A DNA stretch of 63,739 nucleotides, the filler included, from Platydemus manokwari (taxonomy: Eukaryota): the NCBI GenBank assembly GCA_037951405.1. It is 5 parts of 5 records of this genome, joined end to end, with 100 filler letters (N's around TTAATTAATTAA, not from the genome) between each part and the next. Parts side by side here need not be neighbours in the genome. Positions count along the whole stretch, not along the records: positions 1 to 14,111 come from JBBMOY011528078.1; 4 more parts are not named here. One strand, 5' to 3'. Shown one piece after another: positions 1 through 63,739 of the stretch. The notes under the pieces are model-generated. The model worked only from the letters and a program-made list of their open reading frames with translations, did not search any database and was not told the DNA's origin. Within the stretch, counting starts at the first letter, position 1. Each line of letters begins with the position of its first letter. A program made the position numbers and the translations under genes.

Positions 1-887
1 TAATAATAAATNNNNNNNNNNNNNNNNNNNNNNNNNNNNNNNNNNNNNNNNNNNNNNNNNNNNNNNNNNNNNNNNNNNNNNNNNNNNNNNNNNNNNNNNN
101 NNNNNNNNNNNNNNNNNNNNNNNNNNNNNNNNNNNNNNNNNNNNNNNNNNNNNNNNNNNNNNNNNNNNNNNNNNNNNNNNNNNNNNNNNNNNNNNNNNNN
201 NNNAATATGAAATTTATAATTTTTTAACAAAAAAAAATTTATAAAAATTATTTGAAATAATTAAAAAATATCTATCAGAAATATTTCTGAATAAATATCT
301 CAATATGATAGAACACCATTATTTAATGAATCCAAATTTATTCATTACATGTCATGGGATTCACTGAAAACTCACAACAGTCTTTGACAAAATGGGGAAA
401 ACTTTTCAAAAATATTTCACTTTCTCAAATCAAATTTCGATAAACCGACAACATTTAAACGGACAAAAATTATTTATATTTGTAATTAAAATTAAACGAA
501 AATCACACGAAATCCCGAATTGATTTTCTGTAACACATCTCGTTACCAAATGCACACACAAAAAATTACCTTTGCATATTTTCTCCTTAGCCATTAGTTT
601 ACAGAAAAAACGAACCTTGATTCAGCATCAACGAACTCGATGAAATATGTGCCTCGACTACAAGCACACCTAGACACACATAATGGGTCATGTAGAGAAT
701 GCAAAGCAAGTGAACGGTTCCAGAAATCATTTATATAGTCGATTGACATAAATTTTCTTAAATATTATCAATCTCTTCAGTATTTGCAAGAAATCGTAAA
801 TTATCGATCAATCCTTCAGTATTATTAATTCTAATTTGATTTCTTGTTATTCGCTGATATTCGTCATTTCTTTCGAGATATTCAACA

Positions 888-3800
888 ATGAGTCGTTCAA
901 CAGTCCACGAAAGCAGCATGTCATATTCTCGCCAATTTACCAGAGCAGGTTCTCCAACAACGTTACGACTTGAGGTGATAAATATTCCAAGATTATGATG
1001 TTCCATTAATTATTTTTCATTTGTTTTTCAGTCACGACTTCGGGAATTGGAAGATATTTTGGATTTGGAACGAGATGCCAAAACTAGGGTTGGGAATTGT
1101 TGATATCGATTTGTTGGTTATTAATTATGAAATCTAGGCTGAAAGATTAGCTAATGAATACAGTTATCAAGTTGAAGCTTTGAGCGAACGTCTTGATGAA
1201 ATTGGTGGTTCCAGTAGTCATAATGTGAGAAATCAATACGAGGGGAAAATATTTTTCATTTAATAAAATCATTTCATTCAGACCGAACAACTGAAACGAA
1301 AAGAAATGGAAGTTTCCAAACTTCGCAAAGAATTGGAAACAGCTAATATGAATCTCGAGTCTGCTGAGCACAATTTGAAACGAAAACACCAAACAACGGT
1401 CATGGAATTTACTACGGAAATCGAAAATTTACAAAAACAAAAGGGAAAGTAAGAAAAGATATTTAATTTGAAATTCAGCTAGTTTTATATTTATTAAAGT
1501 CATTAAATCATTAAATTTTATTAAATTATTTAAATAAATATTAATAATAATTTAATAAATCATTATAAATATTTATTTAATCGATATTTTAAAATTTATT
1601 TAACATTAATAAATTATTATAATCAAGTAATAATAATAATAATAATTATTATTATTATATTAATGATTGTAAAAACTATTAGTCAATCTATAAATTAATT
1701 TGATTTATAGAGTCGAAAAAGACAAAAACCAATTGACCATTGAAATGGAAAACATCTATGGGCAGCTCGAAGGAGCTCTTAAGGCTAAAGTAAATTCCTA
1801 CAGTTTTGAAAAATTTTATTAAAATAATAATTTATCCAGCAAAATGCAGAATCAAAATTAGAAGGTTTCGAAAGTCAATTATCCAGACTGAAAAGCCTTA
1901 CCGATGATCTACAACGACAACTTAGTGACATAACCGGAGCAAAGAATCGATTACAAACGGAAAACTTTGATCTGGTAAAAACTGTCCAAGAATACGAGGT
2001 GCAAATAACGACTCTAACGAAATCGAGAAATTCTCTCCAAAATCAAGTCGATGATCTCAAGAAAAGTTTAGATGATGAAACAAGAGTTAGACATTGTTGT
2101 CTATCCTAATGGATAATCGTATTTGATTTTGTTTAGAGTCGTTTACATACTCAAGATCAATTACACAATCTCCAACAAGAATTCGATAATATTCACGCTA
2201 GGCTCGAAGAAGAAAGCGAACTAAATGGAAATTTAAAAGGCCAAATATCTAAACTACAAAACGAATTACAGTCTTTGAAAGGAAAACACGATAGAGAAAT
2301 GATGCAAAAAACCGAAGAAATTGAAGAAATAAAGTGAAATCGATTATAATAATATATTATTAATAATTTTTGAATACATCGATAGACGAAAACTCACCAT
2401 AAGAATCACTGAATTAGAAGACATTTCCGAACGGGAAAGAATGAGAGCCTCTAATTTGGAGAAAGTTAAACAGAAATTAAGCATTGAAATTAAAGAACTT
2501 CAACATGATGTCGACCAAGTAAGTCTGTCAATATGAATATAATAAAATTCATCAACCCATACGTTTATATTTTAATAAGTAATGTATTGACAATTTTTAT
2601 AAGTAGTATATTATTTTTCTGTAATACATTCAAACTATGAGTGGAAAAATCGTGAAATAATTAAATTTCAATTTAGTTGAGCGCTGAAAACCAAGAACTT
2701 GCCAGAAAACTTAAGGCAGCAGAATCTCAAATAAATGAACTCCAACGTCGCATCGATGAACTAGGCATCGAGGTATCTAATTTGCAATCTGCTAATAATC
2801 AGCTATCAGACGATAACATGAGATTGAAAGCCCAAAACAATGACCTTATAGATAAAAATGCAAACTTGGATAGAGAGAACAAATCTCTTGCCGGTACTCG
2901 TTTAGTACTGTTAGTATAATTTTAATGATTTCTTCAAGACCAACTTCGTGAAGCCAAGAATGGATTGAGAGATGCCAACAAGCGCATTGGAGATTTAGAA
3001 GCTTTAAAATCCCAACTTGAAGCTGAGCGAGATAATTTAGCCAGTGCTTTGGCAGACACAGAAGACGCATTGAAAGAAATGGAACAGAAATATAACCAGG
3101 CTCATGATTCATTGGTAAGATTAAAGGCCGAAATGGAACAAAGATTAAGAGAAAAGGATGATGAACTAGACAGTTTAAGGTTATTGATAAAAAAACATGA
3201 AATATATTAATCCTTGCTTTTAACAGGAAGAGCACTTCAAGAACAATTGAAGAACTGTCAGTTACCATAACAGAAATGGAAAGCAAACACCGAAACGAGT
3301 TGTCTAAACTCAAAAAGCGATATGAAAGCTCGATTTTGGAATTGGAATTGCAATTGGATGCACTCAACAAAGCTAATGCTAAATTTATGAAAGAAAATAA
3401 GGATTTGGCCCAAAGAGTCAAAGAATTGGAACTCACTTTGGAAGAAGAAAGAAAAGCAAGAGAAGCAGTTGAGACAAGTCTACAAGTAAATTGATCAAAT
3501 CGAATCACATGCTTTGTTAATGATTAATTTTAGTTGACCGAAAGAAAGAGGATCCAAGTTCAAATGGAATTGGAAGAAACAGTTACAATTCTAGAAACTA
3601 CAACTAGAGCAAAGAAAGCTGCTGAAAACGAAGCTACTGAAGCAAATAATCGATGTGGAGAACTTAATCTACAAGTTAATAGTTTGACTCAGGATAAGCG
3701 ACGATTGGAAGGTGATATAGCAGCCATGCACACTGATTTAGATGATGCAGTTAATGGCCGACAAGCAAGTTTTAAATATTAATTTCATTACTGTTTTCTA

Positions 3801-4847
3801 AGAGATGATAATAAGTGCTTGACTTATAATTTTCATCAGTTATACTTTACAAATTGTAAGCCACAATTATTTGATAAAGCATTATATCTAATCAAATTAT
3901 TTAAACAAATTCATATTTTTAATAAAAATTCGGAATTAAATCTTATCAATTTCGATTAATTTTAAAATCCTCACACAAATTAGTCTCTGATGCACCTAAT
4001 GGAAGTGTTCATTCCAATTATTCTTATTCTTAAAGATTGATTTACTCACATTAAACATACGAAATCATGACAGTTACCTGAGAAATATTGAATATATAAT
4101 ATTTTAAAGTAAAAAGCCATAAGATAATTTTCATATTAATTAGGCCGCCGAAGACCGAGCAAATAGACTCAATACAGAAGTAGCTCGACTTGCAGACGAA
4201 TTAAGACAAGAACAAGATAATTACAGACAGGCAGAATCATTAAGAAAGCAATTGGAAGTCGAAGTTCGAGAAATAACAGTAAAGCTTGAGGAAGCAGAAG
4301 CTTTTGCCACAAGAGAAGGCCGAAGAATGGTGCAAAAATTACAGGTTTCAGATATAGATTTGATGATATATTCATTGTAATATATTTCAAACGACAGGCA
4401 AGAGTGAGAGAATTGGAGTCAGATATGGAAGCTGAAGCTCGTCGTGCCAAAGATAGTGCAGCCCAAGCAAGGAAATTTGAGAGACAGTGGAAAGAATCCC
4501 AACAACAAGCCGATGATGACAGACGTATGGTATTGGAATTGCAGGATTTATTGGAGAAAACACAAATGAAAATGACAACCTACAAACGACAAGTTGAAGA
4601 ACTAGTAAGTTTAAAAAACAGAAAAGGATTCTTTAAACACCTTAAATTTCAGGAAGAAGTAGCTTCAATAACAATGAGCAAATACCGCAAGGCTCAACAA
4701 TCGATTGAGGAAGCAGAACATCGGGCTGATATGGTCGAAAGATCCATGACAATGAGACACACTTCTGGACCTGGAATTCGATCGATTTCAGTTACAAGAG
4801 AAGTTAACACTAGCTTGAGAGGAAACAGATCCACTAGTATTTTGTGA
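888..4847 (+). CDS. Prm: Paramyosin, complete 15-exon gene
   Basis: Manual splicing gives [29 protein letters not shown]|[19 protein letters not shown]|[21 protein letters not shown]... through [35 protein letters not shown]|AAEDRA and [11 protein letters not shown]|ARVRELE to [12 protein letters not shown]. This is colinear with flatworm (schistosome-type) paramyosin. Approximate exons: 888-974, 1032-1088, 1138-1224, 1282-1448, 1711-1788, 1840-2084, 2137-2333, 2385-2518, 2677-2893, 2939-3179, 3227-3485, 3534-3764, 4144-4344, 4398-4604, 4653-4847. AATAAA lies near 4939. Confidence 0.96.
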
Positions 4848-6314
4848 AGACAATAGTCATTTACCTCTAGCTTGAACCTGCCTTGCTAGCTGATTTATCT
4901 AACTGTCTGTGGTATCATTTACCGATACCAATAGATTAATAAATGCATGTGTATTTCACTGTTTGTACTTCTGTCTTTTAATTTTCAGGCTCGCGAATCA
5001 ATATATTTTCTGTAATATTTCGAACTATTATTCGTGCATGTCTAACAATTTCAGATCTTTGAAATATGGTTTAAATTTTCGAGAACAAATGAGCAATAGG
5101 AAATTTTTTCAATATATTTTACAATGACGTCTTGCGATTTGTAATTTCTTTGATCACTCCATAAACGAATGATGAACTGATAATCATATATAGATATATG
5201 GAATCCTTGTGATTTAACCAAAGTAATATTTGGGGTTTTATCCAATTGCAAAATTTACCGGTTGTTTGTTATCTTTTGATTAATTTAATCCGAGGATATC
5301 CTATAACTAAGCGACCAATAAAGTAATTTGGAGGCAGACATTGTTTAACTGTAGAAAAGGAGATAGATCAACGAAAAAATGTAAATATTCAATTCATTAT
5401 CGATTATCAATGCTATTATTTGATAATTAATGACGGGGAAGTTTCTACTTTGAAATATTTATAAAAGCTTTTAATTCAGGCTATTGTTCTTACAAATTAA
5501 CCTTTCCAAATAAAAATTATGTGATTGGCGATAAAAAATGAAAGGTCATAAATGTAAATTGCTACTTGAAAATTGGGCTTTTACGAAATACAACGAGAAA
5601 GATATTTCCATTTTACATTTACAGAGTACATTTTTCTTTTATTTTTTTCTCAGAATCGCAACATTACAAGGGCCTGTGAAAGTATGGCCTCTCGTGCCTT
5701 CTTTTTAATTGGCTGCTAGACACTAATTGAACTGCTTGTTGGTCTTTTCCTTTTGCTGTTCAAATATTCATCATAGGAATCTAATCTATAGGCTCTAAAA
5801 TGTCAAAATTATCATTCATTCGATTTATTAAGCCCTGCATTTTTATCGATCACGCAGTTTGCTCATTTATATCTTCTTCAATCATTATCCTACTCATAGC
5901 TTCAATAACTTATCTTACCAGTTGTAGCAATTCATTATTCTGATTTTGTCGATCTTCCTCAGTTGTTTGATTTATTTTATAGTGGGCCGGATTTTCTTAG
6001 AGTGGTTCCATTTTTTCATTCAGCGTTGCGATATATTTTCACCAGAATTTCCATAGCTTCTCTTCAAAAATTTTATGGTCCAGTGAATGGATTTTCCATA
6101 TTTTCTGAGAATATTTTGTCATTTCTCTCTCTCTCTCTTAATCAAGGTAGATCGGCCCATGTGAGTATGTACGTACTTGTTGCTGTCTAAGTCTTATTTT
6201 ACTTGTGTATAGATATTCTGAGCAATCAAAATTGTTGTCCTATAATTGATATTCTAAGGCTTGGTGAATTCTTTAGAGAGCCATTATTTCACTGTTATTT
6301 TTTCGCTGCCTGAA

Positions 6315-9060
6315 TGGAGTATTAAGCAATTTATTAAACCAAAATATTTGCCGCTCATCTTTGACAGTATTTTTTACGACATCTCAAGAAAATAGCTCCA
6401 GCAAGCAGAACTGTACAGGTTTAAGTGATTAGGCCAAGTATCAATCAACCCGCTCCAGAGACCAGTCTAAAGAAACAAATAGGAGAAAGAAAATTCCAGC
6501 ACGAAACCTCCACGAGTTAGAAGAGTTTTTCTGATTTTAAACTAAAAATTATTTTGAACCTTATATTTTCTTAGCTTGATTTTCGCCAGAACTAGATTAA
6601 ATTGATTTTTGATCCTATATAAAAAGCTGGAAATCAGTTGAAGACAATGAAAAAATTTGACGCAAGCAACTAGAAGTCAAAACAATCAGACCAAACAAAC
6701 CAAAAACTTAAGAAAATTCAATTTTCTTGCTAGCAGTGTTCTGGCAGCAACTGAAAGTACTTTTGAAAGTATAATCAAATCGAACGTATACCGGCATTCA
6801 AAAGGATTTGGGGCACAAAGCACCCTGACTCAAAGAGATCTTTTATCATGAAAATTCTATTTGTTTTGTTCAACAATGAGTTTCCTTCAAACCTTCCGTG
6901 TAGTGGTTAGAATTTTATCAATTGTAGACGAGTTGACGAAGTTCGCAAATGAGAAGATCAACCAGAGCCAATATCGCAAGACTTGGATTGTTTTTAAGCC
7001 AAGATCCGTAAGAATCAAGAATGAATTGACTAACCTGAAATCCCGAGAGAAACCCGATCGTTCCATGCATAGACTTTTGTCCTAGCTCACAAAATATGTA
7101 GCTCGATTAAATGATGGCGAACCATCAGAGAAGAACAGTTCGAAATATAAAGATTTTTAAGAATTCAAGTTTCTCAGTCTTTTTCTCATCACGAAGTCGT
7201 AGTTAGTTCACTTCTCAATTCCGGATTGTTACAATAATAGCCGCACTTACTAGGGTTGAAAGTCAAATGGACCTTAGAAGCCAAGTCAAATATCCTACCT
7301 AACCTATCAGCAATCCCCGCTGCGTATGCCGAAATAATAACTAAGTCATCTGCATAGGGTAACATGAAGAATTCCATCTCAGACAATGTGAGAGGACGTG
7401 GAAAATTATCACAACATTTAACATTAAAGTAAAAAACAAGACAGGACAGAATCATAGACAAGGAACACCCTTGTTTCACACCCTTAACAACCTTAATCGA
7501 CGGAGTTATTATTCCTGCACAGTGTTTAGTAGTTGAAACATTTTCATGAAGTTCTTAAGCAAATTAATTTTACCAGAGGCACAATCACTCTTTGCAAGAG
7601 TTCATGAGTTAACCATCCTCTGAAAGTAGTACTTTCTAATTCTCAGACATTAAATGGTCACAAGTAATCCAGCGAAGAATTCTATTGTTCAGAATCATAC
7701 AAAAGATTCTGTAGGACGTGTCCATCATCGCAATTGGTTGTCAAGATGAAACTAAATGAGTTTGACCATCTTTGAGTGATTTCAGAATAAGACTAGTCTT
7801 AAACCTCTTCCATTGACCCGGCTACACTCTTTCGATATAATAAGATTATAGAGTTTATAAAGAAAAACAAAATGTGAGTCAATCTCGTACCAATCAACAA
7901 ACAAAAGATTATCATTTCCAGGAGCGGAGTTACTTGATTTTTTAAATGCATTAAAAATTTACTCAATAGTAATTGAATCCTTTGTAAAGTTATCCTCAGA
8001 ATAAGGCAAGACTATATTCAAATCAGGAAAAGGCAGTAGGAAATCATAGGTGAAATGGTTCGTAATTTCCTCTATATTAGACAAAGAAGTGGGAGTCGAT
8101 GATGGAAGAATACGCTTCACCACCTTTGGCATAATATTATATTCCTTCCTAAGTTCAAAGACCTATCTAATGTGTTTTTCCCAATAATTTAATAAATAAG
8201 ACTTATGTTCACTTATATTGGCAATAAAAGCAAGCCAATGGTCATTGTTCCAATGGATAACCCAATGTCAGATGTTCTTATGCTCCGAAACGGGAAATTA
8301 TCATATAATATATTCGTTTTCAAGTGAGTAATAGCAATAGCAGGTAGTGGGGGTATGAAAACTATTCCACTCTTACCCGACAATCTCAGGTGGATAAGAC
8401 CTTCAATCGCTGGTCTGCTTAGCAATTCAGAAATAAGATCTTCTTCCCCTAACGGAAACTTCATTAAAATTTCATCATCCAAAGACAGAGATTCAATTTA
8501 ACTTTTGGGTTAACACTTTGCGACAAATAATGCTGTTTGAAGTCAACAGTAACCACAAACTAACAATAACACAGAGTACCAGAACTAAAGATATCTGTAA
8601 CCTTTGTTTCTTTATAGGTGCAATATTTGTATAACAAAGTAAAGAAAGACTTTTTAATTGCACACAAGGCACACCAAACCTTAGAGTCTGAACACGCTTC
8701 AAAAATCGTCGGACCTATAGTATTCGTATCAGATATAGTAATAATAACTATATTAGAAACCAGTATTAAATCAGAGGTTATAGTACCGCCAAGTGGTTTA
8801 TAATCAGTTAGTTCTTGAGAATCAAAAATAGATGGGGATGATGTAAAAGAATCATCACTGTAAAAACCAAATAAATCTGTACTCTATTAAAAGTGTTGGC
8901 AATTATATAATCATCTTCTTTCCATTAGATAGATCGACGTCGTGTATATAAACGCCACATGTCGTCGAAAAAGGGATATTAGCATAGTCAAATGGTAACA
9001 TTGCTTCATCAATTAGGTTATCAAGTAGAGATTCATAAAGTTTGTCATCAAAATCATTCA
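6315..9060 (-). mobile_element. Degenerate non-LTR retrotransposon (RLE-type, NeSL/Utopia-like): RT domain and flanks
   Basis: Minus-strand RT motifs with stops and frameshifts: SAPGND, AMMDTSYRIFCMILNNRILRW, GVKQGCSLSMIL, LPYADDLVIIS and LTFNPSKC (ORF 7189-7479). Confidence 0.85.
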
Positions 9061-9074
9061 CAGCAATATATGAT

Positions 9075-9445
9075 TTATCTACAACTTTTGGTCATAGCTA
9101 TTAAGCTTTTTGGTTGTTCATTGCTCTGCATGATTCATTTGACAGTTCTTGATTCATAGATATCTTGGATCCCCATCAATTCTTCTATCATACTTTCTAA
9201 TGCTTGAATGTTGTCTTTCAAATCATAACCAACTATGATTTTCCCTTAAACATAGTGATTCACTTTTTGACAGGTTTCTTCGGCATCATAAGCATTTCTG
9301 AGATTGGTTTCATTTAATCAGCATTTGAGACAAACGTCATTCTCAAGAATTATTTGGCCTTTGTATCTTCTTAGACTGACTCATACAGGATTCTTTTTTC
9401 CGTAGAAATCGGTGATCATTTTTACATCGAGGTATATCATGCAGA
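9075..9445 (-). pseudogene. REXO4/ISG20-like DEDDh 3'-5' exonuclease remnant inside a mobile element
   Basis: A single frame reads MIYLDVKMITDFYGKKNPV*VSLRRYKGQIILENDVCLKC*LNETNLRNAYDAEETCQKVNHYV*GKIIVGYDLKDNIQAL...GIQDIYES...PKSLIAMT. It aligns by eye to REX4-family motifs LDCEMV, RVSIVN..G, SGI.PE.L and KGRILVGH.L.ND.K.L. Confidence 0.7.
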
Positions 9446-10599
9446 TTTTTCTCCTCCTGACCCGTTAGTGTTTGCAGCTTTCAATAACATGACAACTGTC
9501 GTTTAAAATTTTCCAATGGAATTCTCACTAGGCTGCCTGTGTTGAACTTTTTCGGTCTTCGATATTATTGACTTTCATAGAGATCAATTTCGACTTATTA
9601 CTTTCTTTCTCAGTTTTATTTTGAGTATGTTTTGGTTTTATCATCAGGACAGTTATCAAAAAGACTATGACTATTAAGTATATCCTACTTTATGGTTTGC
9701 ATTTCCGATTTTAACTTCTTTCTTCATTTTCCTTTATGATATTTATATTTAGGATGTATTTTTGGGTTTGTGTTGGTTGCATTCTTAAGGTTTCTTTTTT
9801 TTTACTTTAAATGATAGATATCTTCTTTCTTATATTTATTTCTGTGCACTATTGAAGGGTCTTTTTTCTTTTTCTTTTTGATAAACAGGTCGGTGTTTAC
9901 TACTTTTACAATGACATACGGTTCTTCATTTATCATTTGTAATTTTACGAATTTCCTTAGTTTGCTTCTGGGTCATAAACCCTTAGTTTATACTCTACTT
10001 TAAATTCATAATTACATGTCTTTTTATCATGATAATTCTTATGTTGTTTCTGTTTGAATTTAAGGTTTAATTGAGCTTGTCAGTATATGTATCATGATTT
10101 TTCGTACTGAGTCTATTGGCATTGATGCATCCATTAAATGCATTAGATAACGTGATAAATAGTCGGTTGATTCATTTATTACTATATTATAACCCAACGA
10201 GCTTAGTTTTTTGGTTTGTTTTTTATTTACGAAATTTGATAACATGATTTGAAGCATTAGATTGTCTCACTCAGCTAATGCATCGCTTGTGGTCAACATG
10301 GGGACGTAATGATTTTCTTTATTTTGAACATTCAGTGACTTCTCTTATGAAATTTCTTAATTAGTCTTGTCTCCTATCAGTTTTATCTTCTTCTCGTTCC
10401 TCTTTTATCAATATGCAATATGTCCCCCTACTCAATTTTTGGTTTATCATATTTTTGTATATTTTGTTTAAATTTTCCTTCTTATTTTTTTCTTTCTGAA
10501 TTGCATTCACTTCAAGATAATTTTCAGGGTTTTATAATTAATAACATGATTTTATTCGTAATGTCTGTAAGTCCTAATATAATTCTTTATGTTTTCCTA

Positions 10600-10825
10600 T
10601 TAAATTCAATCTTCTTAATACTACAAATTATGCTTTTTCTATTACTTTGAACATGTGATCTATCTTAATACTTCCCATTATCAGACTAAATATCACTTTC
10701 CCTACTGTTATTATAGATGCTCCTGTTGCTCTGGTTAATGTATCATTAACTGTTTCTATTTTTCCCATCTATAGATGCCTTTACATTTCTTACATTTATT
10801 TGCACAGCTATTACTGGTCTTTTTA
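10600..10825 (-). pseudogene. Retropepsin-like (retroviral aspartic protease) remnant
   Basis: KRPVIAVQINVRNVKASIDG resembles RP.I.V.ING..VKALIDTGA. After an internal deletion or frameshift it continues LTRATGASIITVGKVIFSLIMGSIKIDHMFKV, which resembles the flap and C-terminal strands. Confidence 0.6.
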
Positions 10826-11159
10826 AAGCATAATTTGCACAATTCTTACTTAATATAATTGAAGTTGTATGTTCAGATATAACGGTTTATTTTACCCTTC
10901 TTCTCATGATAATTTCTTTCTTTCCACAGTTTCTCTTAATTGCATTTTTGCTTGTAGATCTTTTTATACAAACACCAGCTTTATTTCTTTTTGCTGTTGA
11001 TGGTGATTGGTAAAATTCCTATGGGTATGCATGGGTTTTTCCCTTAACCGGTTGATGCATAGCTTGCGGTTGTATTAGTTGCGGTGGTATTTTAAAATAA
11101 TAATCTCTTGGTTTAAACAATTGTATGTATGTATGTATGTAATATTTCTGGCACTTTAC

Positions 11160-12860
11160 TTATATCAGATGTCTTGCTGTTAGTGTGAATATGAAACACA
11201 TCGGAATATATCCTTTAATGTCTTTGCGAAGATGTTTGAAGAGAGTATATTTTTATCAATCCCGCTATGAATTATATTCAATTCATAGGAAAAACGAAAT
11301 CACTTGTCCTATTTCTTGAAAAATTCCATAAAAACTATAGAAAATGCCTTTTATTGCCTTCTCAGAATGGTCTGTGAATAGTAATGCCTCATAGTGGAAT
11401 GATCCATCTAAACTTCTTTGCAACACCTTATGTACCATGTTTCTTATGACCTTTTCTCTTTCAAACGGGAATAACATGTGTTTTCTTGCTTTTTCTATGT
11501 CGTCAGTTGCATATATCCAATTATTATTCATATTCATAATTGGTTTAAAGGCTAAATTTCTTGCCGGTCCATTTGCTTTTAGTGTTTTTGCATCACTTCG
11601 AGGTTTCTTATCATCCATTCATATCCATCCTCCATTATCTGAGAGAAATACATAATCCATTACATTTGAACAAGTGTCTCTAGGCTGAGCTTTGTAATAA
11701 TATTGTTAATATGATTCCCCTAACTGGTTACAATAATATTTTTTGGTTGTTATATATAATTGGTATCTCTCTGAAACAATGCTCGTGTTTCAGTACTACT
11801 AGGTTAATTATTTTCTTGCACTTAAATGTGTAGATTACTTCTCCTACTACTCGAGTAAATGTTTCTTTTTCTTCTAATATTATTAGTGCTACTAACCCCG
11901 GCTTTGTTATTGCTGTGGCCTATTTGGTCTTTAACACCTCGACTTATCTTGCAGTCATTTAATATAAGATCCATCCTTGGGCTAAATAGTAGAAATAGCC
12001 GAGTTTGTTATTAAAGCACTGTACGAATTTTATATCCAGTTTTTTTTAACTTTCTTCTTTGCATTCTTATCTGATTTTTCTTCGTAATAAACCACTATAA
12101 CCATTTAAGCACTACTCTTATCTTGGCTGTTATGTATGGATCTCATTGCGCTTTTTCCTTCTTCACCCATGTATATTGTTGGTGTTTATTTCATGCTCAT
12201 TTTAAATCTTCCCCTAATACTATCGGTTAAATAACTCTCCACAAGCTTCGTCACTTTAAATATTTTTCCATTTACTACGTGCTCTCACTTTCTTAGTTTG
12301 AATATTAAATGTAACTCGAAAATTCTTTAATTCTTTGAGGTAATGTCTTAATTCTACAACATCTGCTAATGTTTTATCACAAACTTGATATTTTTCTCTT
12401 TAGAATTATCCTCCTCATCCAGCCAGTCTTGCGTGTTCTATTGAATGTCTAGTGATTCTCTTTACCAATATCATCGCATATCCTTGTAATGTATAATATA
12501 TACTTTTTAAAATGTTAGTTTACATTTTATTTCTGTTGGCATTTCTAGCATTGGTGCCATGTTGGTTCTAATATTGCTGTGTATGCTCCTGATGGCCATG
12601 AAGAATAATTTTTTAACTCCTGATACATTAATTTGTAATCTCTGATTTTTTCAAACAGAAATTCTGACTTTTGGTCCACGTACATTTCCTTAGCTATGAA
12701 TTTGCCTCTGGTTATTCATTTTTATCTAACAATGAATATTTTTGTTCCCAATGTGGTTTCCCACAATCATATTCATCAATTCCTGCATCTACTCCTTCAA
12801 TCAATCCTACTATATACATGATAAGTAATATCTTAACTATATTGGTAAATTTAGATTTTT
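11160..12860 (-). pseudogene. Chuvirus-like (Jingchuvirales-type) envelope glycoprotein, degraded
   Basis: Signal-like KILLIMYIVGLIEG is followed by YDCGKPHWEQKYSLLDKNE. Later motifs are KPGLVALIILEEKETFTRVVGEVIYTFKCKKIINLVVLKHEHCFREIPIIYNNQKILL*P and WIYATDDIEKARKHMLFPFEREKVIRNMV, then hydrophobic FYSFYGIFQEIGQVISFFL and YTLFKHLRKDIKGYIPMCFIFTLTARHLI. Motif order matches chuviral G (YDC..SLLD; GEV...KC..C..E.P; GIY..D....R.H..FP.E; TM). Confidence 0.75.
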
Positions 12861-14009
12861 GCTGAGATTTTTTCTTTTCTAATTGTTTTTTTCCTTTTGA
12901 ACAACGAGTTTTCCATTTTCTATCATTTGTTCTAACATTGATTGAGCTAATTTTCTTCATTATTGATTTGATTAATTTCATTTTCATATCAATTTGGTAT
13001 TAATTCAATTCGGTTATTTTATTATTCATTTACTTTATTGTTGTTTACAGTGTTTTTAACATTTTACCGGTCGTTTTCTCTTCATTTTTTATATTCATAA
13101 CTTCCTTAGTCGTTTCTTTGTCAGTTATCTTATTGCTTATTCTGTTTATTTCTTTTCTGTATATAGTCATGCAATGCTCTAATGATTTTATATGGGACTT
13201 TTCATATGTATGTACGGATTTGGCCTTACCACTATGTGCTTGTAGATACCGTTTAATTTTCGCCTGTACTTCTTCTTTTGATTAAATTCTTTCATGGCCT
13301 GTGCATACATTTGTATTTTTTGAGGCTGATATTTCTTCAATAAGTGCTTGTGCTCTATATTTCATTCTTCATTTTACTTTTTCTTCCAAACCAGCATCTT
13401 TCGGTGGTATACCTTTTTCATTTGATATTATAAGGTAATCATTTATTATGATCTTAATTTTGATTTTACTTTTAATTCCTAGTAGCCTTCATCTAGGGGT
13501 CTTAGTAGGTGTTCTTCTTTAAATCCAGTTTCTTTTTACAACTTATCGTCTCTTTTCTCTTGTTCCTCATCTATGTCTTGTATTTGTTCTGCTTGTTATT
13601 TAATTTCTCCATTGGTATCATAGTTTAAGGCTATTAGTTAAAAAGACAATAATAGTAAAATCAAGAAGGTGCAAATAAATAAGAACTGGTGTCCTAAAGT
13701 TAAATAAATTTGAAAATCAATTAATCAAGAAATTGATGAATCGAAAAAAGTTCATAAATTTGATAAATTAAATTCTGCATTGATCGTTGATAAACTTGAT
13801 ATTAATTCCAAAAAGGTGTTGAGAAGAATTTTGGATTAATTAGATAGGAAAATGCGCAGCTCAAATAAAAGTAATTTATTAGAAAGATTGAATGAGTAGG
13901 CAAACAAAAAAGTAATAGTGCGATTAAATGCACTAATGAAATTGAATATACTAGCACCGATAATGGAATAGGAAATAGTTCCACTAAGGAAAATTACGCT
14001 AATAGTTTT

Positions 14010-14111
14010 GAAGTAGAAGAAGACGAAGAAGAATTAGAAGAAGACGAAGAAGAAGTAGAAGAAGACGAAGAAGAAGTAGAAGAAGACGAAGAAGAAGTAG
14101 AAGAAGACGAA
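14010..14111 (+). repeat. 21-nt tandem repeat (GAAGTAGAAGAAGACGAAGAA)n encoding poly-acidic EVEEDEE, running into an assembly gap
   Basis: About 5 copies are directly visible and truncated by Ns at 14112. Confidence 0.9.
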
Positions 14112-14211
14112 NNNNNNNNNNNNNNNNNNNNNNNNNNNNNNNNNNNNNNNNNNNNTTAATTAATTAANNNNNNNNNNNNNNNNNNNNNNNNNNNNNNNNN
14201 NNNNNNNNNNN
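14112..14211. other. Artificial scaffold gap with six-frame-stop linker (also 24666-24765, 39909-40008, 54731-54830)
   Basis: An identical N44-TTAATTAATTAA-N44 structure occurs four times. Confidence 0.97.
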
Positions 14212-15228
14212 AGAACTCTAATTTTTATAAATTCTAGTATACCTCATAGACTAATATCACAGACCTCTTAAATTACACATTTTGCAATTGATCAATTTTA
14301 TCAACATTTAGAGTAGTATTATATACCGGTTTTTTGGTGTCACTTGCCACCTGAATGCCGATACGAATGTAGTGAACTTACCACGCAAATTCGAAATCAT
14401 GGATGACCACCGATAATAATATGACATATTAATTTAGTTATGTCATTATTTTCTCTCTGTTCATTAAGAAAGAAAATTTTAGCTGGTCTCATAGTTTTAG
14501 GAGGAATGATAATATTATTATTTAAAAAGAAATCTTCAGGATTAATATAAATGTTAAAAAATTATAAATAAAGTTAGGAATAGAAGTTAAATATTTATAT
14601 ATAGTTTTGTAATCTATTACTTCTAAATTCTTATTTTTATAGAATTAAAAAAAGAGTTTCATCAAGATTATCAAATAACGAAAGCTAAAGGGATTTATCC
14701 ATATAATTATATAAACTCATATGAAATTTTAAATCAAACAGAATTACCATCAATTGAAAGCTTTTATTCGAGGAAAACATTAGAAGGAATTACAAACGAA
14801 GAATATATGAGAGCAAAACGTAAAAAATTTATGGGATTATACAATCTTGTATTTAAAACAAGATATAAATGGAATAATTTTGGAATGGAATAATATTTTT
14901 AATTCTACTACTTTTCGCTTTATGTTTATTAGACTTTTCATGAGCTTTAAAAGCTTGAATTGTCTTAAAACTTTAATTACAAATTCGGCATTGGTGGCTC
15001 ATTTTTTAAGCTTTATTTTTTAATTAGAACTCTAATTTTTATAAATTCTAGTATACCTCATAGACTAATATCACAGACCTCTTAAATTACACATTTTGCA
15101 ATCGATCAATTTTATCAACATTTAGAGTAGTATTATATACCGGTTTTTTGGTGTCACTTGCCACCTGAATCCCGATACGAATGTAGTGAACTTACCACGT
15201 AAATTCGAAATCATGGATGACCACCGAT
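14212..15228. repeat. About 200-bp direct repeat (14212-14414 and 15026-15228)
   Basis: agaactctaatttttataaattctagtatacc...ggatgaccaccgat occurs twice, with three substitutions seen by eye. Confidence 0.9.
14642..14830 (+). pseudogene. Protein-primed DNA polymerase B fragment (Polinton/Maverick-like)
   Basis: ELKKEFHQDYQITKAKGIYPYNYINSYEILNQTELPSIESFYSRKTLEGITNEEYMRAK matches the KG.YPY.Y...LP...FYS.L...I..E.Y motif of pPolB. Confidence 0.75.
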
Positions 15229-16112
15229 TTGTTTAATTTTTTCTGCTGCATTTCGATGATGAACTGAGATAATACAAAAATATTTTATCTACTTCTTGAT
15301 AACGCTCTTAGTCATAGATTGAAGAAATGTTTTTAGAACATTGAAGTTATAATGCTTCCGAAGAACAAAACTGCTCATCTTCAACCCATGGATGCAGGTG
15401 TAATAAAAAATTTAAATCATTATTGCAGAAAAAAGTTAGTAGTTGATTACATGAACTCGCTTGATCAAACAAAAGTCTTGATTATTAAACTTAAGAAAGC
15501 CATATTGATACTCCATGAAGTTTGGGAAGATGTAAAAGAAGAAAACACCAAAAATTTTTTCAAATAAGTTATTTTAGGTACTCACGGATCTTATGCTGAA
15601 AAAAGCTTGCCATCAGTTCCCGTTCTTGGGACACATAAGAATGAGCTTGACCAAATAATGGTTGAAGAGGATATGATCCAAACAGAAGAAGTCATTGATG
15701 ATTATGAAATCATCTGCATTGTGTAAAGAAGGATACACTTTTGAAGATGTTATACTTTGTGCTGAACATCGTCAAATCTATGACACTTACAACTTAAGTC
15801 CAAGCAATTTGTTCCATGCAATTGAAATTGTCATCTAAGCAAGTTGTTCTTCAAACAGTTTTACTAAAAAAAATAACCAATAAAAATTTAAAAGAAGTCA
15901 AAGTCTATTTACAAAAATTTATTCAAAAGTAAATTCTACAGAAAACTTTTGATGATTTTTTAAATAAATAATTTTCTTCTTCTTAATAACTTCATCATTA
16001 ATATGGTGATCATATAGATTTTATTAATTATTTATATTATTCATTATTTGAATTAATTCACAATGTAAAAGGAAACGACTTCTAATATTTCGGATTAAAA
16101 GGGTTGACAGTA
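15229..16112 (+). mobile_element. pogo/Tigger-family (DDE_1) transposase remnant with 3' TIR
   Basis: LLLDNALSH...IMLPKNKTAHLQPMDAGVIKNL..YCRKKLV...AILILHEVWEDV (ORF 15352-15567). TIR-like CGGATTAAAAGGGTTGACAG followed by TA at 16091-16112. Confidence 0.85.
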
Positions 16113-19100
16113 TACTAATATATTTTGTGTAACGTGAGATAGACATTTTCGTATTTTGGTTATTTCTTAATCACTTTTAACTTCTTAATAATTTCTATCA
16201 TCAATGAATTTCTTAATTACCAGCAATATAAACATTTTCTTCGTCAATGTCGTTTTGACAATTTTCTCAGACAATGGATATTTTTAACTCATCGCTTCGC
16301 CGTTGAGATGAGTCTTTTCATGCTGTTTGTCTTGTCTCACTCATATTTTTTGGGAATAAATTATGTTATCTAAATATTCCTGCATAGATAACTGTTCATT
16401 AAATGTTACAAAAAATAATGACTTTGCACCGTAGAACCCTTATTTTATCATTTAAGCATTTACTTGCAAACACAATCAAACATGCATGTCAATGTACAAA
16501 TGGTTTAAATGGAAAATTATAATTCGAAACAGTAACATAGTCACTTAACAACATACACATAGGGATTGACAATTCCCGATTATACAAGATTCAATAAGTC
16601 ATATAGAAACTTGAGAAATTAAAGATCAAATTAAAATGTGATACAAGCGTGAGAAAAAATTACACACAAATATCAAGTATAAATATCTATGTAAAGATGT
16701 CCAACGACCGGTTGGAAATCAAGATTTAGATTGTAATTTTGTGGAATTTTAGAGGCACTTTTATTACGAAAATACAGATTGCAAACTTCGAATCTTTATA
16801 ACGTCAACACAACATAATTTAATATTTTCCGCCGCAGTTTCAAGGATTTTTTATGAAATTATTTTAAAAGATAAAAGATAAGCTGAATATGTGCATGATT
16901 CACGGATAAAATATTAATAAAATCTTAACTAAAATCGAAACCATCAAAATAGTAAACATTATAATATCCATAGGTTTTATTTGTAATTTAGAAAAAACAG
17001 TAAATTATAATAATTATCATGAGTGATTAGAAATACATAAAGTTAATTTCCAAAAAATTCAATGCCAAAAAGAATGGTTTTAATAATACAGTTGAAGATC
17101 ACAAGTTCATTTTTAATAAATAAATTTTCTTTTTATTTGAATATTAGAATACTATAATGATATGTTTTAATATTTACCTGCAATCTTGCAGATTTGCTCC
17201 TTTTTCTTCAAAACAGTCTGCAAACTAGTTGATTAGCAAATTCTCTGCTATTTAACATGTCATTGCAGTACCTCGATTTTTGTTGCCTTTTATTGGAGTG
17301 CACTAAATAATGATCAAATTTAATTTATGAATTGATATTTCGGATGCATCTAACTGGTTACTGGCATATGTATTCATCGTGTCTAAGTATATCGACCCCT
17401 TTAATTGTTATTTTTAGGTGTTTGGCTTGTTTATGTCACACAATTAATAATGTCCTTACCGAATCTTCAATCATGACATCATTATTACAATTATTATAAT
17501 TCTTCATAAAAAAATAAATCACTCTAAATATTTATTAAATAATACGAGATACATAATTGAATACACTTATTTTATTCACTAAATCACATATTGTTTAAAT
17601 AAAAATTAATCACTACATTAAATTGCAGATAAAAAAAATCTAAATACAAAAATAAATGTAAATGTCATTCGAACTGAGCCGGTTAACACAATGATTATAA
17701 TTATTCGATTTATATATTATTAAAATTATTGCCATTATTTTTATTTTATTCCACTTTACATTACCTCATATTTGGAAATGTATATTGATACAAAAATAAA
17801 AGCTAATAATGTGAGTGCCGAATAAAAATATGTCCAAATTTTGGAATTGTCATCAACTAAAATCAGTGAGTATTAATGATATTATTTACAATTTATATGT
17901 AATTACCAATTATTACATAACATCTAGATTTATTCATATAAGGCCTATCACCACAAATGACACAGAACTTTTTATCAACTAATGTTCTGTCATCATTGAT
18001 GATTATGACTAAATTGGTCAAGAGCGAGTAAGCTTCTCTAGAAATTCCAACGACTCTAAATATTATTTTGGAAAATTTCGCAAATTCCGGTGTGAATCGG
18101 CACATTATTTGATGAGGCTCCAAAATTCGTATTTCACGTTCCAAAGGTGTAATCGTAACATTGATTTTTCCTTCTATAGTTATCAAATAGAATGAATATA
18201 AATTCACTAAATTTTTGTAGATCATTATACTAAAATTCTATTTTTATTTTGACAAACTTAGGATATATTATATGGTGAGCACATTTATAAATATATTCAA
18301 TTGATTTTGAAATGAAATTTCAATTATATAGAAGGATAATAGAAACATAAAGATTCATTCTATTGATCTATATATATGCCAATGTGATGAACCTTTTTAT
18401 TAAACATGATTGAAAATTATTTTTAAATAACTTTAAAATAATCATTGAGATAGATAAATGAAAATGTTATTACGATAATTTAATTACCAAAAGGTTTGTA
18501 GCATTTTGTTCCATTTGTTGGAATATATTCGTGACCACAAACAACACAAATTATATCTCGAGTCTTTCTTTCAGGACCACCAATAGAAATTTCCCTATAA
18601 GAAATATTTCTATAATCCGTTGAATTAATTCTGATAAATCGTATATTTCGCAAATGAAATACCAATTCTACTGGATATATTTCACATACAATTTCCATCG
18701 CTTCTTCTAAGACATAGGAATCAATATTAGGAGTGATTAAAAATATAATTTTTGCGGCTAATGTAATAAACATTATTACGAAATTAAAATAAATGAACCA
18801 ACAAACCATATATAATCAAACGAATATCTTGGCTCATCTTGATTGTTGGTATTGTGCAACGAATGAGATAGGTTCCATTGGAAATATTTTTGCTCAATTG
18901 TATGCCATCAGTCACAAATTTGATATTATTATAGCCTGGAGAAAAACATTTAGCTTGATAAATACGTCCAAGTTTGTTAGGGTCAGTGAAATACAATTTA
19001 ACAGTCATATTACTATCGGCAAAATAGATATTTTGTTTTGGATGAATTTCAAGTACAAAGTGAACTAATTATAGCAATTATTTTTATAATCTTAAATTAA

Positions 19101-19879
19101 ATAAAATTAACGTTTAAAATGATAACAACTTGTCACATTCACCCCATATGTACTCGTGCAAGTAAAGCACACACATCTCTCGCTGTAGATAAGACTATTC
19201 GTTAAAAATATCAACTTGCGACTAAAAGCATCGTAAGTTGTGTCTTTGGTATAAAAGTGCAAGGACTCCTTTGGTAAATAATCGGGATATATTGCGCAAA
19301 ATAATATCATAAATTCTTCCATCATAAAGATTTCAGCCTTTGGCCAAATATTCAATTTGATTTGGCCTTCTAAATTTTCAATATTTTTACTTAATTTAAA
19401 TTATATTATCTATAGTATCATATATTGTTGATAATAACATCAAATATTACTGTAGACGAATAAAGTCAATTCCTGAAAACTACTTGAATGCTCTATGTAG
19501 CAATGAAATGTATAATTCCCAGTTATAAGATTGTTAGGAAATGTAATGTTGCCTTTATTTATTATTGGTTGGATTTTTACATTATCCTTGTTAAAAAATA
19601 TACACATGCTTTGAATACTGACATTGTATTTTGGATGAGTATAATATGTTACCAAAACTTCATTTTCATAATCGATACAGTAAAATTGATATTTGGGAGT
19701 ATAATGAAAAGATATGTTTGCTAAACAATTATCAATTATGAATATATTTTCATTTATTTCTAATATATTTAAAATATTTTCGCTTCAATTCAAATATAGT
19801 AATTAACTTAATCAGATACCAAGTTATGAAGTTCAGGTTTAATTATTTTTCTTGAAGAAACTTATAGGTTATAATACTG

Positions 19880-21300
19880 ATATCGGTTGTTATAAGGAAA
19901 TAGTAGAATGTTATTAATATTTATAAATTCAAAAGTTATACAAATACATATATAAATTTGTAACTTGAAATTTTCGATAAAAACATTTCCGCTGATAATT
20001 GCATTTATCATCATGTTCAGTTCTTCATATTTATCCAATTCTAAAAACTTGCCTTGTTCCACTAAACATAAAACTTTAGTTTTCGTTACAGAATACATTG
20101 CTTCTTTCACAGTCCACCTTTATATTACGTCTTTGTTGTGGGTTTTGATGATTTATAGAACATTGCTCACAACACGAAAATTGTGATATTGCACCTGCGT
20201 TGATGTGTTCTTTGCCTTTACCATATTCTATTTCCATTTCAATTATTTCCAGCTCTACTTTCCATATACAATATTGTGATGTATTTGGAGAATCCTAATT
20301 CAATATTCATTTCAGAGCTACGAGATCAATTCTGACAATAAATTCCTTACTATATAGGTAATGCTTAAATCAATTAAAAAACACATAGAAAACTAGCAAT
20401 TATTTTCTTGTTAAACAATATTTTTGCTGCTCTTTTGTCAATATTCTTGATGCATACGTTATCACTCGTTCTTCACCGTTTTGTATTTGAGAAAGCACGG
20501 TTTCTACGATACCGAAAGTTGCATCAATATCCAAAACATATTTCCCTTATTTGCATGGTAAACTTGATGGTGAAATTCATGATGTTTTCAATTTCTGAAA
20601 CGATGTGGTTGCGTAAATCATTCTGCTCAAATTTATTCTCTTTCTTCAGTGATTAGTATAGTGCTTGTGTAATACCAGCAAAATCATTTATAAAATCATT
20701 TATAATGACCACATAATCCTGTAGTTCCTTGATATATTGAGGTTTTAACCAATTTTTAATTTCCCCAAGCATGTCTTCATCTGTTCGTATGTCGTTTTTG
20801 TAAATCACATGTTGATTGTCTCGAATACTCTACATATTTCATTACACGAAGAATCTAATTCTTCTAGCTTTTAATATCTTCCTTTATATCTCAATTATAA
20901 CTATTTTTATATCTCCATTATATCAACTTTTATATCTTTTTCTAATATCTTCTACAACTTCTATATATTTTCCTTAAATCTCCTTTTTTAGTTCTTAATA
21001 GCTTACTCCTTTTTAACCACAATATTCAGTCTTTGATCGTTTCAGAATCGAATCCTGATGCGTGGTCGCCACGTGAGCCGTACTTTTATTTAAAACCATA
21101 CATTAAAAATGAATTAAAAAGTCAAGACATCATAAATCTATTTATTTACAAATATTTAAACAAATTATTTAACTTTATATAAATATAATTTATATTAAAT
21201 TAGAATTAAATTAAAATTAAATTAGAATCAAAATTTTAATTCATATAAAATTTAATTTATAAAAAATTTAATTCAGATAAAATTATAGTTATTTGAAGTA
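19880..21300 (-). mobile_element. Ty3/Gypsy remnant with LTR end, PBS, gag-like region and RNase H C-terminus
   Basis: PBS-like TGGCGACCACG at 21071-21061 follows an AATAAA-containing LTR-like end. KMEIEYGKGKEHINAGAISQ (about 20190-20245) resembles the RNase H end FEIEYRKGKEN..ADALSR. Confidence 0.65.
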
Positions 21301-21329
21301 TCACACAGTGTTCATTGACTGTTTTTCCA

Positions 21330-23150
21330 AATGTCTAAATATCATCAAGATAAATTACACAGTTTGTCCAATTTCCAGACTTCTATACGACAGTCACAAG
21401 TTTCTGAAAAGTCGTAGGCATTCAACATAATTAAATTAAACTGAAATGCTGTTTTTTCTTTTGCTTCTTCCTCTAATTCAACTTGATGATATCCATTCAC
21501 CAAAAATATTGTTGAAAAATATTTTGCACATTGTACGGCATCGAATATTTTGTCGAGAATATGTATAGGGAAAATTGGTATGGATGTATCTTCTTTTAGT
21601 TTCCTAAAATTTAATTTCATCCTAATCGTTAGATTCTTTTTAAAATTTCCCGATGAATTATTTGGACTGATAACGTTTGATTTCAACATTCCCCCTATTA
21701 GGTGTTTAATTTCTTCTTCTAATCCTATTGTAAGTTTAAGGTGTTTGACAGCTATTGGTTGATAAGTGTTTGTTTTTCTAAGACTGGACCTGTACTAAAA
21801 CTATTTCTGTATTTTGATAGAATACTTATAAAATTATTCTTATCCTCCGGATTCAGTATATCATCTAATTTCTGTTCATTATTTTTAATATTTTATTTCA
21901 TTTTCTTTTTCTTTTTTCGGAACATAAATTATTTAACTCAACTGAATTCTTATTTCCGTCCTTAATTAATATATCCCTTCTACTTTCCCATCCTTATTCA
22001 TATAACGTATTCCAATAAAACGTTCTAGGAATAGTTATGGCACTACATGAAAATAATTCTGTTGCACAAATTACAGTTTGTAAATAATTCTGTTCTGAAG
22101 ACTTTATTATTTTCACATCTAATCCTGTTAGGAGTTCTCCATTTTTGATTGAATAATCCTTTAGCATTAGTACATTGACTAATTCTTAGCTTATGTATCT
22201 CCAATTTCTCATTTTCAACTTTACAATCGACTATTGGTCTGTTTTATGCCTTTTCTAGTATTCGTTTCTTTATTACCATATCTGTTTTTGCAAAAATTCT
22301 GGTTAGTTTAGCTACTTCCTCATTAACAAACTGTACATAATGGCCCTCTATCGAATTCAATTGAATGTGCCCAGACTTTCTTGGCTTAACTTGTTAGATA
22401 TACTACAATTTTTTTCAGAATGAGTATCTAAGATCGAGATATTGTCCTCTTATAATGTGATGCTTTTTTCAAATATTTGACATCATTGACGTTTGTACGA
22501 CAAAATCTTTGTATATGGGAATCACCACATCGAAAACATTCAATTGAATTACTAAAGCGAGAAAATTGTTCTTTTTGTTTACACTTGAAACAAGTTACAT
22601 CCTTCATTGATTTCTCTTTTCGAAGAGTTTTGGCGCTCTTTTAATTTGGCAATGTATTGCTTGAGCCTTAAATCATCAGCCTTTAATCTCCAAATGATAT
22701 CCATTTCGTCTGATTTTACGTGTTTCAGATCCCAAGGCATATTCAAACATTTAAATTTTGGCTGTGATAAATCTGTTTCTTTCTTGATAAGTCTTACGGC
22801 TTCATCTAAATTCTTGGAGTTCCATTGCTTCAGCCCAAATTTATAGTCCTTATTAAGCTCTTCAATGAATATCTTCTTGGAAACCTGTTCCTTATTTTCA
22901 ATATTAATTCCAGTCACGGAAATTTCAACTATTTTTGAAAAGTCTTTGATAGACTCCGACTCGTAATTATAGATAACTCCCCTGTGCAACTTAAATCGGT
23001 TTTTACTTCTGACTTTACACCAAGATGTACATAATTTAATATAAATTTTCTTCTCTTCTTCAAATTTTTCTGCATTTGCATTGATTCTGCATATTCGTCA
23101 ACTGTTGAAAGAAATTCTTACACAATTTCACCATTAAAAAAGGTAGTTTC
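21330..23150 (-). mobile_element. Ty3/Gypsy remnant (gag, protease, RT N-terminal part)
   Basis: RT reads FPIHILDKIFDAVQCAKYFSTIFLVNGYHQVELEEEAKEKTAF (ORF 21345-21689). Protease-like RPIVDCKVEN lies near 22230, and ORF 22579-22989 is gag-like. Confidence 0.85.
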
Positions 23151-24807
23151 TTGAAAATTAATCAAACTATTTCTAAATCTACTCGTGACGCATATTGATA
23201 AAGAAATAGTAGACTAGTATTAAATTTTATTAATTCAAAGGTTATACAAACATAAAAGTATTTAAACAAATACGCATATAAATAACCTATTTTATATATT
23301 TTATCAATAAAATTAAAAATAATAAAAATATTGATAAATAAAAAATAAAACAATACGAACCAGTCAGATTGTAACACCTACTGATATTCATAATAATTGG
23401 ATAAGAGCAATGAAAACAAATTTTCCTATATATTAAATAAGTCAATTCTTTGATGAGAATTCCAAAATCGCTGATTTCATATTCCGAACTATTTATTCCA
23501 GTTATTATCAAATTGATGTTTGAAAATTCTACGAATATTGGCTTGTAAACACATTTAATGAAAGGATAGTACAAGTAATAAATATGCTCTTCATTGGGTG
23601 ATACTGAGGCCGTGAGTTCATCATCTAAACATAAAATTAGTAAAGTCAACCTTGTTTTATGTTTTAATCAGTTTGACAGAATATTGATAACATCGGTCGA
23701 CATATCTCATCAAATTTTTACAAAAACATTAAAATTATTCATTCACAGATGAATATTCATTTTATCGTTGTTAGTTGTTATTATGTAGCTATTACATATT
23801 GGAAAGTATATTATTACAGATTTATTTATAATTTAATAGGTAAGATAATATTAATTTGACCCATTGTAAATTTATTTATTAAAAAAATAATAAAAAAATA
23901 TTAAATACGTCATGAAAAATACATTGCATATGTAAAAATAAGGTAAAAAACAAATACAAAGTTAAATATTGTATTTTGTTATAGTTACACCAAACAATAA
24001 AATTAATTTATCAAAAAAGAAAATAAAATCATTAAAAATATTATTATAAATATTATTAATACTATTTTTTAATTTAAATATTATTTATTCAAAATTTATT
24101 GATAGCATATTAAATTTAATATTATTTATTTATTTATTTATTCAAAAAATCTTAACATTTTTATAAACATTTGATACGTTGGAACTTTGTTCTAATGTAC
24201 TTGGACGTCTGCAACGAAGCATGGTAATAAAAGCAGGGTAATTTGCAATATATACAAAAGTTTTCAGATTTTTCGTATAGAACCGTATTATTTTTAGATG
24301 TTCGATCAGAGATCTTTCATTTTAGTTGGCTCATTTTTTAATATAATTTTTATATTTTTTATGAATAAAAATTAGACTATTATCAGGACTTTCTAATAAC
24401 TACATTTAAAATAGATAAATTATATCCTTTATTTATCATTAAATAAAATTATAATATGTGATTACTTTTTACAAATGAAGTTATGTATTTAAAGTTTTTA
24501 GCGAATATTTAATAAGTAAATTCAAAGGACTTATGATGACCACATCTTAGACACTATATCATTTAACAGTATAATTAGTATTTGTGTGAAAATAAATTTG
24601 ATTAAGAGTAACCACTTTTAGCAAAAATTTAGCAAATAAGAAAATCTTATTATTGAAAAAGCAAANNNNNNNNNNNNNNNNNNNNNNNNNNNNNNNNNNN
24701 NNNNNNNNNTTAATTAATTAANNNNNNNNNNNNNNNNNNNNNNNNNNNNNNNNNNNNNNNNNNNNTTATGTTTAAATGATTTGGTAAAACAAAAACTTTA
24801 AACAACT

Positions 24808-24838
24808 AAAAAACATGAATAACTTTTGACTCAGCCTA
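24808..24838 (-). repeat. Tc1/mariner-like terminal inverted repeat copy; inverted partner at 54661-54690
   Basis: aaaaacatgaataacttttgactcagcct is the near-exact reverse complement of aggttgagtcaaaagttattcatgttttt at 54662. Both copies sit beside assembly gaps. Confidence 0.5.
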
Positions 24839-25968
24839 ATATTATTGATGGTTACTAATTTGGTGGTTTTCAATTATTTGACCTATTTATTGAGATTTTA
24901 AGCATATTTCGAACTTATTAAATATCAATATTAAACATATACAAATGCATGCTTCATATTTCACTATTATTATTCGTATTTTGAATCGTTTTTGCCAAAT
25001 AAGTGATCAGGGGAAATTGAAACACAAACTTACTTCTGTTGAACCCGAATTATCCTACCCCAGGCTATATTTGATTCAATGTACTATTGTTCATGATATT
25101 TTATTTAATTAAATTTTCTGTGCCAATCTTTGAATGATTTAACTTGTCAAGTTAATAATCCAGTTTCATGTGTATAATTATCATCTCATTTAAAATTCAC
25201 CATTGATAATTGTTGTATTTGACAAACGAATTAATTTATCATAATTCGACATAAATTAAAAAATTACAAGCAGTAAAAAAACTGAAATAATGAATTCAAT
25301 CCGTAATTGATCAACATTTGGTACTAATTATTTGTGCTATAAATTTTAACTAATTATAATTCGAATTTATTATTAATTTGTTATTTTATCACACCTTATC
25401 TTCAGAATAAATGAAATGTTTTGTAAAAATTCATCGTTACTATTATCAAATAATTCATTTAAATCAATAGTTAACAATAGGTACCTCACTGAAATTTGTT
25501 AGAATTCATTGAAGTTTTCAAAATATTTTAAACAAAGTAAAACATTTCTCATAGAGATTTAATTACTGTAAGCATGTCTTAATAAGGAATACAAATAGAT
25601 GAAAATATTTCATAAATTTTCGAATAATTCGTTAAAATTTCAATCCTTTAAAACGCATTTAAAAATTATTTAAATTTTGCTCACAATTTTTACAATCACA
25701 AACATCACAGTGGATATTATTTCAATGAAATCCATTCTTGTAAATTATAACTAAAATTGCCATAGTTTTCAAGCCGACATTTAAAAGTGCAACCTAATAT
25801 ACGCAACGGAGTGAGACATCCAATACAGCAAATCATTACACAAAGCCCGGCTGTTTAAACATCAAAACAAAGAAAGTAATTTATTAAGAATAGAAACATC
25901 GATTCCGTATTGTGGAAGATAAAAATTGTAAAAAATCGATGTAAGATTAAGATTATCAATATCAAGTT

Positions 25969-28525
25969 TTATATGTGCTTGTCTTTGTGTTTGTCCTGCA
26001 CCATGGATATTTTCAAAACGAACCGAGAAACCGTGGAGAAATGCTAGAAAGACGTGCAATGCTAAATATTAAATATCAAACACTCACTTCGATAAATAGA
26101 AACACTGCCCCGAGGTATACCACGATAATACATGCAATCATGAAATCGAAAAGTGCTGGTTTGACCCTGATAATAGCAAATAGAAATGAAAACGAAAATT
26201 ATTCGACAAACCTGTGAGCTGTAATCGATACCTCCGTATCGGCAAAGAGAACAAATTCTGGATCTCGTGGATCTGCCCTGATTTTTGATTTTCGAACATT
26301 TTGCAAATATCGTTTCATTATCCTTTCGAAGCTCACCAAAATCGGATGTTTCGACTCGACCAGTTGCTGACTTCTGGGATATCGGGTCAACAACATCATA
26401 TCGGCTTCAATGGCCTCCTGTGAAATCCATTGATTCTCAATGATCAATCCATGACCATCTTCTAAACCGTAAAGCACTCGCATCAATGAATCTGCAATAG
26501 CACGCGTGTTTCGGGTCAAAAGATTCAAAGAAACCTGATCATCGAGAATCGATCTACGATTTCTAATCCGATCTTTTTCCGCCGAAACTGTCATTGCGGG
26601 CATTTTCCTCAACGAAAATCGTTCATGTTCCCATTGTAATTCATCGTCATTCAAATTGATACGCTTATGAACAACGCTCGTACTGCTATTATAAATCTTC
26701 ATCGTATATTCCAGTGCTTCGACGAATCTGTGACCATTGCTACCTTCTTTCGGTGGTTTGGAGACATGGAAATGCAAGCCTTCATCAACCAATCCCAATC
26801 TCTCAAAACAGATAGCCATCGATACTCGTTCCGGTGTTAGAGATTCGTCTGAATATTACAGTTACACGACACCAAATATAACGGAAGAATTCAAACCTTG
26901 AAGTTCATGTAACTCTTCTAACCATTTCTTGGTTCCAATATAATTGAGCTTGCCACCACCGGACAATAGAAATCCAATATTATATCTATCATTAACAACA
27001 TTATTATTATTGGTTTAAAACAAATATATGATTTACTTTGCTTGACTTTTGGGGCTGGCATATAATCTCGAAAATAAGCGCATTAATTGAAGCATCACAA
27101 CTACACCACTGCCATTGCTGTCATAACCATAACTAAGACTCTATCGTGCATAATATGATAATAAGTTATACACACATCACCACTCACTGGAGCCATTCCC
27201 ATCGAATCATAATGTGCCACTAACAATATCGTTGGTAATTGCTCTTCAATTCCATTACCAGCTAATTTTCCCTGAAAATTAATCACATAACTGAATCAAC
27301 AACACACGATATTCGAATATAGAACAATTATTGATGTCTAGTAAATGATATGACAAAACAATGACCATTTATCACAACTCCACAAACATTTTTGACAATC
27401 AATTATTAAACAGATTTTTATTTCATTTTAACAGTACAAATCTAAAATCCGTTCTCGAAAGTTAAAGGTCACACATTTTCATAATATTTATAATTTAAAG
27501 TACGTGTCGAATATAATTGTTTTTATATTATTAATTATATATTAATATCAAATCGATACCAGACACTTTTAATGATGAATTTGAAAGTTTTGTAATTAAA
27601 ATACAATCAATTTCAGTTTCAGTGATTCACCTGTTTGATTGTGAATATGCACAGTGAAACAATTAAGTGCTCTAAAAGATCAATTATACTTTTTTTAAAA
27701 TCAGGTTATTCACTGAAATAGATTGAATCAATTAAATTTAACAGCTTGAGCAAAATATGATTGTATAAACAATAAAAACATCTACATTTCCATCAACTTA
27801 CGTAGAAATTTGTGATTTGAAAATCTTGCAGTGCTTGATTTTTATGATATGAAGTATATAATTGATAACCATTACTCATTACGGAACTAATTAATGCTTA
27901 AAAACAATGATAAAAACACATAATGGAACACATCTTACCTTGGGCAGCTGAAGATGACTTACTAGTTTCCATCAAATGCTGCACATTGTCATATATGTTT
28001 TTAACTTCTTCAGTTTCGAAACTAAAATAGATGGGTACAGCAAAATCTTCTGTTAACAGTTCTTTTTCCAAATTTAAAATATGCTAAAGTTAAGGGTAAT
28101 AAGTTACATCAAATAAGTTTACAACCTCTTTCACTGTGTCATCCCACTTGGACTTCACTGGTAACAGAATTATTATACTGCCAACATTTTGTGAAATAGC
28201 TAGTTTTATTGATGCTGCAGAGACTTCCATTATTTTTAGAAGCAAACATTTTCTGCTTAACAATTTCGAATACGAAGTTTGAGCTTCAAAATTAAAAGCT
28301 GCACTTCGACTGCCTTGACATATTAATATACATAATTTATCAAATGCGAAAATTACCTAATTTAACTCCTTGTAAATCATATTGCTGCAATCGATAAGCT
28401 GTAAATTGTTGAGCTGCTTTTACAGGATCAATTGGTGATATCAGTATTAACAAGGGAACTATAAGAACAAAATAATATGGAATAATATTTCGAAAAGACT
28501 CGATCAAATCCTCAAACACAGTCAT
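25969..28525 (-). CDS. NCLN: Nicalin (M28-like, NOMO/TMEM147 complex subunit), about 10 exons
   Basis: [12 protein letters not shown]...[21 protein letters not shown]|[10 protein letters not shown]..., [137 protein letters not shown], and last exon [24 protein letters not shown] (26043-25969). Confidence 0.95.
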
Positions 28526-29779
28526 GTTATTTTTTGATTATTTTTCTAAAGAAAGTATAGTTAAACAACGTGTACATTAATCAACATAATTTTATAAGAA
28601 AATTCAAATCCTTAAAAATAGAAAGAAAGTTATACAAAAATGATTAAAAAATTAATTGAAAAATATCAAAAGAAAAATGAAATTAATGAGGTGATAAAAT
28701 TAATAAATCAAAGAATACAATATTGATTATATAAATTATAAAATTTTCATTTTTTTTATGGTAACTTATTTTTAAACGAAATTTAAGACTGCAAAAAAGT
28801 TCAAGGGTATGAGTAAACCTTAATACAACTAATTTTTAAACTTGCCCAAATTGTCTAAATTAATAATGACTTGGATCAAATATACCAATTTCAAAACGTT
28901 AAGTTACCAAAAATTAATTTAATGTTTCTATAAATGAATAAATTTCTTTCTTTTAATTGTGCAGGTTTGAAAATAAATAAATTTACTAAAGTATAAAATA
29001 GAAACATATGGACCAAGGAACTGCTAAATATTATATAGTTTGTAGATTATTAAAGAATTAAAGATTATTAAATAAATGATAATTACTTTCAATATTCAAA
29101 CATGATAAAAGCATTCCAATTAAATAATATTATTTTGCGAACTGACTTCTTTATAAATTTTAAGTCATATATTTTAAGTCTTCAAAGTAAGAAATCGGTC
29201 AAAACATAATTATAATTAAAAAATTATATAGGAATTATTAAATGTTTCAAAATATTTGAAAGAAACATTAAACAATAGCTCAAAGTAAATAAAAAAGAGT
29301 TTCATTAGAAACACGATAACAATTATTCGGAAATTTTAAATTGACGTTTTAAATGGTTGACGTTAACAATTACTTAAGTTTTAAATTTTATAATAAAATG
29401 GTTACGTATACCTTTAACTACATTTTAAACAAATGATGGTTTGAACACTATTCTTTTATTTTGGCCAAAATAATAAATTCACTTATATTTGTAAAGGTTA
29501 GTTATATTTGATTTTAATTTGTTTCTGATTTGGTAGCGAAATCCCGGCTTATTTATTTAGTGTTATAACGACACAAATTATAATTGTTTTATATTTTGCC
29601 AAACCTCTTTAATACATTCTACAATAGTGTTTTTCAAATTTTTGTGGGTATAGAATCTTTAAAAACATCCAACTAGTCACAGAAACGTATAACAATCATC
29701 TTATTATAATTGCTAATGAACGATACTTGAAAATGTGTTGAAAAATATTGAAATTATTAAGTTCACTTTATTTCCTTCG

Positions 29780-30210
29780 AAGTGTCGGTAATTTAACGAA
29801 GAACTATCGTAAAAATTGATGCACTTATTTGCGGAAATGTTTGATAAAGATCTCTACAACTTCATTTTAATTATAGATTTCTGTAAACCTATGGCAAGAA
29901 GTCGAAAATGCGTTTTTTAATGAAAAAATTAAAGGATGTTTTCGTGAAGTAAAATCTGATGAAGATAGAGTTCCTGATTTGTCCTTTTGTCTAACTGGAA
30001 ATGAGTTGAACACAAGTGGCACGTGGAACCTTGTTGATAGCCACTGTTTTACAATAATAGACTTCCCGAGTTAGTTGTTAAGAAATAAACAATCTTATAA
30101 AATAAAATGGATCTCTGGAATGAAATTTCTCGAGTTCAGCCAATAATATTGTTTAAGGCAAATTAATTTCATGTTACTGGCTTTGAGAGTACCTAAGAGG
30201 TTAACTCTAA
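29780..30210 (+). mobile_element. Possible piggyBac (DDE_Tnp_1_7) transposase remnant
   Basis: Short motifs HLFAEMFDKDLYNFIL, FCKPMARSR and VDSHCFTII..LLRNK weakly resemble PGBD motifs (LF..FF.D; F...MSR.RF; DNFFTS...LL). The stretch ends in AGAGGTTAA. Confidence 0.3.
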
Positions 30211-30988
30211 ATATAATGCGAAGATTAAAAAGTGATTAATATTGATTCGTACTACAGTGAGGTAAATAAATGTTTCGATCATATTTATAATTCACTGAAA
30301 ATGAACCTCTATTGATAAATATTAATGAATAAAAAAGCTGATTTAAATAATACTTTATTGACACAACACAGAGACTTTAAATTAATCTTTAAAATATGAA
30401 ATTCTCGTTAAAGGAAATCGAAAGAAGTTTTATTATGCTAATAAAATAATATTTAATTTTGCTGCCAATTTCTGCAGACCATTTTCGAAGATGAATCCAG
30501 TACAACATTATGTACTTCACCAAAGTTTAATCCTTTCATAATTTTGTATTATCTCAAAAATAATTATGATATTAGTTATGGTGATGATCAATGTTATCAA
30601 TATTCATCCTTTCAATATTGATAGTGTACCATTGTTCAGTAAAATTCTCTGTTGATTAACAGCCTTGCCACTGGATTAAATGATCAATCTAATACTCGAG
30701 CCTTTAGTTGCGTATAATTCTGATAATCCTTCTGCTGCGTTTGAGTGTAGTTTTGTTTTCGTCTTCTGAGATTTTGTTTCTCCTTATATACTTCTTTCTG
30801 ATTTTTTAATTCGTTGTTCTTTTGCTTATTCATTCTTTTATCTTTAATAATTTTTTATGATTTCCGTTTTCTCGGTTGCAATATTGGTTTACTTGTTGAT
30901 ATAATTCATTACTATTATCATTGAAACATTTTCCCCTCTATTTTATAAATGATTCAGAGTGCGTTTTTTATTATATATTTAAAAACTT

Positions 30989-31445
30989 ACTAGAAAATTA
31001 TACCCGTGCGATGAACTACATAATGGGTGTTACAGAATAATAATCGAACAGATATTGTCACTACAAAATATAAAATAACAAAACAGTTACTATTAAAACC
31101 TAATCTTTTACTAATATAACACATTGTTTTTGCACACATTTTGGCTTTTCATCATAATTGGTTGATCGTTTTGATCGTATTCCCAAATTCCTAAACAAAT
31201 AGTTTATTGCGTGTTGTTGTTTGTATGTATTTTACATATGCGATCTATCTGATTCTATGTTGCTCTTATTGCATACTACTTTATGACATATTTGTCCAAC
31301 GTTGATTTTTAAATCTCTCAACACATTATGGCAAATTAGAATCCTTCTCATCTGATAAATATGTTTTACAGTACCATGTAGAAAATATAAAAACTAACTT
31401 TTCTGTGTTAAAACTGAAGATGCTTTTCTAAACTAGTCAAAATAA
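30989..31445 (-). mobile_element. Helitron-like remnant with 3' terminus
   Basis: The minus strand reads ...catcgcacgggtataattttCTAGt: half of a GC hairpin followed by CTAG-T. LHGTVKTYLSDE weakly resembles a PIF1 helicase segment. Confidence 0.45.
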
Positions 31446-32349
31446 CTTTAACAAATGTTTATTATATTAGATACACAAGAATTTTTGGTTTAACAAATTT
31501 TGATATAATTAATTATTTTGCTTAATGTATGAAAATAAATAATAAAAAGAGAAATTCCAACAATATATTCACTGTTTTACTGGATCATTAGAAGCAATTA
31601 TTGGGTATACGTCATTCTAAACAATATCATCATCATATAATGTTTGAAAATCCTATCCATTGAGGATATAATTTCTGAAGTAAATTTTTTGGTTCAAATT
31701 CAATTCATATTTATTTGTAACAAAATGTTTGTAATAACAAATCACCAAATAGATTGATTCAAAATTTTATTGTCATGCTAAATTTGAAACCTAATTAGAA
31801 GCTAAATAAAAATTAAAATGATAAAATATTAATCAAGCACACTGATAGGTCACCTTCATTATGAAATAAATATTATAAAATTGAAATTAGTGGTTCATTT
31901 ATTTTCACTGATATTACAAACTTTTAAAGACATTTTCAAGCCAAGCCTTTTGTACTAAATAGCAAATATAATTTAGAAATTCACTATTTAATTTTCTGGA
32001 GTTATTTTTCTAATAATAAAAAAGACATTCCATTTGGAAATAGATGATCATCATGCAAAAACAATCATAGCAGTATGATATTTCTGATAACGTATTTTAT
32101 GGGAAAAAATAATCACCAAAATAATAGTCACCATAATATTATAATAATAAAAGATGATATATTTCCATTAATATTAATAATAATTACTAGCAATTTTTTA
32201 ATTTCAAATTCTATTGTTTTGGATAAAACGAATCAAGTAAATCCATTATTTAGTTAACTAAAACTGATATTGAATGATAGCAATTATAATAACCATTATT
32301 ATTCATAAGCCAGGAAATATTCTATTTATTCGAAAAATAAAGTTTTCTA

Positions 32350-35300
32350 AGATAAGAATAATTTTACTGTCACAAGATGGCAGCTACTGGTAATTATAAA
32401 GCGACCCTAACCCATCCTCATTAAGTATTAATTGAGTGAGTGCCCACAAAGGTCCATGATGAAATCTAATTAGCCAGCCGTTACTTCTGCTAATTTACTA
32501 TATCACAAACAACCAGCACAAATATCTGCCTCATAATAGCGCAAGTGGCAGAAACAAGAAGTTCTGCTCTCTCCAATCAAGAAAGGAAAATGAGCCGGTA
32601 CCTACATCTGTGTAATAAGCTAATTACCCTAATGGTCTGTTAAATATTGATGAGTTAGATAGAACACCAGAATGAAAAGTTAAGACTGGGCAAGGCAGTG
32701 TCTTATGGGAAATACAACTAAAACGGTGTCTTAATATCCTATTCACAATATTGTCATAGCATCGAGCATAAGAAATAGATAAAGATGAAATGAACAAATA
32801 TTGAATTTTATGGAGCAGCCAATAACCTCTCGCCATTGAATTGCTGTTTAATAAACAGATATAATATTGTCGCTGATCGTTCAAGTTGAAGACTGTCAAT
32901 ATTTCATATAGTTATTGTCCTTCATAACAAGGATTAGTATGCTATGTTTCTTGTCTTGGGAATTGTCGATGTTTTCTCTGAAATTTAATCTTGATTTATT
33001 TAAACGTTATTACCTTTTTTTACACAAACTTTCTAAGCTTTGTTATTTATTATTTCTTAGATTTTGACGAGGATAAATTGATGGTATAATTAATTAATTA
33101 ATTTAATTAATTTGTTTTCAATTTCTATGCCAACTGGATACGTGAACTGGGATGCCGTTTTCAAATGCATATGAGAATGTTTATTCCAAAAATCTACGCA
33201 CAAGCTCAGTTAAATGGATGCTGTTGTATTTAACTGAGTTATAAAAAGCTGCTTGAAAAATCTCGTTAATTAATTATTAATAAATTAAAATTAATTAAAT
33301 TAAAAGGCCAAGAAAATTATTAACATATATGATCAATATCTATATTTGCTAACGAGTAAATTATTGACGAGATACACTGGAGTTGCAGTCATTTTGATAT
33401 ATATTTTCCTAATTATTATGTAATTTTAATTTTTTGACTGCTCATTTTAAACTTATAGCTTTATATTATATTTCATTATCCACCTATAGATTCTAACATG
33501 GACTTGGATTTTATTGTTTCACTTCTGTTTCAGTGTACAACCATCAAAAGAGTTATATTTAAAAATTTCCAGTGAAAACGAAAATCAAAATCAATGAAAA
33601 ACCAATTTAAAAAAATTATATTGAATCAATTGCCAATATATTGGGCGCAATTATTAGCCGTTATTGAAAATTGTGACCGGCAGAAAGCAATACTGGAGTG
33701 ATAAAGTGAGCTGATGCAAAAATATACCAAGAAACTGTTGATATTTCGATACATGAAACTATTTGTGTCATTGCCGTAATAACAATAACTGCTATTGAGG
33801 ATGTTGTTACATTTGCTAGAAACACAAGATTGATTTCTTTGTTCTACAATAATGGACATGAGCTTGCTTCTGAGAAGGTCATAGATTATGATATTGGACT
33901 GCAAAATTACGATACATCTCTACAGCACTCTTATCTGCACCGATGCATATCCACAATCGAACATCATCATCATCACTATCATCATTCAAATCGTCACTAG
34001 TGTTATAATCATAAGCGGCGATGACCACGAGTCTCGTTAGTGAGCTACAAAAACACATAATTGCTGACTTGAGAACATGAATTAAGAATCAAAGAAACAA
34101 TTAGTATAGTCCTCAGTCCGGCCCGCGCTGCCTCATTCATTGTGTCTGTATAAAAGCAGCATTGATTGATGCAGCAATCCTAATGATAATCTCAAAGGCT
34201 TCTTCATTGCAAGTTAAGTGCTGTGTCTTAGATCCCCAATATCAGCAGTAGCCAGCATCACCCAACTCTCACTATTTCTCTGCAGTTCTATCACTCAATA
34301 AATTGCAGATCTCAAAGACGACTCTGATTCAAAATCTCTTTTATTCTTTATTTCATCTAATCTAGTGTCGAGTAACGGAAGTACTCATGTAAGAAGAAGG
34401 GATATTGAGAAATTGATTCTTTAGTAGGGGCGGAAGTTTTTTCACAACAATCCATTGATCTGTTAAGGTGCTTGTTCGCGTCATTAATTCGCTGATAATT
34501 GCAATTTCACACGTTTCGATCTTTAACAACGTATAATGGGCGGCCGATTTTGCTTCAAAAATCTGTTTAGTAGCGTTCTTAGAGCCAAGATAAATATTTG
34601 TAGAGTTGTAGAAGAAATCTTATCCCGTCCTCACCGACTTGTGATGATATTATAAGAAAAAGCACAAGTGGACCCGAAAATCATTTTATCAAATTAAAAA
34701 TATGGAAAAATAAATAAAATCAAATAATTATCAGAAAGTGATTGAGATTGAATGAAAATTTTATTTCATTATTCAAATATTGGTTTTGTTTTAATTAAGC
34801 GTATTCTAATTTGATTAAATAAACTGGCAAAATTATCTTGACCACGATATGTATATATTTAACAATAACCCAACTAGTTCTTTATCAAAACCCGAAACAC
34901 ATCTCTACCACTATCGAGAAAGGTCAAGCGAGTAGAAACAGTGAAACGTTAAATCAATAGGGAAAAGATGTTTATCTAATTAATAATTACAATGAAATGA
35001 TGAATTATTTTTCATAGAAAAATTCTTGGAGTTGATCAAATAGAAATTGATCGAAAGAGATAAAAATTAGCTTATCATGAAAGATATTATATAGAAATGA
35101 AATGCTGTGAATCCAAGGCAAAGCAACAGCGGAGAAAATACATAAAGGAGACTAATTAAAAAGATTGCTGAAACTCATCAAGGCAACTGACAAAGCAATA
35201 TGATAACGTCAGAGAAAATATAAAGTGGAGAATATAGCACGAGATTCCATTCCACAACTGGACAATTCAACGAAAGAATAACAATGTGAATAGTTATTCT

Positions 35301-36340
35301 TCTATTGACGAATGATTACTGCTCCCTTGAGGAAGAACTTTTTGTAGCTGCCTGATATTTGCTTAGGCATTGTTCTGAAACTATTATCGTATCTTTTGTC
35401 ATAAGACATTAAAATAATTGCTGAAATAAAGCTATAATTTCTTAATAATACAATCTATAAATTTTTATATCTCAATGTGTAGTGTTGACGACACTGTTGC
35501 GTCCAACACTGAATCAACTTCACAACAACACAGGGACACCAAAAAAAAACAAGATGCCATAAGCGAAATCCTAAAAATAAACTTTAATCGAAGCTTAAGA
35601 AGTTACTTTTCCCAGAAAAATAATGCAAGTAGCAATATTAAATTTCGATTCTCAGATTGATACAATGAAGAATTCAATAGAGCGGGGTCTGTCTTGGAAA
35701 GGACGGCACAAACAGTAAAAAGGGAAGTTTCAAGCTTGGTCGCGTTGGACTCTAATAGAATCTTAGGCGGCATCTGTGCTTTGACTGTATTTCTACTTGT
35801 TTTTATGAAATGCTTTATAATTTTTAGATACAACTAAATGGTTTTCAGTCACCCAGATCAGAACTAGTTTTATGACCCCAGCTACTTTTTCTCAGCGGTA
35901 AAAATAAAGGAGTCAAATAATGAGATCATTTTAAAGGAGTTGCAACCCAATGGAGCAGAGCAAGATGAAAGGCTATTTTAAATAAAGATGGTGCACATCT
36001 TTCCAAAAAGAAGATTATGGTATGTGATTGATATTTATTGCGTAACATCTAGTGATATTATTGTTACGGTAAATGCACTCAGCCTTATCGAATAAGCAAA
36101 CTAAAGAGTAAATTCTCATAACTTGATTTAACCAATCAAATTGTAGTTTATTACTTTTTGCTGTGCGCTCTTGCAACTTCGTCTTGTGCATACTGCCTTG
36201 CATCAGTGAATTCTGACGAATGAGCTTGAGTTGGTAGTTATAAAGGAGATGAATTCTTTTAGATATTAGTTAAGCGTTTGATTTTCAAAAAAGGTAATTT
36301 ATGATTTCAGACAACAAAATAGTTTTTTCATAATCATATT
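32350..36340. promoter_or_regulatory. Putative cis-regulatory region upstream of prospero
   Basis: Non-coding blocks of higher GC and complexity (about 32.4-32.9, 33.6-34.7 and 35.6-36.3 kb) with TAAT/TAATTA and ACAAT/ACAAAG motifs. TATAAA occurs at about 34149 and 36239. No TE-like coding signal was seen. Function is inferred. Confidence 0.35.
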
Positions 36341-36343
36341 TAG

Positions 36344-38128
36344 ATGAATAGCTGTGATAATACTGATATTTTAACCAATCGAGAGAACATGAAATATTCT
36401 GTACTGAGTTTTTTAGAAGGTCAAGAGAAAATCGATCATAAAGAACAACCTTTAGACTTGTCTTTAAGATCAGAAAAATCCACCAAGGAAAGTGAAAATA
36501 ACGTCTTAAATATTTCATCGTTTAAAGATAGTCAATCGAACGAAACCACATCAAGGCCGTTTTTAGGTCTCTGTGACCCGATAAATATGAGAAAAATGCA
36601 ATCTTTTATTCAATGTTTGATTAATCAGACATCAAAATCTGATAAAAAAGATACTCCAATGTCAAATCAGACTTTTGAATGGTACAAACATTTTGGGGAG
36701 GCTTTCAGAAAGAGGTCGGAGTTAAATTATGCAAGTCAAATAAGTAATTTTGATTCTCTCAACTCTGCTGCATGGCGATTTGCATTTCGACATACAGGTC
36801 ATTTTCAATTTCCGGATCAATGTCTTGGACTGCCAACTATGATGTTTCCTTCACTTCAAGACAGTAGGAGATACTTTCCAGAAGTATCATCCAGGCCAAT
36901 TTACAAATTTCTACCTCGAGATTCAGGAGAAAAGATTCCCAATTCGATGATGATGAGTGACCGAGAAAATATATCCAGAATGACTGACAGTCCTCAATGT
37001 TCTAATAGCAAACGAAGAAGACGCACCAAAGTAACTGATTCGAGATTACTTAAAAGAATATCGACAGAAACCAATTCTAACATACATCTGGATGAATCGG
37101 CTCTTGAAAATTGTATTGAAAATAGATGTTCCAGTACATCGCAATCATCGATTTCAGAAGATGCCAGCAATGATCCCAAGGTTTGTGGAAATTATCTTGG
37201 GGACGGTTTTTTTAACCATATTTTATTTAGAAATACACTCTGACCCCGATACATCTTCGAAAAGCGAAATTAATGTTTCTCTATACACGATATCCGAATT
37301 CACAGATGCTCAAGAACTTCTTTCCAGATATAATTTTCTATAAACAAAACACTGCACAACTTGTGAAATGGTTCAGTAATTTCAGGTAACACATTCGATG
37401 TGTTTATCAATGCATAAGCATCATTTGTTTTTCCAGAGAATTCTATTATAGTGAAATGGAAAAGGCAGTTCAAAGATCCATTTCAAGTGGAATCAAGTAT
37501 TCGTCAGAATTGTTTGTCACTGAAGATTGTGAGCTGTTCAAAAATCTCATGACACATTTCAATAAAAATAGACAAATTGAAGTAATCAATTGTTAATTGA
37601 TTATAATTATTTTAAATTATTTTTGGAATATCATTATCTTTATAATAATTATTGTTATTCGTATTTTTCCTATTATTATAATTATTTCGATTTAAATTTT
37701 TGTATTTATTTATTAAACACATATTTGAAATGATTTTAAGGATCTCAAGTCGAAAAACTTAAACAAATCGAAACGATTAAACAAATTATATTGATCATTT
37801 ATATTAATGATCACAGCTACAATTGTAATAAGTTGGATGTGTTACTTACACTATTTCTACTTTGATTATCATTATTTCCTAGTCACGTTATTATTAATAA
37901 ATTGATTTTTTAATTCAGGTACCAAAGGAATTTATGATAACTGTACAAATAACTCTGCGAGAATTTTTCGAAGCATTCTCCGTTGGGAAAAATTTACACC
38001 AGTCATGGAAGAAACCGATTTATAAAAACATTGCAAAACTAGATCAACCACTCCCTGAATTTTTCAAGGATTTTAACTGGATGCTAGAATTAGCGAAAGA
38101 AGACAACGGTACCAGCCACTCCAGTTGA
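36344..38128 (+). CDS. pros: Prospero/Prox-family homeo-prospero domain transcription factor
   Basis: Exons: 36344-37180 (includes [11 protein letters not shown]), 37231-37385 ([51 protein letters not shown]), 37437-37581 ([18 protein letters not shown]...HFNKNRQIE) and 37919-38128 ([20 protein letters not shown]...[22 protein letters not shown]). The true start could lie in an upstream exon. Confidence 0.95.
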
Positions 38129-39514
38129 TATTACGGAACCAGATGACAGTTTTGTGGTGATTTGTCTGTTGTGTGCCGTGTGTTGTCATGCCTGGTTGTT
38201 AATAGCAGATAATTAATCGCCTCAGACTCTAAGATATCTCACGAGCTGGCTCATATTTCACACACAGTCAACTAGATCAGCGCGGATAACTCACTGACGC
38301 ATAAAAGACATTTGATTTCCTCTCAGTGTTCAATATCTTCTCAACTTGTATGATTCAAATTCATCCTTATGATGTGACGAAATTGTAAAAATGCATTTCT
38401 GGTGTTAATCGCAAGAATTGTACTGATAATAGCGTGTTTGTCTGTTAATAAGCAACTTATAAGATGGTAAAATGAAGATCTTTATAATGTTGGAATTCTT
38501 TCATTGTGTTAATAATACTAATTCGGTTTGAATTTTGTTTTCAAATATTTTAAATAGGAAATATTGTAATCCAAACTCAGAATTCATTCCATCATTGATA
38601 GTTGAAAAAATCATTTATTTATACAAAAGATTTCCAAAATAAACAGTAATCCTGTAGATATTTATATTTTTACATTTTCATTTGGAATTTAAGTTGAAGA
38701 ATACTCGGAAATAAATATTGATAAAATATTTTTACGAATTTTTGGTAAATTTATGAGATAATTTATTTATTATCAAATTTCTTCCAGAGAAACATTTTTT
38801 TTACTTTTTTAAGGAAGCAGTTTTACAAATTTGATATAATAGAAAGATAATTGATAGAATTAATATAAAGTTGATAAAACATATTTTTCAATAAATAAAT
38901 TTTGAGTTACTAATTAATTGAGAGATATCCATCTAAACGATGAAGTTGAACGTCAAATTGTATCATCAGAACGATTAAATTATAAACGAAATCACCTTCT
39001 ATTGCTTTATGAAAATCTATTTTAATTATTTTTAAAGCAAAACATGGCCAGACCAAAATCATTTTGTAAAAATTGATTTTCTTGTATAATTTATAATTGA
39101 TTTTTAATAAAAGTTGTTTAATAAAAGTTTTACATTTTTAAATTGATATTTGAATTGAACTTTTTAACCAAGTTTTCTTTAAGTATTTCTTACTGTAAAG
39201 ATTACGGATGTGGAATTATCACCATTCTCCTATCGACAAACTGAAATCGTATGGTTTTTTGCTTATCGTAAGTATCGATAACTAAAGTAAATAAAGAAAC
39301 TCATTTAAATAAAATTGCAGTGAAAAAAAAGCACAAAGAAAATAAATTTCAAATCTTGAATTTGACGTTGCCAATTATTGATACAAAAAATTAGATATTT
39401 CTGTAAAAGGATTTTTACGAATACTCAATTTCAAAACAACCTAGATCAAGTTTATCGAATTCTGAACCGATCAAAGACATTTAATATACTTGAAACCATT
39501 TTTATTCTAATATG

Positions 39515-39730
39515 AAGATGCAAAGATTTATTACAAAACATGGGATATTTCTCTTTTGAAAATCAAAGTCTGAAGTTCTGGTTTTCATAGTCCAATTTTT
39601 TGTCAATTGTAGTCGGTTTTTACAGGCATAAAAATGTTCAGTGTGCTTTTCTTTAGTCTAATATTTTCGTTCCCCAATCACTTCGTACTTCATCAATTAC
39701 TAGGCTAAAATCTAAAAACCAGAATATATC
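39515..39730. repeat. About 215-bp dispersed repeat; second diverged copy at about 57761-57975
   Basis: Shared blocks aagatgcaaa..tttattacaaaacat, ttctcttttgaaaatcaaagtctgaa.ttctggtttt, tgtgcttttctttagtctaat and catcaattac.a.gctaaaatctaaaaa occur in the same order in both copies. Confidence 0.85.
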
Positions 39731-40599
39731 TTATCACATGATTTTAAAATCAATCCAATCAAATTCGACACAATAAATATAAAATACATAAATATAAATA
39801 AATATAAAATGCAATCTACGTGTCGCATAACATCTAATCAACTATATAAAGAAAAATGGAGCCTGTTAAAATTTGGACTTCAATCTTTAGTCATTGTATA
39901 TATCCTTANNNNNNNNNNNNNNNNNNNNNNNNNNNNNNNNNNNNNNNNNNNNTTAATTAATTAANNNNNNNNNNNNNNNNNNNNNNNNNNNNNNNNNNNN
40001 NNNNNNNNTGACATTATATATATGCATAGTTTTATTGTCAATATTTCCCTTTTTAATGAAGGATTCAAGCTACAATGTTGCTGATACATCTCTACATTAT
40101 ATAAAAAACCGTGTTTTTTTACCATATTATATATATATATATATATTGCTTAATAAATAATAATTACATTCCTTCCTGCATGACTTATTGGCATGTAGAG
40201 CTATAATGTTAAATGCTTAAAATTATAAAATATATTATAAATTCTCTGATAAATGTCCACCGAAAGAAAAGGGTATCATCATGATGCATCGATAATGATA
40301 GAAAATTAATTCATATATAACCCTATTAAATCTGAACAGATTCAGTGAGATTTTAATTGACAAATTTCAGAGTTTAAAATTTTATTTTTTATATTTATTA
40401 ATATTTTTCTAAATGTTTATTTTTAGTTTATTAGTGATTATTTAGAAACAGTATTAATCAGCCTAGAATATGTGGGTACGCGCATTAAGAACTTTGAAAT
40501 AGTGTATGGTGTGTTGAAAATGATATTTAATGAGTAGTGAGACTCTATAATTTACAATTTTCACCGTTAAGATAACTATGGAAAACGATTATGTCATAC

Positions 40600-42913
40600 A
40601 TTATGGTATTAGCTTTACAAATAGTACATTGCTACATTCCAGGCTCCAGTCCTTATACAGCTTCGCAAGAACATCAATCGGGCTATAGTCAATATTCTAC
40701 TCTTCCGCAAAACATATACAGTGCAAATGACACATTCATTACTGTTGGAAACCATCAAGCTGCTAGAGATTGATTCTCCAGATCTCACAAATACTATCTA
40801 CTGCTAGATCAGCCTTGTATATCGTCGAACTCTCTAGATTTGCCCCAAAGAAACAAGTCAAACCTTCATTATTACTTTTCAATTGCCAAACATCTTCAGA
40901 TTTCAAACTTCGTAGTAAATTTATCAGTGAGTCCAAAAAAACAATTAGAAGTATTCTTGGGTCCTCAACACCAAAATCTTAACCAACTTAGGAATAGATC
41001 ATAACACAATACACAATTCCAGCTTCCCCATTACTGCCATTAGAATTCTCTCCTACTCTATCTCGGCACTAAGATAACTCAAATCTCAAAGAAATCACAA
41101 TGGCAGAGATTGAAAACACATTCCAAAAATTCTCATAATCACCAGAGGGTTTAGACGGCATTAAGTTCAGAGACTGGAAGACTATAGATCCCGAACATGG
41201 TTTCTCGCTAACGATCTTAAACAAGATTCTTCGAGCAAAGGCCATACCAAATTAATGGGAAGAATGCAACACCATTTTCCTCCTTAAACTAGGCAAATAA
41301 TTAACCTCACATATTGTGTCCTAATGGTGCCAATAACTCTCCTAGACACATCATACCGAATTTTTGCAACTATTCTGAACTTACAAATTATTAATTAGAT
41401 GGAAGCTTGCAACCTTCTCTCTCTCTACCAAAAGGTAATGTTCGCCTCTGACGAATGTGCTGAACACAACGCCTTCTAATTTACCCTATCCGAATACACA
41501 ATTCAACAACATCAAGACTTACACCTCTGCTAGATCAATTTGAAAGAAGCATCTCCAAGCATACCACAAGACTTAATCTTGAGAAAATGGGATGCAACTC
41601 TCACTACCTTCAAATAATTGAAACCTTATACAACTACCCTATCCATTAACAATCCATCAAAGGCAATTTTCATCCCTAGGATACGCAGATGACATTGTCG
41701 TAGACAACTATAGAGAAAATCTTGAACAGAGATTCAATCATCTGATCCACAATACCGCTGGCATTCACCATGTCATAAATGTTACAAAGTGGGGTTACTA
41801 TTCCAGAAATCCAATGAGTCGTATTACAATACTTGATGAATTGGTTCCGGTTATTGAACACAATAACCTCTACAAATACTTGGGAGTTCTATTCGGCCTT
41901 CCAAAGCGAATGTCGATGACCAACATACTTCAATCGATCATATCAGACTTCGAAGCCATATCGGAGTCTTCACTGCATCCCTCTCAAAAGTTTCAAGCAT
42001 GCAGCACTTTTCTGCACTCAAAGCTCCAGTTTCACTTCCAAATTCAACTGGTTAAAAATACTAAATTCAACTCTGAACTGTGATCACTAATGAGGACAAC
42101 GAACTAGCCCAATCATTTGATAAAAATATCCGACTTATCTCTCGTAAAATACTGAGGCTGTAAAGCTCAAAAACCTGCAACAATTACAAATTCTACTCTC
42201 CACGCAAACTCGGAGGAATAGACCTAACTACTTCAGAGCATTGTTTGTGACTAGACTCGTATTCTTCATATTTATATCCACTGCCTGTCTACTCCAGGAC
42301 TAGCTTCAAAACTTCAAGCAATAATTTTATATAATTTAGGAAATTATCGACAGTCACTTAGCTTCGACACGAATATCGATATAACCCCATCGGAATCTAC
42401 GAGTAAACTACGGCCTAACTTGGTGATGCGTAACAAAAACAAATTTCAAGTCTACATCGTCGACCTCATAATTTTTTTTGATAAAAGTGACAACTTCCAA
42501 CGTCAATATAGAATTATTACCAAAGAGATCCTCAGGAAAACGAGATTCGCAACTCATCTCGATGCCATATCCATGACGACAAGATCCCATCGAATATCGG
42601 CATGAATAAAAAATAAATCACGTTTATCTCGGTATTCCTAATAACGACATTGCTCAGAAATGCTTACGCGCCATACAAGTCTCATACTGATCGAAGAAAT
42701 CCCAAAGAACGTCTATTGGGATCGACTACTAACTCTCGAGTACTGGGCAGCCAAAACAACAAGTATATAACAGAACTACTTGGTGATGTTGCAAAGCAAA
42801 TGAGAAGACTTCAAATGAAGAAATCTATAACCAGAATATTTGATATATCAATCTTAATAATTCAATTTAAAAACCGACGTGAGGACTTGTGGGACCCTGT
42901 CGTGAAAAATGTT

Positions 42914-42940
<27 letters not shown>
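40600..42940 (+). mobile_element. Degenerate NeSL/Utopia-like RLE LINE (RT to 3' region), ending in (TA)n
   Basis: SPEGLDGIKFRDWK, LLDTSYRIFATILN, ECAEHN, LGYADDI, YKYLGV, LHPSQKFQACSTFLHSKLQFHF, FYSPRKLGG and DLWDP, with many stops. Confidence 0.85.
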
Positions 42941-42946
<6 letters not shown>

Positions 42947-45258
42947 CCCAATCAACAAGAAACTTCAAAAGTAAGATGTTTTTTGTTGTTATATAAGCTT
43001 GTCCTGCAGCAAGTGTAGTTGTACGGGATTAAAAGTATCATAGAAGTATTTTGTTTTGGTATTAGCAGTGCGATAATCCCTATCGAAGAGTATTATTGTG
43101 TCATATTAGCCAGAAGTAAATTCTGAGCTAAGGTATCCAGAAGAAGTATCGGGACTTGGTCTTAGTTTTATTAACATAACTTTTTAGGGACTTAAGTTCC
43201 CTCGGTTTAAATTATCGGTGTAAAGTTCAATACAAATATATCTTAATCAGAAAGACGTATTTGTTTAACAATATATTTGTGTACATTTTTACAAATAACA
43301 GCAAATTGTACAACGACAATCAACAAAGGTAAAAGTCAAAATAGAGTAAAAATCAAATTCAAAATCGAATATGAAGTCAGAATCAAAATATTCAGAAAAG
43401 CTTTCAGGATCTTGAATGGCCATTCCTAGAATTTATAGATTACAATATGAATTTTGGCGTTCGAATTTTCCGCTGATCTCAAGCGTCCAAATACATGTTC
43501 CAGCTCTTATTTCCCCATGTCTTTTTTCAACCAAGTCTTTTTCAGAATGAGCCACTGCCGTCGGGTGATATGGGTCTCTATTAGTTTCTTAAATTCCATA
43601 TCTTTTAGACCCCGTTTCTTTTGAGTTTGGAGTTTTACTGTATTTGTGGATTCCTGTTATGCCGTTACCCTTTCTGTTTCGCCAGTTTTTTCTTATATCC
43701 ATTATATGAACTGGTGATTTTTCATCTTCATCTTCGCTCTCCCCACTAACTGAGTAATCCACCAATCAGTCTATGGTTTATGAATGTATAATCAGATGAT
43801 TTTTAAAATTCTATCCCGAATAATTAGTGAATATAACATTTTTATTTGAAAAAACAAAAAAGTCATTGAATTGAATCAATGTTTAACGAACACTCATATT
43901 GGTTTTTGTTACTGAACTCTATTGATAGTATCACTCAATAGTTTCTATAGCGAAGTTCAAGATAAAATCAAAATGTAATTATCAAAGGGATTTTATAACC
44001 TGATCTAATAGCAGCCTTGAGAAGAAAAATAAACATTTACATAAATGTAAGGCTATTTTACAATAGTAAAAATTATCCTTGATACATTTATATCGAACTT
44101 ATTCATTCATTATATTCATAATAATTTTATAATTTTCAAACATAAATATTAAACTGACTATCAAAAGGGAAAAATATCAGTACAGTTTATCTTGATTAAA
44201 ATTTATCGCCAAGATATATTTTAATATATATAAGCCTATAAATCCTGAAACGAAAAATATAAGAACCTCATATTAATAAATACTAATGCCAATTTCAGTC
44301 AGATTTTATCAGTTCCTATTTTTAAAACAAAAATTAAAACTCCAATGCGATTTGATCTATTATTCCAAAAAATATTATGAATCTAAATTATTTCTCCACA
44401 TTTGGTAGACCAGCTGTTCCAACTGCCAATTTCCACTAGCTCCAACAGGCTTCCCGTGAAACTCATTGAATTCCGTTTATTACAACAAATTAATCATCTG
44501 TGGCATTGATAAGAGAAATAAATATTAATATCTTCAACATTCAATAACTAACGAAATCCCCATTTGATTTTCAGATCAATACTGACATTTATTTATATAA
44601 GTTCTTTCGAACCAATTTCTCTTAAAATGATTATTATTGGAAAACAGAACTATTGAAAAAACAGAAATTCATTATCGAGAAAAATCGATATTAGAAATTT
44701 TCGAATAATATAGATCAAAACAACATATAAGAAAACATTTACAATTCCACATAGAGTTAAATCATTTAATTTGGGATTATGCTGGAATACAAGTCTAATA
44801 CAATCTCGAAAATGTTTACATTTAAAACGATTATTATTTAGTTTCATTTCATAATTATAGACACACGAACATACACAGAATCATACACATACACATACAC
44901 ACACAGAGAAGCTTATATAAACCAAAATTATTTAAATCAAAATTCGTCCAAATTCAACCGAAATAATAAATAAAATCCAATTGACAAAATGGAGGTCAAA
45001 TATTTCCACATTTTCAAAAAAACATTTTTTATAAATCATGATAATAAATATCATATTATTAATAATAATACACAATAAAAATCAAAATAAATGTAAAAAA
45101 AACTCTGTCGTATCATCTTTGCTTCGGTAATCAATACTTAAATACCAGACAATCAAATCAACAAATAAATAATCATAACAAATTTGATGCTAGTAAATAA
45201 ATAATAATGAGCACATATCGAAAGGTTTGAAGAAATATATTTAATCTGATCAACCAAG

Positions 45259-48200
45259 CTATTTCGTATCGTTGCACGACACACTTTCCAGATTCTTTAT
45301 CATATCGAGTACGCGAGATTTTCGATTTTCAGGAGAAACGATCTACAACATGAAATAAGATTTCATTAATAGTTACATGAGTTATTTGCGAAGTAATTTT
45401 ATATAACAAGTATCGATTTGAAATTACCGTAGAAACAATTCATTTGGTTCAAACAAATATCGACTAATGTATTCAATGATTTCAATATTTGTTGTTCATC
45501 TTATACTTCAATTGTCAATGACACAGGTGAAATTATGTTAATAAATGTGACGAAATTGATATTACGTGAATATTGCTTTTAATTAATCAGTAGCTTATTC
45601 GATAAGTAAAAAATAGAACGAAATCAATATTTATTGAATATTTAGTGATCGGGTATTTTACTATTTTATTATATATTTAATTTTATATTTCACTATCGCA
45701 TTATCGACATAAAAGCAATTTTATTACAAATATTAATATGAAATTTAGATTATCTTATTTTTGTAAGACAACTCTAATAGCAATAGAAATAGAATTTTAT
45801 CCAAACATATTATCTGAACGATTTAAAATTCATTGAAAAATTGTCCATTGTCATCAGTAACAGATTGAAATCGTATTAGTATTAATAAAATAAAAATAAA
45901 TTCAAAACAATTGAAACACTACTAATATTAAGACTAACATTCGAGAATACATGATTTTGAAATGCGACTAAGAAACAACAACAATTTAAGCAGAATTGAT
46001 TTAGAATAATAAATATTTTCAAAATCATGCATTGTAAATAACAAACAAAATTAGAACAGATCCGCGTAAAAGCAATGTTAATTATAAACGATTAATTCAA
46101 TCTTGATACTCGATTGAATACAAATATGCTCACAAAATGATCTCATTGAATATCAATAACAGGCTAAAATAGATACAAAATTTATGCGATTACATTTCTC
46201 TATTGAAAACTATCTCATATTAAAAATGCTTATCACTCATATCGGAAAATCTTAATGTGTTTTATCGATTAAACACTACTCAAATTTACACAAGATGGCT
46301 ATCGAAAATTACTATTGATCTCACTTAAAATTCAAGCATTTTTATAAATAAAAACACATTTATGGTTTGAAAATCGGGTCATCAAATGATATTATTTGAT
46401 ATTGAAACGATGAACATCTTTGAAAAAATAAAATGTTACAATTATAAAATCAATAAAATGATGCGTTTATATTTTAATGGTTGCAGATTATTTCTGAAAA
46501 TAATGCTTCAAAACGATTAATAGTCATGAGTTAATCAAAAATCAAACATATATACACGACATCTTTGAAGTTAAATCGAACGTTATTAGAAATCGGACAG
46601 GTTAGTTTATGTTTTATATGATTGTAAAAAATAAAAATATGTATGACAATTATAATGATATTATTGCTTGATAAATTCGTATGAATATGTCGTGTATCAT
46701 AAGAATGATCGTAAACATCATTCACATGGAAAATATGATCCAATAAATAATATACTCTTTCAAAACCAAAAAAAATCTTAAATGTCGTATTTAAAAAAAC
46801 TACAAAGTCATCTTGGATGAGTTTTCTAAGAATCTCAGACATTTACATGCCAAAATTGCATATATAAAGCTAGATAAAAGTAAAAAACGACGAGTATTTT
46901 ATTGAAATCATCAGAATATATTTTATGAACATTGTTTTATTCACATAAAATTTTAATAAAAAATAATTTAAAATTACTTTTTGTTATACATTGGATTAAA
47001 ATGGGAGAAAAGAAAATTATATGCACATGAAACAAAACGCATATAACAAGCATCATGATAAAATACATAATAATTAATCAATTCTTTTAAAGATACTTAT
47101 CTTTTACCTCTGTTTATATAGAATGATTTAATATAATATAATTATTTTCATTTTTGTTCTGTCAAAAATCATTAATAGCGCAAAAATTTATATATAGTTA
47201 TATAATTATCTTTCACTGTGCTATGTCATTTATAAATACTAGCTTAGATTGCTTACAATTTTGATCTATGAAACATTGATTGACTGGTTTCTTTCAGTAA
47301 AGATTTGTTTAATATACATATTGATTTCAACTAACAGAAATGTCTACGACTCCGGACAGATTGCCATATTAATTGTGAACAAAATCGTTTCAGTAAAACA
47401 ATCTATTAATAACCATAATTAATAATTGAATCAATTTAAGTTGGCTTTCACATTGGTTTAATTGAAACAAGTACTACTTAAATAATATTGTAAATCTAAT
47501 TATTTTTCGTTTAAATTGAACACACACACACACGCACATATACCCCAAAACTTAAGAACAAGAAAGGATTTGCTTATATAATGTTCTGAAATAATTGTAA
47601 ATATCCAACAAATGAAAATAAATGATATCAACATCATCATTTATTATGACAATCAATTACCATTGACAACTCAAGACCATAATACAGAAATTGACCATAT
47701 TTAGTTGAAACCAAACATAAAAAAGGAATTTTTGTGTTAAAATCGATAAATTTTGATCCGTTTAAATATTATTACTCAATGAATTTCAAGGAAGTTATTA
47801 ATCAATTAAGAATCAAATTCCCATGAATCCATACTTTATAATCGTCGATCTTAACAAGCATTTGTTAAATATTATAAATGGCAAGAATAATATTCAACTC
47901 ATAGAAATCATCAATAAATTACTACAATTTTACAAATATGATGAGTTAAGTGGTATTTTTATAAACACATTGACCGATCAAGAATAAATAATTCAAGCCG
48001 TGAAAATAAATATTCACATTTTGTGAAATTTTACAAAAAACAACTGGCTCTCATTGTGAGCTGCTCATTGGAATAGAATTATAAATGATTCAATAAAACA
48101 GGAACAAAATCTGTTATAACAAGAAATTTAAAATCTTGAACAAATAACAGAACCTAATATAATTATTCTATTTTTAAAAAAAATGTTATTTAGTTGCTAG

Positions 48201-49620
48201 TTTCTCGTGTGAATAATATTTATAAAGATTTTAAAATTAATACATTACAATAAATGATCAAATTTCATATTTTACTGATCACTGATTTATAGATTAAAAT
48301 TTATAAAATACAAATAGGCATTACAAAAACAGATTTCATATCACTGAAAATATTATTAAAAATTGCATGATAACTTACGGTGGGTTTGGCAGTTACTGGA
48401 GGAGAATTATTGGGAATAGATGAGGACGGTTTGGTTTCTTGAACGTCTATTGATGATACATTTCCAATTTTAGGATTTGTTGAATTATTCATTGGAGTAT
48501 ATCGATTGACCTTGATCTTATTACTGTCAACTTGATCATCTTTGGGATTAGAAGATTCGTGAATAGAATCGATTTGTGTTTTACTTGAGGGTGCCCATGA
48601 TGTGCGCTTAAGAACGACTTTACTGAGTTCGTTATTCGAACTATCTAAATTTGATGGAATTCTATTGTGAACTGGTCTTAAAGCTACATTTGGTCGTGAG
48701 GGTTTTGATTGATCTTCGAATTTCGATTTGTTCAATTTGAACTGGGATTTTACCGGATCTTCGTCAATTAACGTTGTAGCACCATGATCATTGTTGGAAT
48801 CAGCATTATTTTCAGTGGAAGATATTTCGTTCAAATCGCATTTCACAGCTGTATCACCACTTTCATTTGGCTGAATAGTATTAATTGAGGACGGGTTCGG
48901 AATTGGACATTTTTCTTCACGAAAATCATGAGAATCAGAATTTCGTTTAGTTTCTTGTAAAGGCACATTTTCAATGTCATTTGTATTCATGACGAGAACT
49001 TCGGGAAGTGGTATTTGAGTTGACGATGGAAGATCAACTTTAACTGTGTTATCTGTCGTTGAGCATGGACTCATTAAAATGTCTTCCTCGATAATTGTTG
49101 ATGAATTTGAAGCTGGTTGACAATCTTCTTCACTTATCTCTTCTAATATGTCACGGTTTTCACGAACTGGCGAAAAATTTCCAGACTCTTTCAATTTGTC
49201 TCCAGAAATTGATTTCCCTGTATCACTGGCTTTGGGCCTAGCACGTCTAGGGCGCGAAGCAGCAATTTTCTGTCTTGCAGCTGTAGAATCTAATAAGCTA
49301 GCTGTTGTGGTTTTGCTAATTGGTGTGGTAAGATCGACAACAATTCCAATATCATCATTAGAATCGATTACAGAACGAGACATTGATTCACCATCACTTG
49401 TTGTATAATTGCAAGCGGCATTTCCAGATAATAAACTATTAGAACTATGTGATAATGACGATGAAGAATACGGTGTTCGAGATTCATTGAAGATTTGACG
49501 TGGTGATATACTACTCGGACAATTTCCTGATGGTGAATCCGGGGTTTTCGATGAATCACTTTCATCATCTTTCTTTGGTTTGGGAGGATTTTTATTTCGC
49601 AATTTCAATGCTAATTCATT
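45259..49620 (-). CDS. 3' portion of a Ser/Pro/Asn-rich disordered protein, DUF4592/CRACD (KIAA1211)-like
   Basis: A large open exon at 49620-48379 (AG|NELALKLRN...SLLDSTAARQKIAASRPRRARP...TAKPT|GTAAGT) splices in phase 0 to a terminal exon at 45342-45259 (IVSPENRKSRVLDMIKNLESVSCNDTK*). The LD.sAAR.K...P motif recalls DUF4592 proteins. The 5' exons were not identified. Confidence 0.6.
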
Positions 49621-52600
49621 CTAAAATTGAAAGAAATTTTTTGTTGAAATCAAACACCAATAAAAATTTCTCATTAGAAACAAAAGACAAATCAGTATTC
49701 ATTATAAAAGCAAATAAATTTCAAACTTTACAGCAAAGTTTATTGGTAAACTCATTGTAAAATCTTTCACAATTCAATTTCCTGAGTAAAACAAAAGTAC
49801 GACGGCTACTCTTTTCTTTTGGTGAAATCAATATTAAAACAAACAAAATACGTCAATTTATGTGGCCACAGAACTTACTACTAATATAATACGAGATTGA
49901 ACAATGAAATAAAATTAATGAACACACGCATACATATTCACTATCTCCTAAAGCTTTACATGTGTGCATACTTAATAATGTTAGTATGTCTGATTTAATA
50001 TTTTATGTATTAAACTCATTGTTCAAATAACACAACACATTTTCACAATATATCGCATTGAAGAGAACACACACGCACGCACACAATCTAATATGTATAT
50101 TTATACATAGAATTTCAAAACAGGCAGCAATTTGAAACTGAGATCAATTGGAATGATAACTCAATATGCCAACTGAAATTACATTTTTTTCAGATCTGAT
50201 GGTGATGACAAATAATACTAATCTCTTAGAAATTTTGCGCATATATCGAAAGGAATAGTTTTTCAAAGAATGAATTACATATATAAGAAATCTACTGAAA
50301 AATATATTATTAATGATTATATTTTGATATGACAGTGGGAGACAAATTCCAAACGATTCTTTCGAATTGAAATTTATAATTACTATTAATTAAAATTGCA
50401 ACGCGTCAAGAGGATTATGCAAATCATTTATTTACATATTTTTATGAATTACTTGCATTAAATTGATTATGATATAACACAATGCTTTTAACTCATGATG
50501 CTGATATTTCTCATGATAATAATGGCATCATTGATGATAATATCAATAATTACTTGATAAATCATTAGGTAATGACTTAAACTTTAATACTAGCTTCGCA
50601 ACAAGTCACAAAACAAATTATTAGGAGATCTTGTTACGCAATACCCCAATGATAGTGTTAGATCAGTTGATTCAAATGATTTAAATGTCAAATAGTTTTT
50701 ATATTAAGCTCAAACAACAGATCAGTTGTGCTATTAGAACTATAATAAATGAACTTTGTTTCTTATTCAATAAAATTTTCATAACACCGATGTAAATAAA
50801 ATTAAATTAATTGGATGTATCATTTACAAATGGATAGTACGAAACCTGGAATCACAAGGATAAAAAATCAAATAAACATCTTTTGTTAAATCGAGATTAC
50901 TAAATATATGTTGTCATTGGTGACCAAATTTTCTAAAACCAAATTATAAATGACATTAGTGTATTATTATTCCATTCTATAAGTATGAACTATTTTTCTA
51001 TGAATTCAATTAAATCTCAAGTGAAGCAACAAAAAAGTTTTGAAGTCATTTTATAATCATCAAACGTTGAAGCTATTGATGATTTTTAACAATCTAAACT
51101 CTTATTCACATCATGCGTATTATAGATTAAGACAAATTGCACTTATTAAATATATAGTATATTGATAATGAATAATTTCATCTCAAGCTAATTATATCCA
51201 GAAATTGAATAAGTTCAACATTCAAAGGATATCTTCACACATTTCAGAGAATAAAAAATCGATTCTTTTCAAATCTTATCTCGAATTATATCTTTATAAA
51301 ATTTATTGTTGCAATTGATTCATTTTTATGGGAAACTATATAGATCATTACAATTTAATGACGTAATACGAGTAGATTTTTTTAATGCTTTTCTTCAGCT
51401 CTCTTTTTTCACATTTGTTTTATTGGACTAGTAACCATCTTTCACAGAAGAGATTGTGTATCATTCTAATTTGATTATCAATGATTTTCTGCATTTTATT
51501 CACATTACCATTATTAATCTTATCTTAAATCCAGGTTACACAAAACCGATATGTGTTGCTTAATTCTAATGAAAATCAATATCAATATTAGAATGTATTG
51601 AAAAGTATCAAATATATTTTATTAAACATCACACGGAGGAAATATGCGGCTCAAGACTCAATTCAAAATTTCCCATGAAAACCTTTGCAGTTTAAGTTGT
51701 AAATACAATGATAAGCTTCAATTCTGATAAAAACAGGATAAACAATGTTATTTATTAACATAAAGTACTTTTTTTTATTTAAGAATTTTTGATAGTCCAC
51801 ATTTTATTAACTAAATGTTTGAGGAGCTTTAAAAATTCTTATCGAGATTTTTACCCTAAATTTATTGCTCATCAGGAGTGATTAATGAAATATCATCTAA
51901 AAATAATTTTAACAAATAAACTTCTTTCATTAAAAAAAGAGCAATCATGATTTTGATAATTTTTAAATCATAATTTTTCTAAATTCGAAATAAAACATTC
52001 TAAAAGAACCTGGTTAATTGTTGATAATAAATTTGATAATAATGAACAAAAATGAAAAGTGCAATAACATTGGATGACGACAATGATATGATAACTGAAA
52101 TGACCACGTGTTCAAATACAGCAATTAGTTCTATTTGCTGTTGTTATTAAAAAAAAGATCAATCTTTTGACTACCTGCTGGAATTAGTAATAGTCACTCA
52201 GAAAACACACATAACTCATGCAGGACAAAATAATTTTAATAACGAAAATAAGAATTCCCTAAACAATCATTATTTCAAACAATCGAATACTTCAAAAAAT
52301 AAAATAATATTCATTAATCTTGATTTACAAACATGTATTTACATCATAAAACAATCAAAACGACACAGATTTTCAAAAACATGTAGGAACGAAATCTTAT
52401 CATAAATTGTACTGATAAATTATCATAATATAACCTACTAATAAATAGTGAGCAGTACAATATTTACAAATTAATATATTTTAATGACACGAAACAGTAA
52501 TTTGAATATTTTTACTTCCTATAGTTTTAATTTCGATGCTTTCAATACCAAATTAAATTATAATTACGTTTTTGGCTTAAGTTTAGAAAAAGAGTCCTTT

Positions 52601-55600
52601 GACCTACTTTCGTTATAATGAATTTTGGCGCATGAAATAATTTTAATTTTATATATAACTGCTATGTTTGATTTATTCGTATAATTCAGTAAATATCTCA
52701 TTTTTAAGATGTCTACTAGTGACAAAACATGTTCCTATTCTAATCACAACACTTTTCTATGATTATTTGAGTTAAATTTAAATTTTTATAATTATAAATC
52801 GAGTTAGTTAATTTTAGATATGTTTAATAATATTGCTTATTTTTATAAAATAATTGTAAACATTGATAATATTTCTCAATTTGCGTTTAATGTTAAAAAG
52901 GGGTCGTCGCTAATTTTCAATAAATTGCAACTCGACCTACTTTTTTCATTTTTTCAAATAATCAAATTTTAGGTGATTTTTAAGCTCTAGTTTATTTAAT
53001 ATTTGATTTCAAACAACTAAAATTCTTCTTAAGCACTTAAATAAAAAAAATTGAAAATGTTTTTAAAGAATATAATTAAATAAACTATATAGAATTTTGC
53101 AATACACTCAACACATTTAAAATGTCATTTTAGGACCTTTTTTTAATTTTAGCCACGTTTTTCAATATTAATAAATATGAAAGCTTTGATGAAAGAAATA
53201 TTTAACAATTATGAGAAAAGATCAAAAATAATATTAAATTGGAATATAATTCACCTTAGATTTCACAACCTTGTACTTGAAAATATTTCAGATGGTTTAT
53301 AATTTTTTATTGGTTCTTATAATTGATGTTGAACGAAACTTGAAATTAAATTGCGATATATTTTTCCCTTGATCGATTGCTTTAGTTTGTCAGGAGATTA
53401 AACAAACAGCTCTCTGAAGCTTTGATTTAACAAGATATATCATTAATTATTTTGATAATTATTTCCAGTAGAGATCCGATATTTGCATCGAAGCATTTTT
53501 GAAAATTCGGTCCTATTGTATTTTGTCATTATGAATCTTTAACAAACTCACTTGATTTACATCTTCAGAAATGTGATCCCAAAACAAAGTGGATTAATAA
53601 GTAATCACACTTAATGTTGCCATTATAATTTGAAATAGTGCTCATCACATTACAAACTGAGTGCATTAGGCAATAAGTCTTTAATTTTGTTAGCAGTTAT
53701 GAGGATGTTTGACAATCGTTGCAGTTGTTTACGGTCAATTGTACATAAGATAATAAATACTAACAATGTCTTCTTCAAAAGAGACTACAAACTGTGATAC
53801 TACTTAACCATGGAATGTACTTCATTTAATTTATTTATTATAAAATTATTAAAGAATATTCTTCATTAATATCCATAATCAGCTTTTCGAAATAGATTAG
53901 TTCCTCTTATTAAGTATAACATAACAATCTTCGAAATATTGAAAATAGAAAAATACTGTGGCAGGAGTTGATGTTTCTGATAACAAAATTCTAAAGTGAA
54001 AAAAGAAAAAAAACCGCAATAAAAAATTAACAAAAAAACCAAAAATGACCTGAACAAACAAACACAAAAATTATTAAAATAAAACATCCAAATAATTAAT
54101 TAAAAATGACTTTATTCTTGAACATTGATTTGAATAATAATTATATCAAGTAATTGAAACAATCTTAGAAAACTCAAAGCCGGCTCCACCCAAAAAGCAT
54201 GGGGAAATAATTGTTATTATCATAAAGAATACAAAAGATCTAAAACTAAATTCAGAACTAAAAACACCTAAAGCACAAAACTAAATACAAAAGGTAACAA
54301 AAATAATGAAAAACAACAACCTCTCCGTCAAAAACTAAACAAAGTTTCTAACTTTAAACAAATCTATTACGATACAATGTACTCTTCATATAACTCACAG
54401 CAAGAATATAGGCTAAATATATAGCAACAAAAAAATTAGAAAAACAACATATTAAACAAACGGAAAAGCGTGAAAGAAATCATTTCAACTATATCAGAAA
54501 CAATAAAGAAAAGACAATATATTTCATTAACAATAAAAATCTCACTAAGTTTTGGGTTGGGAAAAAAAACAAAACTAAAGTACGACCATTAGAAAATAAA
54601 AACTAACAACTTTTAAAGTAAGCTGAAAAGAACGAATACAAAATCACTGATTGTAAATACCAGGTTGAGTCAAAAGTTATTCATGTTTTTATGCAGGTAT
54701 TTTATTAACACAAATTGTTATAACGCTGAANNNNNNNNNNNNNNNNNNNNNNNNNNNNNNNNNNNNNNNNNNNNTTAATTAATTAANNNNNNNNNNNNNN
54801 NNNNNNNNNNNNNNNNNNNNNNNNNNNNNNTGTGCGTGGCAAGTCAAAAATTTTCATTATCAAGAAATCAATGATGAATATGGATTATTTAAATTACTAT
54901 TATAAATAGATTGATAGATTATTTAAATTACTATTATAAATTCAAGTGTGGTCGGGATAATGAACAAGTACCAAAAAATCTTGATAACGAAACCTCACAT
55001 TACTTAATTCGTTACATTACAAGATGGCATGGAAGACACGAAATATCCGTACAAAATCTAATTATAAGGCACGAATTACAAATAATTTCCATTTCAAAAG
55101 GAAAATCAATAATTTTATAATGCCCCTACTTTAACGTGTTACTGTTTGGAAATATTCTTATGAAAAATCTAAAAATAATGTGCCTTTCAGATTATATTTA
55201 TATTGGTTCGGTAATTTTTTTACAAAAATTTTATGCTCTAAGAATTCGACAAATGCTTTTAAAATCCGATAGGAATATAGATTTGGAATGAATACATTTT
55301 CAACTAATAGATTAATAGAGTAAATTAATAGATTAATAATATAATGCATTTTCAATAGATTCGATTTGTGTAAGTTTGTGATTATCCTCAATTAAATTGT
55401 TCTCACTTGAAAATCAATACAAAAATTGTTCAGAATAACTGCCATTTGTCACTTTATTACATAAAAACAAAAATCATTTTTATTAGTCAAACTGTTTATT
55501 CGTTAAACGTTTATTTTTTGGCTTGAACAGATAGCATTATATTTTATCGCCATTAATGTTTAGTAAATATACCAACATTTAAATTATTTGAACGCAAATA

Positions 55601-58149
55601 TTTTAATCCTATTTTATTTCATTTATTGAATTTATTATGATTATTTTATGCATTTTCTTATTTTAATTTTTAATAATTCTATATATAAAATGTTTAGTTT
55701 TCTTTTTCATAAATACTATCTTATTTTATTATTATTTTAGTATTTTGGTGAAAATTCATATTCATAAATTATTTAAAATATGAATCTTGATAAAATATAA
55801 TATTCACAAAAATGAAAATGGAATGTAAAATACACAAAAACGCAAGTGATTGTTTATATTACATTGGATTTGGCTTTTCTGTTGGATTTATGGATTGTGA
55901 TAAAAATCCGTTCTCTTGATCGATGATGTCTTGCTACAAATATATATGACACTTTTCCTGGGTATTTTCATTATCTTGCGACCGATTCCAATTACTGGCT
56001 TATTTTCTTGATCACGTAAATATCTTAACAGTAATCAGATTTGGTGTCTCTAAGGTAACTTGACTAATAGTATTAGCAACAGGCATTGTAGTAACTCATT
56101 CGAGTCAACGAGAATCTATTTGTCGAGAGTTGATTGACTGTAGAAAAAAGGTATATATTATTGTGTCAAATTTTATCACGGAGCTTACGGATAAACGTTT
56201 CACTTATGGAAATCTTCAATGTTTATTCAAAAATAAAAATTACTTTGGATTACTGGATATCGTAGAAATAAATTAGTTTGAGAATAAATAAGTTTCTAAT
56301 TCTAGTGGGTTAACAAACCGTATTTGTTTTATTAACTCATTAAGAATTCTGTGATGTGGCTTTTGCTAATTTTATCACCTGAAATGCGCTGGACTTTTAC
56401 CAATAATTTTATTCCATTGTATTTTGTCTCTGAAACTTTATAGAATTGCTTTTAGGTTTTACAGGTGTTTCATTCTAGCGTCCTATTGCTATTTAATTGT
56501 TAGTACTATATTTCATGTTTTATTTCTTGCGAATTTAATTTATTGTTTGCTCCAAAAATTAGTTTTTTTTATAACTGTTTAACACTCATTTATTTTACTT
56601 GGTAGTAAGCTAACTGTTTACAATTATTTAATTATTTGGTGACTACTAGTTATAAAGTTCTTATGTACAATTCCTGATTTTTTTAACATTGGTTTTATAT
56701 CGAACATTTATTCCATAATAAAATATACTCACAACGATATATTTAATATTCTGGTTCAAAATGGCAAATGCCTGAGACGCGCTCTGCCAAATTTGGGTAA
56801 GAATTTATTTCAATTTTCTTTTCGTATAAAAATATTTATGACCTATATATTAATTACAATAATGTAAGTTCGTCTATCTATTTTTATTGCATAATAAGAA
56901 AAGTACAAATCGATCATCAATTTTTTTAATAAACTTAAGTAACGTGGCTCTAAGTGAGATTGAGTAAATTCATCTAAATATAATATATTATGTGATTTGG
57001 TATCTTATTTATTTGATAAATCATTTTATTGATCTTTATATGTGATTACTGTATTTTGATCTTAACTTTATTACTCTTTTATCCGTTTTACCGACATAAT
57101 GAAATAGAGTCAAGGAACTCAAGAACCAACAAATAGTTGAGTTGTAAAATTATAATTTTGTACATGATCAATAAATCACTGTCACATTAAATTATTACAA
57201 GATATTTTTGATTTGTTTAAGATTTATATTGCAGTTAACTCTCGTAATAGAATTTTTATTTGAACAGAGACGTAATTATGTTGAGTTGCCGCATTCAGAC
57301 CCCATAGTTTCCGTAACTAATTTTTAATATGATGCAAATCATTGCCATAGGTGTAATATACCTTAATGTCTATTTTTGGCCTCGCATTTTGTATTATATG
57401 TGTAGTCTATAATCAATTTCTTTAGCTAATACCTTTATGATTCTTTTGTATTTTATATCAACAAGCAGTTTATGATTGCTGATAATTCAAATAGTATATT
57501 GATTCTAGATTTTATTATAAAACCTCTTCATCTTATTTAAGTTAAATCGCATAGCATGACAGGTTCGTATATATGAAATATGGATTTTAAAAAAATTAGC
57601 AAGAGTGATAAATTTACTTGATGCGCTATTGAACAGCTAGGGTTGAACGATGGATAACTATAACTTTCAGTTAAAAAACTGATTATAAACTGAATGAATA
57701 AGCGAATCTTCTCGAACGATATTGATTAACAAATGCAAATCTCTAGTAATCTTGTGGTTTAAGATGCAAAAATTTATTACAAAACATAAAATTTTCTCTT
57801 TTGAAAATCAAAGTCTGAAATTCTGGTTTTTATAATCCAAATTTTTTAAGTCGTATTCTGTTTTCGCAAGCATGGATATGTTCACTGTGTGCTTTTCTTT
57901 AGTCTAATCTTCTCGTTCCGCGATCACCCCGTATTTCATCAATTACCAAGCTAAAATCTAAAAAACAAAATATAGTTATGTAACAATAATAAAACTCATC
58001 TCCGTTGCGAAATTTTTTATGATCTAAAATTAAAATGCAACGTAATTTTTATTCTATATCCTATAATCGATTTATACACGGTTTTCTCCATGACGAGATG
58101 ATCTCAGCAATAAAGATAGATGTACTATACCAAACTATAAAATTAAACA

Positions 58150-59210
58150 GAAAGGTGGAGAAGACGATATTGTCCTAGATACACCTTATAAACAACAGAC
58201 AATAATAATAATAGAAATACCTAATTGGATATTCCTTTTACGTGTGTATAATAGAAGTAGAAACAAGAAGTGGAGCCAAGTCATTTGAACTCTCACTATC
58301 TAACCCTATTCGTCTCAAGACTCCATTCTGTGGATCCCATAATCCTAAACAATCTACGTTTAACACATGAACACTCACCGAAGTTCTGGATTGCCTAGCT
58401 ATTGAACTGCCAGGTCTTCTTACTTTCGGTAGTTTCTCCAAGTTATTCCTATAAATTTTCTTCCTTATCAAGTCGGACCTTAAGATCTACAAGGAAGGGC
58501 ATTATATCCTAAAGCAATATGCCTTTTAACCAAAATTGCAAGCAATGCATTATTCTTAGACATCGCCTCATAAGGGTTACCAATGTAATGGTTGAATACG
58601 TTAGCCATCGATTCCATTGCTGTACTGCATCGACAGTAATTCAAATCTTTACTCTGCATTACATAGAAAGGAAGGAAATTCAGCGATAAATGATTATTAC
58701 TATCCAAGACAAAGAAGTGCTAAACCTGTGGTGACAACACAATTGAATTCAAAACTCTCATTGAAACCTTGGATAACGCAACAGTCATAACTAACATACT
58801 TTTTGTCAGTCCAAGAGACAAAACTCAAGAAGCCAAATCCATCATGAAATATTGAACACAATTTATCCTACTTTTTTGGCCTATCATATACTGTGAATCC
58901 ATAAAGATAACCTTAACAAATATGTCTCCTTCAAGCAAGACGAACTTACAATCTATTCCTAATTTCCGCAGAGTCCAGAATCCCAACGGAACCTTCAACT
59001 ACCAAGAGCCCGGTCCAGCATGCTTATCATCAGTTATGTTGTTTAACCAGTTAAGAGCCTTTTGGAATTCGTCATCTTCATAACGATTGAAACGTTTGCT
59101 CACTACTGCGATCAATCTCTTGTATAAAAGGGTTAACAAGCCAAGGAGACTGACATCAGGACAATATAGTCGAAAAACATTGATCAAGAAGCTATGGAAA
59201 GAACGTTAAA
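58150..59210 (-). mobile_element. 3' fragment of an RLE-type LINE (CCHC knuckle plus restriction-like endonuclease)
   Basis: CRCSTAMESMANVFNHYIGN...KNNALLAILVK resembles CR.C...ET..HV.NHC...RHN. RSDLI resembles RPDL and VDCLGLWDPQNGVLRRIG resembles VG.LG.W...N..L..LG. Confidence 0.8.
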
Positions 59211-60299
59211 ATAGAAATTGTTAAACGAATTTTCTTTGGAAATAAATATCAAAAATATTATATTATTAACAGCAGTTGTAAAATAAGAAAAGAACTTATT
59301 ATTAGCTTATTGACAATCATTATTAGCAAATTAGCTTACTCTTGATGTTGTGCTTTGATTTTGAGAAAATAGGTGCTGGTCTCGTCAATAACAAACACCA
59401 AAATATATTTTTATAAATTTAAAATCTTCAGTCTTTCTTTCATTTTCCTTTGAGGAATTGCTTTTAATTTTATGTAAATTCTCCGATCCTTAGTTGTATT
59501 AGAGGCATTGGGGTCAGTGTGCCCATCACTGCTCTACCAAAAATCCTTTCTAAAAAGTATGTTTCGGGTTTATTGATTTTTTGTTTTAATTATCGTTATT
59601 GTTATCAATCAGTCTCTTTTAAACTTGTTTCAATATTTGAGAATAGATCACAGTCGTCTTATCAATCTCACGTGGTTCTATTACAAACCCGAGGTTATTT
59701 CTATTACAAACTTTATTTTTAGTGTTTATCTTCGCCTCGCGTATAATATTGTATGAAGACAATATATACGGCAACTATGATCTATAAAACTATTTATCAA
59801 CCTTATCAGTCTCAAACAATTATTATTGCACTCAAATTTCACTATCTATGATCAATAAAAGACAACTGAATACACTAAGATTTATTATAACAAATTAATA
59901 CCAAATAAAAAAGTATAAAAATTATACACAGAATAAAAATGGTACTGAAACGATTATCTTAACAAATTCTGAGGGTTCCTTCTAGCGGAGCAAAACCAGT
60001 TACCTTTAAGATGGGTTTTTGAGACAAAGCTCGATTGTAAAATAATACATGATACGTATATAGTATTGATCATTCATTTATACACTATCTGACTTATGTT
60101 AACTGCAAAATGGCTTCTTGGCATAACAAATATGATTGCCGTGGAGCAATGCTTTCTTGAATCAAAATCTTCGATCTCAATAGAGCTTCACGCAACTAGT
60201 GATTTCTCAGAAATGGGCAAGGTTGTGGTGATTTTAACCTCCTTATATACTTTTTCATTGCTCTGAGAAAATCGCTACTATTTGTCTCATTTATTTTTA

Positions 60300-60960
60300 C
60301 AATTATTTTGATATCGTAACATTTAATTAATTCCCCTATATTTCTAATATTTGATTTATTCTCAAATTATTTCATGATTTATTAAAAAGATAGAAATTTG
60401 TTAGGATAATATTACAAAACATTTACAATGAAATACTGTAACAATTTATAAAACTGTTCATGCAATTCTACTCTTCTAAAAATACATTGTTACATAAAAA
60501 CTTGATTATACTGTATACAGCAATGGATACATATCTTTCTCCTATTATACATCGATACATAACTTTTTAGACTACATTATACATTGGTACATTGCTTTTT
60601 AAAATACTATTATAATATGCATTGAATGTAACTTAGTTTTTATCCCTTGTTACTTGATAATTGATTGAGCGTTATTTCTCAAATCTCCGATAAGTACTTG
60701 ATGAAATGTAACTGATTACAAAATTATTGATAAATAACCACCTATGTGCTTTTGCTAATACAGTTACCAGACATTCAGTTGTTTCGGTTATCCTGATTCA
60801 CGGGATTCTTACCAAATGTATGGTTGTTTATTCCAAGTTTTACAATGCAATTAATTAATTTGACCCCTTTAGTCATAGTTTTTTCAAATATCAGAGTAAT
60901 CATATCACATATTTTTAAAACAAGGGTTTGGATTAAATTAAATTTATAGACTTTTAAATA
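60300..60960 (-). mobile_element. Possible APE-endonuclease LINE remnant (CR1/L2-like)
   Basis: Weak motifs IGGYLS and VLIGDL on the minus strand near 60680-60750. Heavily decayed. Confidence 0.3.
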
Positions 60961-63739
60961 TTTAGCTTGATTAAGAACTTCCAAGGCAATAAATAATTAT
61001 ATTTCTTTATCGATATTATATTGTTACAGATGTTGGGATTTGGGCTTATAAGTCTTCCCAATCAATAAGTCCGATGAGGCTAGCCTGACGTAAATTCAAA
61101 TTCGACTATCAGTCTATTTAAATAACAACTATTTATTATATAAACTATGATAATTCAAAACAATTATTAAGTAATAAATAAAAGACTATTTGATGAGAAT
61201 AATCCGGTATTGAAGCTAATAAAATTACTAATTGTTTCTCGATATATTACAAAAAACAATTATAGACAATGGATTTATTTTAATTAATTGATCGACATAA
61301 CAATCTATTTATTTACTTTCAGCAATCACCAGTTTATCTCACAGTTTATGGTAGGGATTGGTCGTTTCGAATTTGACGAAATGATTCTTGTAAATACTGA
61401 TTTTAGAAAAATATAGATATTAACTAGAATTATTTAGTCGCCGCACATTTGAGTTTTTACCGTCTTGACATAGTATTCAGAATTGCCAACGTTGTCTGAC
61501 CTTTAGTTTGTGTGCTCTTCCGAGTTTGTGGATCCTTCTTCTTAAGAATAATATCGTAAGCAGCTTTTCTTTTTAGAAATGATTCTTTATCGCTGAGATT
61601 TTTATGAGCGGATTTTTATGATTTTTGTTGCCTATTTATACTATTTTAGAAGTGGAAAATCTAATTAAGAAATTTAAAATATTTTTATTTTTTCCGCTTC
61701 GAAATTGAAATTATTTTCTTTTTCCAAAAAATTACTTCTATTTATTTTAATAAATTTGTTTATTTAATACTATTATTTTAGAATTCTTAGACCTTTTTAG
61801 AAATTCTAATGAATTAATTTTGGAATTCCTATATAAATTTAGCGCACTAAAACAAATTTCAATTTTTATGAGTAAATTTTTCTTTTCGTTATTTTTATTA
61901 TTTATCATTTTATGTTGTCCGATTTTATTATAACTTTATTTTAAGTTCATTTTTATTAAAATTTCATTTTCAATTATTTTTAAAAATTATTATTTGTTAT
62001 TATATATACATCAAGATATAAGAGTATACATTTATAATTAATGAGGTCTTGGGAATTACAGGATTCAAGAAAAAGATTTGAGACAAATTTAAAATGATCA
62101 AATCACAAAATGTAAATATTTACAAATATCCATGGTCGAACTCCTCATAAATGTCTACTCATTTGTGGAGTTCCCACCACTTTTATGTTTCGATCCTTGC
62201 ATCATCTGGGATTACTGAATTAAGCGTTTTTGTTTTCGCTATGGGAGGATATCATCAACTCACTTGCATCAAATATCTTGATGTAGCAGCATTGTAGGAC
62301 TAATTATTGATGATGAGTTCATATAGAAAATAAATAATGAAAACATTAAAATAATTCACTGATCTCGATTGGCTTTGAATTGAAGTAGAATTTATATAAT
62401 TAAGAAAACGATTATTTTTAATGGTCTTATAAAGTGAATTTCATTTGGTTTAGGTCACTTTTGATTATTAAAAATGACAACACTGGCCGAATAAAAATAT
62501 TTACCGATAAGTTTTAGCAAGTTAAATAAAGTAACTTAAAGCTTTAAATAGTCATTTCATTAATAAAAAGAAATTTTCTGCAATAAACGAGGTTGGAGGT
62601 TGTAATTTTTCAGTATCAGTAATAAATACGGATTGCATTTTAAATTATGGTATCACGTGTTAGATTTACCAGTTATATATATTATTGAGTTACCCAAGAG
62701 TTTTTGCTATGCTGGTCAAACTTTTATCAATCAATAATGATTCTTTTTTCATTTTTGGATAAATATATTTATTAGTAAGATACTGAAACTAGCTATGTAA
62801 GTATAAAAATAATAAAATTTTTATTTTAAAAATGAATAATAATATGACATGGGATTGAAATAATACTAATTTATTGTATAATAAAATTAAGATAAATATA
62901 AATCTTTTTATGAAATCTTCTAATATTTATTTTAGAGAAAGTCTGAGTTCTGAGTATACTTTGGACTGCTTTTTTGTGTTTATTATGATATTGCGCGTTG
63001 CTTAAATATTGTTAATCTATTTTGTTTATTTGCCCTAATTTGTTTTGTTATTATAGTTTTGATTTTTTTTTATATCTAACTTTTCTTCAAATTCGCCTTT
63101 ACAGTTAAATACTTATTTGGATTATAAATGGCAACAATTATGGTTCTTATTATTATTAGGGTTAGATATTGGTTTGTGTTAAGTGCAAAGATTCCTTTTC
63201 ACTTTTGCTGAAATGATCACTAAATTTTCAAAGGTATTTTCCCACTGTAGAACTTCACTTTGCTTTCGAGTTATATCGATTGAGTTATTGATTGGATTAG
63301 GTTCTTGATAGTGATATCGTTAAACAGTTTATTTGTTAAATTATTTTCTTATTTATCCTATAATTTGTATTTTTTAAATTTATATTATTATTACTATTAT
63401 TATTATCATTTTAGTAATTTAGATACTTGTTATTCATTATTGTTCTTTATTCGTAGTGCATTTCTTTAATAATTTTAAAGATAGAAAAATAATTTGCTTA
63501 ATTTGATGATACTAAATATTTTTCAAAAGCATGGAATTGGCACGCTGATTGATAAAAAAAATAATGAATAAAGGAAAATATTAAATAATCACTAATTGTA
63601 AAAAATGTGTTATCAAATGTAACGGACAAAAACATTATTGGTTGAATATTGTGTGATTGTCTCTTTCTATCTTGATATTATTGTATATCCATAAATATTT
63701 TATCAGTCTATAAAGTATAACCACTAATAAATTAATAAA

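What the first reader, a model, noticed from the sequence alone, without database searches (positions are those of the whole stretch)
9075..13620. Composite viral-like retroelement: chuvirus-like envelope, then retropepsin, then ISG20/REX4-like exonuclease on one strand
Seen: three recognisable decayed domains lie colinear on the minus strand within about 3.8 kb, with no intron-like interruptions: glycoprotein 12860-11160, protease 10825-10600 and DEDDh exonuclease 9445-9075. Further unassigned coding-like sequence lies 5' (13000-13620) and between them. Known: LTR retrotransposons have captured viral fusogens (chuvirus G in BEL/Pao, phlebovirus-like in nematode Cer elements) and DEDDy exonucleases (bdelloid LTR elements), and planarians carry giant Gypsy-like elements with extra domains. 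Inference: this is a fossil copy of an enveloped, possibly infectious flatworm retroelement with its own RNA exonuclease, a combination I do not recognise as described. RT and integrase are not visible in this copy.
Basis: partly seen in the sequence, partly recalled or inferred. Interest (0 to 1): 0.88.

Follow-up and report, generated by a model that had tools for sequence, protein, structure and literature searches.

The report
Decayed enveloped retroelement with RNA exonuclease
This is a broken remnant of a retrovirus-like jumping gene whose virus-type envelope gene sits in front of its protease, a layout already described in flatworms, and the RNA-trimming enzyme gene beside it was likely an extra gene of the same element, which would be a modest new twist.

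Summary
The three domains are real. On the minus strand lie a class III viral fusion glycoprotein (PF24664, 12840-11282), a weak retropepsin (10823-10618) and a truncated ISG20/REX4-like exonuclease (9440-9087). About 2.3 kb with RT and RNase H is missing. The closest relatives are giant gypsy polyproteins ordered env-protease-RT-RNase H-integrase. That layout is published for planarian Burro elements (PMC6431247) and for GAG-ENV-POL errantiviruses of flatworms (PMC13524379). The copy is dead: every gene has stops or frameshifts, and a non-LTR fragment lies where the exonuclease breaks off. The only possibly new part is the exonuclease. Its two nearest intact relatives (L001, L002) are stand-alone ORFs with ISG20-like catalytic motifs, each followed by a conserved polypurine tract and an LTR-like start, so they look like 3' accessory genes of LTR elements. 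No intact element carrying both env and exonuclease could be fetched, so their linkage is inferred (about 0.7). Verdict: new variant of a known kind, interest 0.33.

The parts
12841..13620 (-). A-rich coding-like region upstream of env, unassigned; possibly a decayed Bcl-2-like domain as in relatives (weak)
   Evidence: Profile from 3 relatives scores 4-5 bits; 12-13 of 2000 shuffles do as well. No Pfam hit of note and no hit to stored relatives above shuffles.
11282..12840 (-). env: class III (gB/chuvirus-like) fusion glycoprotein with an N-terminal hydrophobic segment, broken by stops and several frameshifts; tail runs to about 11140
   Evidence: PF24664; profile positions 5-581 of 657; 16 of 18 hits match this part of the query
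10618..10823 (-). retropepsin-like protease, in two frames, broken at the active-site motif
   Evidence: 189 codons after the env pre-membrane motif, against 130-463 in 8 relatives; no Pfam hit
10312..10617 (-). site of an inferred internal deletion of about 2.3 kb (RT, RNase H, integrase N-half missing)
   Evidence: Protease-to-integrase-motif spacing is about 472 nt here, against 2748-2799 nt in 4 of 4 intact relatives; no RT/RH or IN-N signal
9805..10311 (-). Ty3/gypsy integrase, C-terminal half of the core plus linker and C-terminal domain, in three pieces
   Evidence: tblastn with P0002, P0022, P0016, P0025; profile scores; P0016 is Integrase_p58_C/MLVIN_C-like
9441..9804 (-). A-rich linker, probably the decayed N-terminal part of the exonuclease ORF; unassigned
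   Evidence: Same strand bias as the rest of the element; no significant match to the N-terminal part of P0007/P0028
9087..9440 (-). ISG20/REX4-like exonuclease, broken: 4 stops, catalytic acidic positions partly lost, last catalytic motif absent (3' truncation)
   Evidence: 31% identical to P0007 and P0028
6400..9070 (-). Decayed non-LTR retrotransposon fragment (RT at about 7497-7231) lying where the exonuclease breaks off; boundaries approximate; not part of the LTR element
   Evidence: RVT_1 E 7.8e-6; sharp compositional change at about 9100; related to a second non-LTR piece at 41330-41822

Best explanation
This is a dead, internally deleted copy of an envelope-before-polymerase Ty3/gypsy retroelement, and the broken RNA exonuclease gene beside it was likely the element's own 3' accessory gene. 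Shown: env, protease and the integrase C-half lie in the same order as in intact giant gypsy polyproteins, and the RT/RNase H block is missing. Established for the family: such elements make a polyprotein, cut it with the retropepsin, reverse-transcribe inside a gag particle and integrate. The class III glycoprotein is predicted to fuse membranes and allow cell-to-cell spread; this is untested. Inferred: after integrase the ancestor carried a separate ORF for an ISG20/REX4-type 3'-5' RNA exonuclease just before the polypurine tract and 3' LTR, as in L001 and L002. It was probably expressed from its own subgenomic RNA, because L001 and L002 share a conserved non-coding block upstream of the ORF. 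My preferred role for the nuclease is counter-defence, trimming or destroying host small RNAs or immunogenic element RNA (about 0.45 of the functional options). Processing of the element's own RNA or primer is next (about 0.35). After insertion the copy decayed, lost about 2.3 kb, and had its 3' end replaced or interrupted by a non-LTR element.
For: Env hits: 12 of 16 were Pfam-scanned; all 12 are PF24664 and 7 of 12 carry a downstream protease. Three further cluster members read env-PR-RT-RH-IN (3 of 3). One hit has a Bcl-2-like domain before env (P0010, E 1e-3, below cut-off), as described for Burro. Integrase pieces are colinear. The only exonuclease hit among 1.84 billion proteins is P0007, not a cellular REX4/ISG20. 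Its relatives L001 and L002 are intact intronless ORFs followed within about 120 nt by a shared 13-nt motif, a purine tract and TGTTG (2 of 2 loci); reading this as a gypsy 3' end rests on my own knowledge. Their best solved relatives are ISG20L2 (E 3e-13), ISG20 (6e-10) and plant small-RNA-degrading nuclease 1 (9e-4), and the His/Asp motif is present. The A-rich sense strand runs unbroken from 13400 to 9200 (A 0.39-0.51) and matches the L001/L002 ORFs (0.40-0.42), then drops to about 0.3 below 8850. Stop load is similar in env (9 of 299 codons), integrase (3 of 160) and exonuclease (4 of 118). Precedent: 3' DEDDy exonuclease ORFs in bdelloid LTR elements (PMC5408684).
Against: No intact element with both env and exonuclease was seen. 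L001 and L002 are 2.5-kb contigs with only 228 and 419 nt upstream of the ORF and no pol or env in it. None of the 15 env-bearing proteins scanned has an exonuclease domain. The four with a whole integrase continue 466-1542 aa in frame after it, unlike this copy. A search for longer proteins with the P0007 exonuclease found none among 349 candidates (weak). The 360-nt linker does not match the N-terminal part of P0007/P0028. Identity to all relatives is only about 30%, so they are not the same family. No LTR, PBS, PPT or gag was found in the window copy. No function is tested.
Confidence: 0.68

Rival explanations
1. Chimera of two LTR families. Env, protease and integrase come from a Burro-like element; the exonuclease comes from another, possibly env-less, LTR family and was joined here by nested insertion, deletion or a one-off template switch.
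For: No intact env-plus-exonuclease element was found; 0 of 15 env-bearing proteins carry the domain. The linker is unassignable. This copy has already suffered one large deletion, and the region is dense in decayed elements.
Against: Same strand, and exactly the position expected of a 3' accessory ORF, 360 nt after integrase. Composition is unbroken and decay load is similar. No PPT-like or LTR-like signal lies in the linker.
Confidence: 0.22
2. The exonuclease is a processed pseudogene of a host REX4/ISG20L gene that happened to land next to the element.
For: It is intronless and of the ISG20/REX4 type.
Against: No cellular REX4/ISG20 reached E 1e-3 in a full search, whereas P0007 did; ISG20 scored E 0.49. 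The nearest relatives sit before a PPT and LTR-like start.
Confidence: 0.05
3. The glycoprotein is a chuvirus endogenous viral element, or part of an Anakin-like BEL/Pao element, unrelated to the gypsy pieces.
For: The Pfam family is named for negative-strand RNA viruses. Chuvirus G capture by BEL/Pao is reported (PMC12440569 introduction).
Against: The best env relatives are gypsy polyproteins in which env is followed in frame by protease, RT, RNase H and rve integrase. Env-to-protease spacing is within their range, and the integrase pieces match those same proteins.
Confidence: 0.04

Closest known systems
Burro / GYPSM1 giant gypsy elements of planarians (Arkhipova and Yushenova 2019, PMC6431247; section 7 read)
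   Same: A mononega-like fusion glycoprotein lies upstream of the protease. A Bcl-2-like domain before env is seen weakly in one relative (P0010). The paper also reports decaying copies in Dugesia japonica.
   Different: No exonuclease is listed for Burro in that paper. Gag, MATH, BIR and a size above 25 kb are not seen here. No Burro sequence was available, so family membership was not tested.
GAG-ENV-POL 'ancient errantiviruses' with HSV/gB-type ENV (Chary and Hayashi 2026, PMC13524379)
   Same: Env precedes pol and is class III. Reported in Nematoda, Bryozoa and Platyhelminthes (9 flatworm elements in supplement 1, 6 from Schmidtea mediterranea).
   Different: The main text has no occurrence of 'exonuclease', 'DEDD' or 'accessory'. 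Those elements are intact; this copy lacks gag, RT, RNase H and LTRs.
Bdelloid Juno/Vesta LTR elements with DEDDy ORF3 (Rodriguez et al. 2017, PMC5408684; passages read)
   Same: A 3'-5' exonuclease carried as a separate third ORF of a gypsy-type element.
   Different: Theirs is RNase D-like DEDDy and occurs in lineages that lack a bona fide env. Here it is ISG20/REX4-like with a His in the last motif of the intact relatives, and lies beside an env.
ISG20 / ISG20L2 / REX4 exonucleases (PDB 1wlj, 7yw5)
   Same: Sequence and predicted fold of the intact relatives.
   Different: The relatives add about 180 aa of unknown N-terminal sequence and a C-terminal tail. The window copy is broken and truncated.

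Membership tests
GAG-ENV-POL Ty3/gypsy errantivirus (gB-type env) | class III (gB/chuvirus-like) env | tested here: met
   PF24664 above cut-off; full-length profile map
GAG-ENV-POL Ty3/gypsy errantivirus (gB-type env) | env upstream of pol on the same strand | tested here: met
   env, then protease, then integrase
GAG-ENV-POL Ty3/gypsy errantivirus (gB-type env) | gypsy-type pol order PR-RT-RH-IN | tested here: inconclusive
   PR and the IN C-half are present in order; RT and RH are missing in this copy and present in 4 of 4 long relatives with a whole integrase
GAG-ENV-POL Ty3/gypsy errantivirus (gB-type env) | gag upstream of env | tested here: inconclusive
   no match in the 780 nt upstream; the contig ends at an N linker at 14112; relative P0015 has CCHC knuckles before env
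GAG-ENV-POL Ty3/gypsy errantivirus (gB-type env) | LTRs, PBS, PPT, target-site duplication | tested here: inconclusive
   none found around this copy; both ends appear truncated; PPT and LTR-like start present in exonuclease relatives L001/L002
Burro / GYPSM1 | sequence identity or RT phylogeny with Burro1-4 | not testable with these tools
   no Burro or Repbase sequence held; RT missing in this copy
Burro / GYPSM1 | BCL2-like domain directly before env | tested here: inconclusive
   4-5 bits, 12-13 of 2000 shuffles as good
Burro / GYPSM1 | giant size (above 25 kb) and about 4,900-aa polyprotein | not testable with these tools
   truncated copy; relatives reach 4099 and 4844 aa
ISG20/REX4-type DEDDh exonuclease | three Exo motifs with His in the third | tested here: inconclusive
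   motifs present in relatives P0007/P0028; in the window copy the first two are degraded and the third is absent
Anakin (BEL/Pao with chuvirus G) | BEL/Pao-type pol | tested here: not met
   integrase pieces and env match polyproteins with gypsy-type RVT_1/RT_RNaseH/Integrase_H2C2/rve; no Pao-type Pfam family appeared

The most novel reading that the evidence does not exclude
A lineage of enveloped GAG-ENV-POL gypsy viruses of invertebrates carries an ISG20/REX4-type DEDDh RNA exonuclease as a 3' accessory gene: a host antiviral-type nuclease turned into a suppressor of small-RNA defence. L001 and L002 would be intact 3' ends of this lineage or a sister lineage.
Probability: 0.5. Interest if true: 0.55.

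Novelty: new variant of a known kind. Interest (0 to 1): 0.33.

Why it matters
The envelope-before-protease architecture is already described, so that part adds one more, dead, example. If the exonuclease is a native gene, it adds a second exonuclease family (ISG20/REX4-like, beside the bdelloid DEDDy type) to the accessory genes of LTR elements, and the first I found in an env-carrying one. The intact natural ORFs in L001 and L002 allow a direct enzyme test of an open question raised in PMC5408684: what retroelement-borne exonucleases do, RNA processing or countering piRNA silencing.

Tried and rejected
No genome is held for the window, so other copies could not be compared. The word-based homologue search with the env C-terminal ORF found nothing; the full HMMER search did. 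Searches for DNA of intact elements found nothing in viral contigs or genome contigs; the one metagenome scan gave 2 loci. L001/L002 lie in no held genome. No RNA holder was listed. In one search summed contig depth is high over env, protease and integrase bins (about 70-1900) and near background over the exonuclease bins (about 19, against 14 for the long contig). The tool states that depth is no copy number, so I draw no conclusion, but it did not support a many-copy exonuclease. AlphaFold on the 3-sequence alignment failed (pLDDT 34.8), so no fold search was run. The idea that the missing exonuclease C-terminus resumes beyond the non-LTR piece (6400-5600) was rejected: best scores -2.0 to 0.3 bits, matched by 19-508 of 1000 shuffles, and no target-site duplication above 8 nt. 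TGGTATCA at 13613 as a PBS was rejected: wrong strand, and 3 copies occur in the window, about what I estimate by chance. The gypsy RT-RH at 21761-20174 was not assigned to this element: it lies beyond an assembly linker, is in the wrong order, and is only 31-40% identical to the relatives' RT, which are 52-87% identical to each other. No Rfam hit in L001/L002. The upstream region 13620-12841 stays unassigned.
Full report
Observation. The finding lies in the first contig of a window made of several contigs joined by N linkers. Frames read with X at stops gave PF24664 (Monjiviricetes fusion glycoprotein) in two frames, E 5.5e-10 and 5.6e-11. A profile from 7 intact relatives maps colinearly over 12840-11282, with several frame switches. 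The protease is weak: no Pfam hit, but two colinear pieces at 10823-10618 each beat 2000 of 2000 shuffles on a profile of 11 protease domains from relatives. The exonuclease at 9440-9087 has no relevant Pfam hit itself, but matches P0007 at E 2.8e-7 and the P0007/P0028 profile at 55 bits. One contig of run X1 spans 6442-11299 without differences; this run may be the window's source, so it is not independent.

Between protease and exonuclease lie three colinear pieces of a Ty3/gypsy integrase: the core C-half, the linker and the C-terminal domain (10311-9805). The protease-to-integrase distance is about 472 nt, against 2748-2799 nt in 4 of 4 intact relatives. About 2.3 kb with RT, RNase H and the integrase N-half is therefore missing; no RT signal remains there. 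Below about 9070 the strand bias changes abruptly, and a decayed non-LTR element with RVT_1 follows. The rest of the exonuclease was not found beyond it.

Relatives. The full HMMER search gave 18 hits: 16 to env, 1 to the integrase C-terminus, 1 to the exonuclease. I Pfam-scanned 12 of the 16 env hits. All 12 are PF24664, 7 carry a protease downstream, 2 also RT, and one has a weak Bcl-2 match before env. Three further cluster members of 3003-4844 aa read env-PR-RT-RH-IN. None of these 15 has an exonuclease domain. The window's env C-terminal piece is 28-33% identical to them, while they are 36-64% identical to each other, so the window copy is from a more distant family or heavily decayed.

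The exonuclease family. P0007 has one further relative among proteins of similar length, P0028 (2 hits among 5195 candidates), and none among longer ones. Their DNA was found as L001 and L002. Both hold an intact, intronless ORF of 464-475 aa. The best solved relatives are ISG20L2, ISG20 and plant SDN1, and the Atlas look-alikes are ISG20/REX4 clusters (scores under 0.9, leads only). About 100 nt after the stop, both loci share a 13-nt motif, a purine tract and TGTTG, then a repeat-bearing non-coding region. From my own knowledge of gypsy ends this is a PPT and the start of a 3' LTR; a second LTR could not be seen on these 2.5-kb contigs. Upstream they hold only 228 and 419 nt, with a shared non-coding block and no pol or env. 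So the exonuclease family looks LTR-borne, but it is not shown to be env-linked in an intact element.

Is the exonuclease part of this element? For: same strand, 360 nt after integrase, the position of a 3' accessory ORF; unbroken A-rich sense composition; similar stop load, env 9 of 299, integrase 3 of 160, exonuclease 4 of 118 codons; and nearest kin that look LTR-borne. Against: no intact double-carrier; env relatives with a whole integrase continue in frame into other sequence; the linker matches nothing. I put the linkage at about 0.7 and the single origin of env, protease and integrase at above 0.9.

How it likely worked. The life cycle follows from established Ty3/gypsy biology: polyprotein, protease cleavage, reverse transcription, integration. 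The class III glycoprotein is predicted to give membrane fusion; this is untested. The exonuclease was likely a separately expressed 3'-5' RNA exonuclease. I favour counter-defence against small-RNA silencing over processing of the element's own RNA; the only lead is family resemblance to ISG20 and SDN1. This copy does nothing now.

Comparison with the literature. PMC6431247 (section 7 read whole; passages) describes Burro with a mononega-like env between BCL2 and protease. PMC13524379 (abstract, passages, first part of section 5, section 22, and the flatworm rows of supplement 1) reports GAG-ENV-POL gB-type elements in Platyhelminthes, Nematoda and Bryozoa; its main text has no 'exonuclease'. 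I did not search its other supplements, and figures are not held. PMC5408684 (passages) describes DEDDy ORF3 in bdelloid LTR elements that lack a bona fide env. I also saw PMC12440569 (part 1 of 5), PMC6338049 (passages) and PMC11410931 (passages); Dezordi et al. only as search listings. Grohme et al. 2018 is not held and Repbase is unavailable; either could already note a 3' exonuclease in Burro. Searches showed no paper describing an ISG20/REX4-type exonuclease in an env-carrying gypsy element, judged from listings. Three earlier scan notes on other genomes reached the same 'already described' view of the env layout; they are unchecked notes, not evidence.

Host. Not determined by any tool. 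AT-richness, a myosin-tail gene and the Burro-like layout fit a flatworm, but the layout also occurs in nematodes and bryozoans.

Verdict. The feature is real. The architecture is known; the exonuclease is a possibly new accessory gene whose linkage is inferred. New variant of a known kind; interest 0.33.

Noticed in passing
L001:1723-1763 and L002:1894-1932: Both exonuclease ORFs are followed by the same 13-nt motif, a purine tract and TGTTG, then an LTR-like region with dispersed 41-49-nt-spaced repeats.
   Followed up: partly
L001:28-141 and L002:202-314: A conserved non-coding block lies upstream of both exonuclease ORFs; it could be an internal promoter or splice acceptor.
   Followed up: no
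P0002, P0021, P0022, P0025: These polyproteins run on 466-1542 aa after integrase with hydrophobic segments and no Pfam family apart from further protease repeats; P0022 has 6 protease stretches. This may be an unannotated second membrane protein.
   Followed up: no
P0028 residues 55-139: The N-terminal part of the intact exonuclease ORF is predicted, at low confidence, as a beta-rich domain of no known family.
   Followed up: no
window 21761-20174 (-): A separate decayed gypsy RT-RNase H in the next contig.
   Followed up: partly
window 41330-42605 (+): A second decayed non-LTR element related to the one at 9070-6400.
   Followed up: partly
window 6120-5670 (-): An A-rich coding-like stretch beyond the non-LTR piece; it matches none of the stored proteins.
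   Followed up: partly
window 4290-4847 (+): Host exon(s) of a myosin-tail/paramyosin-like gene (Myosin_tail_1 E 1e-3); the paramyosin label is recalled.
   Followed up: no
window 15337-15567 (+); 14212-14414 and 15026-15228: A DDE_1 transposase fragment and a 203-nt 99%-identical direct repeat starting at a contig edge.
   Followed up: no
window 14112-14211, 24666-24765, 39909-40008, 54731-54830: Artificial N linkers with a central all-frame stop: the window is several contigs joined, so order across them means nothing.
   Followed up: yes

Follow-up and report, generated by a model that had tools for sequence, protein, structure and literature searches.

A probable decayed gag-env-pol Ty3/gypsy retroelement with a chuvirus/gB-like class III envelope ahead of its protease in the flatworm Platydemus manokwari

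The planarian element Burro, or GYPSM1, is treated in a review whose authors we take to be Arkhipova and Yushenova. In the available part of that text (PMC6431247), Burro is described as a giant gypsy-like element in which Env, similar to the fusion proteins of mononegaviruses, is in frame between gag and pol and is placed between BCL2 and PR; the ORF is of ~4,900-5,100 aa, the elements exceed 30 kb with an internal region of up to 25 kb, and decaying copies with stops and frameshifts are reported in Dugesia japonica. Chary and Hayashi (PMC13524379), in the sections of their paper at hand, find a GAG-ENV-POL arrangement with an HSV/gB-type ENV in those gypsy elements of Nematoda, Bryozoa and Platyhelminthes that carry env, and list 9 flatworm elements; these sections hold no mention of a polyprotein or of in-frame or fused ORFs. 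The same sections cite Sacco et al. 2022 for nematode non-canonical ERVs, in which the ENV-POL order is flipped after a metavirus captured an RNA-virus glycoprotein. The placement of env before pol is already known, from planarian Burro in 2019 and from three phyla in 2026, and the novelty that an initial annotation of the present locus had implied for it does not stand.

Here we describe a locus in a window of 63,739 nucleotides (the whole stretch of DNA that was analysed) from Platydemus manokwari, which we read with high confidence as a decayed, internally deleted gag-env-pol Ty3/gypsy LTR retroelement of a flatworm genome, bearing a class III envelope of chuvirus/gB-like type. Its recognisable part measures about 4 kb (Table 1), and the element ends were not found. 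It shares with Burro the flatworm host, an Env akin to mononegavirus fusion glycoproteins, the position of Env ahead of PR and the stops and frameshifts of a decaying copy. With the GAG-ENV-POL errantiviruses of PMC13524379, as described in the same sections, it has in common the gypsy-type PR and IN, the class III env before pol and the host phylum; those errantiviruses, however, are intact, LTR-flanked and often multicopy, whereas this copy is dead and without RT and RH. The nematode ERVs are alike in their order and differ in their hosts. Anakin, in the available part of PMC7642597, also carries a chuvirus-like glycoprotein on an LTR element, but it is BEL/Pao and not gypsy, its hosts are mosquitoes, and its GLY follows PR-RT-RH-IN; our locus does not have this layout of a Pao element whose glycoprotein comes after the integrase, env here being upstream of both PR and IN. 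Troyka was also considered and set aside as irrelevant, since according to the source excerpt no Troyka encodes an envelope.

Table 1. Features recognised in the decayed copy and its surroundings (positions along the window)
Feature	Position	Strand	Remarks
Region upstream of env	12850..13540	-	Frame of the env N-terminus, several stops; no gag or Bcl-2-like domain detected
Hydrophobic segment at env start, internal and signal-peptide-like	12784..12840	-	Kyte-Doolittle peak 1.96, P0001 residues 234-252
Class III fusion glycoprotein ectodomain, chuvirus/gB-like	11282..12849	-	PF24664 Monjiviricetes_fusion; stops and frameshifts
Expected transmembrane anchor and env tail	11124..11285	-	Degraded: 5 main-frame stops, (TGTA)5 microsatellite at 11122-11141
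Linker, env tail to protease	10824..11123	-	2 stops in a frame shared by the C-terminal part of the env ectodomain and the first strand of the protease
Retropepsin-like aspartic protease (moderate confidence)	10590..10823	-	Frame break ~10766, after the catalytic-position Asp
About 250 bp in place of RT, RNase H and integrase front	10344..10589	-	Internal deletion, roughly 2 kb or more
Gypsy-type integrase, C-terminal part, broken	9829..10343	-	tblastn E 2e-6 (P0025), 3e-5 (P0005)
Decayed ISG20-like (DEDDh) exonuclease fragment, tentative	9000..9443	-	Likeness by eye
Second gypsy-like element, env-less	20175-23100	-	gag-like ORF 23097-22582, zinc-knuckle trace ~22600

The class III envelope is recognised by Pfam PF24664 (Monjiviricetes_fusion), which is matched at 11675-11286 with an E of 1.5e-11 and, in another frame, by a second env piece with an E of 2.4e-10. 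An env profile gives iE values of 1.2e-9 at 12840-12276, 1.5e-22 at 12057-11706 and 1.6e-26 at 11675-11282, and tblastn agrees; across the expected anchor and tail, the tail profile finds no match in any single frame. PF24664 is a family of negative-strand virus glycoproteins, and solo glycoproteins are reported in mosquitoes in the available part of PMC7642597, both of which would suit an endogenised chuvirus-like glycoprotein gene that came to lie beside unrelated retroelement debris by chance. However, the long relatives that score best are polyproteins of retroelements, and in tblastn these match both the env piece and the integrase piece of this copy, in order, so that a chance neighbourhood of this kind is largely refuted and keeps next to no probability.

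From the env ectodomain through the linker to the start of the protease, three-frame translation and profile search give a collinear arrangement on the minus strand in one frame. This frame, which is that of the C-terminal env ectodomain at 11675-11286, runs from QLFKPR... at 11123 to ...ASIDG at 10764, a distance of 120 codons with 2 stops. The initial annotation had placed env upstream of, and nearly in frame with, the protease, the two being joined by about 100 codons with only two stops; both statements are confirmed, and the count for 11126-10770 comes to 119 codons with 2 stops, at 11021 and 10889 (11 and 7 in the other two frames). In 10,000 base shuffles of this stretch the mean was 9.9 stops, and 2 stops or fewer were reached with a probability of 0.0016 in the given frame, or 0.0045 if the best of the three frames is taken; window-wide, with real genes included, 3.1% of 122,710 stretches of 119 codons have 2 stops or fewer. 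Over the longer run 11675-10770, the frame of the env end and the protease start, this decayed copy has 8 stops in 302 codons. Five of these 8 stops are clustered at 11285-11162, in the transmembrane/tail region; these five, together with a break of the protease frame directly after the Asp at the catalytic position and the three or more frame segments that make up env, had escaped the initial annotation. With a microsatellite and a stop cluster at 11122-11285, the frame shared by env and protease could be partly coincidental.

These stops bear on an account in which env followed by pol is ancestral but the two are separate ORFs, divided by a stop or a programmed frameshift, with no Env-PR polyprotein. 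The five stops at 11285-11162 and the two in the linker are in its favour, as are the search of PMC13524379, which (in the sections at hand) permitted ENV and POL to be as much as 2,000 nt apart, and one relative, P0010 (748 aa), which ends just past env. However, stops are found throughout the copy, the interior of env included; the linker keeps the env frame with stops far below chance; and every relative that has both env and PR has them in one predicted protein. We consider separate ORFs very unlikely and retain the reading of a polyprotein in which Env stands ahead of PR and Pol.

The protease was sought with a profile built from 17 protease domains of relatives. Its two best single-frame matches in the window, 10823-10769 (iE 1.4) and 10762-10615 (iE 0.083), are adjacent and collinear in different frames. 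In a frameshift-aware scan, where every join from one frame to another in the window (126,744 in total) was scored with an X at the break, the join at 10766 ranks first with 17.2 bits (E 0.027), and the next site reaches 9.3 bits. The protease of this copy has no Pfam match; because the join at 10766 scores first window-wide and the two profile matches are collinear, we hold with moderate confidence that a protease is present and is broken after the Asp at the catalytic position. Beyond it, a POL profile of 996 positions is unmatched until about position 821-832, which falls at 10343-10311. Since the profile matches only from there, RT and RNase H are missing together with the front of the integrase, and it is after the protease, rather than at the env-PR junction, that the real deletion falls. 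The integrase end is also found by profile search, with iE values of 8.9e-5 and 0.0055; env, the protease matches (10823-10615) and the integrase end follow one another on the minus strand, and the order RT-RH-IN is seen in relatives only. With env and protease frameshifted and with RT, RNase H and the integrase front missing, the copy is dead, a pseudogene that makes none of its proteins.

Past the integrase, ISG20 (1wlj) is the second of 3 PDB matches for the fragment at 9000-9443, with an E of 0.53 that is not significant, and Pfam gives no exonuclease family there. Captured ORFs in rotifer elements are the topic of PMC5408684, judging from the available part of it. Upstream, no profile match to gag was obtained near env, and an N gap (14112-14211) lies 1.3 kb upstream. 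A Bcl-2-like domain before env was sought with a 3-sequence profile in what is a decayed copy, giving an iE of 6.0 at 13137-12879 and no match in the join scan; among the relatives, P0010 has a Pfam Bcl-2 match. The available part of PMC6431247 names Gag, Bcl-2-like, MATH, BIR and ankyrin domains for Burro, none of which was detected in this fragment; Gag and Bcl-2-like were tested by profile, and MATH, BIR and ankyrin were covered only by the Pfam scans of 8.9-13.6 kb. No LTR pair around the element was found in a repeat comparison of positions 1-30,000 or by blastn, in an assembly that is gapped.

In the one sequencing run with this DNA, which may be the source of the assembly, 1,637 contigs align at 80% likeness (1,370 of them less than 95% alike) and pile on env, protease and integrase, which fits a diverged multi-copy family, contig depth not being copy number. 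Among RNA data, no run containing the sequence was listed. When contig depth is summed, env and protease stand high and the linker low (10-13); among the 8 pieces listed of 1,662, none from another copy spans the way from env to PR. The depth and the lack of a bridging copy among those pieces would agree with the junction being a breakpoint unique to this copy, where a gag-pol-env element or two tandem elements were fused by deletion, and the large deletion nearby, from PR to integrase, does show that the copy is rearranged. Several observations, however, make such a breakpoint highly improbable: in this copy the integrase end comes after env and not before it; the linker has few stops in precisely the frame of env; env-carrying gypsy elements of flatworms are GAG-ENV-POL in the sections of PMC13524379 at hand; and the order, with similar spacing, recurs in ten of 17 relatives.

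The relatives were obtained by phmmer against 1.84 billion representatives, which returned 20 matches, all to the env part; as their identity, over part of env, is no more than 23-45%, they are distant kin and not copies of this family. Pfam scans covered 17 of the 20, three of 76-79 aa being left out, and PF24664 was present in all 17. Protease follows env in one protein in the ten relatives mentioned (P0014 among these, below the Pfam cut-off), and the remaining seven are env-only and uninformative on order. Seven cluster members were scanned as well, giving four with env then PR, one env-only and two pol fragments. In P0005, P0024, P0025 and P0028, env, PR, RT, RNase H and integrase stand in this order in one predicted protein, and gag traces occur ahead of env in P0021/P0030 (Retrotrans_gag E 1.7e-4, below the cut-off) and in P0013 (zf-CCHC). 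P0024, of 4,099 aa, comes from a contig of 12,673 bp, which leaves little room for introns, so that it would be close to one uninterrupted frame. The canonical gag-pol-env order was not seen, pol preceding env in none of the scanned relatives. The initial annotation had proposed that Env precedes PR/Pol in a polyprotein and had pointed to other family members for a single env-PR ORF and for the places of gag, RT and INT; the proposal is supported by these proteins. By this comparison of predicted proteins, the order env before PR belongs to the family as a whole and is no peculiarity of this copy caused by a break.

The spacing of the two domains is in keeping with this. The FP motif of env and the first Asp of the protease are 233 aa apart in this copy, inside the range of 193-511 in relatives (193, 198, 218, 240, 240, 259, 259, 436 and 511 aa); this distance was measurable in 9 of 15 relatives, which represent seven clusters as two pairs share clusters, five others having no motif pattern and one no protease. 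The hydrophobic segment at the env start has the same placement in several relatives: a hydropathy peak is found there in P0005, P0021, P0024 and P0028, and P0008 and P0013 have none above 1.6. Near the env end, all six relatives examined have a peak.

An env tree of 20 rows, in which one of 17 branches is well supported, leaves the copy unplaced. When the env-linker-PR frame was used in a word-index search of proteins, 468 candidates came back, none at E <= 0.001, which is weak evidence. With P0024 as query there was no match in viral contigs, and a metagenome scan returned 4 gypsy pol loci with no env-profile match.

A separate observation on the relatives is that several predicted polyproteins hold more than one DTG-bearing protease domain: seven in P0025, four in P0013, three each in P0005 and P0008, and two each in P0004, P0007, P0021, P0028 and P0030, all of them predicted proteins. 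A phrase search of the open-access literature found no paper on repeated protease domains in gypsy elements. A further reading, that the locus belongs to an undescribed flatworm gag-env-pol lineage with an ISG20-like 3'-5' exonuclease after the integrase and with kin that multiply the protease in one polyprotein, is one we regard as unlikely.

Other features were observed in the window. The second, env-less gypsy-like element has RT at 21761-21265 and RNase H at 20832-20153 (minus strand), and no integrase was detected in it at 20175-23100; its RT-RH part (21761-20175) was considered as the missing pol of our copy and rejected, as it lies upstream beyond the gap, with no env between, and is accompanied by a zinc-knuckle-like gag trace of its own. 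Downstream of this element, four short ORFs occupy 17893-19784 (-), three of which were scanned in Pfam with no useful match; a similar C-x2-C motif closes the two at 18815-18483 and 18237-17896 (-). The stretch at ~7.0-8.9 kb is probably a separate decayed LINE-like element, with an RT fragment at 7189-7554 (-; RVT_1 E 4.8e-7, non-LTR-looking by eye) and, upstream, a Cys-containing ORF at 8560-8883 (-). ORFs at 41622-42605 (+) resemble, by eye, the C-terminal part of a non-LTR retrotransposon and have no Pfam match, and the stretch at 15250-15560 (+) is presumably akin to a Tigger/pogo-type DDE transposase fragment. Beside the gap, a 203-nt direct repeat (14212-14414 and 15026-15228, 99% identical) may be an assembly duplication, and the gaps themselves are split by a 12-nt spacer (TTAATTAATTAA where read) at 14156-14167, 24710-24721, 39953-39964 and 54775-54786, an assembly artefact. 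A host paramyosin-like gene lies at 2846-4847 (+), 48-74% identical to its matches; eight of these 13 are species-named, all flatworms (Mesocestoides, Schistosoma, Cichlidogyrus, Macrostomum) with no planarian named, and the others are one synthetic construct and four without an organism name. The low GC of the DNA would suit a triclad host. Long ORFs at 26199-26855 (-), 36344-37243 (+) and 48301-49620 (-), with no Pfam match, are probably host exons.

From ER translocation and the polyprotein biology of LTR elements, we infer that an intact element would make one long polyprotein. Gag would stay in the cytosol, and the internal hydrophobic segment would send the Env ectodomain into the ER lumen, probably being cut by signal peptidase; the transmembrane anchor would then stop transfer, so that the tail, protease and Pol would again be cytosolic, and there the protease could free itself and Pol from the membrane-bound Env. 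The hydropathy of most relatives examined (a start peak in four of six, an end peak in six of six) supports such a topology as a prediction, and it is plausible that signal peptidase and the element's own protease would release Env, as the initial annotation proposed. The element would work like Burro and the GAG-ENV-POL errantiviruses, the likeness to Burro being drawn from its description. Among the papers listed by a literature search, no relevant work on envelope processing or particles of Burro was found.

The arrangement is unusual: partway along a Gag-Pol polyprotein it inserts a membrane glycoprotein. The present copy is too broken to tell how such a polyprotein is processed or whether enveloped particles form; it adds one more, apparently little-sampled, flatworm host to the known arrangement. 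The repeated protease domains of the relatives are the more interesting side lead: if the reading that includes them is true, they could supply a membrane-tethered Env-Pol precursor with built-in dimers for its self-release.

Follow-up and report, generated by a model that had tools for sequence, protein, structure and literature searches.

In the available part of PMC13524379 (Chary and Hayashi), the errantiviruses of Nematoda, Bryozoa and Platyhelminthes carry only envelope (env) proteins of the HSV/gB type, in the gene order GAG-ENV-POL, and its table lists nine flatworm elements from three species, six of them in Schmidtea mediterranea, at 1-215 copies. The same text links the chuvirus-like glycoprotein of mosquito BEL/Pao elements with gB-type proteins and favours an origin that is ancient. 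As to endogenous viral elements (EVEs), the accessible text of PMC10084718 describes six endogenisation events, in Malacostraca, Nematoda and Insecta, and none in flatworms; no flatworm EVE of the chuvirus glycoprotein (G) as such was found in the literature, judged by title or the start of the abstract. In planarians, the gypsy element Burro carries its env between gag and pol and in frame, as far as the available part of PMC6431247 goes, but that env is related to baculovirus/paramyxovirus F proteins and the inside of the element measures up to 25 kb, whereas the remnant described here is about 4.8 kb long and its env is predicted to be of class III. Burro was rejected as the carrier for its F-type env, and Troyka for having no env in the portion of PMC12440569 at hand.

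The window, that is, the whole stretch of 63,739 nucleotides (filler included) of the Platydemus manokwari assembly GCA_037951405.1 that was analysed, contains at 11160-12860 on the minus strand the env remnant under study. Based on the analysis in this work, we consider it very probable that this stretch is the gB-type env of a GAG-ENV-POL Ty3/gypsy retrotransposon, in a copy that is dead and has undergone an internal deletion, and the fossil is taken as a retroelement env because broken integrase remains lie just downstream on the same strand. The initial annotation had suspected retroelement involvement, which the env position within a Ty3/gypsy remnant bears out; its stand-alone endogenous chuvirus gene is not supported, given that position and the lack of L or N in the window, and neither is an undescribed capture in flatworms, as GAG-ENV-POL elements with such an env are already published (PMC13524379, in the part available). 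The "ancient" origin that it proposed agrees with the view taken in that part of the paper. Like Smed_errantivirus_3 and the other GAG-ENV-POL errantiviruses of Platyhelminthes, the element has env before pol, a gB-type env predicted to be of class III and many copies; unlike them it is dead, is without reverse transcriptase (RT), RNase H and the front of the integrase, and is divergent in sequence from the published row.

All env motifs named in the initial annotation were found on the minus strand of 11160-12860, in the order given there. A signal-like hydrophobic segment (12840-12784; Kyte-Doolittle 19-mer mean 1.96) precedes the N-terminal motif YDC..SLLD (12771-12724), whose spacer is of nine residues and not of the eight reported; the GEV..C motif (11844-11818) and, after it, the C-F-R-E-I-P motif (from 11778) stand in the central env piece, and a WIYAT motif (from 11519) lies in the C-terminal env. 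The expected C-terminal hydrophobic segments exist too but are weak, with best 19-mers of 1.09 and 1.11 in hydropathy, and our own profile extends across the anchor region, with 15.5 bits. A chuviral-type order and spacing had been claimed; the order is kept and the GEV to CxxE spacing is 22, against 21-22 in intact relatives, but YDC to GEV takes 309 codons in the fossil versus 349-357 residues in eight of eight intact relatives. This distance being shorter than in the relatives, some 45 residues are missing from the env fossil.

Along the minus strand, the remnant is composed of the signal-like segment with YDC-x9-SLLD (12724..12840), which aligns to profile positions 1-43 at 24.6 bits and not above shuffles; a domain I-II remnant in several frames and with internal losses (12108..12715), whose four motif sites are ordered as in Smed_errantivirus_3; a central piece with the end of the long helix, GEV..C and CFREIP (11704..11971; own profile 333-420); and the C-terminal ectodomain, membrane-proximal region and likely transmembrane anchor (11198..11705; own profile 421-584). 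The copy is full of stops and frame changes, the longest unbroken piece being of 111 residues, and the present env copy yields no intact fusogen. In mosquitoes, domestication has been put forward for solo glycoproteins (PMC7642597, in the part available), and a host gene acting as fusogen or receptor blocker could be imagined here as well; against the same stops, frame changes and 111-residue limit, such a role is practically eliminated for the present copy, and its probability is close to nil.

The two longest unbroken env pieces, which are two of the 25 pieces scanned with Pfam, both match PF24664 (Monjiviricetes_fusion), at 11283-11618 within the C-terminal part (E 6.2e-10, profile 455-554) and at 11728-11919 within the central piece (E 1.2e-8, profile 351-409), and both exceed the gathering cut-off (38.1 and 33.9 bits versus 27). 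With Pfam on 2100-residue frames, the env was not detected at all. Two motif scans of viral contigs provided eight intact relatives (L001-L008), seven of which resemble negative-strand RNA viruses (L002 and L006 were checked: Mononeg_RNA_pol), while the eighth, L001, is a Ty3/gypsy element itself, with pol then env. The latter is an IMG/VR contig filed as viral that consists of a Ty3/gypsy pol and a PF24664 env, and it also bears a 471-residue ORF without Pfam family. A profile of the eight relatives scores 34.6, 30.0 and 25.6 bits on the C-half of the env, and nowhere else in the 1704 tiles of the window does it exceed 4.1 bits. A frame-tolerant alignment with a profile of 26 sequences, namely the eight relatives and 18 of 120 proteins that are close kin of an insect-type element and no help for placement, runs collinearly from 11971 to 11198 over positions 333-584 in four frame segments.

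The ectodomain of the L001 env was modelled with a pLDDT of 77 and a pTM of 0.45 (53-row alignment). Against the PDB, herpesvirus gB occupies all the rows shown (best E 1.5e-13, TM 0.35), and against BFVD the glycoproteins of chu-like viruses rank top. From this gB-like model of an intact relative and the BFVD match, the glycoprotein family is predicted to be class III, which would extend to the fossil by homology. The profile and structure check proposed with the initial annotation, once run, gave a significant PF24664 match and a fold of an intact relative that matches herpesvirus gB, and the chuvirus-type, class III-like fusogen family named there is upheld by the PF24664 scores above cut-off and the gB-like L001 env model. 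Identity of the fossil to viral G is only 24-39% over the best-conserved 63 residues. Weak negatives came from word-seeded protein searches with each unbroken env piece (0 of 89 and 0 of 11 candidates), from a related-locus search in viral contigs (0 of 9) and from a PDB sequence search with the env (no match), and a metagenome motif scan for the env returned one short contig with no context.

The N-half of the env, taken alone against the arthropod-weighted profile, scores 19.6 and stays within shuffles (mean 17.7, max 23.3, n=25). It shares four ordered motif sites (12574, 12393/12348, 12251 and 12185) with the domain I-II row of Smed_errantivirus_3 in the alignment rows of supplement 2 of PMC13524379 that are shown, rows that come without the Macrostomum and Prostheceraeus env, which may hold a closer relative. 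The spacings, fossil versus Smed_errantivirus_3, are 60 vs 62, 15 vs 15, 32 vs 52 and 22 vs 38 residues, and the two short ones fit the env length already found missing. Ungapped identity to that row, counted by hand, is 11/36 and 9/15; TPTIY occurs in two of the supplement rows available, and M follows it only in Smed_errantivirus_3, as in the fossil. In 200 shuffles the motif patterns recurred at rates of 0-0.01 per window for five patterns and 0.25 for one, rates that are optimistic because the motifs were chosen after viewing both sequences and the likeness was counted by hand. A retroelement env that goes back to a viral G captured separately, in the ancestry of this host lineage alone, and is not kin to the published planarian elements, could account for a likeness to published env that is only about 30% in one segment by hand count; the ordered motifs, two of whose spacings nearly equal those of Smed_errantivirus_3 (60 vs 62 and 15 vs 15), and the unusual gene order shared with the elements in the available part of PMC13524379 speak against it, and we regard it as very improbable.

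Upstream of the env, a coding remnant in gag position (12862..13700, minus strand) is in frame with the env signal segment from 13488. Over 12712-13488, the frame of the env signal contains six stops in 259 codons, compared with 31 and 32 in the other two frames; therefore, with so few stops in a frame running into the signal segment, the env once continued the upstream reading frame. The upstream piece gave no significant family in Pfam, in the atlas or with 37 gag-like queries, and no CCHC knuckle was found upstream of the env. On the plus strand, T exceeds A from about 8900 to about 13700 and the skew reverses on both sides, which marks out one minus-strand coding unit of about 4.8 kb, and within this single-skew stretch env, protease and integrase follow in that order on the same strand.

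These features bear on the alternative that the G mRNA of a negative-strand RNA virus (a jingchuvirus or related) was reverse-transcribed and then integrated next to a gypsy remnant with which it has nothing to do, which would make the locus a true non-retroviral EVE. Like the G of Jingchuvirales and Xinmoviridae (PF24664), the fossil matches the profile over 351-554 and keeps the motif order and most spacings, and this family-level homology to chuvirus and xinmovirus G, together with a chuvirus that Table 1 of PMC10084718 (in the part available) lists for a flatworm host, speaks for such an origin. Unlike viral G, it has a retroelement carrier and no L or N neighbours, and its N-half goes unrecognised by the viral profile yet matches a planarian retroelement env. 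In addition, the strand and skew are shared and the env-pol order is canonical, the signal segment continues the upstream frame, many diverged copies exist, and identity to viral G stays at the low level given above, so that an EVE is improbable. None of 17 non-G ORFs of seven RNA-virus loci, drawn from 27 long ORFs of L001-L008, matches the window at E<=0.05, and in the absence of L or N remains the locus is not counted as a chuvirus EVE.

Downstream of the env, a weak retropepsin-like protease remnant was delimited by eye at 10530..10820 (minus strand), with a profile match at 10762-10631. The 19-sequence protease profile gives 22.3 there, a score that none of 100 shuffles (max 20.9) and none of 56 other stretches reach, by a small margin; the same profile also did not rank the other gypsy element of the window. 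The C-terminal half of a Ty3/gypsy integrase with its GPY/F module follows in four collinear pieces (9859..10373, minus strand) and scores 66.4 over positions 1-194 of 196, far from the controls (shuffles max 23.4, 0 of 100 near; other window stretches max 20.5, 0 of 56 near). This profile was built from 49 of 57 long-enough C-halves (eight redundant ones removed), taken from 87 loci with a Ty3/gypsy-type integrase motif. Loci L025-L097 with this motif are 73 stretches in prokaryote genome bins, many of them in a few bins, suggesting that host DNA is present in those bins. Pfam on the short pol pieces (protease and single integrase pieces) gave 0 relevant of 20, and a phage tblastn search with an integrase piece gave no match.

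No RT or RNase H was found between protease and integrase with a pol profile of 25 sequences (of 28), which places RT and RNase H only in the other element, at 20150-21800. That second Ty3/gypsy remnant (20150-23100, minus strand) comprises a CCHC-like knuckle at 22538, RT and RNase H, and no env match lies beside it. From the protease to the middle of the integrase of the env-carrying element there are about 180 bases where some 2.6 kb are expected, and an internal deletion of RT, RNase H and the integrase front is therefore indicated. A BEL/Pao element such as Anakin, or a Copia element, was weighed as the carrier. Anakin and the insect Ty3/gypsy L001 resemble the fossil in holding the same glycoprotein family inside an LTR-type retroelement; L001, however, has pol before env where the fossil has env before pol, and Anakin, with its chuvirus-like G, is a BEL/Pao element (PMC7642597, in the part available). 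The occurrence of this glycoprotein in mosquito BEL/Pao elements (same part of PMC7642597), and a protease followed directly by an integrase without RT between them, which is the Copia order, would suit these carriers, but the integrase fits the Ty3/gypsy profile, the only one compared, along 194 of its 196 positions with the GPY/F tail among them, it starts in mid-core, as a deletion explains, and no RT of such kind follows, which leaves BEL/Pao or Copia extremely improbable.

An LTR pair was not found in 5000-14111, a 100-base gap beginning at 14112; the six published Schmidtea rows likewise list neither LTR nor primer site (PMC13524379, in the part available). As RT, RNase H and LTRs are absent from it, the copy is not counted as a complete errantivirus, and we infer that the remnant descends from one.

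Copies of the element were followed in contigs from one sequencing run that contains the stretch (share 0.95; probably the source sample), in which unique contigs have a depth of about 14 (13.9); no RNA data set was listed as containing it. One contig with zero differences spans 6442-11299 and thereby connects the end of the env with what is left of the pol. Summed over contigs at 80% likeness, the depth, which is not a copy number, reaches about 2000 in the env, about 1900 (1935) in the protease and about 375 (376) in the integrase, and it drops to about 14 between these parts. Many contigs match the env and pol parts at 80-95% likeness, and 94 of 114 contigs on 8900-11700 are under 90% alike to the window. 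The depth of env, protease and integrase is as would be expected of an old copy of a large repeat family. Among the contigs listed, none from other loci clearly bridges env and pol, and their linkage is seen in the present copy only.

On the 3′ side of the integrase, a possible remnant of a DEDDh (REX4/ISG20-like) 3′-5′ exonuclease lies at 9138..9464 (minus strand), a lead whose membership in the element is uncertain. The match of 9464-9138 to ISG20 is weak (E 0.49), its values against the exonuclease clusters of the atlas are 0.77-0.80, under 0.9, and its score in a profile test is reached by one shuffle in 100 and by one of the 110 other stretches. Contig depth there is near single copy, and the putative exonuclease may for this reason lie outside the amplified family. 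DEDDy exonucleases form a third ORF in rotifer LTR elements, according to the part of PMC5408684 available, and an exonuclease on such an element therefore has precedent; the word exonuclease does not occur in the main text of PMC13524379.

Other features were seen in the window. A non-LTR-type RT remnant at 7000-8100 on the minus strand (RVT_1, E 4.8e-7 for 7189-7554) abuts the 3′ end of the env-carrying element, another at 41622-42605 on the plus strand was recognised by eye only, and the plus strand of 2800-4850 bears 3′ exons of a host gene that resembles a myosin tail or paramyosin. Within the sequence, only the likeness to planarian elements points to a flatworm, a host that is consistent with it. 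The 100-base gaps at 14112-14211, 24666-24765, 39909-40008 and 54731-54830 contain in their middle a linker with stops in all frames and are artefacts, not repeats. Beside the first of them, a 203-base duplicate of 99% is present at 14212-14414 and 15026-15228, and a DDE_1 transposase remnant lies at 15170-15570. The plus-strand segment 14627-14893, for which Pfam gave no match, resembles the protein-primed DNA polymerase of Maverick/Polinton elements. Open pieces of 100-125 residues and similar make-up on the minus strand (17893-19784 and 23287-23667), three of which end in C-x2-C...C, resemble repeated exons of one extracellular protein, with no convincing Pfam family. No tRNA genes were found.

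The class III fusion of gB and the roles of the Ty3/gypsy pol domains are well established. In the parent element, the env would have been made together with the upstream region in gag position, would have entered the membrane through its signal segment, and may have formed a gB-like class III trimer that let particles fuse with other cells, while copying and integration of the element would have been the task of the pol. The present copy would have arrived by retrotransposition and then, as the 180-base gap suggests, would have lost RT, RNase H and the integrase front, and the stops and frameshifts seen in it would have accumulated.

More tentatively, we suggest that the copy could be what is left of a flatworm lineage of enveloped Ty3/gypsy elements that is undescribed and strongly amplified and has the gag-position region and a chuvirus-type class III env in one frame, with a DEDDh exonuclease behind the integrase; the same genome may still harbour younger copies. 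Elements of this general kind are already in print, and this one is dead; novelty would be confined to the possible exonuclease and the gag-env fusion. In conclusion, the locus is a further, divergent member of flatworm type among the Ty3/gypsy elements that carry an envelope, and it gives direct evidence that an env of this sort and chuvirus G score in one Pfam family. It also calls for caution: a fragment of chuvirus-like G in the genome of an invertebrate does not on its own document infection by a chuvirus. If the suggested lineage is real, it would provide a non-arthropod reference point for the derivation of chuvirus G from a retroelement env, or the reverse.
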